NCBI GenBank assembly: GCA_965208575.1
Contig: CBDBOV010000005.1
Coordinates: 960,001 to 1,024,000, forward strand
Length of the DNA stretch: 64,000 bases
Direction: 5' to 3'
DNA from: Spirochaetia bacterium
GTDB taxonomy: Bacteria > Spirochaetota > Spirochaetia > SZUA-6 > Bin103
A program made the position numbers and the translations under genes. This document shows, one piece after another, positions 1 through 64,000 of this stretch; within the stretch, counting starts at the first letter, position 1, and every line of letters starts with the position of its first letter. Below the pieces are notes generated by a model, which saw nothing but the letters and a program-made list of their open reading frames with translations, searched no databases and was not told the DNA's origin.

Positions 1-836
1 GTGGGCGCCGCGGGCCGTGCAGCACGTTCCTGGTACGCCTCGCCTTCCGGCGGCGGCGCGAAGTGGCGGCGGACCAGGTCCACCATCGGCTCCGCATCGA
101 AGTCGCCCACCACGGCCACCGCCATCAGGTCGGGCCGGTACCAGCGCTCGTAGAAGCCGACCAGGTCGTCGCGGGTGGCCGTCTCGATTACCTCCGGCAC
201 GCCGATCGGGAGCCGCACCGAGTAGCGCGAATCACCGAACAGCACGGGATACTCCAGGTCCCGGATGCGCGCGGCCGCACCGCGCCGGGTGCGCCACTCT
301 TCGAGCACCACGCCGCGCTCCTGTTCCACCTCCTCCGGATCGAAGGTGATGGCGAAAGCCCAGTCGCTGAGAATCTCGAACGCGGTCTCGATTACCTCCG
401 GGTCGTCGGTTGGTATCTCGATCTTGTAGACGGTTTCATCGAACGAGGTGTGGGCGTTCAGGTCGGGGCCGAACTTGGCGCCGATCGACTCCAGGTATTC
501 GATGATCTCGTGACCCGAAAAGCGCTCGGTGCCGTCGAACGCCATGTGCTCGACGTAGTGCGCGAGACCGCGTTCGTGCTCTTCCTCCAGGACAGAGCCG
601 GCGCGTATCGCCAGCCGGAGCTGCGCGCGGTTGAGCGGTTCGCGGTTTTCCTTGACGTACCAGGTGAGGCCGTTGCTGAGCGTGCCGTGGTGCGCCTCCG
701 GATCGAACGGAAGGTCACCATCTGCCGCCTGAGCCCAGGACGACGACGTGAACAGGAAGAGGAACAGAACGGCGGCAACCGGGACTGCGCACGCTCGGCT
801 CCCCGCGCCTGCTGAACGGACCGTATGGGAATGCAT
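1..836 (-). CDS. M16 family zinc metallopeptidase (insulinase/PqqL-like), runs off the window start
   Basis: Not in the ORF track. Manual translation from ATG 836: signal-like AAVLFLFLFTSSSWAQA, then GTLSNGLTWYV...AGSVLEEEHERGLAHYVEHMAF (inverted zincin HxxEH) and NAHTSFDETVY. Confidence 0.92.
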   Translation of the reverse strand, partial: MHSHTVRSAGAGSRACAVPVAAVLFLFLFTSSSWAQAADGDLPFDPEAHHGTLSNGLTWYVKENREPLNRAQLRLAIRAGSVLEEEHERGLAHYVEHMAFDGTERFSGHEIIEYLESIGAKFGPDLNAHTSFDETVYKIEIPTDDPEVIETAFEILSDWAFAITFDPEEVEQERGVVLEEWRTRRGAAARIRDLEYPVLFGDSRYSVRLPIGVPEVIETATRDDLVGFYERWYRPDLMAVAVVGDFDAEPMVDLVRRHFAPPPEGEAYQERAARPAAP

Positions 837-961
837 GAACAGAAAGATACCGGGTGCCTCGTGTTAAGGGCACGCGCGGATTCTTAATTTCGCGCAACGT
901 GAAGGCGGGCTGCCAGCGCCCCGAGACCGCCGCCCAGGGCGCCGCTTCCGGCCCAGCCTGC

Positions 962-1426
962 CTACTGGAGGCGGAGTTCCTCCTCGGTCGGGACCGGGTA
1001 CAGGTCGATGCCGAGGGACACGGCGTTGCGGCGTATCGGCTTGGCGAGCGCCACCATGGCCAGCTCGGTTACCAGGCTGCGTGCGATCAGCGCCGTGGAC
1101 AGGTGGATCGCGTCGGGGGTGCGCAGCGGCTCGCGCGGGAACGGGCGTCGCGCCCGGTCGACCACCTGGGGGTCGATGGTGAAGATCGTCCAGTGCTCGG
1201 CGACCTGGTTGAGCGCGTCGCGCGTCTGGGCCACCCGCGCCAGGCTGAACACGCCGCGCTCCTGGCCGCGATGCAGTACGCGTTCGCACTCGACCAGTGC
1301 CAGGTCGGAGGTCAGTACCAGCTCCGCCGCCTGCAGCCGGAAGCGTATCTCATCGCCGCCGTCCTCTCCCATGAGCCACGCCAGGATTGCGCTCGACTCG
1401 GCGTAAATGTTCGCGGGTCTGCTCAT
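962..1426 (-). CDS. vapC: PIN-domain (VapC-type) toxin
   Basis: IYAESSAILAW N-terminus and LRTPDAIHLSTA motif. Overlaps the upstream antitoxin by 4 bp. Confidence 0.88.
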   Translation of the reverse strand: MSRPANIYAESSAILAWLMGEDGGDEIRFRLQAAELVLTSDLALVECERVLHRGQERGVFSLARVAQTRDALNQVAEHWTIFTIDPQVVDRARRPFPREPLRTPDAIHLSTALIARSLVTELAMVALAKPIRRNAVSLGIDLYPVPTEEELRLQ

Positions 1427-1713
1427 AGCAGTCCTCGTTCGTCGTCGAGCAGACGCTGCGTGCTGTCGGGGGTAAGCGAACGCTGCACACGCGGGTAGGA
1501 AACGGCCACGTTGGGCGCACCGAGACGGGCTCGGCCGGCGCGCGCATGACGAATCAGACCGGCGTATTCGGCCCCGCGCGGAACGCCGGTGGGCTGGCGC
1601 AATTCGGCGACCACCCGGCCGCGGTCGGTGACCAGAAACTCTTCGCCGCGGCGGACTCGGCGGACGAACTCGCTGAGCCGGTTTTTCAACTCACGGATAC
1701 CAACAGAAGTCAC
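1423..1713 (-). CDS. Phd/YefM family antitoxin
   Basis: VGIRELKNRLSEFVRRVRRGEEFLVTDRGRVVAEL is a typical Phd N-terminus. GTG 1713 is preferred over the ORF-track start at 1743. Confidence 0.9.
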   Translation of the reverse strand: MTSVGIRELKNRLSEFVRRVRRGEEFLVTDRGRVVAELRQPTGVPRGAEYAGLIRHARAGRARLGAPNVAVSYPRVQRSLTPDSTQRLLDDERGLL

Positions 1714-1717
1714 GGTG

Positions 1718-1732
1718 GCTACAATTTGTAGC
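1718..1732. promoter_or_regulatory. Palindromic operator of the phd-vapC operon
   Basis: GCTACAATTTGTAGC directly upstream of the antitoxin start. Confidence 0.6.
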
Positions 1733-1937
1733 AATGTAGGCACATCTGTCTACGGTACGGGCGAATTTTCTTGCACTTTCGCGCTCTTTTTTTGGTGATT
1801 CCTGAATGTGTTGCGCGCCTCTTGCGGGCTGACCATGCACGGGTTACAAGAGTGCCGAGGGGCAACTTGGGGATGCAGAAGGCGAAGACAATCCACCTGC
1901 GCGCGCTCCCGTCCCGGCCACGGTTTCGGGGCACGTC

Positions 1938-3533
1938 ATGAGCGCGCAATACCTGATCGGTGTCGACCTCGGGACCAGCCTGGTGAAGGCGGGGCTGTAC
2001 GACGCGGCAGGCCGGCTGGTGGCGCAGGCGGCCCGCCCGGCGCCGCTACGGCAGCCGGCCCCGGGGGTGGCGGAACAGGACGGCGACGAATTCCTGGCCG
2101 CCGCCGCGGCGTGCGTGCAGGAGGTGGTGAGCGGGGCGGGGGCCGCGCCGGCGCAGGTTGCGGGGATCGCGTTCGACGGGCAGATGGGCGGCGCCATGGC
2201 GGTGGACGCGCGGTTTCGGGCCCTGACGCCCTGGTACCCGTCCGGGCTCGATGGACGCTACCTGCCGCACCAGCAGGAGCTTGCCGAGCGTGCCGGAACC
2301 CATCTGATCGAGCGCTGCGGCGACCTGCCGATCATGGCGCCGCGCATGCTGTGGTGGCGCGAGCAGTCGCCGGAACGGTACCGCGGCATCGCCAAGGTAG
2401 TGACGCTGGCCGGCTTCGTCGCCGGGCGCATGGCCGGGCTGCACGCCGACCGGGCATTCGTGGACGCCTCCTACCTGACCTGGGTGGGGCTGGGCGACAC
2501 GGCGGGCCACCGCTGGTCGGCGGAACTGGCGGAGATCAACGGTCTCGGCGGCGGCGGTCTGGCCAGGATGCCGCGCATCGTGCCGGCGACCGAGGTGGTG
2601 GGACACCTGTCGCGCGAGGCGGCGGCCGCCTGCGGTGTTGCGGAAGGGGTGCCGGTGGTGGCCGGCGCCGGCGACCAGGCGGCCGGGTTCGTGGGCGCCG
2701 GCCTGGTCGAGCCGGGCCAACTGATCGACGTGGCCGGCACGTTCCCGGTGTTCGGGATCTGCTCGCGGCGCTACTTCGCCGACCTGGACACGCGCATGCT
2801 CAAGCCGATCGCCAGTCCGCTCGGCGGCGGCGCCTGGTACTCGATGATGTATATCAACGGCGGCGGCCTGACCCACCGCTGGTTCGCCGAGCAGTTCGCG
2901 GCGGCGGCAGGCGAGGCCGCCGCTGCCGCGGGCGGCGCGCCGTTCGCGGCGCTGGACGCCGCGGCGGAGCAGGTGGCGGCGGGTTCGGACGGCCTGCTGT
3001 GCGTGCCGCACCTGATGGGCCGGGCATGTCCGAACGAGCCCGACGTGCGCGGCGCCTGGGTCGGGTTTACCTGGACGCATGGGCGGGCGCACTTCTACCG
3101 CGCCCTGCTGGAGTCGGTCGCCTACGAGTATGCCCTGGCGTGCCGGGCGCTGCGCGCGGCGGCGCCCGACCTCGCGCTGGAGGAGGTACGGGTGACCGGC
3201 GGCGGTTCGGCGAGCGGCCTGTGGAACCGGATCAAGGCCGACGTCCTCGGGCTGCCCTACGTGCGGCTCGCGGTGCCGGATGCCTCGACGCTGGGCAGCG
3301 CGATTCTGGCCGGGCACGGCGTCGGGTTGATGCCGGACATGGCGGTCGTGGCCGGCAGCGCCGCGCGGCCGGGCACGCGGTATCTGCCGGGTGACACCGC
3401 GCACCAACGGTACGGCGCTTGCGTCGACGCCTACGGAAACGCACTGCGCCGCCTGGGCGGCGCTTACACTGCGCTCGCGGACCTGCGCTCCGCGAGCGCC
3501 GATCACGCGGGTGCAAGCATCGGCAGCCGCTGA
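1938..3533 (+). CDS. FGGY family carbohydrate kinase (xylulokinase-like)
   Basis: LIGVDLGTSLVKA, GAGDQAAG, VTGGGSAS and WNRIKADVLG motifs. Confidence 0.93.
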   Translation: MSAQYLIGVDLGTSLVKAGLYDAAGRLVAQAARPAPLRQPAPGVAEQDGDEFLAAAAACVQEVVSGAGAAPAQVAGIAFDGQMGGAMAVDARFRALTPWYPSGLDGRYLPHQQELAERAGTHLIERCGDLPIMAPRMLWWREQSPERYRGIAKVVTLAGFVAGRMAGLHADRAFVDASYLTWVGLGDTAGHRWSAELAEINGLGGGGLARMPRIVPATEVVGHLSREAAAACGVAEGVPVVAGAGDQAAGFVGAGLVEPGQLIDVAGTFPVFGICSRRYFADLDTRMLKPIASPLGGGAWYSMMYINGGGLTHRWFAEQFAAAAGEAAAAAGGAPFAALDAAAEQVAAGSDGLLCVPHLMGRACPNEPDVRGAWVGFTWTHGRAHFYRALLESVAYEYALACRALRAAAPDLALEEVRVTGGGSASGLWNRIKADVLGLPYVRLAVPDASTLGSAILAGHGVGLMPDMAVVAGSAARPGTRYLPGDTAHQRYGACVDAYGNALRRLGGAYTALADLRSASADHAGASIGSR

Positions 3534-3812
3534 GCGGTCCGCCGTCAACCGGTGGCGCATCCACCCGCTGCAACGAGTGGGGGTGCTTCCCGGCCGACCG
3601 CGCTGCTCCTCGCACACCCGTGGCGACCCGCTCGTTCGGCGCGCGGCCGGCCGGGCGCCGCGCCGCACCCCGGCGCGATGCCGGGCGCCGCAGGCTGCTG
3701 GAGCAGGCCGCGCGGTTCGCCGAAGCGACGGAGCAAGGCCCGGGCGATCGGCAAGACTCCACGACCGCCGTGCGGCTGGCGGCAAGCCCCGGGTTTGCGC
3801 ACACTGCGGGCC

Positions 3813-5201
3813 ATGAGTCGACCCAACATCATCCTGTTCCTGACCGATCAGCTCCGCCAGGACGCCCTGGGGTGCTACGGCAATGCGATCTGCCGGACGC
3901 CGAACCTGGATCGCCTGGCGGCGCAGGGGACCGTCTTCGACTACGCCTACACCACCTCGCCGGTGTGCTCGCCGGCGCGCGCCTCCCTGCTCACCGGGCT
4001 GTACCCGCACAACCACGGCGTCATGATCAACACCCACATCGGGCCGGCTTGGTGCCGTGGGCTGTCGCCGGAATTCCCCACCTTCTCGGCATTGCTGCGC
4101 GCCGGCGGCTACGCGCTCGACTACGTGGGCAAGTGGCACGTGCACCAGGACCGGGGGCCGGAGGAGTACGGCTTTCACCGCCACGTCACGCCGGAGGCGG
4201 TGCGCCGCGGCAAGCCGGAGACGATGGTGTACATCGACTTCCCGGGCGGCCGGCAGGCGGTGTGCGGCGTGCTCGACGCGCCCAAGGAGCAGTCCTTCTC
4301 GTGGCGCTGCACCGACGAAGGCATCGCCTTCATCCATGAGCGCGCGGCCGGCGAGCAGCCGTTCTTCCTGCGCATCGACTGCACCGCTCCCCACTTCGCC
4401 AACATCGTGCCGGAGCCGTTCGCGTCGCTGCACGACCCGGCCGCCATTCCGCCGTGGCCCAACTTCCACGAGTCGTTCGCCGGCAAGCCCGCCGCCCACC
4501 TGCGCAAGCACCGCGAGTGGCACCTGGAGGACAAGGACTGGGCGTGGTGGCGGCCGGCGGTGGCCAGGTACTACGGCGACGTGGCGCTGCTCGATGCCTG
4601 CCTGGGCCGGGTGGTGGCGGCAGTCGAGGAGAACGGCATCGCCGACGACACGGTGATCATATTCGCCACCGACCACGGCGACTCGATGGGCAGCCACCGG
4701 CACTTCGAGAAGGCCGGCACGATGTACGAGGAGGTGTTCCGGATTCCCCTGATCGTCAAGTTGCCCGGTGCTCCCGCACAGCGCACAGGCCACTTCGTTC
4801 GCCTCATGGACCTGATGCCCACCATCGTCGAGCTCGCCGGCATCGCCGCGCTGGACGGTATCGACGCGCTGAGTCTGCTGCCGCTGTTGCAGGGCGAGGA
4901 GCCGTCAACGTGGCCGGACAGCGTGTACTGCGAACAGCACGGCGAGGTGTGGGGCTACCAGACGCAGCGCATGGTCCGAACGCAGGACTGGAAGTACGTG
5001 TACAACGCTCACGACCTCGACGAGCTGTACGACGTGCGCAACGACCCCTTCGAGATGCGCAACCGCATCGACGACCCTGCGGTACGCGCGGCGCAGCAGG
5101 AGATGAAGGGCCGCCTGCTCGGCTGGAACGACGCCACCGGCGACCAGTTGCAATGGAACTGGGTGCGCTGGAACTTCCCGGCCCCGATCCCGCCGCGGTA
5201 G
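3813..5201 (+). CDS. Sulfatase (Cys-type formylglycine motif)
   Basis: RPNIILFLTDQ, CSPARASLLTG, GKWH and TDHGD. Start placed at ATG 3813. Confidence 0.95.
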   Translation: MSRPNIILFLTDQLRQDALGCYGNAICRTPNLDRLAAQGTVFDYAYTTSPVCSPARASLLTGLYPHNHGVMINTHIGPAWCRGLSPEFPTFSALLRAGGYALDYVGKWHVHQDRGPEEYGFHRHVTPEAVRRGKPETMVYIDFPGGRQAVCGVLDAPKEQSFSWRCTDEGIAFIHERAAGEQPFFLRIDCTAPHFANIVPEPFASLHDPAAIPPWPNFHESFAGKPAAHLRKHREWHLEDKDWAWWRPAVARYYGDVALLDACLGRVVAAVEENGIADDTVIIFATDHGDSMGSHRHFEKAGTMYEEVFRIPLIVKLPGAPAQRTGHFVRLMDLMPTIVELAGIAALDGIDALSLLPLLQGEEPSTWPDSVYCEQHGEVWGYQTQRMVRTQDWKYVYNAHDLDELYDVRNDPFEMRNRIDDPAVRAAQQEMKGRLLGWNDATGDQLQWNWVRWNFPAPIPPR

Positions 5202-5359
5202 CGGCCCGGGGCGCTCGCCCCGGGCGGCCGCCGGCCGGCCGCTGCGCCGGAGGCGTCGGAGGCGTCGAACCGGTGCGCGGCAAGCGTGCGGCCAGGAGTC
5301 GCCTGCCTGGGACGGGCGAGGGGTATGCGCCGGCGCGCGCGCGCCGGCTCGTCGCGGGC

Positions 5360-5662
5360 CTACCCCCCGGTCCGGGCCGGTTGCGCCGCCGAGGTGCGTC
5401 CGAAGCGCAGCGCGGCGCGTGCCCGCGCCTTGGCGGCCTCAGCCTCGCGGTCGCGCGGCGGGGCGCTGGTGACCAGCGTGTCGAGCAGGCGGCCGGTGGC
5501 GGCGGCCACGTCGTCCACGGCGCGCAGGAACGCGGCTTCATTGGCGCGCGACGGCCTGCTGGCGCCGGACACCTTGCGCACGTACTGCAGCGCGGCGGCG
5601 CGCACCTCCTCGCGCGTGGCGGGCGGCGCGAAATTGTGCAGAGGACGAATGTTGCGGCACAT
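5360..5662 (-). CDS. DUF2277-like small protein
   Basis: MCRNIRPLHNFAPPATREEVRAAALQYVRKVSG matches my recollection of this family. Confidence 0.85.
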   Translation of the reverse strand: MCRNIRPLHNFAPPATREEVRAAALQYVRKVSGASRPSRANEAAFLRAVDDVAAATGRLLDTLVTSAPPRDREAEAAKARARAALRFGRTSAAQPARTGG

Positions 5663-5845
5663 GACGGGGCGCATTGTAGGCGAGTTCCGCCGCCGCCGCG
5701 AGCCCCGCACCGTCACGGCTCGCCACGGCTGTGGCGCCGCGCACGCCATGTCGAGTTCCGGTCCCGCGGATGGTGGTGATTGCTTACTTGTGTTCCTTGC
5801 GTGCGTGCGCTAACCTGCCGCCACAATTCCGTGAGGAGGAATCGA

Positions 5846-7912
5846 GTGAAACACAGACTATTGTCGTGTGCCGGCCTGGTGGCCGGCATCATGCTGGCCG
5901 CGGTGCCGCTGTTTGCCAGCGGCGAGGAAGAGGGGGCCGCCGGCGGCGGCGCCGCCGCCATGGCCGCGGAGGGCAGCGACATCATCAAGATCGTGGGCCG
6001 CTACACGGTCCGGGAGAGCTGGCTGACGCCGCCGACGGCCTCGCAGGTGGGCATCACCACCTTCCAGGAGGCGCCGATGCTGGCCGCCATGGTGCAGGCG
6101 GGCGAGTTGCCGCCGGTGGAGGACCGGCTGCCCGACGACCCGATGGTGATGGAGCCCTATTCGGAGGTGGGCCAGTACGGCGGCGAGCTGCGCGTGGCGC
6201 GCACCGGACCCACCGACTACGGCGACATGCACCGCGGCGCCAAGACCTTCCTGTTCCGCGCCGACCCGACCCTGAACGAGATCATCCCGCACGGCGCCAA
6301 GGGCTACACCTTGTCCGACGACCGCACCGTGCTCACTTTCCACCTGCGCGAGGGGATGAAGTGGTCGGACGGCATGCCGTTCACCACCGCCGACTTCATG
6401 TGGGTATACGACAACGTGTTCCTGAACCCGGACATTCCGAGTCAGGCGATCCGCTGGTCGAACGCCGGCGAGTTGTCCAAGTGGGAGGCGATCGACGACT
6501 ACACGCTGCGCATGACCTACGCGGCGCCGCTGACGCCGACCTACCTGATTCCGCTGCTGAACTTCCACCGCACCCGGCAGGGCAACATCTACTCGCCGGT
6601 GCACTACATCGAGCAGTTCCACGCCGACTTCAACGACAAGGCGGAGGAGATGGCCCAGGCGGAGGGACACGAAAACTGGATCGCTCACCTGCGCGCCCGC
6701 ATGGAGACTGCGCCGCGGGAGGCGTACCCGCAGCCGAAGCTGGCCGCGTGGGTGCTGGAGAGCCGTGACTCGACCGGCAAGTTCAGCGTGCGCAACCCGT
6801 ACTTCTTCGCGGTCGACTCGGCCGGCAACCAGCTTCCCTACATCGACACCCTGCGGGCGATCTTCTTCGCCGACAAGCAGGTGGCGATCCTGAACATGAT
6901 GCAGGGCAAGGTGGACATCGGCGGGCGCATGATGGACCCGGCCAGTTTCGCCCTGTACAAGCAGAACGAAGAGGTGGGCGGCTACAACGTGCGCGAGTGG
7001 CAGGACACCAAGACCAGCCGCGTCATCTTCATGCCCAACATGAACAGCATGCACCCGGTCAAGGGGCCGGTCCTGTTCGACAAGCGGTTCCGTCAGGCGC
7101 TGTCGCTGGCCATCAACCGCCAGGAGATCAACGAGTTCGTGTTCCTGGGCCTGGCCACCCCGGCGCAGTACTCGGTCGATCCGGGCGCCGCGTTCTACGA
7201 CGAGGCCTGGGCCCGCTCGTACGCCGATTACGATCCGGAGGCGGCCAAGGCCAAGCTCGACGAGATGGGCATGACCGACCGCGACGGCGACGGCTGGCGC
7301 GAGGCGCCGGGCGGCGAGGAGTTCATCCTCGACCTGCGTCCCCATACCAGCTCGGTGCTCGGCACCATGGGCGACAACATCAGCGAGCTGGCCCGCACCT
7401 ACTGGGAGGAAATCGGCATCAAGATCAACTACAAGCAGATCGCCCAGGAGCTGCAGTCGCAGTTGCTGAACGCCAACGAGCTGGACATCGTGATCTTCGT
7501 CTCCGAGCACTACATGCCGAGCCGGCTGTCGTCGCCGCCGCCGTTCGGGGGTGACGTGATCATCCACTCGCTCGAGTGGCGCAACTTCTACCGCCACCAG
7601 CGCTGGCTGGACGGCGGCAAGCAGGGCGACGAGCCGCCGATGGGCACCGAGCCGCCGCCGGAGTGGAAGCAGTGGATCGACGACTGGCACGCCTGGGTCG
7701 ACGCTGCCGACGCCGAGGAATTCAACCGCATCGGCGCCAAGGTGTGGGCGTTCCAGGCCGAGCAACTGCCGGTCATCGGCACGGTGGCCAAGGCGGTGCG
7801 GCCGATCATCATCAACAGCCGCATCAACAACGTGCCGGACGTGCTGCCGTTCTCGTTCGAGAGCTTCCTCTGGGTGCAGACTCTGCCGGCCCAGTGGTAT
7901 ATCGACGAGTAG
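5846..7912 (+). CDS. ABC transporter substrate-binding protein, family 5
   Basis: GAGGAGGA RBS then GTG 5846. Signal peptide, EAPMLA...LPPVEDRLP, LREGMKWSDG and GNQLPYID. Confidence 0.95.
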   Translation: MKHRLLSCAGLVAGIMLAAVPLFASGEEEGAAGGGAAAMAAEGSDIIKIVGRYTVRESWLTPPTASQVGITTFQEAPMLAAMVQAGELPPVEDRLPDDPMVMEPYSEVGQYGGELRVARTGPTDYGDMHRGAKTFLFRADPTLNEIIPHGAKGYTLSDDRTVLTFHLREGMKWSDGMPFTTADFMWVYDNVFLNPDIPSQAIRWSNAGELSKWEAIDDYTLRMTYAAPLTPTYLIPLLNFHRTRQGNIYSPVHYIEQFHADFNDKAEEMAQAEGHENWIAHLRARMETAPREAYPQPKLAAWVLESRDSTGKFSVRNPYFFAVDSAGNQLPYIDTLRAIFFADKQVAILNMMQGKVDIGGRMMDPASFALYKQNEEVGGYNVREWQDTKTSRVIFMPNMNSMHPVKGPVLFDKRFRQALSLAINRQEINEFVFLGLATPAQYSVDPGAAFYDEAWARSYADYDPEAAKAKLDEMGMTDRDGDGWREAPGGEEFILDLRPHTSSVLGTMGDNISELARTYWEEIGIKINYKQIAQELQSQLLNANELDIVIFVSEHYMPSRLSSPPPFGGDVIIHSLEWRNFYRHQRWLDGGKQGDEPPMGTEPPPEWKQWIDDWHAWVDAADAEEFNRIGAKVWAFQAEQLPVIGTVAKAVRPIIINSRINNVPDVLPFSFESFLWVQTLPAQWYIDE

Positions 7913-7987
7913 CGACGGCGCGCTGACGCTGACGCAACCTCGGGCCGCACCTCCCCGCGCGGGGGGTGCGGCCGGTAGGGGGCCGCG

Positions 7988-8983
7988 ATGGTCGACTATC
8001 TGATTCGCCGGTTCATGAACATGCTGCTGGCACTGATCGTGATCTCGTTCCTGTCGTTCGTGATCATCCAGTTGCCGCCGGGCGACTACCTGACCAGCTA
8101 CATCACCCGCCTGCGCGCGCAGGGGGAGTTGGTGAGCGAGGAGATGGTGGCCAGCCTGACCATGCAGTACGGGCTCGACAAGTCGTTCATGGGCCAGTAC
8201 TGGAAGTGGATCACCAACTTCGTGCAGGGCGACATGGGGCAGTCGTTCCGCTACCAGACCCCGGTTAACGACCTGGTGTGGGAGCGGATCGGGCTGACGC
8301 TGGTGATCTCCACTTCCTCCCTGATGTTCATCTGGGTCGTGGCCTTCCCGGTGGGCATCTACGTGGCGGTGCGGCAGTATTCGCCGGGCGACTACGTGGC
8401 GACGTTCTTCAGCTTCATCGGGCTGGCGATTCCCAACTTCATGCTGGCGCTGGTGCTGATGTACGTCAGCTTCCGCTACTTGCGGATCGACGTGGGCGGC
8501 CTGTTCTCGCTGGAGTACCAGGACGCTCCCTGGTCGTTCGGCAAGGTGATCGACCTGATCGGCCACCTGTGGATTCCCACCATCGTGCTCGGCTCGGCCG
8601 GCACCGCGGGGCTGGTGCGCATCATGCGCGCCAACCTGCTCGACGAGTTGCGCAAGCTGTACGTGATCACGGCGCGCGCCAAGGGACTGACCGAGAACCG
8701 CATCGTGATGAAGTACCCGGTGCGGGTGGCGCTCAACCCGTTCATCAGTACGGTGGGGTGGACCCTGCCGCAGCTCATCTCGGGCGCCACCATCACCGCG
8801 GTGGTGCTCAACCTGCCGACCACCGGACCGCTGCTGATCGACGCGCTGCTGGCGCAGGACATGTTCCTGGCCGGCAGCTTCATCATGCTGCTGAGCATTC
8901 TCACCGTGATCGGCACCCTGATCTCGGACCTGCTGCTGATCGTGATCGATCCGCGCATCCGGTTCGAGAAGAAAGCGGGTTAG
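7988..8983 (+). CDS. ABC transporter permease (OppB/DppB-type)
   Basis: Hydrophobic segments, TARAKGL EAA loop, C-terminal DPRIR. Confidence 0.95.
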   Translation: MVDYLIRRFMNMLLALIVISFLSFVIIQLPPGDYLTSYITRLRAQGELVSEEMVASLTMQYGLDKSFMGQYWKWITNFVQGDMGQSFRYQTPVNDLVWERIGLTLVISTSSLMFIWVVAFPVGIYVAVRQYSPGDYVATFFSFIGLAIPNFMLALVLMYVSFRYLRIDVGGLFSLEYQDAPWSFGKVIDLIGHLWIPTIVLGSAGTAGLVRIMRANLLDELRKLYVITARAKGLTENRIVMKYPVRVALNPFISTVGWTLPQLISGATITAVVLNLPTTGPLLIDALLAQDMFLAGSFIMLLSILTVIGTLISDLLLIVIDPRIRFEKKAG

Positions 8984-8996
8984 GCGGGAGCGGGCG

Positions 8997-10187
8997 ATGG
9001 CGGAGGCGGATCGCGGGCACGGCCCCCAGGTCGAGACGCGCGAACTGGTGGTGCCGCGCGTTACGGACGCCGAGCGTGCCGCCGAGCTCGACGACCGCGA
9101 CGACCGCGAGTTCTACGCGTCGCAGTGGCAGCTCATGCGCCGCCGCTTCTTTCGCCACAAGGTGGCGGTGGGGGCGACCATCGCGCTCGCCGTGCTGTAC
9201 CTGGCGGCGTTGTTCTCGCCGTTCCTGAGCCCGCACGACCCGGTGCTGCGCAGCCTGGCCTACAAGGAGGCGCCGCCCATGGTGGTGCGCTTGTTCGAGG
9301 AGGGGCGCCTGCGCGGGCCGTTCGTGTACCCGCTGGTGAGCGAGCTGGACCGGGAGACCTACGAGAACGTCTACCAGGAGGATCGCGCGCAGCGCTACCC
9401 GGTAAAGCTGTTCGTGCGTGGCTTCGAGTACAAGCTGTTCGGGCTGTTCCCGTCCGATATGCACCTGTTCGGTACCGGCGTGGAGGGCGTGCCGGTGCAC
9501 CTGTTCGGCACCGACGCGCTCGGCCGCGACGTGTTCTCGCGCACGTTGTACGGCGCCCAGATCTCGCTGTCGGTGGGCCTGGTCGGGGTCGCGATCAGCT
9601 TCTTCCTGGGCATCCTGATCGGCGGCGTGGCCGGCTTCTTCGGCGGCACCGTGGACGAGGTGATCCAGCGCATGATCGAGATCATCATCGGCATTCCCAG
9701 CCTGCCGCTGTGGATGGGGCTGAGCGCGGCGCTTCCCACCGGCTGGCCGGTGCTCAAGATGTACTTCGCCATCACCGTGATCGTGTCGCTGATCGGCTGG
9801 ACCAGCCTGGCGCGCGTAGTGCGCGGCAAGTTCCTGTCGCTGCGCGAGGAGGACTTCGTGGTGGCCGCCAAGCTGGCCGGCCGGCGCGACGTGCCCACCA
9901 TCTTCCTGCACATGGTGCCGTCGTTCCTGAGCCACATCATTGCCTCACTGACCCTGGCGATCCCGACCATGATCCTGGCCGAGACCGCGCTCAGCTTCCT
10001 GGGCCTGGGCATGCAGCCGCCGGCGATCAGTTGGGGCGTGCTGCTCAAGGCGGCCCAGAACGTGCACTCCATCGCGCTCGCCCCGTGGCTGATGATCCCC
10101 GGCCTGTTCGTGATCATCACCGTGCTCGCCTTCAACTTCGTCGGCGACGGCCTGCGCGACGCCGCCGACCCCTACGCATCACATTGA
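8997..10187 (+). CDS. ABC transporter permease (OppC/DppC-type)
   Basis: [36 protein letters not shown]. Confidence 0.95.
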   Translation: MAEADRGHGPQVETRELVVPRVTDAERAAELDDRDDREFYASQWQLMRRRFFRHKVAVGATIALAVLYLAALFSPFLSPHDPVLRSLAYKEAPPMVVRLFEEGRLRGPFVYPLVSELDRETYENVYQEDRAQRYPVKLFVRGFEYKLFGLFPSDMHLFGTGVEGVPVHLFGTDALGRDVFSRTLYGAQISLSVGLVGVAISFFLGILIGGVAGFFGGTVDEVIQRMIEIIIGIPSLPLWMGLSAALPTGWPVLKMYFAITVIVSLIGWTSLARVVRGKFLSLREEDFVVAAKLAGRRDVPTIFLHMVPSFLSHIIASLTLAIPTMILAETALSFLGLGMQPPAISWGVLLKAAQNVHSIALAPWLMIPGLFVIITVLAFNFVGDGLRDAADPYASH

Positions 10188-10230
10188 TACGTCTCACCTC
10201 CCACTGACAGGCCTCGCATCGCATCGATGC

Positions 10231-12048
10231 CTGCCGCCGGTCGAGGAGCGGCTGCCCGACAACCCGCAGGTCATGGAGCCGTGGGAAGAGGTCGGCAGAT
10301 ACGGCGGCACGCTGCGCACAACCAGCCTGGATCCCAACTGGGACCCGATCATCCGCCACGTGGCCAACGCCGACCTGGTGGAGATGCTGGCCAGTCCCAC
10401 CGCTCACCATGCCAACCTGGTGGGCGTTGAGGTGCGTCCGGGGGTGTACGAGGACTGGTCGATCAGCGACGACGGCACCAGTTGGACCTTCACGCTGCGG
10501 CGCGGCTTGAAGTGGTCGGATGGGGAACGGGTCACCACCGAGGACGTACGCTTCTTCTTCGAGGACATCATGGAGAACGAGGACCTCTACCCCAACTACC
10601 CGGTGTGGCTGGTGCGCGGGGGGCAGCCCCCCGAGTTCGTGGCGGTGGACGAGCAAACGTTCCGCCTCGACTTCGCGGAGCCCTACGGCCTGCTGGAGGT
10701 TATTCTTCATACCCACGGCAGCGGCGGCGTGGCACGGACCATGAAGCCGGCCCACTACCTGAAGCAGTTCCATCGCGACTACAACGACATGGACAGGATT
10801 CTTCCGGTCATGAAGGAGAAGGGCTTCGGCGAAGACGAGTGGCCGCGCTTCATGCTGGAAACCGGGGCCGGCCTGCTGAGCTGGGACGGCACCTACATGA
10901 TGGCCGTGATGGAGCCCCTGGAGTTCCCGGTAGTGAACCCCTGGCAGGTGCAGGAGGTGATCGGCCCCGGCGAATACCTGTTCGTGCGCAATCCCTACTA
11001 CTTCAAGATCGACACCGCCGGCAATCAGCTTCCCTACATCGACTACATCCGCAAGTCCACCGCCGAGGATCCGGAGGTGCTGTCGCTGAAGATTCTGACC
11101 GGTGAGCTGGACGTCGAGGGAGGTTACTTCGTCAAGCTGAGCGACTATCCGCTGTACGTGGAAAACCAGGACAAGGGCAACTTCGACATTCTGCTGACCA
11201 AGGACTGGCTCGACCACCCGTTGATCTTCTTCTTCAACAACGCGCCGGCGGACCCGGTGCTCAGGGAGCTGGTGCAGGACCCGCGTCTCGGCCAGGCGAT
11301 GTCGCTGGCGCTCGACCGGCAGGACTTCATCGAGTCTCTGTTCCTGGGCTTCGGCCGTCCCGCGCAGGTGTCGCCGGTGCGCGGCAACCCGATGTTCAGA
11401 CAGGAGCTGGAAGATTCCTACGCCGCCTACGATCCCGACCAGGCCAATGCCCTGCTCGATGCGATGGGCCTGGAGTGGGATGCCAACAACGAGTTCCGCC
11501 TGCGTCCCGACGGCGAGCGGTTTACCATTCCGCTGACCTACTACGAGGTGTTCCCGTCGGTCACGCCGGGTTCCGAGCTGGCGTCGCAGTACTGGAAGGA
11601 TATCGGTATCCACGTGCCTACCAAGGCGATGGACGGCGGCGCCTGGTGGACGGCGTTCCAGGCCAATGAGCACGTGCTCACTACCTGGGGCCTGGGCAGC
11701 GCCAGTGTCGTGCCGTCCTGGTTCTTCCAGGGCTTCAGCACCACCACACCCACCTGGTGGCGCTGGTACCAGACCGGCGGCGCCGAGGGTGTCGAGCCGA
11801 CCGCAGCGGGCAAGCGGGCGTACGAATTGCGCGACATCATCCAGTCCACCCCGTCCGCGGAGGAGCGCCTGGCCGCAAGCCGCGAGGTGTTCGAGATTCA
11901 GGCCGAGCACCTGTGGGTGATCGGCGTGGCGGTGGACGTTCCTTCGCCGCTGGTGCACTCCCGGCGGATCGGCAACATCGGCATCGCCAAGGACTTCTAC
12001 AACATCACCGTGCTCGACGGCGGCGAGCAATGGTTCTTTAAGAACTGA
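10231..12048 (+). pseudogene. 5'-truncated family-5 substrate-binding protein (no signal peptide)
   Basis: Homology starts abruptly at LPPVEERLPDNP (10231), only 44 bp after the previous stop. The leader and EAPML region present in the paralogues at 5846 and 49355 are missing. Confidence 0.8.
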
Positions 12049-12083
12049 TGGTTCTTCAAGAACTGATGGTTCTTTAGAACTGA
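12030..12083 (+). repeat. Triplicated 18-bp unit spanning the binding-protein stop codon
   Basis: ATGGTTCTTTAAGAACTG / ATGGTTCTTCAAGAACTG / ATGGTTCTTT-AGAACTG. Confidence 0.9.
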
Positions 12084-12166
12084 GTCGCCGAGACGGTTGA
12101 TTCGTACCGCAGAACGTGAGATGCCCGTCGGCGCCGTGACAACGGCTGCCGGCGGGCTCTGATCCT

Positions 12167-13159
12167 GTGCTGTACTACCTCCTGCGCCGCTCGCTCTACA
12201 TGCTGCTGTTGCTGGTGGTGCTGTCGATGGCGGGCTTCGCCATCATCCAGCTCCCGCCCGGCGACTACCTGAACAGCTATATCCAGGCGCTGGCGATGCG
12301 CGGCGCCGCCCCGGACGAAGCGGAGCTGGCCGCGCTCAAGCGCCAGTACGGCCTCGACCTGCCGCTGCACCGCCAATACCTGAAGTGGGCCGGGCGCGCG
12401 CTGGCCGGTGATTTCGGTCGCTCCATGGACTGGCGCAAGCCGGTCTCGGAGCTGATCGCCGACCGCATGCTGCTGACGGTGATCATGAACGCCGCGGCGA
12501 TGGTGTTCATCTACGTGGTGGCGATTCCGATCGGGATTTTCGCCGCCACCCACCAATACTCGGTCGGCGACCACGCGCTGACGGTGGTCAGCCTGACCGG
12601 GCTGGCGACGCCGCAGTTCCTGCTGGCGCTGGTGCTGATGGTGTTCATGGTGCGCAACTTCGGCGCCAGCGTCGGCGGCCTGTTCTCGCCCGAGTACGTC
12701 GACGCCGCCTGGAGCGTGGGCCGGGTGATCGACCTGCTGGCGCACCTGCCGGTGCCGGTGGTCATCATCGGCCTGTCCGGGACCGCGGCGCTGATCCGGG
12801 TGATGCGCAGCGGGGTGCTCGACGAGTTGAAGAAGCAGTACGTGGTGACCGCCCGCGCCAAGGGCGCCACCGAACGCGCCCTGCTGTTCAAGTACCCGGT
12901 GCGGGTGGCGATCAACCCGATCATCAGCACGGTCGGCTGGATGCTGCCGGCCACCATCTCGGGCGGCACCATCACGGCGGTGGTGCTCAGCCTGCCCACG
13001 GTGGGCCCGATGCTGCTGCGCGCCCTGCGCAACCAGGACATGTTCCTGGGCGGCACCATCGTCATGCTGCTCGGCTTCCTGACCGTGATCGGGACCTTCG
13101 TCTCCGACATGCTGCTGATGTGGATCGACCCGCGCATCCGTTACGAACGGAGCCGTTGA
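12167..13159 (+). CDS. ABC transporter permease (OppB/DppB-type)
   Basis: TARAKGA loop and DPRIRY. Paralogue of 7988..8983. Confidence 0.95.
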   Translation: MLYYLLRRSLYMLLLLVVLSMAGFAIIQLPPGDYLNSYIQALAMRGAAPDEAELAALKRQYGLDLPLHRQYLKWAGRALAGDFGRSMDWRKPVSELIADRMLLTVIMNAAAMVFIYVVAIPIGIFAATHQYSVGDHALTVVSLTGLATPQFLLALVLMVFMVRNFGASVGGLFSPEYVDAAWSVGRVIDLLAHLPVPVVIIGLSGTAALIRVMRSGVLDELKKQYVVTARAKGATERALLFKYPVRVAINPIISTVGWMLPATISGGTITAVVLSLPTVGPMLLRALRNQDMFLGGTIVMLLGFLTVIGTFVSDMLLMWIDPRIRYERSR

Positions 13160-13162
13160 ACG

Positions 13163-14305
13163 GTGGCGGAGCCGCAGGTGTCGAGTGCTGTCGCGACCGC
13201 CGCCGAGCAGGCGGAAGAGCGTCTCTTTCTCGCTTCGCAGTGGCGCCTCATGTGGCGTCGCCTGGGCCGCCACCGGGTGGCGCTGGCCGGCGGCGTGGTA
13301 CTGCTGCTGTTCTACCTCACCATGTGCCTGGGGGCGGAGTTCGTCGCCCCCTACACCAAGGACACCCGCTTCAAGGCATTCTCGTTCGCCCCGCCGGCGC
13401 GGATTCGCGTGGTAGACGCCGACGGGCGCCTGCGGCTGCCGTTCGTCTACGGCCTGGAGTCGGGACGCGATCCGGTTTCGTTCCGCAAGGTGTACACCGA
13501 GGACGTGAGCGTCCGTTACCCGCTGCGCCTGTTCGCGCGCGGCGAGCCGTACCTGCTGTGGGGGCGATTCCCGGCCGACCGCCACCTGATCGGCGTGGAC
13601 GAGCCGGGCCTGCTGCTGCTGTTCGGCAGCGACGAGCTGGGCCGCGACCTGTTTTCGCGCACCCTGTACGGGGGCCGCATCTCGCTGTCGATCGGCCTGG
13701 TCGGGGTGGCGGTGAGCTTCGTGCTCGGCTGCATCCTGGGCGGGCTGTCGGGGTTCTACGGCGGCGGCATCGACAATGCCATACAGCGCGTCATCGAGTT
13801 CCTGCTGTCGATACCCACCATCCCGCTGTGGATGGCGCTGGCGGCGGCGGTGCCGGTCGACTGGCCGCCGCTGCGGGTGTACTTCGGCATCACCATCATC
13901 CTGTCGATCATCGGCTGGACGGCGCTGGCGCGGGTGGTGCGCGGCAAGCTGATCAGCACCCGCGAGGAGGACTTCGTGGTGGCGGCACAGATCGCCGGCT
14001 CGACCGAGCGCAAGATCATCGTACGCCACCTGCTGCCGTCGTTCCTGAGCTACCTGATCGTCGACCTGACGCTGTCGATCCCGCGCATGATCCTGGGCGA
14101 GACGGCGCTCAGCTTCCTGGGCCTGGGGCTACGCCCGCCGGTGGTGAGCTGGGGAGTGCTGCTGAACCAGGCGCAGAACGTCAAGGCGGTGGCCCTGCAC
14201 CCGTGGATGCTGATCCCGGCGGTGTTCGTGATCGTGTCGGTGCTGGCCTTCAACCTGCTCGGCGACGGCCTGCGCGACGCCGCCGACCCCTACGCCTCGC
14301 ATTGA
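13163..14305 (+). CDS. ABC transporter permease (OppC/DppC-type)
   Basis: [36 protein letters not shown]. Confidence 0.95.
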   Translation: MAEPQVSSAVATAAEQAEERLFLASQWRLMWRRLGRHRVALAGGVVLLLFYLTMCLGAEFVAPYTKDTRFKAFSFAPPARIRVVDADGRLRLPFVYGLESGRDPVSFRKVYTEDVSVRYPLRLFARGEPYLLWGRFPADRHLIGVDEPGLLLLFGSDELGRDLFSRTLYGGRISLSIGLVGVAVSFVLGCILGGLSGFYGGGIDNAIQRVIEFLLSIPTIPLWMALAAAVPVDWPPLRVYFGITIILSIIGWTALARVVRGKLISTREEDFVVAAQIAGSTERKIIVRHLLPSFLSYLIVDLTLSIPRMILGETALSFLGLGLRPPVVSWGVLLNQAQNVKAVALHPWMLIPAVFVIVSVLAFNLLGDGLRDAADPYASH

Positions 14306-14310
14306 TGCGT
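14200..14310 (+). repeat. Left copy of an exact 111-bp direct repeat (permease 3' end)
   Basis: Identical base for base to 20093..20203 (CCCGTGGATGCTG...GCCTCGCATTGATGCGT). Confidence 0.97.
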
Positions 14311-14554
14311 TGCGTATGCATGACCGCTCACTTCCCTCTCGACAGAACACTACCGAAGCCCAAAGTGGCGCCGGTCCGGGTTGCGCATCCACTTGTTCCG
14401 CGGCCACAGGGACATGCCTCCGCCATGACGACCATCGGCTACCCGAGCTTCACCCGGTGCGCAACCCTTTTGACCTGATCCACGCCAAACAAGTACTCTC
14501 GTGTGCATCTCCTATTCTGAGGTCCCAATATCCCGGTTAGAGGACGAACACCCC

Positions 14555-17500
14555 ATGGCGACTATGCAAGCGGTTTTTGAGCGACTGATAGACTCCGGTG
14601 ATCTGCACTGCATGGATCGAGTCGACTTGCCTGCTCGTGCCCAGCGGCTCGCTACGATACCAGAGGGATTCCGCACCGGCGCGCCGGGCCGGTGGTTGAT
14701 GAACGATCCCAAGCTCGAAGGGAGACTGTGGCTCCACCAAGCCAAGGCAATGAGAGCTGCTGCACAAGGCAAGAATGTTATCGTTTCGACCGGAACAGCA
14801 TCCGGAAAATCGTTAGTCTTTCAATCTATTGCGTACCGAACCATGGAGGTCGATGACGAGGCCGTCGTCATGGTTTTCTACCCACTCAAAGCGCTGGCGA
14901 ATGATCAGTGGGAGTCATGGCGAGACAGTGCTGAAGCGGCAGGTTTCAGCAGAGCATTAGTCGACCGAATAGATGGATCAGTACCGCGCCATGAGCGGGC
15001 CCAGAAACTTCGTGATGCCCGAATAGTACTGATGACTCCAGACGTTTGTCATGCTTGGTTGATGCAGGAGATATCGAATCCTTACCACGCCGAATTTATT
15101 TCTCGGTTGGCGTTGATAATCATCGATGAGGCGCATACACTCGAGGGGGTATTCGGGAGTAATTTTGCATATTTGTTCCGCCGAGTATGTGCAGTCAGAT
15201 ATCGTGTTCTCCAATCCAATAAGAGGCAAACCAAGTTGCAGGTAGTTGCCGCCAGTGCAACGATAGATGCTCCCGATAATCATCTCGGTAGTCTCACGGG
15301 AATGCAGTACGTAACGGTTGCTGAATCCGACAATGGGTCACCACGAAGTGCGCAGGCTATCATACACATCCAGGAGAAGCCATCCGATAAGGAGATCGGC
15401 GCTATTCTTCGACGATTGGTGGATGAATCTGATGACGGTAGTTTCATAGTGTTCAGGGACTCAAGGATGGGAGCTGAGCGCATTGCCGCGCAGGTGGACC
15501 GTCCCAAGCGCATCAATCCATACAGAAGCGGTTACGAGCCTAAAGACCGTACCGCAATTGAAGATGCTCTCCGGAAGGGCTCCCTCAGGGGAGTCGTCTC
15601 CACGTCTGCGCTCGAACTAGGGATCGACATTCCTCACTTTTCCGTTGGCCTGAACATCGGTGTACCGCACTCGCGCAAGTCGTTCCGTCAGCGTCTCGGG
15701 CGTGTCGGACGACTTGGTCCCGGCGTGTTCGGCATCGTCGCCCCATCCTTTGCGTTCAATCGCTTCGGGATGACACTGATGGACTATTATCGCGAGTCGG
15801 TGGAGCCGTCTTACCTGTACCTGAATAACCGCTTCATGCAGTATGCACATGCTCGCTGCCTCGCCGAAGAACTGGAGATGCTCGGTATGGGCGGGCGCAA
15901 GAGGGTTCCGGGTAGGGTGTCTTGGCCGGATGGATTCAGCGAGAAACTCGATTTTGCATATGCCGGAAGCCCTGCCGCGCGGCCCCGCGAGTACGATCAG
16001 ATATTCAACATCGGAGGCGATCAGCCTCATCTCAACTATCCGTTGCGAGGGATAGCGGAGGAGACGTTCACCGTCGGTAGAGGCGGACCGGCTGGAAGCA
16101 TCGTTCGTTTTGAGCAGCTGAGCCTGCAACAAGCTGTTCGCGAAGCTTTTCCGGGGGCGATCTATCTTAGTCGGGCTCGTGGGTGGAGGGTGCAGGAGTG
16201 GAGAAACACGGCGTTTGAGCGGACGATCCGCGTGGCTCCGTCGTCTTCTCTCCGCTCACCGAAGCCACTTATAAGGACCTACGTGAACTTGAGTCTGGAC
16301 GTAGAGAGCGTGGTGGAGGGACACCTGCGATCGAGCAGCCAAGGAGTCCTTGCGGAGTGTCAACTGCAGATCACCGAGCGGGTCGAAGGCTACCGGCAGG
16401 GTGACGAGCGATTCTTTTACAAGGAACTCCGCCAAACGAAACGTGGAATGACTCCGAAGACACGTGACTTCCGCACCACTGGCATCGTGTTGCGAATTCA
16501 AGACCCGTGGTTTGCGGAAAAGGGCGTCAAGGAAGCCGTCGCGGAGGCTCTCCGTGAACTCATTCTAAGTGAGTACAGCATATCGCCCAATGATGTCGGC
16601 TCTGCGGCCACCAATGTCTCCGAGGTACGTAACGGGAGGCGCCAACGGCTGACCGACACTGTCGTCCTCTTTGACTCGACCCACGGCAGTCTGCGATTGA
16701 CCGAGCCAGCGTATACTGATTTGGATCATCTGTTGCAACGGCTCAGCCGTTCGGTTGAGATGACTGCGCCAAACGAGCACCTTCTTTCGTCGAATACTAT
16801 CCAGCGTCTACGCGAGTGGTTCAGTCGACTCGAAAGGAGCGGGTCCTCGGATATCGCCGGCCTCGGAACACCGGATGAGGCGGTTCCGGAAGGCTGGTTG
16901 CATGTGTTTGACGCCGGAAGCCTGGTCGCATACCGAGATTCGAAGCAAGTACTTCGTGACATCACGATTACCGGTCGACAGTTGATGCAAATGGGTGACG
17001 GATTACACTTGGTGTACACCTATCAAGGGGACGGCTTTACTGCCTCGATCCCGGCTGATCGAGTCGAAGCCGTTGGCGAGAACTGGGACATGGTGTATTG
17101 GAATCCGAAGACCAACGAGTGCCGTGAGTCATTCGACGAGACTCCGGCGCCGACCATCCGAGACGACTTGGGCACTAGTCCCTACATCGTTGGGAATCCC
17201 GTGGACCAGGAAGACATGTTCTTCGGCCGCGCGGTTGTCATGGACCAGATCAAAAGGCAACTCGGCGGCGGCAACCACGCCAATGTGATCTTGCTTGAGG
17301 GCAACCGCCGAACCGGCAAGACGTCGATCCTGCGGCAACTGGACAAAACGGAACTTCTCTCCGGTTGGGTGCCAGTGTACTGTTCGCTTCAGGACGTAGA
17401 TAGTATCGCCACTGCTGACATTTTCAGGTTGTTGATGCTAAAAACTGGTTGGACGCTCGCCGACGCCGGCATTGATACTTGGATACCCGGTGTGACGCGT

Positions 17501-18391
17501 CCTGACTCCCAACAGCCCCACAAACTATCATTCCGCTCGGCGCTTGGTCGCGCTCTTGCCGAGGGGCATCCATTCGAGACACTCGAGCTCTATCTTTCCG
17601 CAGCGATCGAGGCAGCCAAGCCACTCCGGATCCTGCTCATGCTGGACGAATTCGACAAGCTCCAGGAGGGTATCGACCGCGGTATAACCAGCGCCCAAGT
17701 TCCTGAGAACATCCGTCACCTGCTGCAGCACCAATCAGGTCTCGGTGCGATCATCACCGGATCCCGTCGTCTAAAGAGGCTGCGAAAGGAATACTGGTCG
17801 GCGTTGTTCGGGTTCGGCTATCGCATCGGGGTGAGCGCGCTGCCGCGCGACGAAGCGGAGCGGCTAGTGACTGAGCCGGTTGCAGGTCTTCTCGACTACG
17901 ATCCGCGAGCATGTGGTCGGGTGGTGGACGTGTGTGCTTGTCATCCGTTCTTGGTCCAGTCGCTTTGTAGCCGGATCTTCGACCGGGCAGCGACCGAAGG
18001 AAAACGAACGATCACGGTCGACATGGTCGAACGTGCGTCAAGTGAAATGGTGCGGGACAACGAGCACTTCCACACCTTATGGGGCTACGCCGGCAGCGAG
18101 CGCCGGAGACTGATCCTGGCGATCTGCTCCGCGTTGGGGAACGGGACCCAAGCCGTAGGCCTTGCGCAGCTAAGCACCAAACTCGATGAGAGTGGAGTTT
18201 CGATTCATAGCGACGATGAGTTGACAGAAGATGTCTCCGAACTCCGCGAGCTTGAGATGATCGAATTCGATGAGTCATCGAATGGCGGCACCTATCGGCT
18301 ATCCGTACCTCTGATGGCCACTTGGATCGAAATGAACGTCGACTTCCAAGATTTGTTGGCACGTGCCGTCTGGGAGGGTAAGTCCGCGTGA
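14555..18391 (+). CDS. SF2 DEAH helicase (YprA/MrfA/Hrq1-like) fused to a C-terminal STAND-like AAA ATPase
   Basis: Helicase motifs: LWLHQ, STGTASGKS, IIDEAH, ASAT, STSALELGIDI, QRLGRVGR. Second NTPase: PYIVGNPV..FFGR, GNRRTGKTS, LMLDEFD, followed by a wHTH-like tail. AGAGGA RBS before ATG 14555. Confidence 0.9.
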   Translation: MATMQAVFERLIDSGDLHCMDRVDLPARAQRLATIPEGFRTGAPGRWLMNDPKLEGRLWLHQAKAMRAAAQGKNVIVSTGTASGKSLVFQSIAYRTMEVDDEAVVMVFYPLKALANDQWESWRDSAEAAGFSRALVDRIDGSVPRHERAQKLRDARIVLMTPDVCHAWLMQEISNPYHAEFISRLALIIIDEAHTLEGVFGSNFAYLFRRVCAVRYRVLQSNKRQTKLQVVAASATIDAPDNHLGSLTGMQYVTVAESDNGSPRSAQAIIHIQEKPSDKEIGAILRRLVDESDDGSFIVFRDSRMGAERIAAQVDRPKRINPYRSGYEPKDRTAIEDALRKGSLRGVVSTSALELGIDIPHFSVGLNIGVPHSRKSFRQRLGRVGRLGPGVFGIVAPSFAFNRFGMTLMDYYRESVEPSYLYLNNRFMQYAHARCLAEELEMLGMGGRKRVPGRVSWPDGFSEKLDFAYAGSPAARPREYDQIFNIGGDQPHLNYPLRGIAEETFTVGRGGPAGSIVRFEQLSLQQAVREAFPGAIYLSRARGWRVQEWRNTAFERTIRVAPSSSLRSPKPLIRTYVNLSLDVESVVEGHLRSSSQGVLAECQLQITERVEGYRQGDERFFYKELRQTKRGMTPKTRDFRTTGIVLRIQDPWFAEKGVKEAVAEALRELILSEYSISPNDVGSAATNVSEVRNGRRQRLTDTVVLFDSTHGSLRLTEPAYTDLDHLLQRLSRSVEMTAPNEHLLSSNTIQRLREWFSRLERSGSSDIAGLGTPDEAVPEGWLHVFDAGSLVAYRDSKQVLRDITITGRQLMQMGDGLHLVYTYQGDGFTASIPADRVEAVGENWDMVYWNPKTNECRESFDETPAPTIRDDLGTSPYIVGNPVDQEDMFFGRAVVMDQIKRQLGGGNHANVILLEGNRRTGKTSILRQLDKTELLSGWVPVYCSLQDVDSIATADIFRLLMLKTGWTLADAGIDTWIPGVTRPDSQQPHKLSFRSALGRALAEGHPFETLELYLSAAIEAAKPLRILLMLDEFDKLQEGIDRGITSAQVPENIRHLLQHQSGLGAIITGSRRLKRLRKEYWSALFGFGYRIGVSALPRDEAERLVTEPVAGLLDYDPRACGRVVDVCACHPFLVQSLCSRIFDRAATEGKRTITVDMVERASSEMVRDNEHFHTLWGYAGSERRRLILAICSALGNGTQAVGLAQLSTKLDESGVSIHSDDELTEDVSELRELEMIEFDESSNGGTYRLSVPLMATWIEMNVDFQDLLARAVWEGKSA

Positions 18392-19992
18392 CGCCCAATC
18401 CCTATCAGGTCCTTGGACCTTCGGTCCCGGCCATGATTGGGCGCGCTGAACTCATGCGCAGGTTCGACAACCACTTGTTGAAGCCGACGCCCGATCACGT
18501 TTCGGTTGTCGGCCCTGGCCATTACGGTAAGTCGGTGCTGCTGAAACACCTCGCTAGCGTCTACGGCGGCGGACGGGGCGGCTATCTTGCAGCTGCGTAC
18601 GTAGACCTTCGGCACGGGACTCCCTCGTCGGACCAAGATTTCATGAGCCGGTTCGCGGACGAGATCAAGACGACGTTACAGTCGGCCCGTCCGGAGCTTG
18701 ACGAGCTGATCGATGTCGACGATGAGAACATACACGAGATGCTGGGGCTGGTGTTCGAGGATATCGAGAAGCACGGTACACGCATCCTCGTCGTACTCGA
18801 CGGCTTCGATTACGCGCTCGCGGGTACCGGACTGACACGCAACCTGTGGGATCAGCTCCGCGTGCTCGCGCAGATACCAAGTCTACGACTGGTTACCGGG
18901 AGTCGGCGTCCTCTGCGCGAGCTGTGCCGGACCGAGGAATCTCGTACCTCCGACTTCTGGGAAATCTTCTACGACACGCCACTGCGCGTCACGGCTCTCA
19001 AAGACGCTGACGTAACGGAGTTCCTGAGGCCGCTCCGTGAATCGGGTTGTGAGTTCGACGGGCCGGCCCTTAAGGAAATCTCGAACTGGACAGGGGGTGT
19101 GCCGCTCTTGCTGTGTGCACTTCTGCAGTGGCTGTGGACGGAACACCGAGGCGCGCGTCTTGCCAAGTCGGAGATCGACCGAGCCGCGGATAAGTTGCTG
19201 GCCGAGCGGCGTCAACTCCTAGACGCGCTCTGGGATGATTGCAACGGCGAATTGCGGGCCGACTTGGGCGTGCTGGGCGATCAGGACATATGGTTGACCG
19301 ATCTTTCCGACCGGCGACGACGCGCGGTGGAGGAGCGAGGCTTTGGTCGCGTATCGGGAAGCCGGCTGCGCAGTTCCTGCCGTCTCATGCAGCGCTATGC
19401 TCGGGCGCAGGCGCCCGCTATCGCCGACCTGACACGTCTACTGGGCACCTCCGTTGGTTTCGCGACTCACGTTCGATCGCTGTTGGATCTGCGCCTTGCA
19501 CAGGTATCGGTCGACGGCGCGGATGAGGACCTGCGTGCATTCGTCATGAACGCCATCCGCGACCTCTCCCCGGTGCCCGGACGCGCACTCGTGTGGATCA
19601 GGAGTATCGCGAACCGGGCGCTGAAGCTCGTCTGGGAGGCCGAGCTTCCGCCTGATAGGACGCTGCCGGTGGAGTGGTGCGATGATTGGGACGGGGTGGG
19701 CGTGAACTATCCGGTTGCCCATGGGAAGCTGCCCCGCTCACCCGGGGCGCAGTGCAACATACTGCGCCTGGCGACTGGCACAGAGCGGACGGCGCGCTGC
19801 ACCAAGTACGTCACCAAGACGACCTGCCTGCTTATCGACTACCTACAGTCAGTTGGCGACTTCGGGCAACATCGTGACGACTTCCCGGACGTCACGGTCA
19901 ACGTCGGATTCGCAACTGCCGCCGTACTCGCCGCCATATCGCTGACAGAGTGTCTGACCGCAGATCTCCTAAGGCTGCCGAGTGCCGAATGA
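18388..19992 (+). CDS. STAND-like P-loop ATPase with degenerate Walker B and an unknown C-terminal domain
   Basis: NPY..MIGR, GPGHYGKS (Walker A), VVLDGFD (Walker B lacking Glu), WTGGVP. GTGA overlap with the helicase stop. Confidence 0.82.
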   Translation: MTPNPYQVLGPSVPAMIGRAELMRRFDNHLLKPTPDHVSVVGPGHYGKSVLLKHLASVYGGGRGGYLAAAYVDLRHGTPSSDQDFMSRFADEIKTTLQSARPELDELIDVDDENIHEMLGLVFEDIEKHGTRILVVLDGFDYALAGTGLTRNLWDQLRVLAQIPSLRLVTGSRRPLRELCRTEESRTSDFWEIFYDTPLRVTALKDADVTEFLRPLRESGCEFDGPALKEISNWTGGVPLLLCALLQWLWTEHRGARLAKSEIDRAADKLLAERRQLLDALWDDCNGELRADLGVLGDQDIWLTDLSDRRRRAVEERGFGRVSGSRLRSSCRLMQRYARAQAPAIADLTRLLGTSVGFATHVRSLLDLRLAQVSVDGADEDLRAFVMNAIRDLSPVPGRALVWIRSIANRALKLVWEAELPPDRTLPVEWCDDWDGVGVNYPVAHGKLPRSPGAQCNILRLATGTERTARCTKYVTKTTCLLIDYLQSVGDFGQHRDDFPDVTVNVGFATAAVLAAISLTECLTADLLRLPSAE

Positions 19993-20006
19993 CTTGAATG
20001 CCCAGT

Positions 20007-20203
20007 CGCTCAGCTTCCCGGGCCTGGCGCTGCGGCCGCCCGTGGTGAACAAGGGTTGCTGACGAGCCGCAAACGTCGATACGGTGGCCTCGCCCGTGGA
20101 TGCTGATCCCGGCGGTGTTCGTGATCGTGTCGGTGCTGGCCTTCAACCTGCTCGGCGACGGCCTGCGCGACGCCGCCGACCCCTACGCCTCGCATTGATG
20201 CGT
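20007..20203 (+). repeat. Orphan permease 3'-end copy (right direct repeat)
   Basis: 20007..20092 is a degenerate, indel-bearing copy of 14106..14199. 20093..20203 is exact. Confidence 0.95.
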
Positions 20204-20260
20204 CTGTATCGCACTGACCGCACCAGTTGACGCGGCGCGGCTATCCGTTACGCTCAGGAT

Positions 20261-23200
20261 ATGCGACGCAACCTGATCGGAATCTCCTGCCTGTTGGCAC
20301 TCGCAGCGGCGGCAACCGCCGTTCATGCCGAAGACACCGCGCCCGCGATCTCTTCCATCAGGTTCCACGGCCACGGCTCCCCGGTGAGGGGCGGCACGTA
20401 CGAACGTGGCGAGCGGGTGCAGGTGGAGGTTCGGTTCGACCGGGCGGTGAAGGCAACCGGCAGTCCGCGGCTGGCACTGACTATCGGGACGCACACGCGG
20501 TACGCAACCTTTTCGGGACCGGGCGGCTCGTTTCCGGGCTCCTTCGATACGCTGTACTTCGACTACGTCGTGCAGGCGGGTGACCGCGATGAAGACGGGA
20601 TCAGCTTCGCCGCCAACGCGCTCAGCCTGAACGGCGGCACCATCAGGTCCGCGGACGGAACCGCCGACGCCGACTTGAACCACGACGCGGTTCCATCCTG
20701 GGGCGGTCACAAGGTGGACGGCGGCCTGGCGTCGCCGCCGGTAGTGATCGGCATCTCGTTGTGGTCGCCAGCGAAGGGCGACACCTACGAACTGGGGGAG
20801 ACGATCAACGTGCGCGTGGACTTTCACCGCGCGGTGACCGTGACCGGCAGTCCTCAGTTGGCGTTGACCATCGGGACGCAGACGCGGCATGCCGCGTACA
20901 CCAGGTCTTGGTGGGGCGGGAGCGTGCTGCTATTCAGCTACGCGGTGCAGGAAGAAGATCGCGATGAGGACGGGATCGGCATCCGGAACAATGCACTGTC
21001 GCTGAACGGTGGAACGATCACATCCGCGGACGGTACTGCCGACGCTGTTCTGGGCCATGCCGCGCAGAGCCGCCGGTTCAGCGGCAAGGTGGACGGCAGC
21101 CGGATCACGGTCCCGGCGGTAGAGCGTATTTCTCTCGTTTCCTCCCCGGCGAGGGGCGACACCTACGAACTCGGGGAGACGGTGCAGGTGAGAGTCGAGT
21201 TCGACGGTGCGATAAGGGTAACCGGCAATCCCCAGGTGGCGCTGACCGTCGGAACACGCACGCGGTACGCGACCTACAACGGCTGGGGTCCTGCCTCGTT
21301 GTACTTCAACTATACGGTGCAGCCGGGTGACCGGGACGAGGACGGGATCAGCATCGCGGCCAACGCGCTGGAGCTCAGCGGCGCAACCATCACGGCGACG
21401 GACGGTACGACCGCTGCCGACCTGACGCACCCGGAGGTAGGCGCCGACGACGGCGGCAAGGTGGACAGCAGCATGGTTACGCCGCCGCGGGTGACGGCCG
21501 TCTCCCTCATCTCCGCTCCGGCGAGGGGGGACACGTACGAGCTCGGCGAAGAGGTGGAGGTGCAAGTCGAGTTCGACCGGGCGGTGACGGTGACCGGCGA
21601 TCCTCGGTTGGCGTTGACCATCGGGTCCGAGACGCCGTATGCGGCCTACTTCGGCGCGTGGCAAGAGGACCGGTACCTGCTATTCGTGTACGCGGTGCAG
21701 GCGGGTGACCGTGACGAGGACGGGATCAGCATCGCGGCGAATGCACTGGTGGTCGACGGCGGGGCGATCACGGCCACCGACGGCACGACCGGCGCCGATC
21801 TGACCCACGCGGCGGTTACCCCCGTGGCCGGCGGCAAGGTGAACGGCAGCCGCGCCGTCACGCCGCCGCGGGTGCGGGGAGTCTCCCTGGTGTCCGCTCC
21901 GGAGCGGGGTGACACGTATCAGCTCGGCGAGACGGTTGAGGTGATGGTCGAGTTCGACGGCGCGGTGAGAGCGACCGGCGATCCCCGGTTGGCGCTCACC
22001 ATCGGGACGCGGAAGCGGTACGCGACCTTCTCCGGCTGGGGCAGCGATGCGCTGTACTTCAGCTACACCGTGCAGGCGGGTGACCGCGATGACGACGGGA
22101 TCGGCATCGCTGCCAACGCGCTGGAGCTCAGCGGCGGAACCATCACGGCCGCGGACGGTGTCACGGCAGCGGTCCTGATGCACGCGGCCGTGGTCCCCGC
22201 CGGCGTCGCCAAGGTCAACACCAGCGATGTCACGCCGCCGCGGGTGCGGGAGATCCGGTTCGCCTACTCTCCGGCGCGGGACGGTACCTACGAACTGGGC
22301 GAGACCGTGGAGGTGGAGGTCGAATTCGACCGGGCGGTGGAGTCGACGGGCGATCCCCAGGTTACGCTGACTGTCGGGACGCAAACGCGCTACGCGGCCT
22401 TCTCGGGATATGGAAGCGATACGCTGTACTTCGAGTACACCGTGCAGGCGGGTGACCGAGACGAGGACGGCATCGGCATCGAGGCCAACGGGCTGGTGTT
22501 GAACGGCGGGACGATCACGGCGGTGGACGGCGCCACCGCCGCCGACCTGAGTCACGACGCGCTGGCCGGCGGGCGCGGCCGCATGGTGGACGGCAGCCGG
22601 ATCACCCCACCGCGGCTGAGCGACATCTACTTCGTCTCCTCGCCGGCGCGGGGTGACACCTACGAACTGGGAGAGACGATCGAGCTGACTGTCGAGTTCG
22701 ACCGGGTGGTCATGGTGACCGGCAGTCCGCGGGTTGCGTTGGCCATCGGGGCGCAGACCCGATACGCGGCCTACTCCGCGTGGTCGGGGGAGGACCGGTA
22801 CCTGCACTTCAGCTACGCCGTGCAGGAGAGCGATCGTGATGAGCGCGGGATCCGCATCCCGGCCAACGCGCTGGAGACGGGCGGCGGAACCATCACGGCC
22901 GTCGGCGGCATTGCCGATGCCGATCTGACGCACCCGGCGGTGACCGGCGCCCCGGTCTTCAAGGTAAGCGGCGGCGTGGTCACCGCCCCCGCGGTGACTG
23001 CCATCTACCTCGACAACCACGTTCCGCCTCCGACCGGCGACACCTACGTCATCGGTGAGAGAATTCGGGTGTGGGTGGAGTTTGACAAGGAGGTCATCGT
23101 GCGCGGCAGCCCGCGGGTGGCGCTTACCATCGGGGGCGAGACCAGGCAGGCGCACTACTCGGGCTTCAGTGTTGCGGTCACGCCGGATGGCGGCACGATT

Positions 23201-23404
23201 GTCGACAAGGACGTGCTGTCCTTCGACTACCTGGTACAGGCAACGGACCGCGATGAGGACGGGGTCGGCATCCCGGCCAACGCGCTGGCCCTCAACGGCG
23301 GAACCATCAAGCACGCCGGCGACGGCACCACCGATGCCGACCTGACGCACGACGCGGTGCCCGCCGATCCCACGCGCAAGGTAGACGGCAACCGGACTGA
23401 ATGA
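20261..23404 (+). CDS. Secreted protein with 8 tandem ~125-130 aa beta-rich repeats
   Basis: Signal peptide ending AVHA, then eight copies of GDTYxLGExVxVxVxFD..VTGxPxLALTIG...LxFxYxVQxGDRDEDGI...ANALxLxGGTI...ADLTH. Confidence 0.9.
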   Translation: MRRNLIGISCLLALAAAATAVHAEDTAPAISSIRFHGHGSPVRGGTYERGERVQVEVRFDRAVKATGSPRLALTIGTHTRYATFSGPGGSFPGSFDTLYFDYVVQAGDRDEDGISFAANALSLNGGTIRSADGTADADLNHDAVPSWGGHKVDGGLASPPVVIGISLWSPAKGDTYELGETINVRVDFHRAVTVTGSPQLALTIGTQTRHAAYTRSWWGGSVLLFSYAVQEEDRDEDGIGIRNNALSLNGGTITSADGTADAVLGHAAQSRRFSGKVDGSRITVPAVERISLVSSPARGDTYELGETVQVRVEFDGAIRVTGNPQVALTVGTRTRYATYNGWGPASLYFNYTVQPGDRDEDGISIAANALELSGATITATDGTTAADLTHPEVGADDGGKVDSSMVTPPRVTAVSLISAPARGDTYELGEEVEVQVEFDRAVTVTGDPRLALTIGSETPYAAYFGAWQEDRYLLFVYAVQAGDRDEDGISIAANALVVDGGAITATDGTTGADLTHAAVTPVAGGKVNGSRAVTPPRVRGVSLVSAPERGDTYQLGETVEVMVEFDGAVRATGDPRLALTIGTRKRYATFSGWGSDALYFSYTVQAGDRDDDGIGIAANALELSGGTITAADGVTAAVLMHAAVVPAGVAKVNTSDVTPPRVREIRFAYSPARDGTYELGETVEVEVEFDRAVESTGDPQVTLTVGTQTRYAAFSGYGSDTLYFEYTVQAGDRDEDGIGIEANGLVLNGGTITAVDGATAADLSHDALAGGRGRMVDGSRITPPRLSDIYFVSSPARGDTYELGETIELTVEFDRVVMVTGSPRVALAIGAQTRYAAYSAWSGEDRYLHFSYAVQESDRDERGIRIPANALETGGGTITAVGGIADADLTHPAVTGAPVFKVSGGVVTAPAVTAIYLDNHVPPPTGDTYVIGERIRVWVEFDKEVIVRGSPRVALTIGGETRQAHYSGFSVAVTPDGGTIVDKDVLSFDYLVQATDRDEDGVGIPANALALNGGTIKHAGDGTTDADLTHDAVPADPTRKVDGNRTE

Positions 23405-23529
23405 CGAACCGACGCTGGACCATGCCACCCAACAAGTTGGTGCTTATGACCTGGCCCCCGCGTGACCGAGTATCCAGGACAACGGACCGCGCCGTGGCTA
23501 CCGGCTCGTCAGGCTGCGTGCGTGGGAAC

Positions 23530-24285
23530 TCAGAGCAGCGCCGGCAGCAGGGCGCGGCGCCTCTGCGGGTAGTCGGCAAAGGTATTGTGATACCAGGCAT
23601 GGCGCCACAGGGCGCGCGGCACCAGGTTGGCGATGGTCCACATCGCGAACGCCAGGCCGGGAAGCGACCAGGTGAGCAGCGCGACCCCGACCCACTCGAC
23701 GATCTCGCCGAGCAGGTTGGGGCACGACACCAGGTCGAACGGTCCGCCTGACGGCACCACGTAGGCGCCGCCACCGGCTCGGCGCAAGCGGCTGAGCCGG
23801 TAGTCGCACCACACGTTGAGCGCTGCGCCGCCGACCGCAACTACCACGCCGGCGATGACCGGTGGCCGCACCAGCCAGCCGGGAGGGTAGTGGGCGAGGT
23901 GGCCCATGAACCAACCCCACAGCACGCCATTGAAGAGGTTGAACAGGACGCCGGAGCAGCAGAAGATCACCGGAATCGTGCGGCCGCGCCGCTGCACCAG
24001 CCACGGCCACAGGAGGGCGCGGTGGCCGTAGTGGGCGATCCACATGACGACCACGATGTTGCCGACCGGATGCTGGTGCGAACTCGCCAGGTAGATGGCG
24101 GGGAAGGTGGCCAGCGCCGGAATCTCCATCAGAAACCAGCCCCAGCGACTGTCCATGCGCGGGCCGACGCCGCGGCCGCCGGTGCGCGCCACCGGATCCC
24201 ACCGCGCCAGGCAGCCCGCCAGGGTCGGCACGGCGAGCGCGGCCCAGATCGCCGCCAGCCAGGTGAACGAGGCGTCGCCGGTCAC
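23530..24285 (-). CDS. 3-oxo-5-alpha-steroid 4-dehydrogenase / DUF1295-like membrane protein
   Basis: GWFLMEIPA, HYGHRA, VSCPNLLGEIVEW, NLVPRALWRHAWY. GTG 24285 overlaps the upstream stop. Confidence 0.88.
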   Translation of the reverse strand: MTGDASFTWLAAIWAALAVPTLAGCLARWDPVARTGGRGVGPRMDSRWGWFLMEIPALATFPAIYLASSHQHPVGNIVVVMWIAHYGHRALLWPWLVQRRGRTIPVIFCCSGVLFNLFNGVLWGWFMGHLAHYPPGWLVRPPVIAGVVVAVGGAALNVWCDYRLSRLRRAGGGAYVVPSGGPFDLVSCPNLLGEIVEWVGVALLTWSLPGLAFAMWTIANLVPRALWRHAWYHNTFADYPQRRRALLPALL

Positions 24286-25322
24286 GCCAGCATACCGCGG
24301 GCACGGAACCACGCCAGCGCGTCAGCCACGGTGTCGCCGAACGGGCGCGGCGCGTATTCGAGGTGCTGCCTGGCTGAAGCGTCGTCGACCGACGCCGGGC
24401 AGTCGTGCAGCATGTCGAGCGCGTTGCGGGAGTAGATTGGCGGGCGGCGGCCAAGCGCCGAGTGCGCCCGGATGAGAGGCAGCGCCGCCACGGCGAGCGC
24501 ACGCGGCAGAACGGGACGCCGGACGTTACGGTCCAGCGCGTGCGAGCACAAGTCCGCCAGTTCGCGCACCGAAGCGTAGCGCCCGGTGGTGAAGTAGACA
24601 GCGCCGGCTTCCCCGCGCGCGACCGCGCCGGCGACCGCCGCCGCGACGTCGCGTACGTCGCACCACCAGTAGCCGCCCCTCACCAGGCAGGGCAACCGGC
24701 CGCAGGCGATGCCGAGCAGCATGCCGCCCACCGGGGTGGGACGCCGGTCGCCGGGCCCCAGGAGCCCGGACGGGCACACCAGAGATGCATCGAGCTGCCC
24801 GTCGCGGGCGGCCTGCAGCACCGCCGCGTGAGCTTGCGCCTTGGTCGCGCCGTAGGGTATGCGCGACGCCGACGCGAGCGGCGAATCGGCACCGAGCGAC
24901 GTGCCGCGCAACGGCCCAAAGGCATGAATGGAACTGACGTGCACCAGTTTGCGCAGGCCTGCGGCAATGCAGGCGGCAACCACGTTGCGCGTGCCGCGCA
25001 GGTTTACGGCACTTGCGGTTCCCTCCGGGTCGCGGTCGATACGTACCGCGGCAGCGGTGTGGACCACCGCATCGACGCCCCGCAGCGCCGCCTCCACCGA
25101 GTTGGGATCGCGCATCTCCGCCGGGTAGTCCTCGATCCGCGTGCCGACAAACTGCGCCGACCTGTCGTCTCCGCCGGCGTGAGTAACGGCGCGCACCCGG
25201 CAGCCGCGCTCCAGCAGTACCCGGCACACGTGGCCGCCGAGGAAGCCGCCGGCCCCGGTCACGGCCACCGTGGCGGCAGCTTGCCCGGAGGGTAGTCGCG
25301 GTGGAGTTGCGGCGGGATTCAA
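24282..25322 (-). CDS. NAD-dependent epimerase/dehydratase (3-beta-HSD/dihydroflavonol reductase-like)
   Basis: VTGAGGFLG, VHVSS, YGATK. Confidence 0.9.
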   Translation of the reverse strand: MNPAATPPRLPSGQAAATVAVTGAGGFLGGHVCRVLLERGCRVRAVTHAGGDDRSAQFVGTRIEDYPAEMRDPNSVEAALRGVDAVVHTAAAVRIDRDPEGTASAVNLRGTRNVVAACIAAGLRKLVHVSSIHAFGPLRGTSLGADSPLASASRIPYGATKAQAHAAVLQAARDGQLDASLVCPSGLLGPGDRRPTPVGGMLLGIACGRLPCLVRGGYWWCDVRDVAAAVAGAVARGEAGAVYFTTGRYASVRELADLCSHALDRNVRRPVLPRALAVAALPLIRAHSALGRRPPIYSRNALDMLHDCPASVDDASARQHLEYAPRPFGDTVADALAWFRARGMLA

Positions 25323-25328
25323 CGTGGA

Positions 25329-25781
25329 ATGAACCAGACGTGCTTGGTTGGTCTGAGCATTGGATCGGCGTTCCAGAAAGACCGGCTGGCGGTGACGCTA
25401 TTCGCTTCCCTCGTGGACGTCAACGATGTCTCTCGCTGCGGTGCGCCGCTACCGGCAGGAGCGCGTGCGCGCCGAGATGGCCTCCAGGGGCATCGGCGCC
25501 GTCATCCTCAGCGATTCGGTCAACATTCGATATGCCAGCGGCAGCCGGAACATGCAGGTCTTCACGTCCCGCAACGCCCCGTCCCGCTATCTCGTACTCA
25601 CCGGGGACCGTTCGATCCTGTTCGAGTTCACCGGGTGCGAGCACCTCGCGGACGGGCTCGACACCATCGACGAAGTACGACCGGCGCTGACCGCCAGCTA
25701 CTGGAACAGCAAATACTGGTCACCGAGACGGGCACCGAGCTGTTGAGCACGTTCCCATTCGAGCAGGCGCTGCTGGCCTGA
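25329..25781 (+). pseudogene. Collapsed M24 (Xaa-Pro peptidase/DddP-like) gene
   Basis: N-terminal RRYRQERVR..NIRYASGSRNMQ is joined near 25700 to the extreme C-terminus LEQQILVTETGTELLSTFPFE. The catalytic core is missing and the frame shifts. Confidence 0.8.
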
Positions 25782-25828
25782 GGCCCGGCCCTGCCACGGC
25801 CCACTGCCACCACCGGTACGCGGCCTGC

Positions 25829-26578
25829 CTACTCGACGAGGGCCTTACGAAGGCTTTCGATCTGCCGGTCGGTGAGTCCAGCGGAGCGGGCATAGCCCTC
25901 CGCTCCTCCATACTCCGTCTTGAGGTACCCCAACACCTTGAGCATGCCGTCGGGCGGGCAGAACTCGCGCTGGTAGTCGCGCCAGCTCTCGACTTGGGCT
26001 TCAATCTCGACCTCCAGCGGCTCGACCTGGCAGCGCTCCCACAGGAACCTGGCCGTGAGACCGTAGTCTTGAGCGATGGTCTCAGCAGGCACCCCGGCGA
26101 TCGCCAGGAGCAGCGCGCTTGTCACACCGGTCCGGTCCTTGCCGCCGGCACAGTGGTATAGGGCCGGCAGGGCCCCCGGCTCGGCCATCGTCGCCAGTAC
26201 CCTGCCGATCTGCGCCTGGCGGTGCCTGAGCCAGGGGGTGTAGGAGGCGAATATCTGGTCTGAAGGCGTGCCCACCACAGGAGGATCGGGAAGCGGCTCG
26301 TCACCGACCACGTTGTGGTGGTGATAGCTCACCTCGGTCGAACCGGCAAAGACGTTGGGGAAGAGCGCAAGCTCGCGGGACTGGCGGAGGTCGATGACAG
26401 AGCGTAGCCGATGCCTTTGCAGCACTTGTTGGTCTCTCTTCGTCAGCCGATGGAGGCTGTCGGCGCGGAAGAAGGTGCGCCACCTGACGTGACGCCCATC
26501 TGCCGTGGCGTAACCGCCTAGGTCCCGGACGTTCCAAGCGCCATCCATGTCGAGTCGCCGGTTCGGTTCCTGTCCCAT
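25829..26578 (-). CDS. Tyrosine/dual-specificity protein phosphatase (Y_phosphatase3-type)
   Basis: NVRDLGGY, IDLR, HCAGGKDRTG P-loop. Confidence 0.93.
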   Translation of the reverse strand: MGQEPNRRLDMDGAWNVRDLGGYATADGRHVRWRTFFRADSLHRLTKRDQQVLQRHRLRSVIDLRQSRELALFPNVFAGSTEVSYHHHNVVGDEPLPDPPVVGTPSDQIFASYTPWLRHRQAQIGRVLATMAEPGALPALYHCAGGKDRTGVTSALLLAIAGVPAETIAQDYGLTARFLWERCQVEPLEVEIEAQVESWRDYQREFCPPDGMLKVLGYLKTEYGGAEGYARSAGLTDRQIESLRKALVE

Positions 26579-26638
26579 TACTCCCCCTTCCGTGCACTGG
26601 TCCGAAAATGGCGGCCACCGTGCACTGCCCCATGCGCC

Positions 26639-26681
26639 GTTTTCATGGTCTTCCATGGCACGGAATGACCGTGCAGACTCA
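26639..26681 (-). repeat. 43-bp dispersed double-hairpin element, copy 1
   Basis: The reverse complement matches 33051..33093 at 37/43 positions. Confidence 0.75.
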
Positions 26682-26851
26682 TGATCGATGACTGTCTCCA
26701 GTATTGCAGAGTCGCGGTGTCTATGCAGCGCTACCGGTACTCCTTCAGGCGCTGAGCGAGCTTGAGCGTCATGCCGGGCACGGCGGCGACGCCGTGTTGC
26801 GGGTGTTTGAGCAATGGCAGCCGGGTTACGCGGTAGGTGGGAGCGTCCGGG

Positions 26852-27265
26852 TCAGGTGTCTGCCAGCCAGTTCTCGATGGCGAGTCCCGGCACGCGGGTA
26901 AACTCGTCGGTGTTGTGGGTAACGAGCGTCGCCCCCAAGGCCCTGGCGTGAGCGGCGATCAGTAGGTCGTTGTGCCCGATGGGACGACCGACGCGCTCCA
27001 ACTCGGTGCGTATCTCGCCGTAGTGCCGGTCGGCCTGCTCCTCGAGCGGCAGGATGTCGATTCCCTCCAGTACGGCTTCCAGTTGCGACGACAGGCGTGC
27101 GGAGCGCTTGCGGGAGGCGCCGTAGCGTAGCTCGCAGGCTACGATGATGCTGATCCCGAACTCGCTCCGAGGCATCGCCGACAGCCGCTCTGCGAGTGTG
27201 CCGCCCGGGTCTCGGACGACCGCGGAAACGATGTTGGTGTCCAGCAGAAAGCGCACCGCCGGCAC
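26852..27265 (-). CDS. vapC: PIN-domain toxin
   Basis: FLLDTNIVS, ELRYG, IGHNDLLIAAHA, LVTHN..EF.RVPGL.IENW. Confidence 0.95.
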   Translation of the reverse strand: MPAVRFLLDTNIVSAVVRDPGGTLAERLSAMPRSEFGISIIVACELRYGASRKRSARLSSQLEAVLEGIDILPLEEQADRHYGEIRTELERVGRPIGHNDLLIAAHARALGATLVTHNTDEFTRVPGLAIENWLADT

Positions 27266-27267
27266 CG

Positions 27268-27534
27268 TCAGAACACATCCTCCGGCAGTGCAGGAGGATC
27301 GGCTGCCTCCGGCACATCCTCGCCGAGCGGCCTGAGTCCGGGGAGGATCTCGGCCAGGGGACGTCGACGCGCGACGGGCTCGACGATCAGACGGTCTTCT
27401 TCTTTGCGCAGAATGACCTCGTCACCCGGAAACTCCAGCTCGCGCGGTATCCGCAACGCTTGATTGCGGCCGTTTCGGAACAGCCTGGCGCGGCGCAGGC
27501 CCTGCGGCTGAGTTGACGGTTTGCCGTTCGGCAT
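27268..27534 (-). CDS. vapB: AbrB/SpoVT-type antitoxin
   Basis: ARLFRNGRNQALRIPRELEF. Adjacent to vapC. Confidence 0.92.
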   Translation of the reverse strand: MPNGKPSTQPQGLRRARLFRNGRNQALRIPRELEFPGDEVILRKEEDRLIVEPVARRRPLAEILPGLRPLGEDVPEAADPPALPEDVF

Positions 27535-27692
27535 ATGCCAAGCCTATACCAACGGGCCGCGCCGTGCCAACCCGGCCGGAGCCGGCCTCTTGCCAGGCCC
27601 GCCGGGGCGGCCCGACGGTCCGGCAAATCCTGGCAAGGAACGTACTTCATCGGCTGCGTGACGCTGACGGGCATGAAGACGTGACGCGGAAC

Positions 27693-28781
27693 TCAGAGCA
27701 ATGCCGGAAGCAGGGCGCGGCGTCGCCGCGGGTAGTCGGCAAAGGTTTTCCGATACCAGGAGTGGCGCCACAGCGCCCTCGGCACCAAGTTGGCGATGGT
27801 CCACATGGCGAACGCCAACCCGGACAGCGACCAGGTGAGCAGCGCGACCCCGACCCACTCGACGATCTCGCCGAGCAGGTTGGGGCACGAAACCAGGTCG
27901 AAGGGTCCGCGCGACGGCATCACGTAGGCATCGTTTGCCGCCTTGCGCAAACGGCTGAGCCGGTAGTCGCTCCACACATTGAGCGCTGCGCCACCGACCG
28001 CAAGTACCAGGCCGGCGATGACTAGTGGCCGCGCCAGCCAGCCGGAAGGATAGTAGACAGCGCCTGCTTCCCCGCCCGCGACCGCGTCGGCGACCGCCGC
28101 CGCGACATCGCGCACGTCGCACCACCAGTAGCCGCCCCTTACCAGGCAGGGCAACCGGCCGCCGGCGATCCCGAGCAGCATGCCGCCCACCGGTGTGGGG
28201 CGCCGGTCACCGGGCCCCAGGAGCCCGGACGGGCAGACCAGAGATGCGTCGAGCTTCCCGTCGCGAGCCGCCTCCAGCACAGCGGCGTGGGCTTGCGCCT
28301 TGGTCGCGCCGCAAGGTACGCGCCACGCCAAGGCGAGCGGCGAATCCGCGCCGAGCGACGTGCCTCGCAACGGCCCGAAGGCATGGATGGAACTTACGTG
28401 CACCAGCTTGCCGAGCCCGCCGGCGATGCAGGCGGCAATCACGTTGCGGGTGCCAACTAGGTTTACGGCGTGCGCCTCTCCTTCAGCGTCGCAGTCGACG
28501 CGCACCGCGGCGGCTGTGTGAATCACCGCACACGGCGCCGCGCCGCGCCGCCTTCACCGAACCGGGATCTCGATTTTCGCCGGTTACTCCTCGATCCGCG
28601 TGCCGACAGATTCCTGCGACCTGTCGTCGCCGCCGGTATGAGTAACGGCGCGCACCCGGCAGCCGCGCTCCAACAGTTCGCGGCACACGTGGCTGCCCAG
28701 AAAGCCGCCGGACCCGGTCACGGCCACCGTAGCGACGGCCTGCCCGGATGACGCCGGCGAGGGAGTCACGGCGGAGTTCAC
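27693..28781 (-). pseudogene. Degenerate duplicate of the epimerase + steroid-reductase pair, fused by deletion
   Basis: Clear homology to 23530..25322. Premature TAA at 28584 and a frameshift. In-frame junction AVY|YPSGWL near 28050 removes about 0.7 kb. Confidence 0.9.
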
Positions 28782-29014
28782 GGTGGCATGAGCCGGACGC
28801 GCTTGAATGATCTGTGCATTGGATATGCATTCCCGTTTGACCGGCCTGCTATGACCCTATGGGGTTCCCAGGGCCGTCAACGATCGGTGAGCTGCTGGTG
28901 AGTGATCGAACAGGTCCGATCGTTGACCCTTTACAACGACTTCTCGTGTACCGACCGCGAGTCCCGCGAGTCTGAACGCGTTCGATGTGGCAGACGGACG
29001 TGCGAAGGGCGATG

Positions 29015-29084
29015 TTCACTATACAGTGAATATTGCCCTTCTCTTGAACATACGCTATAGTAAGCATATTTGCTGAACAGCAAA
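29015..29084. promoter_or_regulatory. Two inverted repeats upstream of the AbiEi-like gene
   Basis: TTCACTATACAGTGAA (29015-29030) and TTTGCTGAACAGCAAA (29069-29084). AbiEi proteins are known to autoregulate through promoter inverted repeats. Confidence 0.6.
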
Positions 29085-29094
29085 GTGGGCGAGA

Positions 29095-30195
29095 ATGCTG
29101 ATGCTTGGCTCGGAGGTCATGGAGAAACAGCTGCTCGAAGCGTTCCTGGAGGCCCTGCGCGAGCTGCCCGACGTGCAGGCGGAGTTCGGTGGCGTCGAAC
29201 ACCCGGGTGGAACCGATCTAGGACATGACGCACAGGTTGAGCTCCATGCGGGTGGGAAGGCGGCCACCCTACTGATACAGGTGAAGAAGGCCGTATATCC
29301 CCGTGACGTCCGGCAGGCGCTCTGGCAGAATCGGGAATCCGCACGTAAACGGCTTGAGCTGGTGGAAGGACGGCGGCCGTCGTTCGTCCTGGTCGCCCAA
29401 TCGATTTCACCTGGCGCCAAGGAGTTACTGAGGAACGAACGAGTTGGCTACTACGACAGCGGCGGCAGCCTGTTTCTTCCTGTCGCCAGCATCTACGTCT
29501 ACGTGGACAAGCCACCACCGAAGAGCTTGTCGAGGTACATCCGCTCCTTGTTTTCGGGCCGTCGTGCGCAAGTGCTGCACGCGGTCCTGGTGCGGGATCG
29601 AGAGTGGTTCGGAGTGAAGGAGATCGCCAACCGGGCCCGAGTATCGCCCGCGACCGCATCGCAAGTGTTGACAGAACTGGAGAGACTCGACTGGGTGGTG
29701 TCGCGTGGGCACGGCCCAGGCAAGGAACGCCACCTGCAAGAGCCCGGTGCGCTGCTGGATGCATGGGTGAACCAGCTGACGGTGATGCGACCCTTGTCCA
29801 TGCGGCGGTACTTTGTACCGTCGGCGCGTGCGGAGGGGTTGGTGGAGAAGTTCGCCGAGGTCTGCGTAGCGAGCAAGGCGGAGTACGCGATCACCCACGA
29901 GGCGGCCGGGCAACGGTACGCGCCGTTTCTGTCGACTGTCTCGCAGGTGCGTTGTCGCCTGCTGGACGGCCCGGCAGCTGATCGGGCGCTTGGCGCGCTG
30001 GATGCTCGACTCGTCGACCAAGGCGCGAACCTATCGGTCATTAAGGTCAAGTCGTCGGACGAGCTGCTGTTTCGCGAGTTCGTGAACGGGATCTGGCTCG
30101 CAAGCGCGGTACAGGTCTACCTCGACCTGATGCGTAGCGAGGGTCGCGCGAAGGACATGGCGAATCACCTACGCCACGAAAGAATCGGTTTCTGA
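29095..30195 (+). CDS. Type IV TA AbiEi-like antitoxin/transcriptional regulator
   Basis: GYYDSGGSLFL, central HTH (VKEIANRARVSPATASQVL), LLDAW, VQVYLDL..GR. Confidence 0.8.
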   Translation: MLMLGSEVMEKQLLEAFLEALRELPDVQAEFGGVEHPGGTDLGHDAQVELHAGGKAATLLIQVKKAVYPRDVRQALWQNRESARKRLELVEGRRPSFVLVAQSISPGAKELLRNERVGYYDSGGSLFLPVASIYVYVDKPPPKSLSRYIRSLFSGRRAQVLHAVLVRDREWFGVKEIANRARVSPATASQVLTELERLDWVVSRGHGPGKERHLQEPGALLDAWVNQLTVMRPLSMRRYFVPSARAEGLVEKFAEVCVASKAEYAITHEAAGQRYAPFLSTVSQVRCRLLDGPAADRALGALDARLVDQGANLSVIKVKSSDELLFREFVNGIWLASAVQVYLDLMRSEGRAKDMANHLRHERIGF

Positions 30196-31109
30196 TGGCG
30201 AAGCCCGCGACGTTCGACGGCTACAGCGATCAGTACACGGTTGACTGCGAACGTGTTCTTGTGACCCTGTTGCGCGGACTTGGCCCGTGGAAGGAGTCGG
30301 TGTGTCTGGTAGGGGGGCTGACTCCGAGATACCTCGTAGTGGCTCGGCCGCCGGAAGTGCCGGCGCACGCCGGCACGCTCGACGTGGACATCGTCATAGA
30401 CCTACAGATCCTGGCCGACACCTCGGGCTACCACACGCTCGAGCAGAACCTGCGAGCGATGAGGTTTGAGCGGTCGACGAACGAACGGGGCCAACGGCTT
30501 TCATGGCGGTGGCAGACCCGCACCGAAAACGGCGCGCTGATGGTGGTCGAGCTACTCGCCGACGCACCGGAGATTGCTGGTGGCAGGGTTGAGCCGCTGC
30601 CCACGGAAGGGAACATCTCTGCGCTCAATGTCCCGCACTCGTCCATCGTGTTCGATCTGCATAACGTCGCGGAGATTCGCGCAGAGCTTCTTGGCGACGG
30701 GGGAATCGCCATCGAAGACGTGAAACACGCCGATCTGGTGAGCTTCACTTGCTTGAAGGCGTTCGCCTTCGATCAACGCTTCGAGCGGAAGGACGCCCAT
30801 GACCCGATCTATTGCATTGAGCACGCGGAGGAGGGTCTCGACAGCGCTGCGCGAATGTTCCGTGAGGCCTTGAAGGGCGTGCACGGCGCAGTGATCCGGG
30901 AATGCTTGTCGATTCTTCGCAATCGTTTCGCAGGGGAAGGAGGGGTCGAGGGGTATCGGAAGGACGGTCCAGTAGCGGTTGCCCGCTTCGAACTGGGCGA
31001 AGGTGAGGAGGCTGCTCAGCGCGAAGCTCGGGTGCTCCGGCAGCGGGAGGTTAGTAGTGTGATCGAGCGACTCCTGGCTCGGATCGGTCTGGAGGCGGCA
31101 TGCCGCTGA
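30195..31109 (+). CDS. Nucleotidyltransferase-fold protein (AbiEii-like partner)
   Basis: LVGGL..HAGTLDVDI (GG + DxD) and LKAFAF..R.ERKDAHD. Confidence 0.78.
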   Translation: MAKPATFDGYSDQYTVDCERVLVTLLRGLGPWKESVCLVGGLTPRYLVVARPPEVPAHAGTLDVDIVIDLQILADTSGYHTLEQNLRAMRFERSTNERGQRLSWRWQTRTENGALMVVELLADAPEIAGGRVEPLPTEGNISALNVPHSSIVFDLHNVAEIRAELLGDGGIAIEDVKHADLVSFTCLKAFAFDQRFERKDAHDPIYCIEHAEEGLDSAARMFREALKGVHGAVIRECLSILRNRFAGEGGVEGYRKDGPVAVARFELGEGEEAAQREARVLRQREVSSVIERLLARIGLEAACR

Positions 31110-31981
31110 AGGCGGTTTTGTGGGAGTCAACAGATATCTGGATCCCGCGATTCCCGAGCTGTGCGGCGCACGACGAGACGCGATGGCGCTCTGGGCGTTG
31201 TTCACTAATCTGCTGAGAGCCGAACGAGAGGCGGTCGAGGACGCTGCGACTGCTGAGCCAAGTGAGCGGTGTTCTCCAGGACCAGATTCCGAGCCTACTG
31301 ATAAACACGTTTGGCGGCTACACTGCTTCGCGGTCCAATCCCCAGTGGATCAAGCGCGTAGAGGCGGAAGTGTCGGCACTGGTCGCACGGTTGTTGCAGG
31401 CGGGCCTCGCTGAGCGGGAGGGGGATCTCATCCACTTAACACTGCTTGGCCGGGCCTGCGGGTCGTCATCTCTATCCTTCGAGTCCGGTCTTCGCTTAAT
31501 CGAACTCATGCGGCCACTGCCCGCAGCGCAGACCGATCCGCTCCAGGTGCTTGGAATCCTCCAAGTTCTGTCCAAGCGTGCCTCACTGCTGAGCGACTGG
31601 ATTGAAGGAACGGCGGTCGACGAACTCGAACGGCGCTATTCAACCACGCCCTACGCGGGTGCGATCAGCTACGGTGACATCATCCGAATCGCGGACGGAG
31701 CTCGTTTTCATTTGCGCTCCGCGCATCAGATTCTTTCGACCCTCTTCCCGAACCAGCCGACATTCCTATCCAGACTGGACCGGCTTCTGAACCGGCTGGA
31801 GTTCGGACTACCGGAGGAGGCGCTGGCGCTAATGGGAATCCCGTTAGCCCTGACGCGCGGGCAGTATCTGGCCCTATTCGCGTCGGGTTGTACCGCCGCC
31901 AGCGAAGCAACGACTTTGCCAATAGAAACGCTAACCGATTGCATCGGCGCTGATAGGGCATCCCTGTTGACGGCGAGGTAG
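31100..31981 (+). pseudogene. Collapsed caspase-like + Ski2-like helicase gene
   Basis: GGAGG-ATG 31100 gives MPLKAV(F)VGVNRYLDPAIPELCGARRDAMALW (peptidase C14-like start, 1-bp frameshift). It then jumps to helicase C-terminal parts (NTFGGY, LTLLGRAC, DWIEG..LERRY, RLEFGLP). Confidence 0.62.
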
Positions 31982-31994
31982 AATAGCATCCAGC

Positions 31995-33002
31995 GTGGCG
32001 GAGCAGCAGTCCGGGGGCAGCACATTCAAGGGGTACGTGGTCAGGAGGCTGGCGCTGTCGCTGCTCACCATCCTGGTGGCCAGCTTCCTGGTGTTCATGC
32101 TGCAGCGCTTGACCCCGGGCACCATCGTCGATGCGATGGTGGGTCAGTACATGGGGATGAACCCGGACGAGATCGACATAGCCGCGGCGCGCGCCGAGAT
32201 CGAGCGGGCGCTGGGGCTGGAGCGGCCGCTGTTCGAGCAGTACGCGAGCTGGTTGGGCGGCATCGTGCTGCGCGGCGACCTCGGCGCGTCGCTGTGGCGG
32301 CGCACGCCGGTGCTGGAGGAGATCGCCGCGCGCTGGCCGGTCACCGTCGAACTGGGCCTGCTCGGATTCATTTTCAGCCAGATCATTGCGCTGCCGATAG
32401 GCATCTACTCGGCGGTGCGCCAGGACTCGCTCGGCGACTACGCCGGGCGCAGCTTCGCCATCTTCTGGGTCGCGGTGCCGGGCTTCTGGATCGCTACGAT
32501 GGTGATCGTCTACCCGTCGATCTGGTGGGGCTACGCGCCGCCGTTCCGGTACGTCGGGTTGTTCGAGGATCCGGTCGAGAACCTGAAGATCCTGGTCATT
32601 CCGGCGCTGGTGCTGGGCATGGGAATGGCGGGCGGGACGATGCGCATCGCCCGCACCATGATGCTGGAGGTGCTGCGCCAGGACTACATCCGCACCTCCT
32701 GGGCGAAGGGGCTCCGCGAGCGGGTCATCCTGGTCCGCCACGCGCTCAAGAACGCGATGATCCCGGTGGTGACCTCGATCGGCCCGCAGCTCCTGCTGAT
32801 GGTGGGCGGCTCGGTGATCGTGGAGCAGATATTCAACTTGCCGGGCATGGGGCGGCTGACGCTGCAGGCGATCCAGGCGCGCGACTACCCGGTGGTGAGC
32901 GGGGTGCTGCTGATCTTCTCGGTGGCGATCGTGCTGATCAACCTGCTGATCGACCTGAGCTACGGCTACCTGGACCCCCGCATCCGGCACGAACGGAAGT
33001 GA
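31995..33002 (+). CDS. ABC transporter permease (OppB/DppB-type)
   Basis: QDYIRTSWAKGL, RHALKNA, DPRIR. Confidence 0.95.
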   Translation: MAEQQSGGSTFKGYVVRRLALSLLTILVASFLVFMLQRLTPGTIVDAMVGQYMGMNPDEIDIAAARAEIERALGLERPLFEQYASWLGGIVLRGDLGASLWRRTPVLEEIAARWPVTVELGLLGFIFSQIIALPIGIYSAVRQDSLGDYAGRSFAIFWVAVPGFWIATMVIVYPSIWWGYAPPFRYVGLFEDPVENLKILVIPALVLGMGMAGGTMRIARTMMLEVLRQDYIRTSWAKGLRERVILVRHALKNAMIPVVTSIGPQLLLMVGGSVIVEQIFNLPGMGRLTLQAIQARDYPVVSGVLLIFSVAIVLINLLIDLSYGYLDPRIRHERK

Positions 33003-33050
33003 CGGCGGTGGCGACGGACGGGCAGTGCTCCCGGCTGACCGGGTTCCTGG

Positions 33051-33093
33051 TGAGCCTGCACGGTCACTCCGTGACAGGGAAGACGACGAAAAC
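33051..33093 (+). repeat. 43-bp dispersed double-hairpin element, copy 2
   Basis: TGAGCCTGCACGGTCACTCCGTGACAGGGAAGACGACGAAAAC, lying between duplicated permease starts. Confidence 0.75.
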
Positions 33094-33150
33094 CGATTCT
33101 CAAGCATCGTCCGCCGGAAAGCCTTTTCGGACCAGGATCAGGGGCCGGCG

Positions 33151-34065
33151 GTGACCGGGGACAAGAGGCGCTCAAGGCTGACCGGCTTCCTGCTGCGGCT
33201 GGTCAAGGAGAAGCCGCTCGGCGCGGTGGGGCTGCTGATCACCCTGCTGCTGCTGTTCGCCGGCATCTTCGCCGACTTCCTGGCGCCCTACGGGGTGAAC
33301 GACATGCATGACGACCGGCTGGCGCCGCCGTCGGCGCGCTACCTGCTGGGCACCGACAACCTGGGCCGCGACCTGCTGAGCCGGGTGATCTTCGGCGCCC
33401 GCGTGTCGATGGTGGTCGGCCTGGCGAGCAGCACCGTGGCCACCGTGATCTCGGTCGGCATCGGCATGCTGAGCGGCTACGTCGGCGGCAAGTTCGACCT
33501 GATCGTGCAGCGCTTCGTGGACGCGGTGATGTCGCTGCCGCTTATCATCATCGTGGCGGTGATCATGTCGATGGTGGGCCAGGGCGTGCTGCCGCTGATC
33601 ATCGTCATGGGGGTGGGCGGCGGCATCAGCGGCTCGCGCCACTCGCGCGGCTTCACCATCAGCGTGGTCGGCAACGCCTACGTGCAGGCGGCGGCCGCGA
33701 TCGGCGCCCCCACCAGCCGCATCCTGCTGCACCACATCCTGCCCAACATCGCACCGCTGATCATCGTCGGCTTCTCGATGCTGCTGCCGGGGATCATCCT
33801 CACGGAGGCGTCGCTGAGTTTCCTGGGCTACGGCATCCCGCCGCCGGCGCCGAGCTGGGGGGCGATGCTCAGCGGCGCCAACCGCAGCTACATGTTCCTG
33901 GCACCCTGGATGGTACTGTGGCCCGGACTCGCGCTGAGTGTGGTAGTGTACGGCACGCACATGTTCGGCGACGCGCTGCGCGACATCCTGGACCCGCGCC
34001 TGCGCGGCGGGGCGGGGCGCTACGGTGTCCGACAGCGTCGGCGAAGGGTGCGAAAGGGGAAATGA
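33151..34065 (+). CDS. ABC transporter permease (OppC/DppC-type)
   Basis: GTDNLGRDLLSR, EASLSFLGYG, GDALRDILDPR. Start is uncertain (GTG 33151; ORF track gives 33025). Confidence 0.9.
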   Translation: MTGDKRRSRLTGFLLRLVKEKPLGAVGLLITLLLLFAGIFADFLAPYGVNDMHDDRLAPPSARYLLGTDNLGRDLLSRVIFGARVSMVVGLASSTVATVISVGIGMLSGYVGGKFDLIVQRFVDAVMSLPLIIIVAVIMSMVGQGVLPLIIVMGVGGGISGSRHSRGFTISVVGNAYVQAAAAIGAPTSRILLHHILPNIAPLIIVGFSMLLPGIILTEASLSFLGYGIPPPAPSWGAMLSGANRSYMFLAPWMVLWPGLALSVVVYGTHMFGDALRDILDPRLRGGAGRYGVRQRRRRVRKGK

Positions 34066-34136
34066 CGACAGCAGACCCGTGACTGGTGACAGTCGCGAGT
34101 ACATAACGCAACGCTACCAAACAGGAGGAGAGAGCG

Positions 34137-35858
34137 ATGCAGAACAGATGGATGGCCCTGTTGACCGGGGCCCTGGTATTGGTCGGCGTGTCCGCATGGG
34201 GCTCGCCCGCGGGCGAGGAGGGCGCGGCCGCCGAGGACTCGATGTACGGAGGCACGGCGGCGCTCTATTTCTGGGGTCAGGACGTGCCGAGCGCGGACAC
34301 CAACCTCAACCAGTGGGTCACGCGCATGTACATCAGCCCGGTGATGCAGCGCCTGGTGGAGGCGGACTTCGTCCAATACGGCCCGCGCGGCACCGGCGAG
34401 TTCACCAACTTCACCAGCGACAACATCTCGCCGGCCTACTCGCGCGGCGCGCTGGCGGAGAGCTGGGAAGTGACCGCCGACCGCATGGTGTTCACCATAC
34501 GCGACGGCATCATGTGGGCGGCGGACGGCAAGGAACACGTCATGCAGTCGCGCACCTATACCGCCGAGGACTGCGCGTACGCCCTGAACCGGGTCGCCGA
34601 CCGCGGCAACGCCGGCTGGCGCACCGAGAACGGCGGCTTCATCGACAAGATCCACGCGCAGGGCAACGACTGCATCGTCGAGACCAGCAGCTTCAACCCG
34701 GGCGGCTTCGCCAACATCGCGCAACATTCCGGGTCGGTGCACTATCCGCGCGAGGTGGTGGAGGCCGATCCCGGCAACTGGGACAACCTGGTCGGTACCG
34801 GGCCGTTCCTGCTGCAGGAGGCGGTGGTCGGCTCGCACATTTCGTTCGCGCGCAACCCGCAGTACTGGCGCACCACGACCATCGACGGCGCCGAGTACCA
34901 GTTGCCGTTCATCGACGAGATGATCATGCCCAACCTGCCGGACGAGTCGACCCAGATTGCCTCCCTGCGCACCGGCAAGCTGGACATCATGGGCACCGTG
35001 AGCGTGAAGTTCCGCGAAACCCTCGCCGACACCTCGCCCGACCTGCAGAGCCAGGGCTGGGTGGAGATCTGGCCGGTGGTGGTGGCGCTGAACCACGACA
35101 ACGAGCACCTGTCCAACAAGCAGGTGCGGCGGGCGCTGATGATGGCGGTCGACCAGGAGGCAATCATCGACGCGGTGTGGGGTTACGGCGCGCTGTACAA
35201 CTACCCGGTCGACTGGCGCGACGGTTCGAGCATCCTGGGCGACTTCGACGAGCTGCCGGACCACATCACCGAGCTGTACGCCTACAGCCCGGACAAGGCG
35301 CGGCAGATGATCGTGGACGCCGGCTACCCGGACGGCTTCAAGCTGGAGATCGCGTTTACGCCGGCGGCGACGGCGGGCACCCATGGCGACATCGCGACCA
35401 TGATGGCCGGGTTCTTCGAGGACGTGGGCGTCGAGCTGGAGTTGAAGTCGCATGAGCACACGGCGCTGTCCGCGCTGATGTCGTCGCGCACCGGCTATGA
35501 CCTGTTCGCCACCAACTCGGCGTCCAACAACCCGCTGGGAATCATCGGGTCGCTGGCGTCGACCGACGAGTCCAACCCCTGGAACACGCCCAACTACGAC
35601 AACCCCAAGCTCGCCGAGCTGACCGACAAGGCGCGGATGACCGTGGACGCCGGCGAGCGCGACGCCATCCTCAAGGAGATGGCGCTGCTGGTGATGGACG
35701 AGGTGGCCTACATTCCGATCGGCGCGAGCGGCCGGTTCGTGTACTGGTGGCCGTGGGTCAAGAACTACTACGGCGAGGCGATGAGCGGCGGCACCAGCGT
35801 CGGCCCCTACATGGAGCACCTGTGGCTCGACCAGGCACTGAAGGCGCAGATGCAATAG
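34137..35858 (+). CDS. ABC transporter substrate-binding protein, family 5
   Basis: AGGAGGAG RBS, signal peptide, LAESWE, VGTGPF, VRRALMMAVD. Confidence 0.93.
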   Translation: MQNRWMALLTGALVLVGVSAWGSPAGEEGAAAEDSMYGGTAALYFWGQDVPSADTNLNQWVTRMYISPVMQRLVEADFVQYGPRGTGEFTNFTSDNISPAYSRGALAESWEVTADRMVFTIRDGIMWAADGKEHVMQSRTYTAEDCAYALNRVADRGNAGWRTENGGFIDKIHAQGNDCIVETSSFNPGGFANIAQHSGSVHYPREVVEADPGNWDNLVGTGPFLLQEAVVGSHISFARNPQYWRTTTIDGAEYQLPFIDEMIMPNLPDESTQIASLRTGKLDIMGTVSVKFRETLADTSPDLQSQGWVEIWPVVVALNHDNEHLSNKQVRRALMMAVDQEAIIDAVWGYGALYNYPVDWRDGSSILGDFDELPDHITELYAYSPDKARQMIVDAGYPDGFKLEIAFTPAATAGTHGDIATMMAGFFEDVGVELELKSHEHTALSALMSSRTGYDLFATNSASNNPLGIIGSLASTDESNPWNTPNYDNPKLAELTDKARMTVDAGERDAILKEMALLVMDEVAYIPIGASGRFVYWWPWVKNYYGEAMSGGTSVGPYMEHLWLDQALKAQMQ

Positions 35859-35886
35859 GAGTGGCGAGCACGGAACAAGAGCCCGC

Positions 35887-36906
35887 ATGAGCCGGGTGCT
35901 GTTGATCGGCGGGCCGGGGAACATCTCCGGCGGCTGCGCCGAGGAACTGATCGCCGGCGGGCATCCGCTGGCGATCCTCAAGCGCGGCGAGAACGCCGAT
36001 CCGCGGTTCGCCGGGGCGGTGCGGTTCTACCGTGGCGACCGCGGCCGCCCGTCCGACCTGAAGGCGGCGCTAGACGACTTCAGGCCGGACGCGGTGGTCG
36101 ACTTCGTGTGCTTCGAACCGGAGCGGGTGGAGGAACTGGCGCCGCTGCTGCCGGAGGCGGCGCACTACGTGCTGGTGAGCACGGTGGACACCTACGGCTA
36201 CCCGCTGTCGCGCATCCCCATGCGGGAGACGGATCCGCGCGCGCCGACCCGCAACCCGTACGGCGCGGCCAAGCGCGCCTGCGAGGAGCGGGTGGCGCGG
36301 CTGCTCACCGGCGCGGGGCGCCCGGCCACGGTCGTGCGTCCCACCTACTCGTTCGGGACGGCGAGCGGCATGATGTCGCTGTTCGCCTGGGGCGGCATGA
36401 AGGAGCAGGTGCCGCGCATGCGGGCCGGCATGCCGGTGCTGGTGCCGGGCGACGGCAACACCATCCTGCACGCGAGTTGCGCGTACGACACGGGGCGGAT
36501 GATCGCGCGCGCGGTGCAGGGGCGGGACGCCGCGGCCGGCCGGAGCTACACCTGCGGGCACGACGGCGCCCTGACCTTCGACGGGTACCTGGAGTTGGTC
36601 GCCGGTGTGCTGGGCGTCGAGCCGGAGCTGGTGCACGTGCCGGTGGAGGTGCTGCTGGCAACCGACAGCGACGAGGTCAGGGGAAGCTTCGTGCCGTCAC
36701 TGACGCGCTACAACATGTGCTTCTCGGTGGAGGCGTTCAAGCGCGACTTCCCCGACTTCGCGTGGCGCATGAGCCTGGAGGAGGGCGTACGGCAGTACGT
36801 GGACTGGTACGACCGCCACGGCCTGTTTGCTGACCCCGGCGAGGAGATCTACGAAGACCGGGTGATCCGGGCGTGGCAGAAATGCCTCACTCATTTCCGC
36901 CTGTGA
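35887..36906 (+). CDS. NAD-dependent epimerase/dehydratase family protein
   Basis: LLIGGPGNIS and YGAAK. Confidence 0.88.
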   Translation: MSRVLLIGGPGNISGGCAEELIAGGHPLAILKRGENADPRFAGAVRFYRGDRGRPSDLKAALDDFRPDAVVDFVCFEPERVEELAPLLPEAAHYVLVSTVDTYGYPLSRIPMRETDPRAPTRNPYGAAKRACEERVARLLTGAGRPATVVRPTYSFGTASGMMSLFAWGGMKEQVPRMRAGMPVLVPGDGNTILHASCAYDTGRMIARAVQGRDAAAGRSYTCGHDGALTFDGYLELVAGVLGVEPELVHVPVEVLLATDSDEVRGSFVPSLTRYNMCFSVEAFKRDFPDFAWRMSLEEGVRQYVDWYDRHGLFADPGEEIYEDRVIRAWQKCLTHFRL

Positions 36907-37001
36907 TGCAGTACGGAAACACGAAACCGCTCGGATGAAACCGATGCCCACGTGTCGCCCGCCGGCCGGCTTTTCGGACAGGTACTGATACACTTCCGCA
37001 C

Positions 37002-38927
37002 ATGAAGGGTTCCGCGTACCACTATCCGAGCCCCCATGCGAAGATGACCGCGCCGGCCCTCGGCCGGAGCCGCTGGACCGGCGGCTTCTGGGCCGACCGC
37101 TTCGAACTCTGCCACGGCACGATTCTGCCGAGCATGCGCCGCGCATTGGAGGATCCCTCCAACAAGGGGCGGCTGGCCTACTTCCGCATCGCCGCGGGGC
37201 TGGAGGAGGGCGCCCACGAGGGCACCGACTGGAGCGACGGCGACTGCTACAAGTGGCTGGAGGCGATGGCGCACGTGTACGGCGCGACCGGCGATGCGGA
37301 CCTGGACCGGCAGATGGACGAGGTGATCGGCTGGGTCGCCGCCGCGCAGGAGGCGGACGGCTACCTCAACACCCAGATCACGCTCAATCCGGCCAAGGAG
37401 CGCTGGCAGAACGTGCACCACCACGAGCTGTACAACGCCGGGCACTGCTTCACCGCCGCCGCCGTGCATCATGAGGCGACCGGCAAGCGCAACTTGCTGG
37501 AGGTGGCGGTCAGACTGGCCAACTACCTGTGCGCGGTGTTTCTGCCGACGCCGCCCGCGCTGGCCAACTTCGGGTTCAACCCGTCGCAGATTGTCGGCCT
37601 GGTGGACCTGTACCGGGTGACCGGCGAGCGCCGCTACCTGGAGTTGGCCGGCGTGTTCGTGAGCAACCGCGGGTCGGAGCCCGACCCCGGTTTCAACGGC
37701 GACCTGAACCAGGATCGGGTGCCGCTGCGGGAGGAGACCGTGGCGGTCGGGCACGCGGTGACTGCGACCTACCTGTGGGCCGGCGCGGCGGACGTGTACG
37801 CCGAAACCGGCGAAACGGCCGTGCTGGAGGCGCTGAAACGGATCTGGAACGACGTGGTAGCTACCAAGCTCTACCTGACCGGGGCGGTCGGCGCGGACCA
37901 CTTCAGCGCCTCCATCCGGAACGACCCGGTGCACGAGGCGTTCGGCCTGCCGCACGACCTGCCCAACGCCACCGCCTACACCGAGACCTGCGCCAACATC
38001 GGCCAGGGCATGTGGGCGTGGCGGATGGCGGTGCTCACCGGCGACGCCCGCTACGGCGACGTGCTGGAGCAGGTACTGTACAACAGTGGGCTGTCCGGCA
38101 TGAGCTCCGACGGCACCCGCTTCTGCTACACCAACCCGCTGCGCTGGTACGGCACCGGGCACCGCGGCATGAGCAACGACACCCCGGAGCGCTGGTTCAC
38201 CCACACCTGCTACTGCTGCCCGCCGCAGGTCGCCCGCACCATCGCCCGCCTGCACCGTTGGGCGTACGGCCTGGCGGACGACGCCGTGTGGGTTCACCTT
38301 TACGGCGGCAGCCGCCTGCAAGCGCAGGTCGCCGGCGGCACCCTGGTGCTGGAGCAGGAGACCGGCTACCCTTGGGACGGCGCCATCGCCATCACGGTGG
38401 AGGAGGCGCCGGCCAAGCCGTTCACGCTGCACCTGCGCGTACCGGGCTGGGCACGCGGCGCCGAACTGACGGTTGCCGGCGAGCAGGTGGCCGCCGAACC
38501 GGGCACCTACGCCGCCGTCCACCGGCAGTGGAAGGCTGGCGACGATGTGATTCTGACCCTGCCGCTGCGCGCCGAGCTGGTCACCGCCCACCCGCGCCTG
38601 GAGCAGAACCGCAACCAGGCCGCCGTGGTGCGCGGCCCGGTGGTCTACTGCCTGGAAGCGGTCGACCTGAGCGACGACACGCCGCTCGACGCGATCCACC
38701 TGCCGCGCGACTTCGCCCCGGCGGCACGCCACGACGCCGGCCTCCTGGGCGGCGTAACCGTGCTGGAGGGGACGGCCACCCGTGCCGGGAGCCGCCCCTG
38801 GGACGGCGAGCTCTACCGCCGCGGCGCCGCTGGCGACCGCGAGCCGGCGCCGATCCGGATGATCCCCTATTTCGCCTGGCACAACCGCGGCAACCACCCC
38901 ATGACCGTCTGGTTACCACTCGCGTAG
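37002..38927 (+). CDS. Glycoside hydrolase family 127 (beta-L-arabinofuranosidase-like)
   Basis: DCYKWLEA, HELYNAGH, GHAV, YTETCA, CYCCPP, IPYFAWHNRG. Confidence 0.95.
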   Translation: MKGSAYHYPSPHAKMTAPALGRSRWTGGFWADRFELCHGTILPSMRRALEDPSNKGRLAYFRIAAGLEEGAHEGTDWSDGDCYKWLEAMAHVYGATGDADLDRQMDEVIGWVAAAQEADGYLNTQITLNPAKERWQNVHHHELYNAGHCFTAAAVHHEATGKRNLLEVAVRLANYLCAVFLPTPPALANFGFNPSQIVGLVDLYRVTGERRYLELAGVFVSNRGSEPDPGFNGDLNQDRVPLREETVAVGHAVTATYLWAGAADVYAETGETAVLEALKRIWNDVVATKLYLTGAVGADHFSASIRNDPVHEAFGLPHDLPNATAYTETCANIGQGMWAWRMAVLTGDARYGDVLEQVLYNSGLSGMSSDGTRFCYTNPLRWYGTGHRGMSNDTPERWFTHTCYCCPPQVARTIARLHRWAYGLADDAVWVHLYGGSRLQAQVAGGTLVLEQETGYPWDGAIAITVEEAPAKPFTLHLRVPGWARGAELTVAGEQVAAEPGTYAAVHRQWKAGDDVILTLPLRAELVTAHPRLEQNRNQAAVVRGPVVYCLEAVDLSDDTPLDAIHLPRDFAPAARHDAGLLGGVTVLEGTATRAGSRPWDGELYRRGAAGDREPAPIRMIPYFAWHNRGNHPMTVWLPLA

Positions 38928-38941
38928 TGTTTTGCGGCCGT

Positions 38942-41767
38942 TCAGTCGGCCAGCAGTTGGGTGTAGAGGCGGAGCGGCAGGTTGGCCGACAGGAAGAAGC
39001 GCCACGTTGACGGGTCGCCGGCGGTGCGCAGCGGAACGTCGAGCCCGCCGGCGACCGCCATGGGCAGGTCGATCAGCGACGTAATGCCCGCGCTCAGCTC
39101 GAGCCCCGCATGCGGACTCCATTCCCGTCCGTCGCCGAGCGCCGGGAACGCGGTGAAGCGGTTCTCGGCTTCGAAGTAGAGCGCCGCCGTGAGGCTGCGG
39201 AACACCACCAGGTCCAGGAGCCGGTCCTCGCGCCCACCGACCAGTGGCACCAGCAGATCCACACCGCCAAGGGCGCGCCCGGTCGCCGGCTGACCGCCGG
39301 TCTCGCTTCGGTCGCCGGCGCGCAACCGGCTGTCCACGCCTGCCGGTGGCGCGCTGCCGATGCCGAACAGGCGCCAGTCGGCGCCCAGGTCGACGCTCGG
39401 CACCAGGTACACGCGCGGCACGATGCGCAGCGGCACCGCCGCCGCCAGACTCGATTGCAGCGACCAGGCGCCGTCGCGCGGCAGCACCGTGAACCGCTGC
39501 CGCAGCGATGCCCAGTGGGGAACGGCGCCGGGCAGCCGCACCGAATCCAGCCCGATCCACGGCTCCAGCGCCGGGCGTTGATCCACGTCCAGCCCGGCCG
39601 CCAGCGACAGGCCGCGGTCGTAGTAGGTCGGCCGGGTACCCAGCTCCAGCGGCGTGCGCAGCGGCCGCCGTAGTGCGAATGAGCCGCTCCAGTCTTCCGC
39701 GCCGTACCAGGTGAACAGGACCCCGGCGTGCGCGCCGCGCGGCAGCGACAACTCCGCCGCGGCATAGGCCCCCGGCACGACCACGGGAGGGGTCGCGAGC
39801 CACTCGGCGGGCGCGCCCGGCTCGACCCGGGCGGCAGCCCCGGCGCTCAGTTCGTACGACACCATCCCGGTAGACCGGTAGCCGACGCCGCCCCCCAGGC
39901 GCAGCGTCTCCGGCGACAGCTCGAACAGGCGCAGGTCGATGGCGACCAGGTCGGCCTCGTGGCGGCTGTGCGGCCGGAACACCCAATTGACCTTGCGCGG
40001 GTGGTGGTTGTTCTTGCGGTCGACATCGAGCGTGTACCACGCCGGGTCGATCTCCACGCTGCGCACGCGGCCGGCCACTTCCAGAACTTCCGCGCCGCGC
40101 ACGGTGAAGTCGAGGGTCCGCTCGCCTTCGCCGTTTTCCTCGACGACGACCCTCACCAAGGTGGTCAGGCCGCTGTCGCGGTAGTCGCGGATCATGATCC
40201 GGGCCACGTTCCCGTCGTGGGCCACCCCGGCCACCGCGTAGTCGGGATAGCGGCCGGTGGTCAGCACCTGCTCGCCGGCGCTGCGCATGCCGGGCCGGCG
40301 CTCCTCGAGGTGGGCGAGGAACTGCCCGGTGTCCGTGAACCGGTGCCGGTAGCGGCGGGCATACTCGCGCAAGGCTGCGTCGAAGGCGCCCTTGCCCATC
40401 TCGGTGGCGAGCTGGCGCACGGCGAGGGCGCCCTTGTCGTAGATCACCGCCGTCAGCCCGTTCTGGTTCTGGTCGTCCACGTCGCTTGCCACCGGGAAGT
40501 CGTAGCCCGCCTTGCGCAGCGCGTGGAACCGGGCCACCAGCCGCTCGCGAAAGCTGCCGTAGGCCAGCAGACGGCGGGCGAGGGCACCGGCCGGGCCGGC
40601 GTCGGCGGGGAACAGGTTGTCGTCCGCGCCGTACTTCCGCTCCAGGTAGTCCAGCGTCACGTACTGGGTAAGCGACTCGCTGAGCCAGTTGTCGCTGATG
40701 AAGTCCACGGCCGTGCCGATGCCGAAGTAGAAGTGCCCGATCTCGTGCGCCACCAGGAACTCCAGCACGCGGTTCCAGAGCTCCGGCGACGGCACGTCGG
40801 CGTTGAACGCGCCGCTACCCAGCATCACGAAGGCGTCCGCGGCCATGCCCCACGCGCCTGGCCGCACCCCCTCCACGATGGTGATGCGGCGATAGTCCAG
40901 CGGCCCGAGCGTGCCGGCGTAGTGGTCCAGCGCCTCGGCGGCGTAGCGGGCGAGCTTGCGCGCCTGGCGCTCGCGGCCGGGACGGTGGAGCAGGCGCACC
41001 ACCGCGTGCGCGGATGCGTCTTCGACGAGCCGGAAGCGGTCCTCGCGGAAGATGGTCAGCGGAATGGTGACCGACGGCGCCTGCCGTTCGATCACGTACG
41101 CGGAGCCGTTCAACGCGGGCACGGCGCGCTCGTCGTGCGAAATCACCCGGTAACCCGGCGGGACGACGATGCGCACCCGGTACCCAGCGATCGGCGGCAG
41201 CGTGAACCGGTCCGGGCGGGGGTAGAGGCGCGGATACCAGGCGAAGCGCTGCACGAACACGCCGTCGCGACTGGTGAGGTCTCCCGCGCGCAGGGCAGGC
41301 AGGCGAGTCCGGAACGCGACGGTGAGCCGGTAGCGGTCGCGCGGCGGCAGCCGCAGCCGCACCGCCAGGCCGGGAATGGGATAGGTGAACATGCGGCCGT
41401 GCGCAGGCGGCGTGAACTCCTCGAACGGCACCACGGCGCCGAGAGAGTCGACGATGCTCGTGATCCGCGTGTAGCCCGCCTCGAACCCGGACTGGTAGCG
41501 AAGATCCTCGAGCAACGGGTTCACATGCGGGTTGGGGACGGCGCCGGCGTTGTTGAGCAGGAGCAGCACCGCCTCGTCGCCGAATTCGGAGCGGCTGAAG
41601 GAGATCACCTGCGTACCGGCGACGACCGCCGTGGCCGGGTCGTAGGTCAGGTCGAACTCGTAGCTGACAGCCGCGATCGGCCCCGGCTGCAGCACTGCAG
41701 CCAGCGCGGCGAGGACGGCGGCGAAGTAGCTCAGCCGATTCCGCCTCGGCGTGTTGCGTCCCGTCAT
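38942..41767 (-). CDS. Secreted M1-family (gluzincin) metallopeptidase with a long C-terminal extension
   Basis: Signal peptide, AHEIGHFYFG..WLSES, IYDKGA, IDP..LDVDRKNN. Start is uncertain. Confidence 0.85.
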   Translation of the reverse strand: MTGRNTPRRNRLSYFAAVLAALAAVLQPGPIAAVSYEFDLTYDPATAVVAGTQVISFSRSEFGDEAVLLLLNNAGAVPNPHVNPLLEDLRYQSGFEAGYTRITSIVDSLGAVVPFEEFTPPAHGRMFTYPIPGLAVRLRLPPRDRYRLTVAFRTRLPALRAGDLTSRDGVFVQRFAWYPRLYPRPDRFTLPPIAGYRVRIVVPPGYRVISHDERAVPALNGSAYVIERQAPSVTIPLTIFREDRFRLVEDASAHAVVRLLHRPGRERQARKLARYAAEALDHYAGTLGPLDYRRITIVEGVRPGAWGMAADAFVMLGSGAFNADVPSPELWNRVLEFLVAHEIGHFYFGIGTAVDFISDNWLSESLTQYVTLDYLERKYGADDNLFPADAGPAGALARRLLAYGSFRERLVARFHALRKAGYDFPVASDVDDQNQNGLTAVIYDKGALAVRQLATEMGKGAFDAALREYARRYRHRFTDTGQFLAHLEERRPGMRSAGEQVLTTGRYPDYAVAGVAHDGNVARIMIRDYRDSGLTTLVRVVVEENGEGERTLDFTVRGAEVLEVAGRVRSVEIDPAWYTLDVDRKNNHHPRKVNWVFRPHSRHEADLVAIDLRLFELSPETLRLGGGVGYRSTGMVSYELSAGAAARVEPGAPAEWLATPPVVVPGAYAAAELSLPRGAHAGVLFTWYGAEDWSGSFALRRPLRTPLELGTRPTYYDRGLSLAAGLDVDQRPALEPWIGLDSVRLPGAVPHWASLRQRFTVLPRDGAWSLQSSLAAAVPLRIVPRVYLVPSVDLGADWRLFGIGSAPPAGVDSRLRAGDRSETGGQPATGRALGGVDLLVPLVGGREDRLLDLVVFRSLTAALYFEAENRFTAFPALGDGREWSPHAGLELSAGITSLIDLPMAVAGGLDVPLRTAGDPSTWRFFLSANLPLRLYTQLLAD

Positions 41768-42039
41768 GGCTGAGACCGGCGATGGCAGGCGAGCTCGCCG
41801 CGAGGGTTCATGAACGACTCCTGATCCGTGTGGATCGTGTGTGGCGCGCCGGGTGCGTGTTTCGAGTATCGACATCGTGGCGATCACGTCCCGAGTGCGG
41901 CGTTCGAGACCTCAACGGCGAACGGGCGCGAGCGTGCCGGTACCTGCGCGCACGCCCGCCGACTGAAGTGGGCGGACGTGAAAGCGACAGCCGACTTGCT
42001 GCGGCCCGCCGGTGCGGGGCATCCGAAGTGTGCCAAGCG

Positions 42040-42657
42040 CTACCGAGCGCGGCGCGCGATGAGGGCGTGCAGCGGGTCGCCGATTGGCGGGCTGCGGTCG
42101 AGGTGTTGGATGGCGGTCCAGGTGCGCGCCGCCTCCAGGTAGCGGGCGACCAGCGCGGCGTGGCCGAGGTCGTCGCGCAGCAGCCAGGCGCGCACCGCCT
42201 TGGTGGGGAAGCAGCGGTTGGAGAACGTGATGACCAGCGGAGCGCCGGCGGCCAGCACGCGGCCCAGGTCGCGCAGCACCGCCGCCGGCCGGGTGAGGTA
42301 CTGGACCGACACGCAGATGGCGGCGGCGTCGAACTCGGCGTCGGCGAAGGGCAGGCGCGGGTTCCGGTTCAGGTCGTGCACCACGGAGCCGTCCAGCCGG
42401 GGATTGGCGGCCAGCTCGACGCGATTCATGCCCAGCCCAACCACGCGCGAATAGGCCACCTCGGCCGGCAGGTGGCTCACCCAACTGCTCATCAGGTCGA
42501 GCACCGCTCCCCCCGCCGGGAGATACTCGCGGTAGAGCTGCGTGACGGCCGCAGTGGCTGCCTCGTCGATGTGGGTGACCAGCCGTGGCTGCGCATAGAA
42601 TTGCGCGTCGGGCGCTTCATCCTCCCGCCGGAACCCGAATCGGAGATGGTGCGTCAC
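42040..42657 (-). CDS. Class I SAM-dependent methyltransferase
   Basis: FYAQPRLVTHID, VLDLMSSWVSHLP, FSNRCFPTKAV. Confidence 0.9.
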   Translation of the reverse strand: MTHHLRFGFRREDEAPDAQFYAQPRLVTHIDEAATAAVTQLYREYLPAGGAVLDLMSSWVSHLPAEVAYSRVVGLGMNRVELAANPRLDGSVVHDLNRNPRLPFADAEFDAAAICVSVQYLTRPAAVLRDLGRVLAAGAPLVITFSNRCFPTKAVRAWLLRDDLGHAALVARYLEAARTWTAIQHLDRSPPIGDPLHALIARRAR

Positions 42658-42664
42658 CGGGTGG

Positions 42665-42859
42665 TCAGGCCTCGATGGCTTGCTGGAGGGCGTGGATATA
42701 GCCGTAGGTGTAGGCGAAGCCGCGCAACGACTTCAGGGGGTCGGCAGTCCACTCCGACCACGGCTCCGACGGGGTCTGGTCGCCGTGCAGCACGCCCAGT
42801 TGGGCGAGCACCCGGATGTCGGTGTCGTGCCTGCGACCGAACTGGGTTCCCAGGTACAC
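42665..42859 (-). pseudogene. Collapsed mannonate dehydratase (UxuA-family) gene
   Basis: N-terminus MYLGTQ..LAQLGV joined in frame to a C-terminus FAYTYGYIHALQQA. Only 64 aa long. Confidence 0.65.
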
Positions 42860-42860
42860 C

Positions 42861-43316
42861 TCAGCCCTCCTCCGCCATGAGCGGGCGCTGGTTGCCGCCG
42901 TCGGCGTCCATCAGGAACAGCTCCACCGCACCGCTGCGATCGGAGCTGAACACGATGGTCTTGCCGTCCGGCGACCAGCTCGGGAAGAAGTCCTGCCCGC
43001 CGTTGTCGGTGAGCTGCCGCTGGTCGCTGCCGTCGGCACCTACCACGTAGATCTCCAGGTCGCCGTCGTGGTTGGCGGCGTACAGGATCTCCGACCCGTC
43101 CGGCGAGAACGAGGCGTCGGTAGCGGCGGACTGCTGCGCCCCGGAGGGACCGGTCGGCAGGCGCGGAAAGCAGCCCATCATCAGCGCGGCGCCGACCATC
43201 CCGATCAAGCAGAAGCGCAGGAACGGCCAGGGCAAGACCCCCGTGGCGCCCAGGGCGCGGCGCCCGGAGCCGCCGCCGCGGGGCATGGGGAGGTGCCCGT
43301 CATTCGGCGCTGTCAT
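42861..43316 (-). CDS. Short TolB-like protein with two PD40 repeats (possibly a remnant)
   Basis: ASFSPDGSEILY..EIYVVGADGS..QLT and PSWSPDGKTIVFSSDR. Lipobox-like MMGC. Confidence 0.7.
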   Translation of the reverse strand: MTAPNDGHLPMPRGGGSGRRALGATGVLPWPFLRFCLIGMVGAALMMGCFPRLPTGPSGAQQSAATDASFSPDGSEILYAANHDGDLEIYVVGADGSDQRQLTDNGGQDFFPSWSPDGKTIVFSSDRSGAVELFLMDADGGNQRPLMAEEG

Positions 43317-43737
43317 CGGAGTCCACGTCGGAGAGAGCGAGGAATTCGTCCGGAGACAGGACCGAGACCCTTTCCTTGGGGAAGTCGGATGTGTTCCGCG
43401 TCACCAGGTGCGGAGCATGCGCCTGAATCGCCGAATGCAGCTGTATCGCGTCTTCAAAGTCGTCGACGCCGCGGTCTTCCATCGCCAGATCTACAATCCG
43501 CGTATCAACGGCCACTACTTCGAATATGTCACGCATCAATCGCAACGCCAAGTCGGCCTGCCCCTTGCCGGACGCCTTGCGGACGATGTAGTACACGTCG
43601 TTGAAACTGATGGCGGAGACGAGGGCACGCGTCGCGCCTCGTTCAGCCAGCGTCCAGACCCGGCTCGCCGCCGCGTAGAACGGTTCCCGGCGGGCGAGCA
43701 CGTCGAGCAGGACGTTGGTGTCGATCAAGGCGGTCAT
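43300..43737 (-). CDS. PIN-domain toxin (PIN_3-like)
   Basis: LIDTNVLLD, DFEDAIQ, LVTRNTSDF. Confidence 0.92.
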   Translation of the reverse strand: MTALIDTNVLLDVLARREPFYAAASRVWTLAERGATRALVSAISFNDVYYIVRKASGKGQADLALRLMRDIFEVVAVDTRIVDLAMEDRGVDDFEDAIQLHSAIQAHAPHLVTRNTSDFPKERVSVLSPDEFLALSDVDSDDSAE

Positions 43738-43994
43738 CCGGATAATCCGTGCTTGTCGGCGAGGGCATCTGCGAGTAGATCACGGTCGGAGCGCCCCTCC
43801 GGCAAGGTGACGAGACCGGATGCCCTCCGAGTCAGCAGCCCGAGGTCGTTGCTATCCGCGATCTGCTCCGCTTGCATCGACACGACCAAGCGGGAGAACA
43901 GGGCCGACACGCTCGTGTTTCTCTCCGCCGCCAAACGCTTGGCCATCGTGATGACCGACGCATCCGCGGTAAGGGTCAGCTTGCTCTTTCGCAT
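43734..43994 (-). CDS. Antitoxin (DUF6364/RHH-like)
   Basis: SKLTLT.D..VI..AK..A..RNTSVSAL. ATGA overlap with the PIN gene. Upstream palindrome at 44007-44037. Confidence 0.82.
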   Translation of the reverse strand: MRKSKLTLTADASVITMAKRLAAERNTSVSALFSRLVVSMQAEQIADSNDLGLLTRRASGLVTLPEGRSDRDLLADALADKHGLSG

Positions 43995-44100
43995 TCCATT
44001 CGCAATATACGTATTATCTCATACGATATGCACGTATGAATTGGGCGTCAACCTGCGAACACCAACCCGGTGAGAGCCCGGCGATGGATCGCGGGCACCG

Positions 44101-44523
44101 TCAGCGCCGGGACGGAGCCACAAGTGGAATCACTCGGCGTTCGAAGCGGCGGTACACGCTGAAGTCCTTCTGGTCGATTGTGAACACGTAGCTGCTGCGT
44201 GAGATCTCGGACATACGGACCAGGCAGGCGTCGGCCAACTGCATGTTCTGGTCGGCGTACTTGTCGAGCAGGCGCGACACCGCCGCTGAGTGTTCCGTGA
44301 CCTGAAATGGCACGGTCACGACGCCGCGTTCGATCAGTTCCAGCACGCGCGCGGGGTTCAGGCCCGCGTGCTCCTGGAGCAGGTAGGTGGCCTCCGCAAG
44401 CACCGCCTCGCAGGTGAGGAGCGGTATCGGTGCGCGCGCCCACTGTTCCAGTGCCCACTCATGGTGGTGGTCCCGCCGGTCGAAAAATGCCACCAACGGT
44501 CCGGTATCCAGCAGCCACGCCAT
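44101..44523 (-). CDS. vapC: PIN-domain toxin
   Basis: LLDTGPLVA, TCEAVLAE, MQLADACLV, FTIDQKDFSVYR. Confidence 0.93.
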   Translation of the reverse strand: MAWLLDTGPLVAFFDRRDHHHEWALEQWARAPIPLLTCEAVLAEATYLLQEHAGLNPARVLELIERGVVTVPFQVTEHSAAVSRLLDKYADQNMQLADACLVRMSEISRSSYVFTIDQKDFSVYRRFERRVIPLVAPSRR

Positions 44524-44753
44524 CAGCGACCGAACCCATCGAGCCGGGCCCGGTTGGAGGAGAGGTCTCCGACTCCGCTGTCGACACAGCCGGCGAGGTC
44601 GCCCGCGAGATCGACCGCCGAGACGGCAGTGCCGGATAGATGCCGATCAAGAATGTCCCGGACCATCTCCGACTTCGAGACCTGCGCCCGTTCGGCCTCA
44701 CGCTCCAAGCACGCGGCCAAACGCTCCGGCAGCTTGACGGTGAGCGTTTTCAT
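44523..44753 (-). CDS. CopG/RHH antitoxin
   Basis: MKTLTVKLPE.L...LE.EA....SKSEMVR and DLSSN..LDGFG. Confidence 0.88.
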   Translation of the reverse strand: MKTLTVKLPERLAACLEREAERAQVSKSEMVRDILDRHLSGTAVSAVDLAGDLAGCVDSGVGDLSSNRARLDGFGR

Positions 44754-44789
44754 ACCGCGTAATGGTATTACCAATCGTGCAACAACGCA

Positions 44790-44987
44790 ATACGAACAGG
44801 TGTAGGGGTCGGCGGCGTCGCGGAGGCCGTCGCCGACGAAGTTGTAGGCACGGACGATACTCGACGTTGGCGTCCGCCATCCCGCCCAGCACCGTGGCCA
44901 CGATGAACAGGCCGGGGATGAACAGCCACTGCGCCCGCGCCACGCTGCGCACGTTCTGAGCGCTCTGCAGCAGGGCGCCCCAACTCA
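44790..44987 (-). pseudogene. Orphan OppC-type permease 3'-end fragment, split by an IS (continues at 46522..46545)
   Basis: PPA|LSWGALLQSAQNVRSVARAQWLFIPGLFIVATVL...[15 protein letters not shown], with a ~37-bp foreign insert. Confidence 0.85.
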
Positions 44988-46521
44988 GGGTGCATTCTTT
45001 CTCTGTGGTAGCGGAATAGGAACCCTCCCAGAGACCAGAGATTCGGTGATGTGGTAAACATCGACCTGTCTCTGGGAGGGGACCAAAATGAGTGAGACCT
45101 TGGTAACGGAGTTGCTCCGGTTTTGCAAGACCCGGTGCGGGATTGACCTGAACCCGTGCAGCGGACCACGGGATCTGCTCGCCGCGGAGCTCGGTATGCT
45201 GAAGTGCCTGGTGGCTGCGGGACGTGCAGCGATGCAACGCTGGTGTGAGCAAGTCGGTGATGGGTATGTCGGTGCGCGCGCAACCCGCGGCGAGGTTCGG
45301 TACCGCTTTGTCGGGAGACGGCGGAAGACGCTGCATGGGCTGTTCGGCGTGATCACCTTGGTGCGCGCCTACTACGCGCCGCTCGGTGGCGGTGGCAAGG
45401 GGTGGGTGCCGCTGACAGAGCAACTGGGTATCGCGGGCGGGTACACGCCTGGGTGCCAGTACTTCATGGCGCGGTGGTGCGCCGAGCAGTCCTACGAGCA
45501 GGGTCTGGCGCAATTCCACGAGGTGTTGCGGCCTGACGGGCGGGAGCTGGTGTCGATGAACAAGGCGTTCGAGATGGTGCGGGCGGTTACTGACGGGTTG
45601 GCGGAGCAACGCCAGCGGGAGATTGTCGAGCGTGCCGACGAGCCGGTGGCGGTGCGCGAAGAGATCACCGGGACGATGGTCGTGGGCATCGACGCGGGGA
45701 AGGTGGCGACACGCGCGAACGAGCGGGTAACTGAAGATGGGAAAAAGAGTTACGATCGCGTGTTTCGGGACTCCAAGGTAGCGACGGTATCAGCGGTGAA
45801 GGTGGACCGGGAGGGTGCAGCGCACTGCACCAAGACCTCCTGTGTCACCGGGATCGAGCATGCTGATGAGTTCTTTCCCCGGATCGAGGTGGAAATGAGC
45901 CGGCGCAGCGCTCACCTGGCAGCGCTGGTGCTGGTGATTCTGGGCGATGGAGCGCATTGGATATGGGACCGGGTCTCCCAGCTGTCCGAACCCGGGCAGA
46001 AGGTCTGGCACATCCTCGATTTCTGGCATGCCTGCGACCACTTGGGGAAGATCGGCAAGGTGTTGTACGGCGAGGGCAGCGAGCAGTTCAAGAGATCCTT
46101 CAAGCGCTGGCGCAGCCTGCTGCGCAAGGGCTGCGTCGCCGCCGTAATCAAGGAACTGCAGGAACTGCACGTCAGTGGCCGCTACAGCGAGAAGCAGTGC
46201 TACGACCTCCAGGGCGAGATCAACTACTTCACGGCCAACCAGCACCGCATGGACTACCCGCTGTATCGATCGTGCGGTCTGCCGATCGGCAGCGGTGTAG
46301 TCGAGGGAGCCTGCAAGAACGTCGTCGCCAAGCGCATGAAGCAGAGTGGGATGACTTGGTCGCTGGACGGAGCCAAGGAGATGCTTCAGCTCCGCGCTTC
46401 GGCGAAGAGCCGTCGCTTCTGGGACGATTTCGAGAGCCTGTTGCCCTCATCGCCCACCCCAGAATCCAACCAGATCCAGCTTGAGGCTGCCTGACCGCTA
46501 CCACACTGACGGAATGCACCC
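44988..46521 (+). mobile_element. IS element, ISKra4/ISLre2-like (Mutator-related DDE)
   Basis: 27-bp TIRs GGGTGCATTC..GTGGTAGCGG (23/27 match). 9-bp TSD CCCAACTCA at 44979-44987 and 46522-46530. Confidence 0.93.
45088..46494 (+). CDS. ISKra4/ISLre2-like transposase
   Basis: GIDAG, GDGAHWIW, LDFWHA, RMDY, PIGSGVVEGACK. Confidence 0.93.
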   Translation: MSETLVTELLRFCKTRCGIDLNPCSGPRDLLAAELGMLKCLVAAGRAAMQRWCEQVGDGYVGARATRGEVRYRFVGRRRKTLHGLFGVITLVRAYYAPLGGGGKGWVPLTEQLGIAGGYTPGCQYFMARWCAEQSYEQGLAQFHEVLRPDGRELVSMNKAFEMVRAVTDGLAEQRQREIVERADEPVAVREEITGTMVVGIDAGKVATRANERVTEDGKKSYDRVFRDSKVATVSAVKVDREGAAHCTKTSCVTGIEHADEFFPRIEVEMSRRSAHLAALVLVILGDGAHWIWDRVSQLSEPGQKVWHILDFWHACDHLGKIGKVLYGEGSEQFKRSFKRWRSLLRKGCVAAVIKELQELHVSGRYSEKQCYDLQGEINYFTANQHRMDYPLYRSCGLPIGSGVVEGACKNVVAKRMKQSGMTWSLDGAKEMLQLRASAKSRRFWDDFESLLPSSPTPESNQIQLEAA

Positions 46522-46595
46522 CCCAACTCAGGGCGGGCGGCACGATTCGTGTGGCCGTGGTATTGTAGCGCATCCGAACCACGAGGAGATACGAG

Positions 46596-47333
46596 ATGAA
46601 ATTGCAGGATCGGACCGCTATTGTTACCGGGGCCGGGCGCGGCATCGGCAGGGCGACCGCGCTGGCGCTGGCGCGGGAGGGGGCCAACGTGACGCTGGCG
46701 GCGCGGACCGGGGCCGAGATAGAGGCGGTGGCGGCGGAGATTCGGGCGCTCGGGCGCGAGGCGCTGGCGATCCCGACCGACGTTGCGGACAAGGCGGCGG
46801 TGCAGGCGATGGTGGCGCAGACCATCGACCGCTTCGGCGCGGTCGACATCCTGGTGAACAACGCCGGGGTGCCCGGCACCTCGCCGATACCGGAGATCAC
46901 CGAAGAGCTGTGGGACCGCAACATTGCGGTCAACCTGAAGGCGGTGTTCCTGTGCACGCAGGCGGTGTTCAGCCACATGTGCGAGCGCGGGCGCGGCCAC
47001 ATCCTCAACGTGTCGTCGCTCGCCGGGCGGCATCCGGGAGCCAACTACGGCGCCTACGGGGCCGCCAAGTTCGGCGTGCGCGGGTTTACCGGCATCACCG
47101 GACAGGAGGGGGGCCGGCACGGGGTCAAGGCCACGCTGGTGGAGCCGGGGCCGGTGGACACGAAGATGCGCCGCGACCACCATCGCGACGACGCGGCGCG
47201 GCTCGGGCAGCCGGAGGACGTGGCGGACCTGATCCTGCTCGCCGTCACCCAGTCACCCCAGGTGCACATCCCGGAACTGCCGTTGTACACCACCACCAAC
47301 CCTGAACTCGAAATGATCCGGCATTGGGAGTAG
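46596..47333 (+). CDS. SDR family oxidoreductase
   Basis: VTGAGRGIG, NNAG, YGAAK. Confidence 0.95.
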   Translation: MKLQDRTAIVTGAGRGIGRATALALAREGANVTLAARTGAEIEAVAAEIRALGREALAIPTDVADKAAVQAMVAQTIDRFGAVDILVNNAGVPGTSPIPEITEELWDRNIAVNLKAVFLCTQAVFSHMCERGRGHILNVSSLAGRHPGANYGAYGAAKFGVRGFTGITGQEGGRHGVKATLVEPGPVDTKMRRDHHRDDAARLGQPEDVADLILLAVTQSPQVHIPELPLYTTTNPELEMIRHWE

Positions 47334-47387
47334 TGGAGTGGGTGGCCCGGTTGGGCCACCCACTTGCCGCGACGAGCGCGGCGGGCA

Positions 47388-49355
47388 CTACTCCTTGAAG
47401 AAAAGCTGCTCGCCCGGGATATTGAGGCCGATCGAGCCGCCGATTCCCGTGTAGAACTCTCGCGGTACGTTGCCGAGTCGCTTGTTGGCGATGTAGACCC
47501 CCGGGGCCATGCCAACGGCGCCGATATGCATCAGGTGCTCTGCGTGCCAGTCGTAGATCTTCTGCGACAGTTCCCGATACTCCGGCGAACCGAGCTTGGT
47601 TCTGATCCTGGCTTCCCCGTACTCGAACAGTTCTTTCACGAATTCGGGCGGCTCCTCGCCGGGAAGTTCGCCGCCGTAGTCGGCCAGGGTACTCGAACCA
47701 TCCTTGATCTTGACGTCGGCTATCAGCCACGCCTGCCACAACGGGCCCCACCCGCGGGCCGCGGTCCACGACTCGCGCTCAACCATGAACGAGCGCACCT
47801 CTTTCGACTGTTCGGCGTGGAACGCGATCTCGTGCTCGGGATCCTGCATGCGCTCCCAGAAGTAGCCCGATTCCCACGACTTCAGCAGCACCTTGATCCC
47901 GACGTTCTCCCAGTACTCCTTGACCAGCTCCAGCGGTGCGGTCGGATCCCCGGCCTCGCCGCCGACGCCATATTCCACCGCCAACTCGAAGGTCTTGCCG
48001 TCGGCGCCGACGCGAAAGCCCTGGTTGTCCCGCTCGCTCAGGCCCACCGCATCGAGCAACTCGTTGGCGCGGTCGGGATCGAAGTCGGCGTATGCCTCGC
48101 CCCACTCCGGCTTGTAGTAGGTGGCACTCGGCAGGATCGTGAACTGCCTCGGCACGGCGAGGCCGAAGAACAGGACGTTGTTCAGGTCGTCCCGGTCGAT
48201 CGCCAGCGAAATGGCCTGGCGAAACCGCACGTCCCGGTAGATGCCTCCCTTCACCGGGTCGGGATGGTTCTGGTTGACGCGGAAGCCCACGTCCGCGCCC
48301 TTGTTGCCGGGCAGCAGCACCACGTTGTAGCCGCCGGCATCCTCGCCCTGCTTGTAGAGCGAGAAGTTCTCGAACGCCGTATTGACGAATGCCACGTCCG
48401 ATTCACCGGCAATGATCTTCAGGTGGTAGGTCTCCGAATCGACGATGTCGGTCACGATCCGGTCGACGTAGGGGAGCTGTTGGCCCTCGGCATCCACCTT
48501 CCAGTAGTACGGGTTGCGGTCGTGCACCTTGTTGGTGGTGTCGGAGTGGGTCAGCACCCACGGCTGCATGGTGGGAAAGTTCATGTCCTGGCGCGGATTC
48601 CACCAGAAGTGGTGGCGGAACGCGTCGACCCAGGTGTCGAAGCCCTCCTCCTTGGCCAGCGCGTTGGCATCCTCGTTGTAGCGGATGTGCCACTTCTGCA
48701 GGTAGTGCTTGGGATAGTAGGAGTGCCAGTCGCCGCCGGCCGGCTCCGCCATCTTCAGGGTGAGGACCGGGTAGGGTACGTCGGTCTCCAATCGCACGGT
48801 GTAGTCGTCGACCTTGATCGCCCGCCGCGCCTGCGGCAACCACATCCAGGTCTCGATCTCCTCGTGCCAGTGCATGTCCTCATACATGAAGATGACGTCG
48901 TCGGCCGTGAACGGTGCACCGTCCGACCACCTGGCCCCTTCGCGCAGGAAGATGGTGATGCTCTTGTCGTCCGCGGCCTGCTCGAACCCCTTGGCGAGAT
49001 TTCCCTCGACCTCCAGGCGGTCGAATCGGAAGCGCCCCAGGTAGCTGCCGCGCTCGGTCTCCTCCTGCAGGTCGCCCCACGGAGCATTGTTGGTGGCGTG
49101 CACGTACAGCGTACCGCCGTACCGGCCCACCGACTCGATCGGCTCCAGCAGGGCCGGCTCCACGGGCAGCCGCTCATCCACCGGCGGCAACTCACCCTGG
49201 GCCACCAGCTCGGTCAGCATGGGCGCCTCCCGGTATTGGCCCATCGGCACCGCCATCTGTTCCGCGTCGCTCGATTCCTCCGTGGACGGGCTCGCCCACG
49301 CGGCCAGCGACGCGACCAATAAGAGCCCCGAAACGAAAGCGAATATCCTTGTCAC
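47388..49355 (-). CDS. ABC transporter substrate-binding protein, family 5
   Basis: GAGGAGGA RBS, signal peptide, EAPML..LPPVDERLP, LREGARWSDG, GQQLPYVD. Confidence 0.95.
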   Translation of the reverse strand: MTRIFAFVSGLLLVASLAAWASPSTEESSDAEQMAVPMGQYREAPMLTELVAQGELPPVDERLPVEPALLEPIESVGRYGGTLYVHATNNAPWGDLQEETERGSYLGRFRFDRLEVEGNLAKGFEQAADDKSITIFLREGARWSDGAPFTADDVIFMYEDMHWHEEIETWMWLPQARRAIKVDDYTVRLETDVPYPVLTLKMAEPAGGDWHSYYPKHYLQKWHIRYNEDANALAKEEGFDTWVDAFRHHFWWNPRQDMNFPTMQPWVLTHSDTTNKVHDRNPYYWKVDAEGQQLPYVDRIVTDIVDSETYHLKIIAGESDVAFVNTAFENFSLYKQGEDAGGYNVVLLPGNKGADVGFRVNQNHPDPVKGGIYRDVRFRQAISLAIDRDDLNNVLFFGLAVPRQFTILPSATYYKPEWGEAYADFDPDRANELLDAVGLSERDNQGFRVGADGKTFELAVEYGVGGEAGDPTAPLELVKEYWENVGIKVLLKSWESGYFWERMQDPEHEIAFHAEQSKEVRSFMVERESWTAARGWGPLWQAWLIADVKIKDGSSTLADYGGELPGEEPPEFVKELFEYGEARIRTKLGSPEYRELSQKIYDWHAEHLMHIGAVGMAPGVYIANKRLGNVPREFYTGIGGSIGLNIPGEQLFFKE

Positions 49356-49560
49356 AGTATTCCTCCTCGGCGCTGTCCGTCCCCGGTGGTTGCATCACCA
49401 GCCGGAGCAAGCGCCGGCAATTTCGTAGCCGAAACCCTATGTCAGGACCGGCGATTCGTCAATGTTTGCGAGTGGGGGAGCGGGCGCTCGGGTGAGGGGC
49501 GCGCAGCGGCGATGCGAAGCTGGCGCGGATGCTGCGCCCGGAACGCACAGTCCGTTAACG

Positions 49561-50703
49561 TCAACGCAGGCCGGAAGGCGCCAGTTCGCCGATCGAGCCT
49601 TCCAGCTTGCCCTGCTCTTCGTGGGCGGCGCGGCCCGCGGTCGGCGGCAGCGGCGTGTCGTACTGGTAGCCGGGTTCCTGCTGCTGCCGCTTCCAGGTGG
49701 CGAGCATCTCGCGCCAGGCGCCGATCAGGGTGCGCGGCTCCGGCATGTCGGCGGCGATGGCGCGCGCCAGCTTGCGGAGGTGGTAGCACGGCACGCCGGC
49801 GTACATGTGGTGCTCGGTGTGCCAGTTCATGCGCCAGTACAGGAAGGTCGAGACCGGGTCGAGCTTCATCGAGCGGGTCGACTTGCGGAAGTCGGGCACG
49901 TTGTCGCGCAGGCCGCAGTGCTGCGGCAGGCCGACGAAGTAGGTAAGCCAGTTGGCGATGAACGGTGCCGCCGAGATCACCAGCGGCAGCACCCACAGCC
50001 CGCTGGCGATCCCGACCACCAGCACGGTTCCGTGGAACAGGAGCTGCGCCCGCGACCACCACATCGACTTCCACGCCTGCGCCGGCTGGTCGAGGTGCAG
50101 CGCCTCGATCCACTGCCGGATCGGCGCCCTGGTCGAGCCGATCAGCCCGAACGCGCCGAGCGCGGTAATCGCCAGCGTCGACAGCAGTCCGCCCTTGGTG
50201 AAGTTGCGCCCCGGCTTGCTGAGCAGGTTGAGCGTGAACATCTGCAGCAGGAACGTGCGCCCCACCGACGGGTGCAGCGGCAGCAGGTTCTCCCGGTCAC
50301 CCTCAGGGTAAAGGGTGTAGCGGTGGTGGTAGGTGTGGCTGGTGCCGTAGTCGAACGGATCCCACCAGCTCAGCAGGCTGTAGAGGTACAGGAACACTTG
50401 GTTGAGACGCCTGGTGCGGAATACGGTACCGTGCGGCGCGACGCCGGTAAAGAAGCTCGCCACCGTGCCGTGCGCAAACAGTGCCAGCGCGAACCCCAGC
50501 CACAGGCCGCGCGTCCAGCACCACCACACCAGCGCTCCGGTGGCCACCGCCAGCGCCAGGTGCCCGCCCGCCTGCAGCCACCCCTGCAGGTCGCTGCGCT
50601 GCATCAGCCGCCGCAGCGTGGCCGGCTCGATCGGCGACCGGTACCACTTCACGCGCAGTTGGTCGCGAACCTCGGCCAGCGGCGGGTACTCGTCTGCTCC
50701 CAT
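49561..50703 (-). CDS. Fatty acid desaturase family protein; first His box appears deleted
   Basis: His boxes SHTYHH and WHTEHH are present. The expected first HxxxH reads only APHGTVF. Confidence 0.8.
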   Translation of the reverse strand: MGADEYPPLAEVRDQLRVKWYRSPIEPATLRRLMQRSDLQGWLQAGGHLALAVATGALVWWCWTRGLWLGFALALFAHGTVASFFTGVAPHGTVFRTRRLNQVFLYLYSLLSWWDPFDYGTSHTYHHRYTLYPEGDRENLLPLHPSVGRTFLLQMFTLNLLSKPGRNFTKGGLLSTLAITALGAFGLIGSTRAPIRQWIEALHLDQPAQAWKSMWWSRAQLLFHGTVLVVGIASGLWVLPLVISAAPFIANWLTYFVGLPQHCGLRDNVPDFRKSTRSMKLDPVSTFLYWRMNWHTEHHMYAGVPCYHLRKLARAIAADMPEPRTLIGAWREMLATWKRQQQEPGYQYDTPLPPTAGRAAHEEQGKLEGSIGELAPSGLR

Positions 50704-50761
50704 GCCTGCCCAAGGCTATTGCGCGCGCACGTGTCTTTCAACCCGGCCACCACGTTGTTCA

Positions 50762-50820
50762 CATTTTGGGTAGTATGATTCCGTTTTTTGACGCAAAAAG
50801 GAATCATCATGGACAAAATG
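50762..50820. promoter_or_regulatory. Long AT-rich imperfect palindrome upstream of the AAA ATPase
   Basis: CATTTTG..ATGATTCC.TTTTT..AAAAA.GGAATCAT..CAAAATG. Confidence 0.6.
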
Positions 50821-50844
50821 CCGGACGCTTGTTAGTGTCTGAAC

Positions 50845-52017
50845 GTGTTTAAGCGGTTCTACCGGCCTCCATCCGGGAGCTACTTCCTATTCGGTCCGCG
50901 CGGTACGGGGAAGTCCACGTGGTTGCGCGAACGCTATCCCGATGCGCTGTTCGTCGATCTCATAGACCCGGAGAACACGCGTTTCTATGATGCCCGGCCG
51001 GAACGGTTGCGCGACACCATCGCGGCAAGCCCCGACAAGCGGCTCGTCGTGATCGACGAGGTACAGCGAGTGCCGGAACTGCTGCAGGTGGTGCACCAGC
51101 TCATCGAACTCGACAAGCGCCTGCGCTTCGTGCTCACCGGCTCCAGTGCCCGCAAGCTGCGCCGCACCGGCGTGGACCTGCTCGCGGGGCGGGCGGCGCT
51201 CACCACCATGCATCCGTTCATGGGGGCCGAGTTGGGCGCCGGCTTCAGCCTGGACCGCGCGCTCCTGCAGGGGTTGATACCGTTGGTCGTCGATGCCGCC
51301 GAGCCGGATGTCGTGTTGCGGTCATACGCTGCTCTCTACGTGCGCGAGGAGGTACAGGCGGAGGGTCTGGTTCGGAACGTGGGCGCTTTCTCCCGCTTCC
51401 TGGAGGCGGTGAGCTTCAGTCATGCCGCGGTCCTGAACGTGTCCAACCTGGCTCGCGAGTGCCAGGTGGAACGCAAGGTTGCGGAGGGTTACGTGGACGT
51501 GCTGCGCGACCTGCTGCTGGCGTTCACGCTGCCGGTGTTCACGCGGCGGGCCCGGCGCCGCATGACGACCCATCCCAAGCTCTACCTGGTCGACGCCGGC
51601 CTGTTCCGTTCACTGCGGCAGACGGGACCGTTCGACCGGCCCGAAGAGCTTGCCGGCGCGGCACTGGAGGGGCTGGTCGCGCAGCACCTGCGCGCCTGGA
51701 TCGCCTACTCGAACCGCGACGACACCCTGAGCTTCTGGCGTACCCGGGCCGGTAACGAGGTGGATTTCGTCCTCTACGGCGAGAGCGGCCTGTTCGCCAT
51801 CGAGGTCAAGAGCAGCACCACCCTCCACCCACGAGACTTCAGCGGGCTCCGCGCGTTCGCCGAGGACTATCCGATCGCCACCCCCGTGCTGCTCTACCGC
51901 GGCCCGCGCCGCATCCAGGAGCGCGGCGTACTCTGTCTGCCGTGCGAACCGTTTCTCCGCACCCTCACCCCGACGCGCTCACTCCCGAAAATCCTCGCCT
52001 CCGTGCCCGAAGCATGA
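50845..52017 (+). CDS. AAA_14 ATPase with DUF4143 (COG1373-like, PD-(D/E)xK-like tail)
   Basis: GPRGTGKST, IDEVQR, LTGSSARKL, PKLYLVDAG, EVDFV..AIEVK. Confidence 0.92.
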   Translation: MFKRFYRPPSGSYFLFGPRGTGKSTWLRERYPDALFVDLIDPENTRFYDARPERLRDTIAASPDKRLVVIDEVQRVPELLQVVHQLIELDKRLRFVLTGSSARKLRRTGVDLLAGRAALTTMHPFMGAELGAGFSLDRALLQGLIPLVVDAAEPDVVLRSYAALYVREEVQAEGLVRNVGAFSRFLEAVSFSHAAVLNVSNLARECQVERKVAEGYVDVLRDLLLAFTLPVFTRRARRRMTTHPKLYLVDAGLFRSLRQTGPFDRPEELAGAALEGLVAQHLRAWIAYSNRDDTLSFWRTRAGNEVDFVLYGESGLFAIEVKSSTTLHPRDFSGLRAFAEDYPIATPVLLYRGPRRIQERGVLCLPCEPFLRTLTPTRSLPKILASVPEA

Positions 52018-52041
52018 TCGTGCGACAGGCTGAAAGGAGGA

Positions 52042-52776
52042 CTACTGCGGCCTGCTGCGCAACTCCTCGCGGCACTGCGTGACGCCGTTGCCGGTGACGT
52101 TGTAGGCGAACGTGTTCATGAGGCGGTCCTCGACGGAGCGGTTGGGCGCCGATCCGTGCACGATCAGGGCGTTGAAGAACACGCCGTCACCGGGGTCCAT
52201 CTCGACCGCCACGGCGTCGTCGCGTTCGCGATAGTGTCCCGGCAGATACACGCCGAACGTCTGCCGGCTGCGCTCGTGCTCCTGCAACCCCGTGCGGTGG
52301 CTGCCGGGAACGAAGCAGATGCATCCGTTCTCCAGGCCGCATCGCCGGATCGCCAGTTGGCAGTTCACCATCGCCGGGCGGTTGTCGTCCGTTTTCCAGT
52401 ACGCATAGTCCTGGTGCCACGGGATCGCGGTGCCGTCGCCGCCCGCCTTCGGCAGCAGCTTGCTGTGATACAGCGATATGTCCGGCCCGATCAGGTCCTC
52501 GACGATGTCGAGCATGGCATCGCAGCGCAGGATCCGATTCAGGGTGGCACTGACCACCTCGCTGTGCATCAACTGCTTGATCCGCGGCGGATGGTCCGGG
52601 TCGTCGAACTCCTCCCAGGCGATGCCGACACCGGCTGCCGGCTGCTGCGCCATCCGCTCGTGAATCCGGTCGACCTCCCGCTCGACCTCACCGATCCAGG
52701 ACAGCGGCACCAACCCCTTCCTGAGCAGGTAGCCATTGTCGTCGTAGAACTGCTTCTCCCGCGTGGTAAGCGACAT
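52042..52776 (-). CDS. Phytanoyl-CoA dioxygenase family (Fe/2OG) protein
   Basis: FYDDNGYL, PWHQD, VPGSH, HGSAPNRS..R. Start placed at ATG 52776. Confidence 0.93.
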   Translation of the reverse strand: MSLTTREKQFYDDNGYLLRKGLVPLSWIGEVEREVDRIHERMAQQPAAGVGIAWEEFDDPDHPPRIKQLMHSEVVSATLNRILRCDAMLDIVEDLIGPDISLYHSKLLPKAGGDGTAIPWHQDYAYWKTDDNRPAMVNCQLAIRRCGLENGCICFVPGSHRTGLQEHERSRQTFGVYLPGHYRERDDAVAVEMDPGDGVFFNALIVHGSAPNRSVEDRLMNTFAYNVTGNGVTQCREELRSRPQ

Positions 52777-52916
52777 GAGTTTCGGGAGTCTACGCCCCGG
52801 CGCCGCCCATGGGCAAGGAACAACGCCCTCTGGCCCGCCGGCGGCGGTGACTCTGCCATCCGAAGGACAATGCTTACCCCCTAAGCATCGCCAGGGCTCG
52901 ATGATATACTGTTCGC

Positions 52917-53372
52917 GTGGAGTTGCCGAAGGACATTCGCGAGCGCTACCGCGCGTTCGGGCGCGCCGGTGGCGGTGCGCGTGCCCGCAACCTCGACCCC
53001 TGCCGCCGAACGGAGATTGCGCGCCGCGCTGCAACGGCGCGCTGGGTACGTACGCGATTCGGAGCGACGCGATTCGTCGATCTTGGGCTGCCGGGCGGCG
53101 ACGTGGTCGACGAGGGGCTGGCCGACCTGGCGTCCGGCCGCACGAGCGCGGCGAGCCTATTGGTGTCGCTGGCGGCGCCACGGCTTCGCAGGGAGGGCGT
53201 TCCGGTAACCAACACGCAGCCCGACCCGGAGTTGCGGCTGTACCGGCTGCTCTCATCCACCGCGGGCGAACTGGGATACGCCCGCTACAATGCCCATCTG
53301 CGCTTGATCGTGTCATTCGCCGATGCGTGTTCCATCGCGAGATTGGCGACAGCCGGGGAGCCGCGTTCGTAG
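52917..53372 (+). CDS. Hypothetical protein, putative antitoxin partner
   Basis: GRAGG.ARARNL...RR.EIARRAA.ARW N-terminus. Upstream palindrome ATGCTTA-N5-TAAGCAT at 52870-52888. Confidence 0.7.
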   Translation: MELPKDIRERYRAFGRAGGGARARNLDPCRRTEIARRAATARWVRTRFGATRFVDLGLPGGDVVDEGLADLASGRTSAASLLVSLAAPRLRREGVPVTNTQPDPELRLYRLLSSTAGELGYARYNAHLRLIVSFADACSIARLATAGEPRS

Positions 53373-53376
53373 CACG

Positions 53377-53913
53377 ATGCGGGAGAACGTTACCCGCGAA
53401 CGCCTGCTGGCGTTCATGAAACGCCTCGCCGAGTCCGCACCGCGCGGCAGGCGCTTTCGGGTATTCCTCGTGGGCGGCGGCACGGCGGTGGCGCAGGGAT
53501 GGCGAGCATCGACCATCGACGTGGACCTGTACGCCGACGACGAGGCGGTGTTCCTCGACATTCAGCGCATCAAGGAGTCGCAGCAGATAAACGTGGAGTT
53601 TGCGCGGCCCGAGCACTTCGTCCCGCCACTCGCCGGTGCCGCCGGCCGCCACCTCTTCATCGCCACGTTCGGCGGGGTCAGCTTCTTCCACTACGACCCT
53701 TACTCGCAACTGCTCTCCAAGGTCGCGCGCGGCTTCCGGCGTGACCTGGAAGACGCCCGCCACTTCATCGCCGCCGGCCTCGTCGACGTGGCCCGCTTCC
53801 AGAAACTCGCGGACGCTATTCCGGAGTCGGCCTTTGCCAGGTATCCCGCACTCTCACGCCACGCGGTGCTCGACGCCGTGACCGCATTCCTCGACTCCGT
53901 CGGACGGGAGTGA
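53377..53913 (+). CDS. DUF6036-like nucleotidyltransferase
   Basis: FLVGGGTAV..GWRASTIDVDL and LSKVARGFRRDLED. Confidence 0.82.
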   Translation: MRENVTRERLLAFMKRLAESAPRGRRFRVFLVGGGTAVAQGWRASTIDVDLYADDEAVFLDIQRIKESQQINVEFARPEHFVPPLAGAAGRHLFIATFGGVSFFHYDPYSQLLSKVARGFRRDLEDARHFIAAGLVDVARFQKLADAIPESAFARYPALSRHAVLDAVTAFLDSVGRE

Positions 53914-53945
53914 ACCAGTGACGTTCTCGCCCGAAGCAGCTTGGC

Positions 53946-54509
53946 TTACCCGTCAAATGTGGCCTTGGCGGCAGCGAGATCGAACTGATCCGGTCTCCAG
54001 GAGTCGATCCAGCCCGGCTGTTCGTCCGGTTTCAATCCCCAGGGATCGTTGCCGGTATCGAGCCTCTCTACCAGCCGCCAGTATCCGTAGACTCCGCCAC
54101 AGTCTTCCGGCGGCGCGGCGCGGCTGCCATCGACAAGGCGGCGCCGGAATCTATCCTCGGTCGCCACTCGCCGCCGCAGCTTCACGGCATGAACCCAGTT
54201 GTCCCCGAAGTCGTAAGTATAGCGGCACGTCATCGACACGCGCCGGAAGTGCTGCGTGAGCTTCACCGACGATGCATCGGGAATGTCGTCGCTGTCGTAA
54301 CCCAGCATGAATGCGCTGGGGCCGGCGAGGGTTCGTCGATCCCGACCGCTCGTGCGGAACAACCACATGTGGTCACGGTCCCAGTCGAAACTGTCCTGAA
54401 TCGCCTCGTGCAGATCGTCAAAGGTGTCGTTCGCGCCGAGTTGGAAGCGCCGCCAGATGCGTGGATCGATATCCAGCAGGGAGACCTCGAACTCAAGGTA
54501 CGTATGCAT
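53946..54509 (-). CDS. Plasmid pRiA4b ORF-3 family protein
   Basis: PRIWRRF, LHEAIQ..F.W..DH, YTYDFGDNW.H, PPEDCGGV.GY. Confidence 0.92.
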   Translation of the reverse strand: MHTYLEFEVSLLDIDPRIWRRFQLGANDTFDDLHEAIQDSFDWDRDHMWLFRTSGRDRRTLAGPSAFMLGYDSDDIPDASSVKLTQHFRRVSMTCRYTYDFGDNWVHAVKLRRRVATEDRFRRRLVDGSRAAPPEDCGGVYGYWRLVERLDTGNDPWGLKPDEQPGWIDSWRPDQFDLAAAKATFDG

Positions 54510-54575
54510 GGCCGCCAGCATATCCGACAGCGACGGCTCCGCGCAGGCTCCCGGCTTCTGTAGGGACGCACGCGT

Positions 54576-55802
54576 TCATGAGTGAACCGTGCGGCTCATA
54601 TTCCGCTTGCGGCGCGCTGGGACGTGCTTTTCGAGCATCGGCATCTGTCGTTTCATGAAGCTGTCGAACCAAGGCACGGTGAACGCCGTCTCGCCGCGGC
54701 GTTGGCTCCAGACCATGCCCTTGTTCACCAGTTGTTGCCGCACCGTTGCAACTGACGCTGCGCCCACGCCCAGAGTGGCGGCGATCTGTCCGGTCTTGTG
54801 TGGTCCGGGCCCGAGTTCGGCCATGGCGCGCAGGTACTTCTGCTGCAGTACGGTCAGTCGGTCGAAGCGCACGCGAAAGAAGTTGGCATCGAGGTGGGCG
54901 ATCACATCGGGCGTCGCATCCGCTACTACTTCTGGCGAGATCGGACTTGACGGCGCGCGATTCCACACCTGGAATCCCCACTCCTGGATGAAGTAAGGGT
55001 AGTTCTGGGTCGCCTGCAGGATTGCATCGACGGCGTCGTCATCGAACGAGACTCCTTCGTTCTTTGCTGGTATCGCGATGGCTGCGCGCGCCGCATCGGA
55101 ATCCAGCGGCCCGACTTCCGGATAATCGAACAGCCGCTCTGCGTAGGACTTGGCCTTGCCGGCAAGTGCGGCGACTTGCGGTAGTCCGGCACCGACGAAC
55201 AGAAGCGGGAGGTTGCGTTGAGCAATCTCATGACAGGCCACCACAACGGCGGCGAGTTCGACGGACGAGAGATATTGAATCTCATCCAGGAACAAGCCTA
55301 CCGCCGAACGCCGCTCGGCGGCGGCCTCCGCCACGGCTATCAACAGGGGCGGCAGGTCCTGCTCGAGGTTCCCGCTGTCACCCTCGCCGGGCGCCGGCTC
55401 GACGCTGAATTCGATGTCCCCGATCTTGACCTTGAACGCGTTGGCGAACCCGCGCAGTACGTTCACCGCCCTTCGCAGATGCCTTCCACCGGACTGGCGA
55501 ACATCGAGGGCGTAGAGGATGCGCCGCAACTCGGGCGCCAGCAGGTCGGGCAGCACGCTCCCTTCAGGTGCCTCGACCTTGGCTGTCTGGAATCCCTTGT
55601 CATCCGCGAACGCGCGCAGTCGATTGAGCAGGACGGTCTTGCCAACGCCGCGCAAGCCCAGCAGGATGAGGCCCCTGGTAGGGCGGCGCCGGAGGACGCG
55701 GTCCATGTCAATGGTTACGTCTTCGATCAGCCGGTCGCGGCCTGCCAGTACCGGTGGCTGCAATCCGGCGCCTGGAGCGTACGGGTTATTGCGACGGTCC
55801 AT
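54576..55802 (-). CDS. AAA_16-like ATPase with C-terminal HTH
   Basis: NPYAPGAG..P..LAGR, GLRGVGKT, LDEIQ, YPYFIQ. Confidence 0.9.
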   Translation of the reverse strand: MDRRNNPYAPGAGLQPPVLAGRDRLIEDVTIDMDRVLRRRPTRGLILLGLRGVGKTVLLNRLRAFADDKGFQTAKVEAPEGSVLPDLLAPELRRILYALDVRQSGGRHLRRAVNVLRGFANAFKVKIGDIEFSVEPAPGEGDSGNLEQDLPPLLIAVAEAAAERRSAVGLFLDEIQYLSSVELAAVVVACHEIAQRNLPLLFVGAGLPQVAALAGKAKSYAERLFDYPEVGPLDSDAARAAIAIPAKNEGVSFDDDAVDAILQATQNYPYFIQEWGFQVWNRAPSSPISPEVVADATPDVIAHLDANFFRVRFDRLTVLQQKYLRAMAELGPGPHKTGQIAATLGVGAASVATVRQQLVNKGMVWSQRRGETAFTVPWFDSFMKRQMPMLEKHVPARRKRNMSRTVHS

Positions 55803-55829
55803 CAATGACCTCGGTCGGTCGCGGGTAGA

Positions 55830-55884
55830 TTACTCAATTTAATTAGTTTAATGCGTACCTCATTAAAGACAATAAATCAAGTAA
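55830..55884. promoter_or_regulatory. AT-rich palindrome upstream of the AAA ATPase
   Basis: TTACT..TTTAATG-N7-CATTAAA..AGTAA. Confidence 0.55.
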
Positions 55885-56083
55885 TAAACCGGATAGCGTC
55901 GGCACTATGGGCCGATGAGTTGGAGGCTGGGAGCCAGCCGCGCCAGGGGGTGATGGGGGCGGGCCCCTGGACGGCGAGGCGGTATTCGTTGGTGGACAGG
56001 GTGCCGGTCGGGGCGGACAGTTCGACGGTGATGCGGTAGCGGGCGCCGGGGGTCGGCGGGATGGTCCAGGCTACCTCGGCGAC

Positions 56084-57521
56084 GGGTGCGAACGCCGAAA
56101 GCGGTAGCAAATCATTGACTCTGAGGCGGAAAAAAGGTCTACCTACCCCACGACACCACACCATGGGGAGGTAGACCATGAATACGGAAGGACTTATAAC
56201 GGCCGCCGAGGGCCTTGTCAAGGAGTTGCAAGGGCGCATCAACGGCGGCCGGATGGATCTCCAGGAGGCGGAAGCCAAGATCCTTGAGATGGTGAACTGG
56301 ATCGGCGACGAGATGGTGCAGGAAGTGGTAGCCGGACTCGCGGAGCCGACATCCGCCAACCAGATCACGGTTGGCGGTGAGGTGGCAGTGTTCGAGCGGG
56401 TGCGTAACCTGCGGTTCATCAACCGCTTCGGCGAAGAAGTGGTGCACCCGCGGCGCTGCTACCGGTACCGGCACCGGAGCGGAGGCGTGGCGCCGCTGGA
56501 TGTGAAGCTGGGGATCGACGGGTGCTTCGGATTCTCACCGCTGATGACGTACCTGATCTGCATGCTGGGCGCGGATGAGTCGTATGCCGGTGCAGCGGCA
56601 AAACTGGAGGCGATGCTCGGGTTCAAGGTGAGCTCGACGGCGGTGCAGCGCACTACCGAGAAGACGGGAGAGCGGATACCCGATACCCCCGACGATCTAA
56701 TTGATGAGCAGCGTCAGCGGCAGCCATGTTCCCTGATGGTGGTCGAGGTAGACGGAACGACGAGCCCGCAGATCACGGAGCAGGAAGGGATTACTGGTCT
56801 TGCCAGCCTCCGGGCGCCGACCTGTTACAAGGAGTGCAACCTGATAGTCATCGAGAAGCACGATGATGGCAAGGTGATCGACCGCTGGACCGGAGGACGC
56901 TATGGACCACGCGGTGAGTTTGCCGGCTACGCCGAGCAGGCTGGACTGCGAATGGGCTTCCTGGACGCTCCACGAACGCTGTTCCTCGGTGATGGTGCAC
57001 ACCACAACTGGGAACTGCAGCAGACCCACTTCCCCGGCGCGATACCGATCCTGGACTACTACCACGCGGCTGAGCACCTCGCCGATTACTGCAAGCTGCT
57101 GTCTGCTACGCTACGCGATGCCGTCGAGCGCAGCTTGTCCACGATGATGTGGGAAGGCGAGGTGCTGCAGATGATCCACGAGATGAAGCGTTCACTGTCG
57201 AAGGTCACCGATACTGACGAAGCGTGGAAGCAGATCAACTACTTCACGAACAACCAGGACCGTATGGACTATGCCCGTTACCGCGATCTCGGGTGGCCGA
57301 TCGGCAGTGGCTTGGTCGAAGGGCAGTGCAAATTGGTTGTCGGTCGACGCTTCAAGGGCAACGGGATGAGATGGCGACCGCACGACAACCGCTGCGTGCT
57401 ACGCACCCGTCTGGCTCTGCTCAACGGCGACCTCAAGCGCTATTTCAGTCCTCCTGACGACTGCGAGATCAAAGCGGCCTGATCGTGTCAACCCCTGTTA
57501 CCGCTTTTGGCATTGGCACCC
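56084..57521 (+). mobile_element. IS element, ISKra4/ISLre2-like
   Basis: 26-bp TIRs GGGTGC..AAAGCGGTA.CA (22/26 match). 8-bp TSD TCGGCGAC at 56076-56083 and 57522-57529. Confidence 0.92.
56178..57482 (+). CDS. ISKra4/ISLre2-like transposase
   Basis: EVDGT, GDGAHHNW, LDYYHA, RMDY, PIGSGLVEG. Confidence 0.93.
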   Translation: MNTEGLITAAEGLVKELQGRINGGRMDLQEAEAKILEMVNWIGDEMVQEVVAGLAEPTSANQITVGGEVAVFERVRNLRFINRFGEEVVHPRRCYRYRHRSGGVAPLDVKLGIDGCFGFSPLMTYLICMLGADESYAGAAAKLEAMLGFKVSSTAVQRTTEKTGERIPDTPDDLIDEQRQRQPCSLMVVEVDGTTSPQITEQEGITGLASLRAPTCYKECNLIVIEKHDDGKVIDRWTGGRYGPRGEFAGYAEQAGLRMGFLDAPRTLFLGDGAHHNWELQQTHFPGAIPILDYYHAAEHLADYCKLLSATLRDAVERSLSTMMWEGEVLQMIHEMKRSLSKVTDTDEAWKQINYFTNNQDRMDYARYRDLGWPIGSGLVEGQCKLVVGRRFKGNGMRWRPHDNRCVLRTRLALLNGDLKRYFSPPDDCEIKAA

Positions 57522-57894
57522 TCGGCGACCTTGGCGAGCGAGTTGGCGGCGATGCTGCAGGGGGATTCCTGCTCCAGGAGCGGGGCGCCGTCGGCGTCGC
57601 GGATCTGCCAGCGCAGCTGCCGTCCGGTTCCCCGAAGTCACCGCTGCCCTCCGGGTCGGTGGCGAACCTCCAACGCCCGGCGAGCGACCTGACCTTGTTA
57701 TGGACAAGCACTCCAACGGTCCCCACGCCGAGTCGCTGCCACAACTTGGGTAGTCCGGTCCGGCAGTCCCTGCCGTCCGATTTCACGGAATCTGTGCACT
57801 GCACCAATCATGATGCACAAAATTGGCAACTTTCGTGCACTACGATGCAAACTAGGGCTGAGAATCCAGGGGCGGCGGAGGTAGGCTGTTGGCT

Positions 57895-58611
57895 TCAGGT
57901 CCTGCCCTTGACAGCGAATGCCCGCGCGGCACCCAGGAACAGGTCCGATACGGGATTTTCCCACATCACGTCGTCGGTCACCATTTTGCCTGCAGCGCGT
58001 ATCTGCTGCGTTCCCGCCGCGATCGCTTGTTCGACTTTCGGATGGTCGAACTGACCAGGCAGCCCCATGTCCAGCGAGATGTCATGTACACCGAACTTGA
58101 AAAAGTCCAGCCCGTCTACGGTCAGAATCTCCGCCAAGTTGTCGAACCCTTCCTGCTCCTCGATCATTCCACAGATAAACATCTCTTCGTTAGCGCGGCG
58201 CATGTGCTCACTGGCTGAGTCGGGGACACCGTAGTAATCGCCACGGGCATTGCCGTAACTGCGCATTCCCCGGGGTGCGAAAAGACATGCTCCCACCAGT
58301 TGCTCGGCCTGCGCCCTGGTTCTTATATGGGGACCGATAATCCCCATGGCACCCCTGACAATGAAGCGCAAAATCGTGCTGGGCTCGACATCAACCACTC
58401 GCACGATAGGAGTTATCCCGGCCAGCTCCGCCGCCCGGCACATCGTCTCTACGTCACTCAAGGAGAAGGAACCGTGTTCGCAATCCACGAACACGTAATC
58501 GATCCCGGCTATCCCCATGACTTCCACCAGGTCAGGACTGCAAAACGGTATTTGCAGCCCCACCGCCTTCTCACCTGCCTTGACCTTGGCTAATATCTTG
58601 TTGGTGTGCAT
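57895..58611 (-). CDS. HpcH/HpaI aldolase family protein
   Basis: DYVFVDCEHG, PIVRV, P.GMRS, MIEE..G..NL.EIL.VDGLD. Confidence 0.9.
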   Translation of the reverse strand: MHTNKILAKVKAGEKAVGLQIPFCSPDLVEVMGIAGIDYVFVDCEHGSFSLSDVETMCRAAELAGITPIVRVVDVEPSTILRFIVRGAMGIIGPHIRTRAQAEQLVGACLFAPRGMRSYGNARGDYYGVPDSASEHMRRANEEMFICGMIEEQEGFDNLAEILTVDGLDFFKFGVHDISLDMGLPGQFDHPKVEQAIAAGTQQIRAAGKMVTDDVMWENPVSDLFLGAARAFAVKGRT

Positions 58612-58627
58612 CTCGTTCCTCCTTCGC

Positions 58628-59713
58628 TTATTGGGCCTGGATTGCCAAGTGGCGCTCAAGTTGATTCAGGTTTGGTGGTCCGGGCTTCGCCTCTCCACTC
58701 TCCACCTTCTTCACCAGCTCGACCACAGTCTGGTTTAGCGGTATGGACACCCCCACGTCTCGGCCCTTGTGCACAACGTAACCGTTGAGATAGTCTATTT
58801 CCGTCCGCCTCCCCTTGATCACGTCCTGAAGAAGGGATGCCCGTGGCGGCACGCCCAGAAAACGCGCTTGGTCGGGGGTCACGCTTCTGTCACGCGAGCC
58901 CGATTCCACCTTGGCCGCCAAGGCGGTCAGCGCGTCAGGTGTGGTCGCTTCGGCAAACTCCTGAACGGAAACGCCATATATCGGCTCGACCTCAACCCCG
59001 AGCTCCTGCGCTACCAACACTACCTCCCGGCCGAGCACCATCCTGACAAGGGCGGCACGCTCCTGCTGCTCCTGGCTCAGTGAGGATGCCGCCGGTCCGA
59101 GCAGCCCGGCAAGAGCATTGCCCATGCAATTGACTACCATCTTGGACCACCGTGCCCCGCCAATGTTGCTCGTCACCTCGCTCGGGCCCACAGCCCTCAA
59201 GACGTCGGCTACGTTGCGAACCCGCGGCGTCGCTGCGCCGGAAAGTTCGCCAACGGCGAAGGTGTGAACAGTGATAGGCTCGGTGCGCACGACGCACCCC
59301 GGCTCGTACGTTGCCGCCCCCAACTGCACCACGCATCCCGCGGTGCGGTCGAAACCGACGACACTCGCCACCACCTCGTCGTTCAAACCGTTCTGCGCTG
59401 AAAGCATGAGCCCCGTGGGCTTCAGGTATGGTGCTATGAAGTGTGTCGCCCAAACGGTGTCGTACGACTTGACCGCCAGGAAAACCATATCGAACTGGTC
59501 CTGAAGGCCGCTTACCTCGCACAAGTGCAAGGCCTTGACCGGCACGGTGAACTCTTTCTCCGGATCCCTCACCGTAAGACCGTCGCGCTTCATCCTGTCC
59601 ACATGCTCCGGCCACTGGTCCATCAACGTCACATCATGGCCCTTCAGTGCGAGGTAGGCCGCGATGCAACTGCCAACAGCCCCGGCTCCTAGTACTGCAA
59701 TTCGGTTGGCCAG
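58628..59713 (-). CDS. Ketopantoate reductase family protein (probable CTG start)
   Basis: The frame extends upstream of the ORF call to RIAVLGAGAVG. Also AVKSYD, QNG, SLLQD..GRRTEIDYLNG. Confidence 0.88.
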   Translation of the reverse strand: MANRIAVLGAGAVGSCIAAYLALKGHDVTLMDQWPEHVDRMKRDGLTVRDPEKEFTVPVKALHLCEVSGLQDQFDMVFLAVKSYDTVWATHFIAPYLKPTGLMLSAQNGLNDEVVASVVGFDRTAGCVVQLGAATYEPGCVVRTEPITVHTFAVGELSGAATPRVRNVADVLRAVGPSEVTSNIGGARWSKMVVNCMGNALAGLLGPAASSLSQEQQERAALVRMVLGREVVLVAQELGVEVEPIYGVSVQEFAEATTPDALTALAAKVESGSRDRSVTPDQARFLGVPPRASLLQDVIKGRRTEIDYLNGYVVHKGRDVGVSIPLNQTVVELVKKVESGEAKPGPPNLNQLERHLAIQAQ

Positions 59714-59770
59714 GTCATCACCTCCGTTTTGATATTGGCACTTAAATAGGATATTGTCAATTTCTCCACT

Positions 59771-60613
59771 TCAGTCGCGCAATATCATCCCTCCGTCCAC
59801 GTGTATGCATTGTCCCGTCACGTTACGGGCGTCTTCCGAAGCAAGAAACGCCGCCATCTTGGCGATCTCTTCCGGTGTCTGCTCGCGGCCCAGCGGTACC
59901 TCTGCGGCACGCATATCCAGGTACACATCGTGCGGGTCCTTGTCGGCCAGTTCGGGGCTGACGCGGATCATCTCCTCGATCGGCCGGCGAACGGTTGGCG
60001 TCCATACCATTGACGGGCAGATTGCGTTCACGTTGATGTTGAAGGCAGAGACCTGGTGAACGAGCGCCTTGGTATATCTGAGCAATGCCGCTTTGCTCAC
60101 CGGGTAGGCATTCGGGTATCCCAACCCTGCTACCCGTGGGGGGCGGCCGGCGTGTCCTGCAACGGAACCGATGTTGATTATCTTTCCGTACCGCCTTTCC
60201 TTCATATGCGGTATGACGGCCTCACAGCAATGCACAGGGCCCAACACGTTCACGGCAAGGACGACCTGCCAATCCTCATCCGTATCCATCCCGTCTTCAT
60301 GAGACGTGCTCTTGGGGGCAGATACAACCGAGGCGTTGTTGACCAGGATGTCAATGTTGCCGAAGGTATCCAGAGCCATCTTGACAGCGGCGACCGCCGA
60401 GTCCCGCCTGGCAACGTCCAGTTGTACCACCAGAGGCTTGCGCCCCAGCATCTCTATCTCCTTGGCTACCTCACGTGCCCCTTCCGTGTCTATATCGGCT
60501 GCAACTATGTCAGCCCCTTGTTCCGCCATGATCAGACAGATGCTCCGGCCTATCCCCTGGCTTGCCCCCGTAACAAATGCTACCCTGCCTGCAAGGTCTC
60601 CAAGCACAATCAT
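59771..60613 (-). CDS. SDR family oxidoreductase
   Basis: VTGASQGIG, NNA, YPVSK, VTGQCIHVDGG. Confidence 0.93.
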   Translation of the reverse strand: MIVLGDLAGRVAFVTGASQGIGRSICLIMAEQGADIVAADIDTEGAREVAKEIEMLGRKPLVVQLDVARRDSAVAAVKMALDTFGNIDILVNNASVVSAPKSTSHEDGMDTDEDWQVVLAVNVLGPVHCCEAVIPHMKERRYGKIINIGSVAGHAGRPPRVAGLGYPNAYPVSKAALLRYTKALVHQVSAFNINVNAICPSMVWTPTVRRPIEEMIRVSPELADKDPHDVYLDMRAAEVPLGREQTPEEIAKMAAFLASEDARNVTGQCIHVDGGMILRD

Positions 60614-60766
60614 CTCCTACTATCGTTGTGTCAGTATGGTGGGACCATGATGCATGATGGTTCCTTGATTTTACCATCTTACAAGTTGCATGGCCAATCA
60701 CCAACAATTTGAACAAAAGCCAAACAGCCCACAGAGGCGACGGCTGTTCGGGCTTCGTGCGGCTGC

Positions 60767-61614
60767 TCACCGCGGCCAGCGGCGGTCCAGGGCAGGGAGG
60801 TCCGGAAACGGGGCGTGCGGTTCAATCTGGTACCAGTAGGCGACGGAGGCGATGTCGTCGGCCAGGGGCTGGTACTTGCGGTTGGGCCACCAGCCGAGCG
60901 CCTGGATGGTCACGCGCAGGTCGCTGGCGAAGTGGATCGGGTCCACGAGGTGCCAGCGGTACAGGCTCCACTTGGACGGGCCGTCCTCCTCCGCGCACTT
61001 GTGCACGCCGACGTAGGCGGTGTGGTAGTTCTCGGGGAAGCCGTAGCTGCCGCACAGGTAGTCCTCGGTGCCGGTGCCGCAGATGGTCGGGAACCGGGTG
61101 TCGCCGTCCAGGTAGAACTTGATCTCGCCCTCGCCGAACCAGCCCTGCAGCACTGCCGGAACGGCATCGGCCAGTAGCAGTTGAACGCCGACTTGGGGTT
61201 GCAGATCACCGCCAGCGAATTGACCGGCGCGAAGCTGTTGTGCCCCACCGCGAAGAAGTCGGACACCGGCGTCTCGATCGACGGCGTCTCCTCGCCGTCC
61301 CAGTAGAAGCGGATGATGTGCGAGCGTCCCTTGGCCGGGTCGGCCACCAGCCAGATGTGCTGAATCACGCCCGGCCCTTCCACCTCTATCACGGTGTGGG
61401 TCGCGCCCGCCGGCACCTTGACGAACGGGCTTACCTTCCAGCCCTGCCCCAGGTCGCCCGCCGCATCGCTGAACGGCAGCGTCTCCGGATCGGGAACCGC
61501 CATCGCTCCCTTGCCCTTCTCCCCGGTGGGATTCTCCGGGCAGACCGACCGCGTACGCGCGCCGGAGAGCAGCGGCAGACCGGACAGTCCGGCGCCAAGC
61601 GCAAAGTTGCTCAT
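60767..61614 (-). pseudogene. DUF2961 (GH172-like) gene with internal deletion/frameshift
   Basis: ENPTGEKGKG..GQGWKVSP..GPGVIQHIW..NCYWPMPF is joined out of frame near 61155 to GWFGEGEIKFYLDGD..GTGTEDY..SVAYWYQ. Confidence 0.85.
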
Positions 61615-61784
61615 CGCCGCTCCACTATACCCTGCCGGCGTTGGCCCGTCGCTCTGCGCCGTGGCTCGCGTGCCGGCGTCGACCTCCCGTCCAGCCGCGG
61701 GCCCAGTGGTTCTGCGGCAAAGTTGTGTGGACGACCGCCACGGCGAGCGGCTACACTGGATGCGGCCCGTGAGGAGGTGGCGCG

Positions 61785-62468
61785 ATGAGTAGCGCGGCAG
61801 CGGCTCCGGTCGCGGTCGAGTACCCCGACTCGGACGGCAAGCCGGTGGCGGAGAGCGATTTCCAACTCAATGAGCTGATCTACGCGCGGGAAGGGTTGCG
61901 TATCTACTACCGCGACCGGCGCGGTCGCGACGACGTGTACGTGGCCGGCAATCTGCTGATCTACTATGAGCAGGGTAACCCCCGAGCCTCGGTTGCGCCG
62001 GACGTATTCGTGGTGATTGGAGTGGCGAACCACGACCGGAGGTCCTACCGGCTCTGGGATGAGGGGGCCAAGGCGCCGGACTTCGTGCTTGAGATCACGT
62101 CGCACAGTACGCGGGAAGAGGACCAGGGGCACAAGCGGGAACTGTATCGCCGGTTGGGCGTGAAGGAGTACTGGCAGTACGATCCGACCGGTGACTATCT
62201 GAAGCCGGTGCTGCAGGGGCTGGTGTTGGCGGCGGGCGAGTACGGGCCGATTGCCGGAGGTGAGACGCCGTCCGGACGGCTGGCGGTGGCGAGCGAGGTG
62301 CTGGGACTGGAACTGCACGTCACGGACGATGGGCTCCGGTTCCATGATCCGGACATGGGGCAGTACGTCATGTCGCACGCGGAAGCGGAAGCGGCGCGGG
62401 CGGCAGCGGAAGCACGGGTCGCGGAACTGGAGGCGAGCCTGCGGGGCCATGGCGCCCCTGCACGGTGA
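61785..62468 (+). CDS. Uma2 (DUF820) family endonuclease
   Basis: YPDSDGKP.AE, APDVFVV, PDFVLEITS, LGVKEYWQYDP. Confidence 0.93.
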   Translation: MSSAAAAPVAVEYPDSDGKPVAESDFQLNELIYAREGLRIYYRDRRGRDDVYVAGNLLIYYEQGNPRASVAPDVFVVIGVANHDRRSYRLWDEGAKAPDFVLEITSHSTREEDQGHKRELYRRLGVKEYWQYDPTGDYLKPVLQGLVLAAGEYGPIAGGETPSGRLAVASEVLGLELHVTDDGLRFHDPDMGQYVMSHAEAEAARAAAEARVAELEASLRGHGAPAR

Positions 62469-62565
62469 GCGGAGCGGCGACCGCGCCGGGCGCACGCCAT
62501 TCCCGGCGGCATGCTGACGGGTGCTATCGTCAGCCGTGTTTGCGCGGCGATGCCCCGTGTGCAGT

Positions 62566-62859
62566 CTATGCGCCGAGTTCTTCTTGAACGATCGAAGGGC
62601 GTTTGTCGATCAGGGCGAGCAGCACGCGGGCGGATCCCTCCGGGCGCCTGCGACCTTGCTCCCAGTTCTTGAGTGTTCCGAGTGGAACGCCGATGCTTCT
62701 GGCAAACGCCGGCTGGGAGAGCCCGGTTCGGCTGCGGATCGAGGCGACATCCGGTTCGGGCACGTTGACGTCACGCACGTTGTACCCGGCTCGCGCACCG
62801 TGCAGGTACGCCTCTGCGTCCTCAAGACCGGCCATGATCTTCTCGAATGCGTTGCTCAT
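62566..62859 (-). CDS. higA: HigA-type HTH antitoxin
   Basis: IRSRTGLSQPAFA..IGVPLGTLKNWEQGRRRPEG. Confidence 0.88.
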   Translation of the reverse strand: MSNAFEKIMAGLEDAEAYLHGARAGYNVRDVNVPEPDVASIRSRTGLSQPAFARSIGVPLGTLKNWEQGRRRPEGSARVLLALIDKRPSIVQEELGA

Positions 62860-62954
62860 TTTCGGCTCCGATAGTCCTCTGCCTGTGACAGCACCCTCTT
62901 TGCCGCCGCGAGGTATGCCGGGGTCTCCACGACGGTCTGAAGGCGAGCCCGCAC
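62856..62954 (-). pseudogene. Collapsed HigB/RelE-type toxin (32 aa)
   Basis: Manual translation MRARLQTVVETPAYLAAAKRVLSQAEDYRSRK*. The stop overlaps the higA ATG. Confidence 0.7.
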
Positions 62955-63033
62955 GGTGCAGAAGATAGGCGCCACTGGCGTCGGCGTCAATGGCGCCTAC
63001 GCGGGCATGCAGACAGAGAGAAGGATGTTGGAG

Positions 63034-64000
63034 TTATTCGAGGTCGTGCTCGGGGCGCAGGCAGCGGATCTCCTTGAAGGTTCGGTAGTCGCGGATGGTG
63101 GCGCCGTCGGCGAAGGTGGCCGCGTACAGGGAGGCCCGCGTGGCCGTGAGATAGAGGCGGATCGGTCGCTCCATGAAGGCGGCCGGGCTCGGATTGCCGC
63201 GCCAGCGAACCGGGGCGGCGGTTGCGTCGGCTTCCAGCGGTACGCAGTTGTGCAGTTCGAAGCCGGGAATCGGTGTCCCGTCGACGTTGCGCAGCTCTGC
63301 GCGGACGCTGCCGCCGGCGGGCGCGGCGTTCAGGAACAGGGTGGGGGAGCGGGTGGCGAACGCGCGCGTCAGGATCTCGGCCGGCTCGGCGCCGGCATCG
63401 AGGCTCAGGAAGCGGTCGGGCCGTAGCGACGCGGCGCCGATGCGGAACCGCTTGGAGGCGTACTCGTCGCCGTGCTGCCGCTCGCAGCCGGCGAAGTAGA
63501 AGCGGATCTCGTCGGCGAAGAACAGCGGAGAGGAGGCGGGCGAGATCAGGCCGGCGGTCCAGCCATCCGGATCGCGCGGCAGGAAGTTCTCGCCCTGGGC
63601 GGGCCGGTGCCAGCAGTAGCCGCCGCGGCTGAACGCCAGCTCGATGTCCCAGTTGCCGTTCATCTTGGTGGGGCCCAGGTCGGTCTCCCAGGTGGTGTAG
63701 CGGTGCAGCCAGCCGAGCACGTAAGCGCCGTAGGGGGTCATCTGCATGCTGTAGAACTGGGTCTGGATCGGATCGCGGAGGTCCGGCTCCAGGGCCAGCA
63801 CCGGCCGCCGCCAGGAGAGAAAGTCCTCGCTCTCGCTGCGCCACACGCGCCGGTCCGGGCACGCGTCCCGGAACGAAGCGTGGTACCGGCCCGACGCCGG
63901 ATCGCGGAACAGGCCGATGTGGCTGTCGCTGTCGGCGTGGATCAGCGGCTCGTCGCGTACCAGCTCCCAGTGGATGCCGTCGCGCGACACGTACCCGGCC
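63034..64000 (-). CDS. Putative beta-propeller glycosidase-like protein, 5' end beyond the window
   Basis: Asp-box-like repeats SRDGIHW, SEDFLSW and SRGGYCW, plus IRFYFAG and LRPDRFLSL. Confidence 0.7.
   Translation of the reverse strand, partial: AGYVSRDGIHWELVRDEPLIHADSDSHIGLFRDPASGRYHASFRDACPDRRVWRSESEDFLSWRRPVLALEPDLRDPIQTQFYSMQMTPYGAYVLGWLHRYTTWETDLGPTKMNGNWDIELAFSRGGYCWHRPAQGENFLPRDPDGWTAGLISPASSPLFFADEIRFYFAGCERQHGDEYASKRFRIGAASLRPDRFLSLDAGAEPAEILTRAFATRSPTLFLNAAPAGGSVRAELRNVDGTPIPGFELHNCVPLEADATAAPVRWRGNPSPAAFMERPIRLYLTATRASLYAATFADGATIRDYRTFKEIRCLRPEHDLE

What the first reader, a model, noticed from the sequence alone, without database searches (positions are those of the whole stretch)
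14555..19992. Candidate new defence system: helicase-STAND ATPase fusion plus a coupled pseudo-STAND partner
Seen in sequence: a ~1280-aa protein with a complete SF2 DEAH helicase followed by a second intact P-loop domain (GNRRTGKTS / LDEFD). It is translationally coupled (GTGA) to a 534-aa protein of similar ATPase type whose Walker B lacks the catalytic Glu (LDGFD). The post-helicase region resembles DUF1998 (FDSTHGS) but shows no Cys cluster. Established knowledge: YprA/DUF1998-type helicases occur in DISARM, Druantia and related defence systems, and STAND ATPases act as sensors in Avs/NLR-like immunity. Inference: this is a two-component system in which an active/inactive STAND pair gates a helicase effector. 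I do not recognise this architecture as a named system. It is the only cargo of a low-GC islet.
Basis: partly seen in the sequence, partly recalled or inferred. Interest (0 to 1): 0.82.

Follow-up and report, generated by a model that had tools for sequence, protein, structure and literature searches.

The report
Helicase fused to paired STAND ATPases
A horizontally acquired two-gene cassette encodes a repair-type helicase fused to a switch-like ATPase plus a second, related ATPase, and it is a rare variant of a widespread, apparently unnamed gene pair that usually sits with restriction-modification genes, so it is most likely a candidate antiviral defence system.

Summary
Gene A (14555-18391, 1278 aa) and gene B (18388-19992, 534 aa) overlap by GTGA and are the only genes of a 5.8-kb low-GC insert bounded by a 111-nt perfect direct repeat of the 3' end of an ABC permease gene. 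A is an end-to-end fusion. A complete ~862-aa YprA/MrfA-type DEAH helicase, with no Cys cluster, is joined to a ~408-aa STAND-class ATPase module. B is a paralogous NACHT-like ATPase with an unassigned C-terminal half. The fusion is not a one-off: there are at least 7 clusters, one origin, and dN/dS near 0.1. The new point is that the ATPase pair is the core of a large family, 1028 representative clusters. That family normally carries an HsdM-like methylase with a degenerate catalytic motif (APPW) plus a specificity domain. It often follows a CARF-sigma54 (RtcR-like) activator, a sigma54 promoter and type I R-M genes. No PADLOC model matches the pair. B's LDGFD motif is invariant and NACHT-typical, so "pseudo-STAND" is not supported. 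Defence is inferred, not shown.

The parts
13163..14305 (+). Peptide-type ABC transporter permease gene. Its 3' end is the insertion target (context, not part of the system).
   Evidence: The translation ends ...[19 protein letters not shown]. Neighbouring genes are BPD_transp_1, SBP_bac_5 and OppC_N.
14200..14310 (.). Left copy of the 111-nt perfect direct repeat (last 35 codons and stop of the permease gene, plus 5 nt).
   Evidence: the repeat finder family D1, 100% identity to 20093-20203; alignment.
14311..20092 (+). Inserted low-GC islet (about 5.8 kb) that holds only genes A and B.
   Evidence: GC 0.583 against 0.66-0.68 in the flanks. Bounded by the repeats. Homology to the L003 cassette covers only 14556-19969.
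14555..18391 (+). Gene A: helicase-ATPase fusion protein, 1278 aa.
   Evidence: dN/dS against L003 is 0.096.
14555..17140 (+). Helicase part of A (862 aa): an SF2 DEAH core, then a YprA/MrfA-like region with a Cys-less DUF1998/MZB-like stretch (FDSTHGS 16670-16690), then a family-specific tail of about 100 aa.
   Evidence: DEAD 79-256 and Helicase_C 302-406. TIGR03817 over 75-683. PDB 6znp YprA, E 3e-35. Full-length match to stand-alone helicases of about 865 aa. The Atlas model of homologue P0341 aligns with MZB-bearing helicases at TM 0.75 over residues 1-755.
17165..18388 (+). STAND-class ATPase module of A (408 aa). Walker A GNRRTGKTS 17300-17326, Walker B LDEFD 17642-17656, TGSRR 17756-17770.
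   Evidence: AAA_22 and AAA_16, with weak nSTAND3/6 and ATPase_2. 52-74% identical to the same module in methylase fusions. 1028 representative clusters at E<=1e-30.
18388..19992 (+). Gene B: NACHT-like STAND ATPase (about aa 1-300) with an unassigned C-terminal half (about aa 300-534). Walker A GPGHYGKS 18511-18534, Walker B LDGFD 18796-18810, TGSRR 18895-18909. Conserved hydrophobic segment at aa 502-523 (19891-19956).
   Evidence: hhalign to the A module: 95.6% probability, E 1.3e-8. dN/dS 0.168.
18388..18391 (+). GTGA overlap between the stop of A and the start of B.
   Evidence: Sequence read.
20007..20203 (.). Right copy of the permease 3' end. 20007-20055 is degenerate (84%, with indels and an in-frame stop). 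20093-20203 is the perfect 111-nt repeat.

Best explanation
This is an intact, horizontally acquired two-gene cassette.

Protein A joins a complete YprA/MrfA-type DEAH helicase to a STAND-class NTPase module. Protein B is a paralogous NACHT-like NTPase with an unknown C-terminal domain.

The two NTPase modules are the conserved core of a widespread, apparently unnamed system. The 'head' fused to the first module is exchangeable. It is usually a catalytically degenerate HsdM-like methylase plus one specificity (TRD) domain. Here, rarely, it is a helicase.

Most likely mechanism, all of it inferred: the two NTPases form an NTP-dependent hetero-oligomeric switch. B's C-terminal half receives the trigger. 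Assembly then licenses the nucleic-acid-engaging head, here a 3'-5' translocating helicase, to act on invading DNA. That would make this an anti-phage or anti-mobile-element defence.

Shown: the anatomy, the conservation, the paralogy, the single origin of the helicase form, purifying selection, the insertion structure, and the company kept by relatives. Inferred: binding of A to B, the trigger, the target, and the defence function itself.
For: **Conserved pair**
- 38 of 45 genome loci found with B have an A-type ATPase module directly upstream.
- The gene overlaps are conserved.
- The ATPase-module tree and the B tree give the same order for helicase-linked rows.

**Paralogy**
- hhalign of A3 against A1: 95.6% probability, E 1.3e-8, 275 columns.

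**Fusion is old and selected**
- 7 of the 120 listed A-type proteins carry the helicase. This count includes the window's own truncated call and one partial protein.
- They form one clade with SH-aLRT 100.
- dN/dS is 0.09-0.17.
- The helicase motifs are invariant in 15 of 15 sequences.

**Clean gene fusion**
- Stand-alone helicases of about 865 aa, 50-79% identical, end where the module begins.

**Defence company of relatives**
- RtcR-like CARF-AAA-HTH activator: PADLOC PDLC01995, E 9e-194.
- That activator lies upstream in 18 of the 31 loci that have a full-length A.
- A canonical sigma54 promoter sits at the junction in 11 of 17 loci scanned.
- The HsdR cluster is in 14 loci and the HsdS cluster in 13 of 45 loci.
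- An HsdR-fusion-B operon sits on an Acinetobacter ursingii plasmid beside WYL and MPN genes.
- RtcR-led defence superoperons are described in PMC11090510, section 11 (read).

**Mobility and patchiness**
- B occurs in 11 of 23 same-family genomes, one of them only as fragments.
- The helicase occurs in 2 of 61 relatives.
- The insert is bounded by repeats.
- In a sister species the orthologous site carries a DNA methylase, a HEAT protein and a GmrSD-type gene.
Against: - No experiment bears on this, and no structure or complex prediction could be run.
- No nuclease or other known effector domain was detected in A or B.
- By score the helicase is nearest the repair-type YprA/MrfA group, not DrmA or DruE.
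- The immediate neighbours in the window (ABC transporter, Big_7 protein, phosphatase) and in L003 (metabolic genes) are not defence genes.
- The helicase form lacks the RtcR-like gene and the sigma54 promoter.
- The only stand-alone helicase locus examined has PLD-like and SNF2-like neighbours, but on the opposite strand. That is one locus only.
- No STAND-type sensor repeats were found.
- Nothing was found in phage records or viral contigs. This neither helps nor hurts much.
Confidence: 0.6

Rival explanations
1. One reading: B is a catalytically dead pseudo-STAND that pairs with the active module of A to gate the helicase.
For: B has G where A has the Walker B Glu (LDGFD against LDEFD). Active/inactive ATPase pairs are common in AAA+ and STAND assemblies (established knowledge).
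Against: D138, G139 and D141 of LDGFD are invariant in 26 of 26 members, as are GK48S and the G171-S172-R173 of TGSRR (T170 is nearly invariant). That pattern is typical of a working site. 24 of 26 members match NACHT, whose usual Walker B is DGxDE with the acidic residue two positions on (recalled). dN/dS is 0.17.
Confidence: 0.2
2. A DNA-repair or housekeeping helicase of the MrfA/YprA 'repair' branch, whose activity is regulated by two accessory ATPases. Not an immune system.
For: The best named relatives are YprA/MrfA (6znp, E 3e-35) and TIGR03817 (E 2e-58). The YprA survey splits the family into repair and defence branches (10.1101/2025.09.15.676423, section 5, read). There are no defence genes next to the cassette in the window or in L003.
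Against: - The distribution is patchy and islet-borne: 2 of 61 relatives.
- The GC is foreign and the insert is bounded by repeats.
- The same ATPase pair elsewhere is tied to type I R-M genes and RtcR-like activators.
- The Zn-binding Cys cluster of MrfA is missing.
- TIGR03817 scores 198 bits against a cut-off of 874.
Confidence: 0.12
3. A function of a mobile element itself, such as target selection, maintenance or competition, using TniB/AAA_22-like ATPases and a helicase.
For: There are weak TniB and AAA_22 matches: TniB in 18 of 26 B members at E<=5, best 4.7e-4. The cassette lies in an insertion with att-like repeats. A YhgA-like transposase sits next to B in L008.
Against: There is no integrase, transposase or replication gene inside the 5.8-kb insert. 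The pair is found in many different contexts without shared mobility genes. There are no matches in phage or viral collections and only 3 plasmid records.
Confidence: 0.08
4. A decaying remnant, or a chance deletion that joined two unrelated genes, with no function.
For: The usual regulator (RtcR-like gene and sigma54 promoter) is missing. Decayed copies of the family exist, for example B internally deleted in G001/L045.
Against: Both frames are intact. dN/dS is 0.09-0.17 over all parts. The fusion is shared by several diverged clusters (67-92% helicase identity) that form one clade. All catalytic motifs are kept.
Confidence: 0.03

Closest known systems
Methylase-head form of the same ATPase pair (unnamed; e.g. 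L001, L024, and the Acinetobacter ursingii plasmid NZ_MH220285.1 operon HsdR / 'N-6 DNA methylase' 1323 aa / 'ATP-binding protein' 520 aa)
   Same: The first ATPase module is homologous (43-74% identity) and so is B (33-70%). Gene order and start/stop overlap are the same.
   Different: The head is an HsdM-like domain with motif IV changed to (A/V/T)PPW, plus one TRD, instead of a helicase. It is usually preceded by an RtcR-like activator, a sigma54 promoter and/or hsdR-hsdM-hsdS. None of these is present in the window.
YprA/MrfA family helicases (B. subtilis MrfA, PDB 6znp; also the helicases of DISARM, Druantia, Dpd and ARMADA)
   Same: SF2 DEAH core and the post-helicase region. Sequence match to 6znp. 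The Atlas model of a 50%-identical homologue superposes on MZB-bearing helicases.
   Different: There is no Zn-binding Cys cluster and no Pfam MZB hit. There is an extra C-terminal domain of about 100 aa and a fused ATPase module. No DrmB/C, DruH or BrxHII/PglX partners are present. In the main text of the YprA survey preprint my term search found no 'ATPase', 'AAA' or 'P-loop', and 'STAND' only within the word 'standard'; I also read its outline and sections 5 and 9. Its supplements were not seen.
STAND/NLR-like antiviral ATPases (Avs, bNACHT; nSTAND1/2 conflict systems)
   Same: P-loop NTPase of NACHT/NB-ARC/nSTAND type with an N-terminal functional head. Paired nSTAND2 genes, one of them fused to a cyclase, exist in genomes of the same order.
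   Different: The work is split over two proteins. No TPR, WD40 or LRR sensor repeats were found, and no PADLOC STAND model matched above noise. The head is a helicase rather than a nuclease, protease or TIR domain.
Shango, BREX BrxH and Dpd DpdF (the best PADLOC hits)
   Same: The helicase core matches the SngC, BrxHI/II and DpdF models (E 2e-31 to 5e-23).
   Different: The matches cover only the RecA-like core (residues about 75-410). No partner genes of those systems are present.

Membership tests
YprA/MrfA (DUF1998) helicase family | SF2 DEAH helicase core with motifs I, II, III and VI | tested here: met
   GTASGKS, DEAH, SAT and QRLGRVGR are present and invariant in 15 of 15 aligned relatives. 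Pfam DEAD and Helicase_C score above their cut-offs.
YprA/MrfA (DUF1998) helicase family | Sequence similarity to YprA beyond the core | tested here: met
   6znp YprA, E 3e-35. TIGR03817 aligned over residues 75-683, but at 198 bits against a cut-off of 874, so it is not an equivalog.
YprA/MrfA (DUF1998) helicase family | C-terminal MZB/DUF1998 domain with four Zn-binding Cys | tested here: not met
   No PF09369 hit. The only Cys residues in 440-880 are at 453, 620 and 874. C453 and C620 are the only invariant Cys in the post-core region of the family alignment, so there is no Cys cluster. The fold is probably retained, judged from a homologue's Atlas model (a lead only).
STAND NTPases (NACHT / NB-ARC / nSTAND) | P-loop NTPase with Walker A, Walker B and a conserved Arg-bearing motif | tested here: met
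   Both modules carry them, and they are invariant in their families.
STAND NTPases (NACHT / NB-ARC / nSTAND) | Match to curated STAND models at their cut-offs | tested here: inconclusive
   For the window proteins NACHT scores 17.6 bits (cut-off 26.7), NB-ARC 14.3 and nSTAND3 17.3, all below cut-off. Across the B family NACHT is matched by 24 of 26 members (best E 2.9e-7) and nSTAND2 by 17 of 26.
STAND NTPases (NACHT / NB-ARC / nSTAND) | NBD-helical-winged-helix core followed by sensor repeats (TPR/WD40/LRR) | tested here: not met
   No repeat family was found in A or B. The domain order could not be tested, because structure prediction was off.
DISARM | DrmA helicase with DrmB (DUF1998), plus DrmC/DrmD/DrmE and a methylase | tested here: not met
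   DrmA models match only weakly (E about 4e-11, helicase core). No partner genes lie in the 5.8-kb insert or its flanks.
Druantia | Large DruE helicase with DruA-D or DruH partners | tested here: not met
   DruE models match at E 1e-14 or weaker and only in short stretches. No partner genes are present.
Avs / AVAST | One polypeptide: effector, STAND NTPase and a TPR-like sensor | tested here: not met
   No Avs model is among the 25 PADLOC hits shown for A (71 families matched in all, so 46 were not seen), nor among the hits shown for B. The architecture is split into two proteins without repeats.
MADS (methylation-associated defence system) | mad1-mad8 gene set | tested here: not met
   The only hit is mad8, E 0.007, over 60 residues of B. 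mad2 and mad5 match only the methylase/TRD head of relatives, and below the generic type I models.
Shango | SngA (TerB), SngB ATPase and SngC helicase | tested here: not met
   SngC matches the helicase core only (model positions 24-368 of 720). No SngA or SngB is present.

The most novel reading that the evidence does not exclude
The paired STAND-like ATPases define a large, so far unnamed family of defence systems with exchangeable DNA-engaging heads.

In the common form a pseudo-methyltransferase with a TRD reads DNA sequence or modification state. The operon is switched on by a CARF-sigma54 (RtcR-like) activator that senses infection-derived RNA ends or nucleotides.

In the window's form a YprA-type helicase has replaced the reader head and the inducible control. 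This gives a compact, constitutive two-gene system that works without methylation and without a recognisable nuclease.
Probability: 0.4. Interest if true: 0.8.

Novelty: new variant of a known kind. Interest (0 to 1): 0.62.

Why it matters
If the pair is a defence system, it adds a family of at least about a thousand 50%-identity clusters. That family links three themes that are usually treated apart: NLR-like STAND switches, type I R-M parts reused as sensors, and transcriptional induction by a CARF-sigma54 activator.

The helicase variant is a natural head-swap experiment. It shows which part is the conserved engine (the two ATPases) and which part is exchangeable.

It would also extend the catalogue of YprA-family helicase systems with a form that the main text of a 52,000-protein survey does not mention. 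Almost all members come from uncultured bacteria, which may explain why the family has no name.

Tried and rejected
No fold search was therefore possible.
- Complex prediction for the A module with B was not available.
- The Atlas could not read new sequences. I used the stored homologues P0190 and P0341 instead, as the message suggested.

**Searches that led nowhere**
- Profile searches of PDB sequences with A1 and A3 gave nothing useful.
- The one metagenome scan picked generic helicase motifs and returned only YprA-like helicases about 30% identical. None of these 80 loci has the ATPase pair.
- Looking for more stand-alone helicase loci found only G061 again: 1 of 121 genomes and 1 of 401 genomes. 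In the latter only 2 candidates per genome were scored. The context of the stand-alone helicase therefore rests on a single locus.
- No match in phage records or viral contigs.
- No Rfam family in the islet: one hit at E 0.09, below the gathering score.
- No convincing sigma70 or sigma54 promoter before A.

**Literature**
- Searches found no paper naming the methylase-ATPase plus ATPase pair or a YprA-STAND fusion. The library is partial, and supplementary tables of the CoCoNuT and YprA papers could not be seen.

**Ideas rejected or left open**
- A HEPN reading of B's C-terminal half is not adopted. It rests on one Atlas cluster with 11% HEPN_Swt1. No Rx4-6H motif is conserved and no Pfam hit appears in 26 members.
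- A transmembrane reading of B residues 502-523 (Kyte-Doolittle 1.78) is left open.
- DefenseFinder and HHpred could not be run.

Full report
**What is there.** Two long ORFs on the + strand fill the reported interval: 14501..18391 and 18388..19992 (translations). The first really starts at ATG 14555. Nucleotide homology with the orthologous cassette of a same-genus genome (L003) begins at 14556. The L003 protein begins opposite residue 19. An AGAGGA box precedes the ATG. Gene A therefore encodes 1278 aa and gene B 534 aa. The stop of A and the GTG start of B overlap as GTGA, with GGAGGG about 11 nt upstream. The public gene calls for this very sequence are truncated to 974 and 449 aa (P0003, P0123). 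Those calls remove the helicase motifs I-II from A and the P-loop from B. Full-length homologues and dN/dS show that the long forms are the real ones.

**Domains.** In A, Pfam finds DEAD (79-256), Helicase_C (302-406) and AAA_22/AAA_16 (907-1093). In B it finds AAA_22, ATPase_2 and AAA_16, with weak NACHT and NB-ARC.
- The helicase is of the YprA/MrfA kind. TIGR03817 aligns over residues 75-683 (E 2e-58, but 198 bits against a cut-off of 874). The best solved relative is B. subtilis YprA/MrfA, 6znp (E 3e-35).
- The Zn-binding DUF1998/MZB domain is not detected. The post-helicase region has only three scattered Cys.
- The Atlas model of a 50%-identical stand-alone homologue superposes on MZB-bearing helicases over residues 1-755 (TM 0.75, a lead only). 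This suggests the fold is kept and that the last ~100 residues are a family-specific addition.
- PADLOC-DB v2 matches only the helicase core (SngC, BrxH, DpdF, weaker DrmA and DruE). It matches nothing meaningful in B (mad8, E 0.007).

**The fusion is a clean joining of two complete units.**
- Residues 19-880 match, end to end, a family of stand-alone helicases of about 865 aa (50-79% identity). These end exactly where the ATPase module of A begins (alignment A2).
- The last ~408 residues (from DLGTSPYIVGNPVD) are 52-74% identical to the C-terminal module of a very large set of proteins whose N-terminal part is an N6 DNA methylase.
- An exhaustive profile search finds 1028 representative clusters (50% identity) at E<=1e-30. 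Of the best 150, 124 have a methylase-like N-terminus, 1 has the helicase, 22 are short (fragments or stand-alone) and 3 are something else.

**The partner is conserved with the module, not with the helicase.**
- B has more than 600 relatives at 60-80% identity over its full length.
- In 38 of the 45 genome loci retrieved with B, an A-type module lies directly upstream, usually overlapping B's start. Only L003 has the helicase head.
- Profile-profile comparison shows the two ATPase modules are paralogues (95.6% probability, E 1.3e-8, 275 columns, 23% identity). They share the N-terminal PY..G motif, Walker A, Walker B, TGSRR and the following helical motif.

**The helicase form has one origin and is under selection.**
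- In a tree of ATPase modules, the 7 helicase-linked rows form one clade (SH-aLRT 100). The tree used those 7 rows plus the first 60 of 113 other rows in BLAST-hit order, not a random sample. By midpoint rooting the clade sits among methylase-linked lineages.
- The B tree groups the helicase-linked B proteins in the same internal order (SH-aLRT 89). Partner type for three of those rows was inferred only from equal contig lengths.
- Between the window and L003, dN/dS is 0.096 for A (0.089 for the helicase part, 0.108 for the module) and 0.168 for B. dS is near saturation.

**'Pseudo-STAND' is not supported.** In alignment A1 (26 sequences) the Walker A GK48S, the Walker B residues D138, G139 and D141, and the G171-S172-R173 of TGSRR are invariant. 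24 of 26 members match Pfam NACHT, 18 match NB-ARC and 17 match nSTAND2. From my own knowledge, the usual NACHT Walker B is hhhhDGxDE, with the catalytic acid two positions after the Gly. An invariant LDGFD is therefore what a working NACHT-like site looks like. Whether B hydrolyses NTP remains untested.

**What the relatives keep as company.** Clustering ORFs across the 45 loci shows two recurrent operons:
- (i) activator, then methylase-ATPase, then B.
- (ii) activator, then hsdR, hsdM, hsdS, then methylase-ATPase, then B.

Details of these operons:
- The activator is a full-length match to the PADLOC model RtcR_PspF2 (CARF-AAA-HTH; E 9e-194), with Pfam Sigma54_activat. It occurs in 22 of 45 loci, and upstream on the same strand in 18 of the 31 loci that have a full-length A.
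- A canonical sigma54 promoter (TGGCAC-N5-TTGCT) lies right at the end of the activator gene in 11 of the 17 such loci scanned. About 0.08 chance matches are expected per locus (my own arithmetic).
- The hsdR, hsdM and hsdS genes are ordinary type I genes.
- An Acinetobacter ursingii plasmid carries hsdR, then the fusion (annotated N-6 DNA methylase, 1323 aa), then an 'ATP-binding protein' (520 aa), with 8-nt overlaps, near WYL and MPN genes.
- RtcR-homologue-led defence superoperons that include type I R-M and YprA/DUF1998 modules are described for CoCoNuT loci (PMC11090510, section 11, read). That text does not name this pair.

**The methylase head looks like a reader, not an enzyme.** Motif I (DPCFGxG) is kept in 97 of 102 long fusions. 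The catalytic motif IV (D/N/S)PP(Y/F/W) is absent in 97 of 102. It is replaced mostly by APPW (64 with A, 14 with V, 7 with T and 4 with S before PPW/F; 13 without the motif). The stand-alone HsdM next door in L024 has NPPY at the aligned position. That this abolishes methyl transfer is inferred from what is known of the motif.

**The window's copy is stripped down.** The host genome has no CARF-bearing RtcR homologue, since all 7 matches start at query residue 169 or later, in the sigma54 AAA domain. There is no sigma54 promoter near the cassette and only one copy of B. The helicase was found in 2 of 61 related genomes, and B in 11 of 23 same-family genomes, one of them only as fragments.

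**The islet.**
- The last ~205 nt of the upstream ABC permease gene are duplicated on the far side of the cassette. The duplication is 111 nt perfect, preceded by a copy that is 84% identical with indels and a stop.
- The insert is thus 14311-20092, GC 0.583 against 0.66-0.68, and holds only A and B.
- This resembles integration by recombination into the 3' end of a conserved gene, but no integrase is present.
- In sister species G006 the same permease gene is followed by a 3.8-kb insert with a DNA methylase and a HEAT-repeat protein. That insert is bounded by a 1.18-kb repeat of the permease gene and followed by GmrSD-type, IrrE-like and ClpP-like genes.
- In G001 a different 5.2-kb stretch occupies the site before synteny resumes at window 29015.
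- The site is therefore a variable hotspot that carries defence-type cargo in a relative.

**Mechanism.** I commit to a defence-type NTP-dependent switch, with confidence 0.6. The two paralogous STAND-class modules assemble. B's unassigned C-terminal half (about 235 aa, strongly conserved, with no family in 26 of 26 members) receives the trigger. The head on A then engages nucleic acid. With a helicase head and no recognisable nuclease, the effect would come from translocation or unwinding on invader DNA, or from recruiting a host nuclease. Every step after 'two conserved, coupled, paralogous ATPases with an exchangeable head' is inference. Evidence against, and the rival explanations, are listed in their own sections.

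**Comparison and novelty.** The system fails the membership tests for DISARM, Druantia, Avs, MADS and Shango (see Membership tests). It belongs to the YprA helicase family only in the broad sense, because the Cys cluster is missing. It belongs to the STAND class by motifs and weak profile matches. In the main text of the YprA-family survey (10.1101/2025.09.15.676423) my term search found no ATPase, AAA or P-loop term, and 'STAND' only within 'standard'; I also read its outline and sections 5 and 9. My seven literature searches found no name for the pair. I rate it a new variant of a known kind: STAND-based conflict systems with modular heads. The undescribed parent family is the more interesting result.

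**Limits.** Structure prediction, fold search, complex prediction and the earlier-findings tool were all unavailable. DefenseFinder and HHpred could not be run, and paper supplements were closed.

Noticed in passing
window 14106-14310 and 20007-20203: The 3' end of the ABC permease gene is duplicated around the islet: 111 nt perfect, plus a degenerate 84% stretch with indels. It looks like an att-type integration scar, but there is no integrase.
   Followed up: yes
L157 (G006:C152) 3596-7377 and 8830-13597: In a same-genus genome the orthologous site holds a different insert, with an N6_N4 DNA methylase and a HEAT-repeat protein. It is bounded by a 1.18-kb repeat of the permease gene and followed by GmrSD_N, IrrE-like M78 and ClpP-like genes. 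This looks like a defence hotspot.
   Followed up: partly
L001, L024 and proteins P0010-P0122: The methylase head of the common form keeps motif I, but motif IV is (A/V/T)PPW instead of (N/D/S)PP(Y/F/W) in 97 of 102 proteins. This is a probable pseudo-methyltransferase used as a DNA reader.
   Followed up: partly
L001:1723, L002:6188, L009:6012, L012:6167, L016:6190, L019:6184, L021:5848, L024:880, L025:751, L028:5896, L036:885: A canonical sigma54 promoter (TGGCAC-N5-TTGCT) sits exactly at the end of the RtcR-like CARF activator gene, ahead of the methylase-ATPase or hsdR gene.
   Followed up: partly
window 13400-14310; genomes G000-G010: This genus carries more than 40 paralogues per genome of this peptide-ABC permease gene, at 75-80% nucleotide identity. 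That is an unusually large expansion and could promote recombination between copies.
   Followed up: no
L059 (G028:C9) 3182-8865: Genomes of the same order carry an operon with an ATPase_2-PEGA protein, an unknown 305-aa protein, an nSTAND2 ATPase (333 aa) and a guanylate/adenylate cyclase-nSTAND2 fusion (587 aa). This is another paired-STAND arrangement with a head on one partner.
   Followed up: partly
L045 / L148 (G001:C1 about 4343141-4343373): A same-genus genome has a methylase-type A gene whose partner B is internally deleted. Only about 45 N-terminal and about 37 C-terminal residues remain.
   Followed up: partly
window 14555-19992 (proteins P0003, P0123): The public gene calls for both genes are truncated (974 and 449 aa). 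They cut off helicase motifs I-II and B's P-loop, so automatic annotation would miss the architecture.
   Followed up: yes
window 19891-19956 (B residues 502-523): A conserved hydrophobic segment lies near B's C-terminus (Kyte-Doolittle mean 1.78 over 19 residues). It could be a buried helix or a tail anchor; this is undecided.
   Followed up: no
L002:13717-14787 (- strand), cluster c13 in 7 loci: An RNA ligase gene (Pfam RNA_ligase plus the PHA02142 OB-fold domain) lies a few kb downstream of the RtcR-type operons in several related genomes. This fits an RNA-damage theme, but the loci are close kin.
   Followed up: no
L066 (G061:C1) 1067-7155 and 8523-11324: The only stand-alone helicase locus examined has a PLD-like 943-aa gene and an SNF2-like 1086-aa gene on the opposite strand, next to the helicase.
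   Followed up: partly
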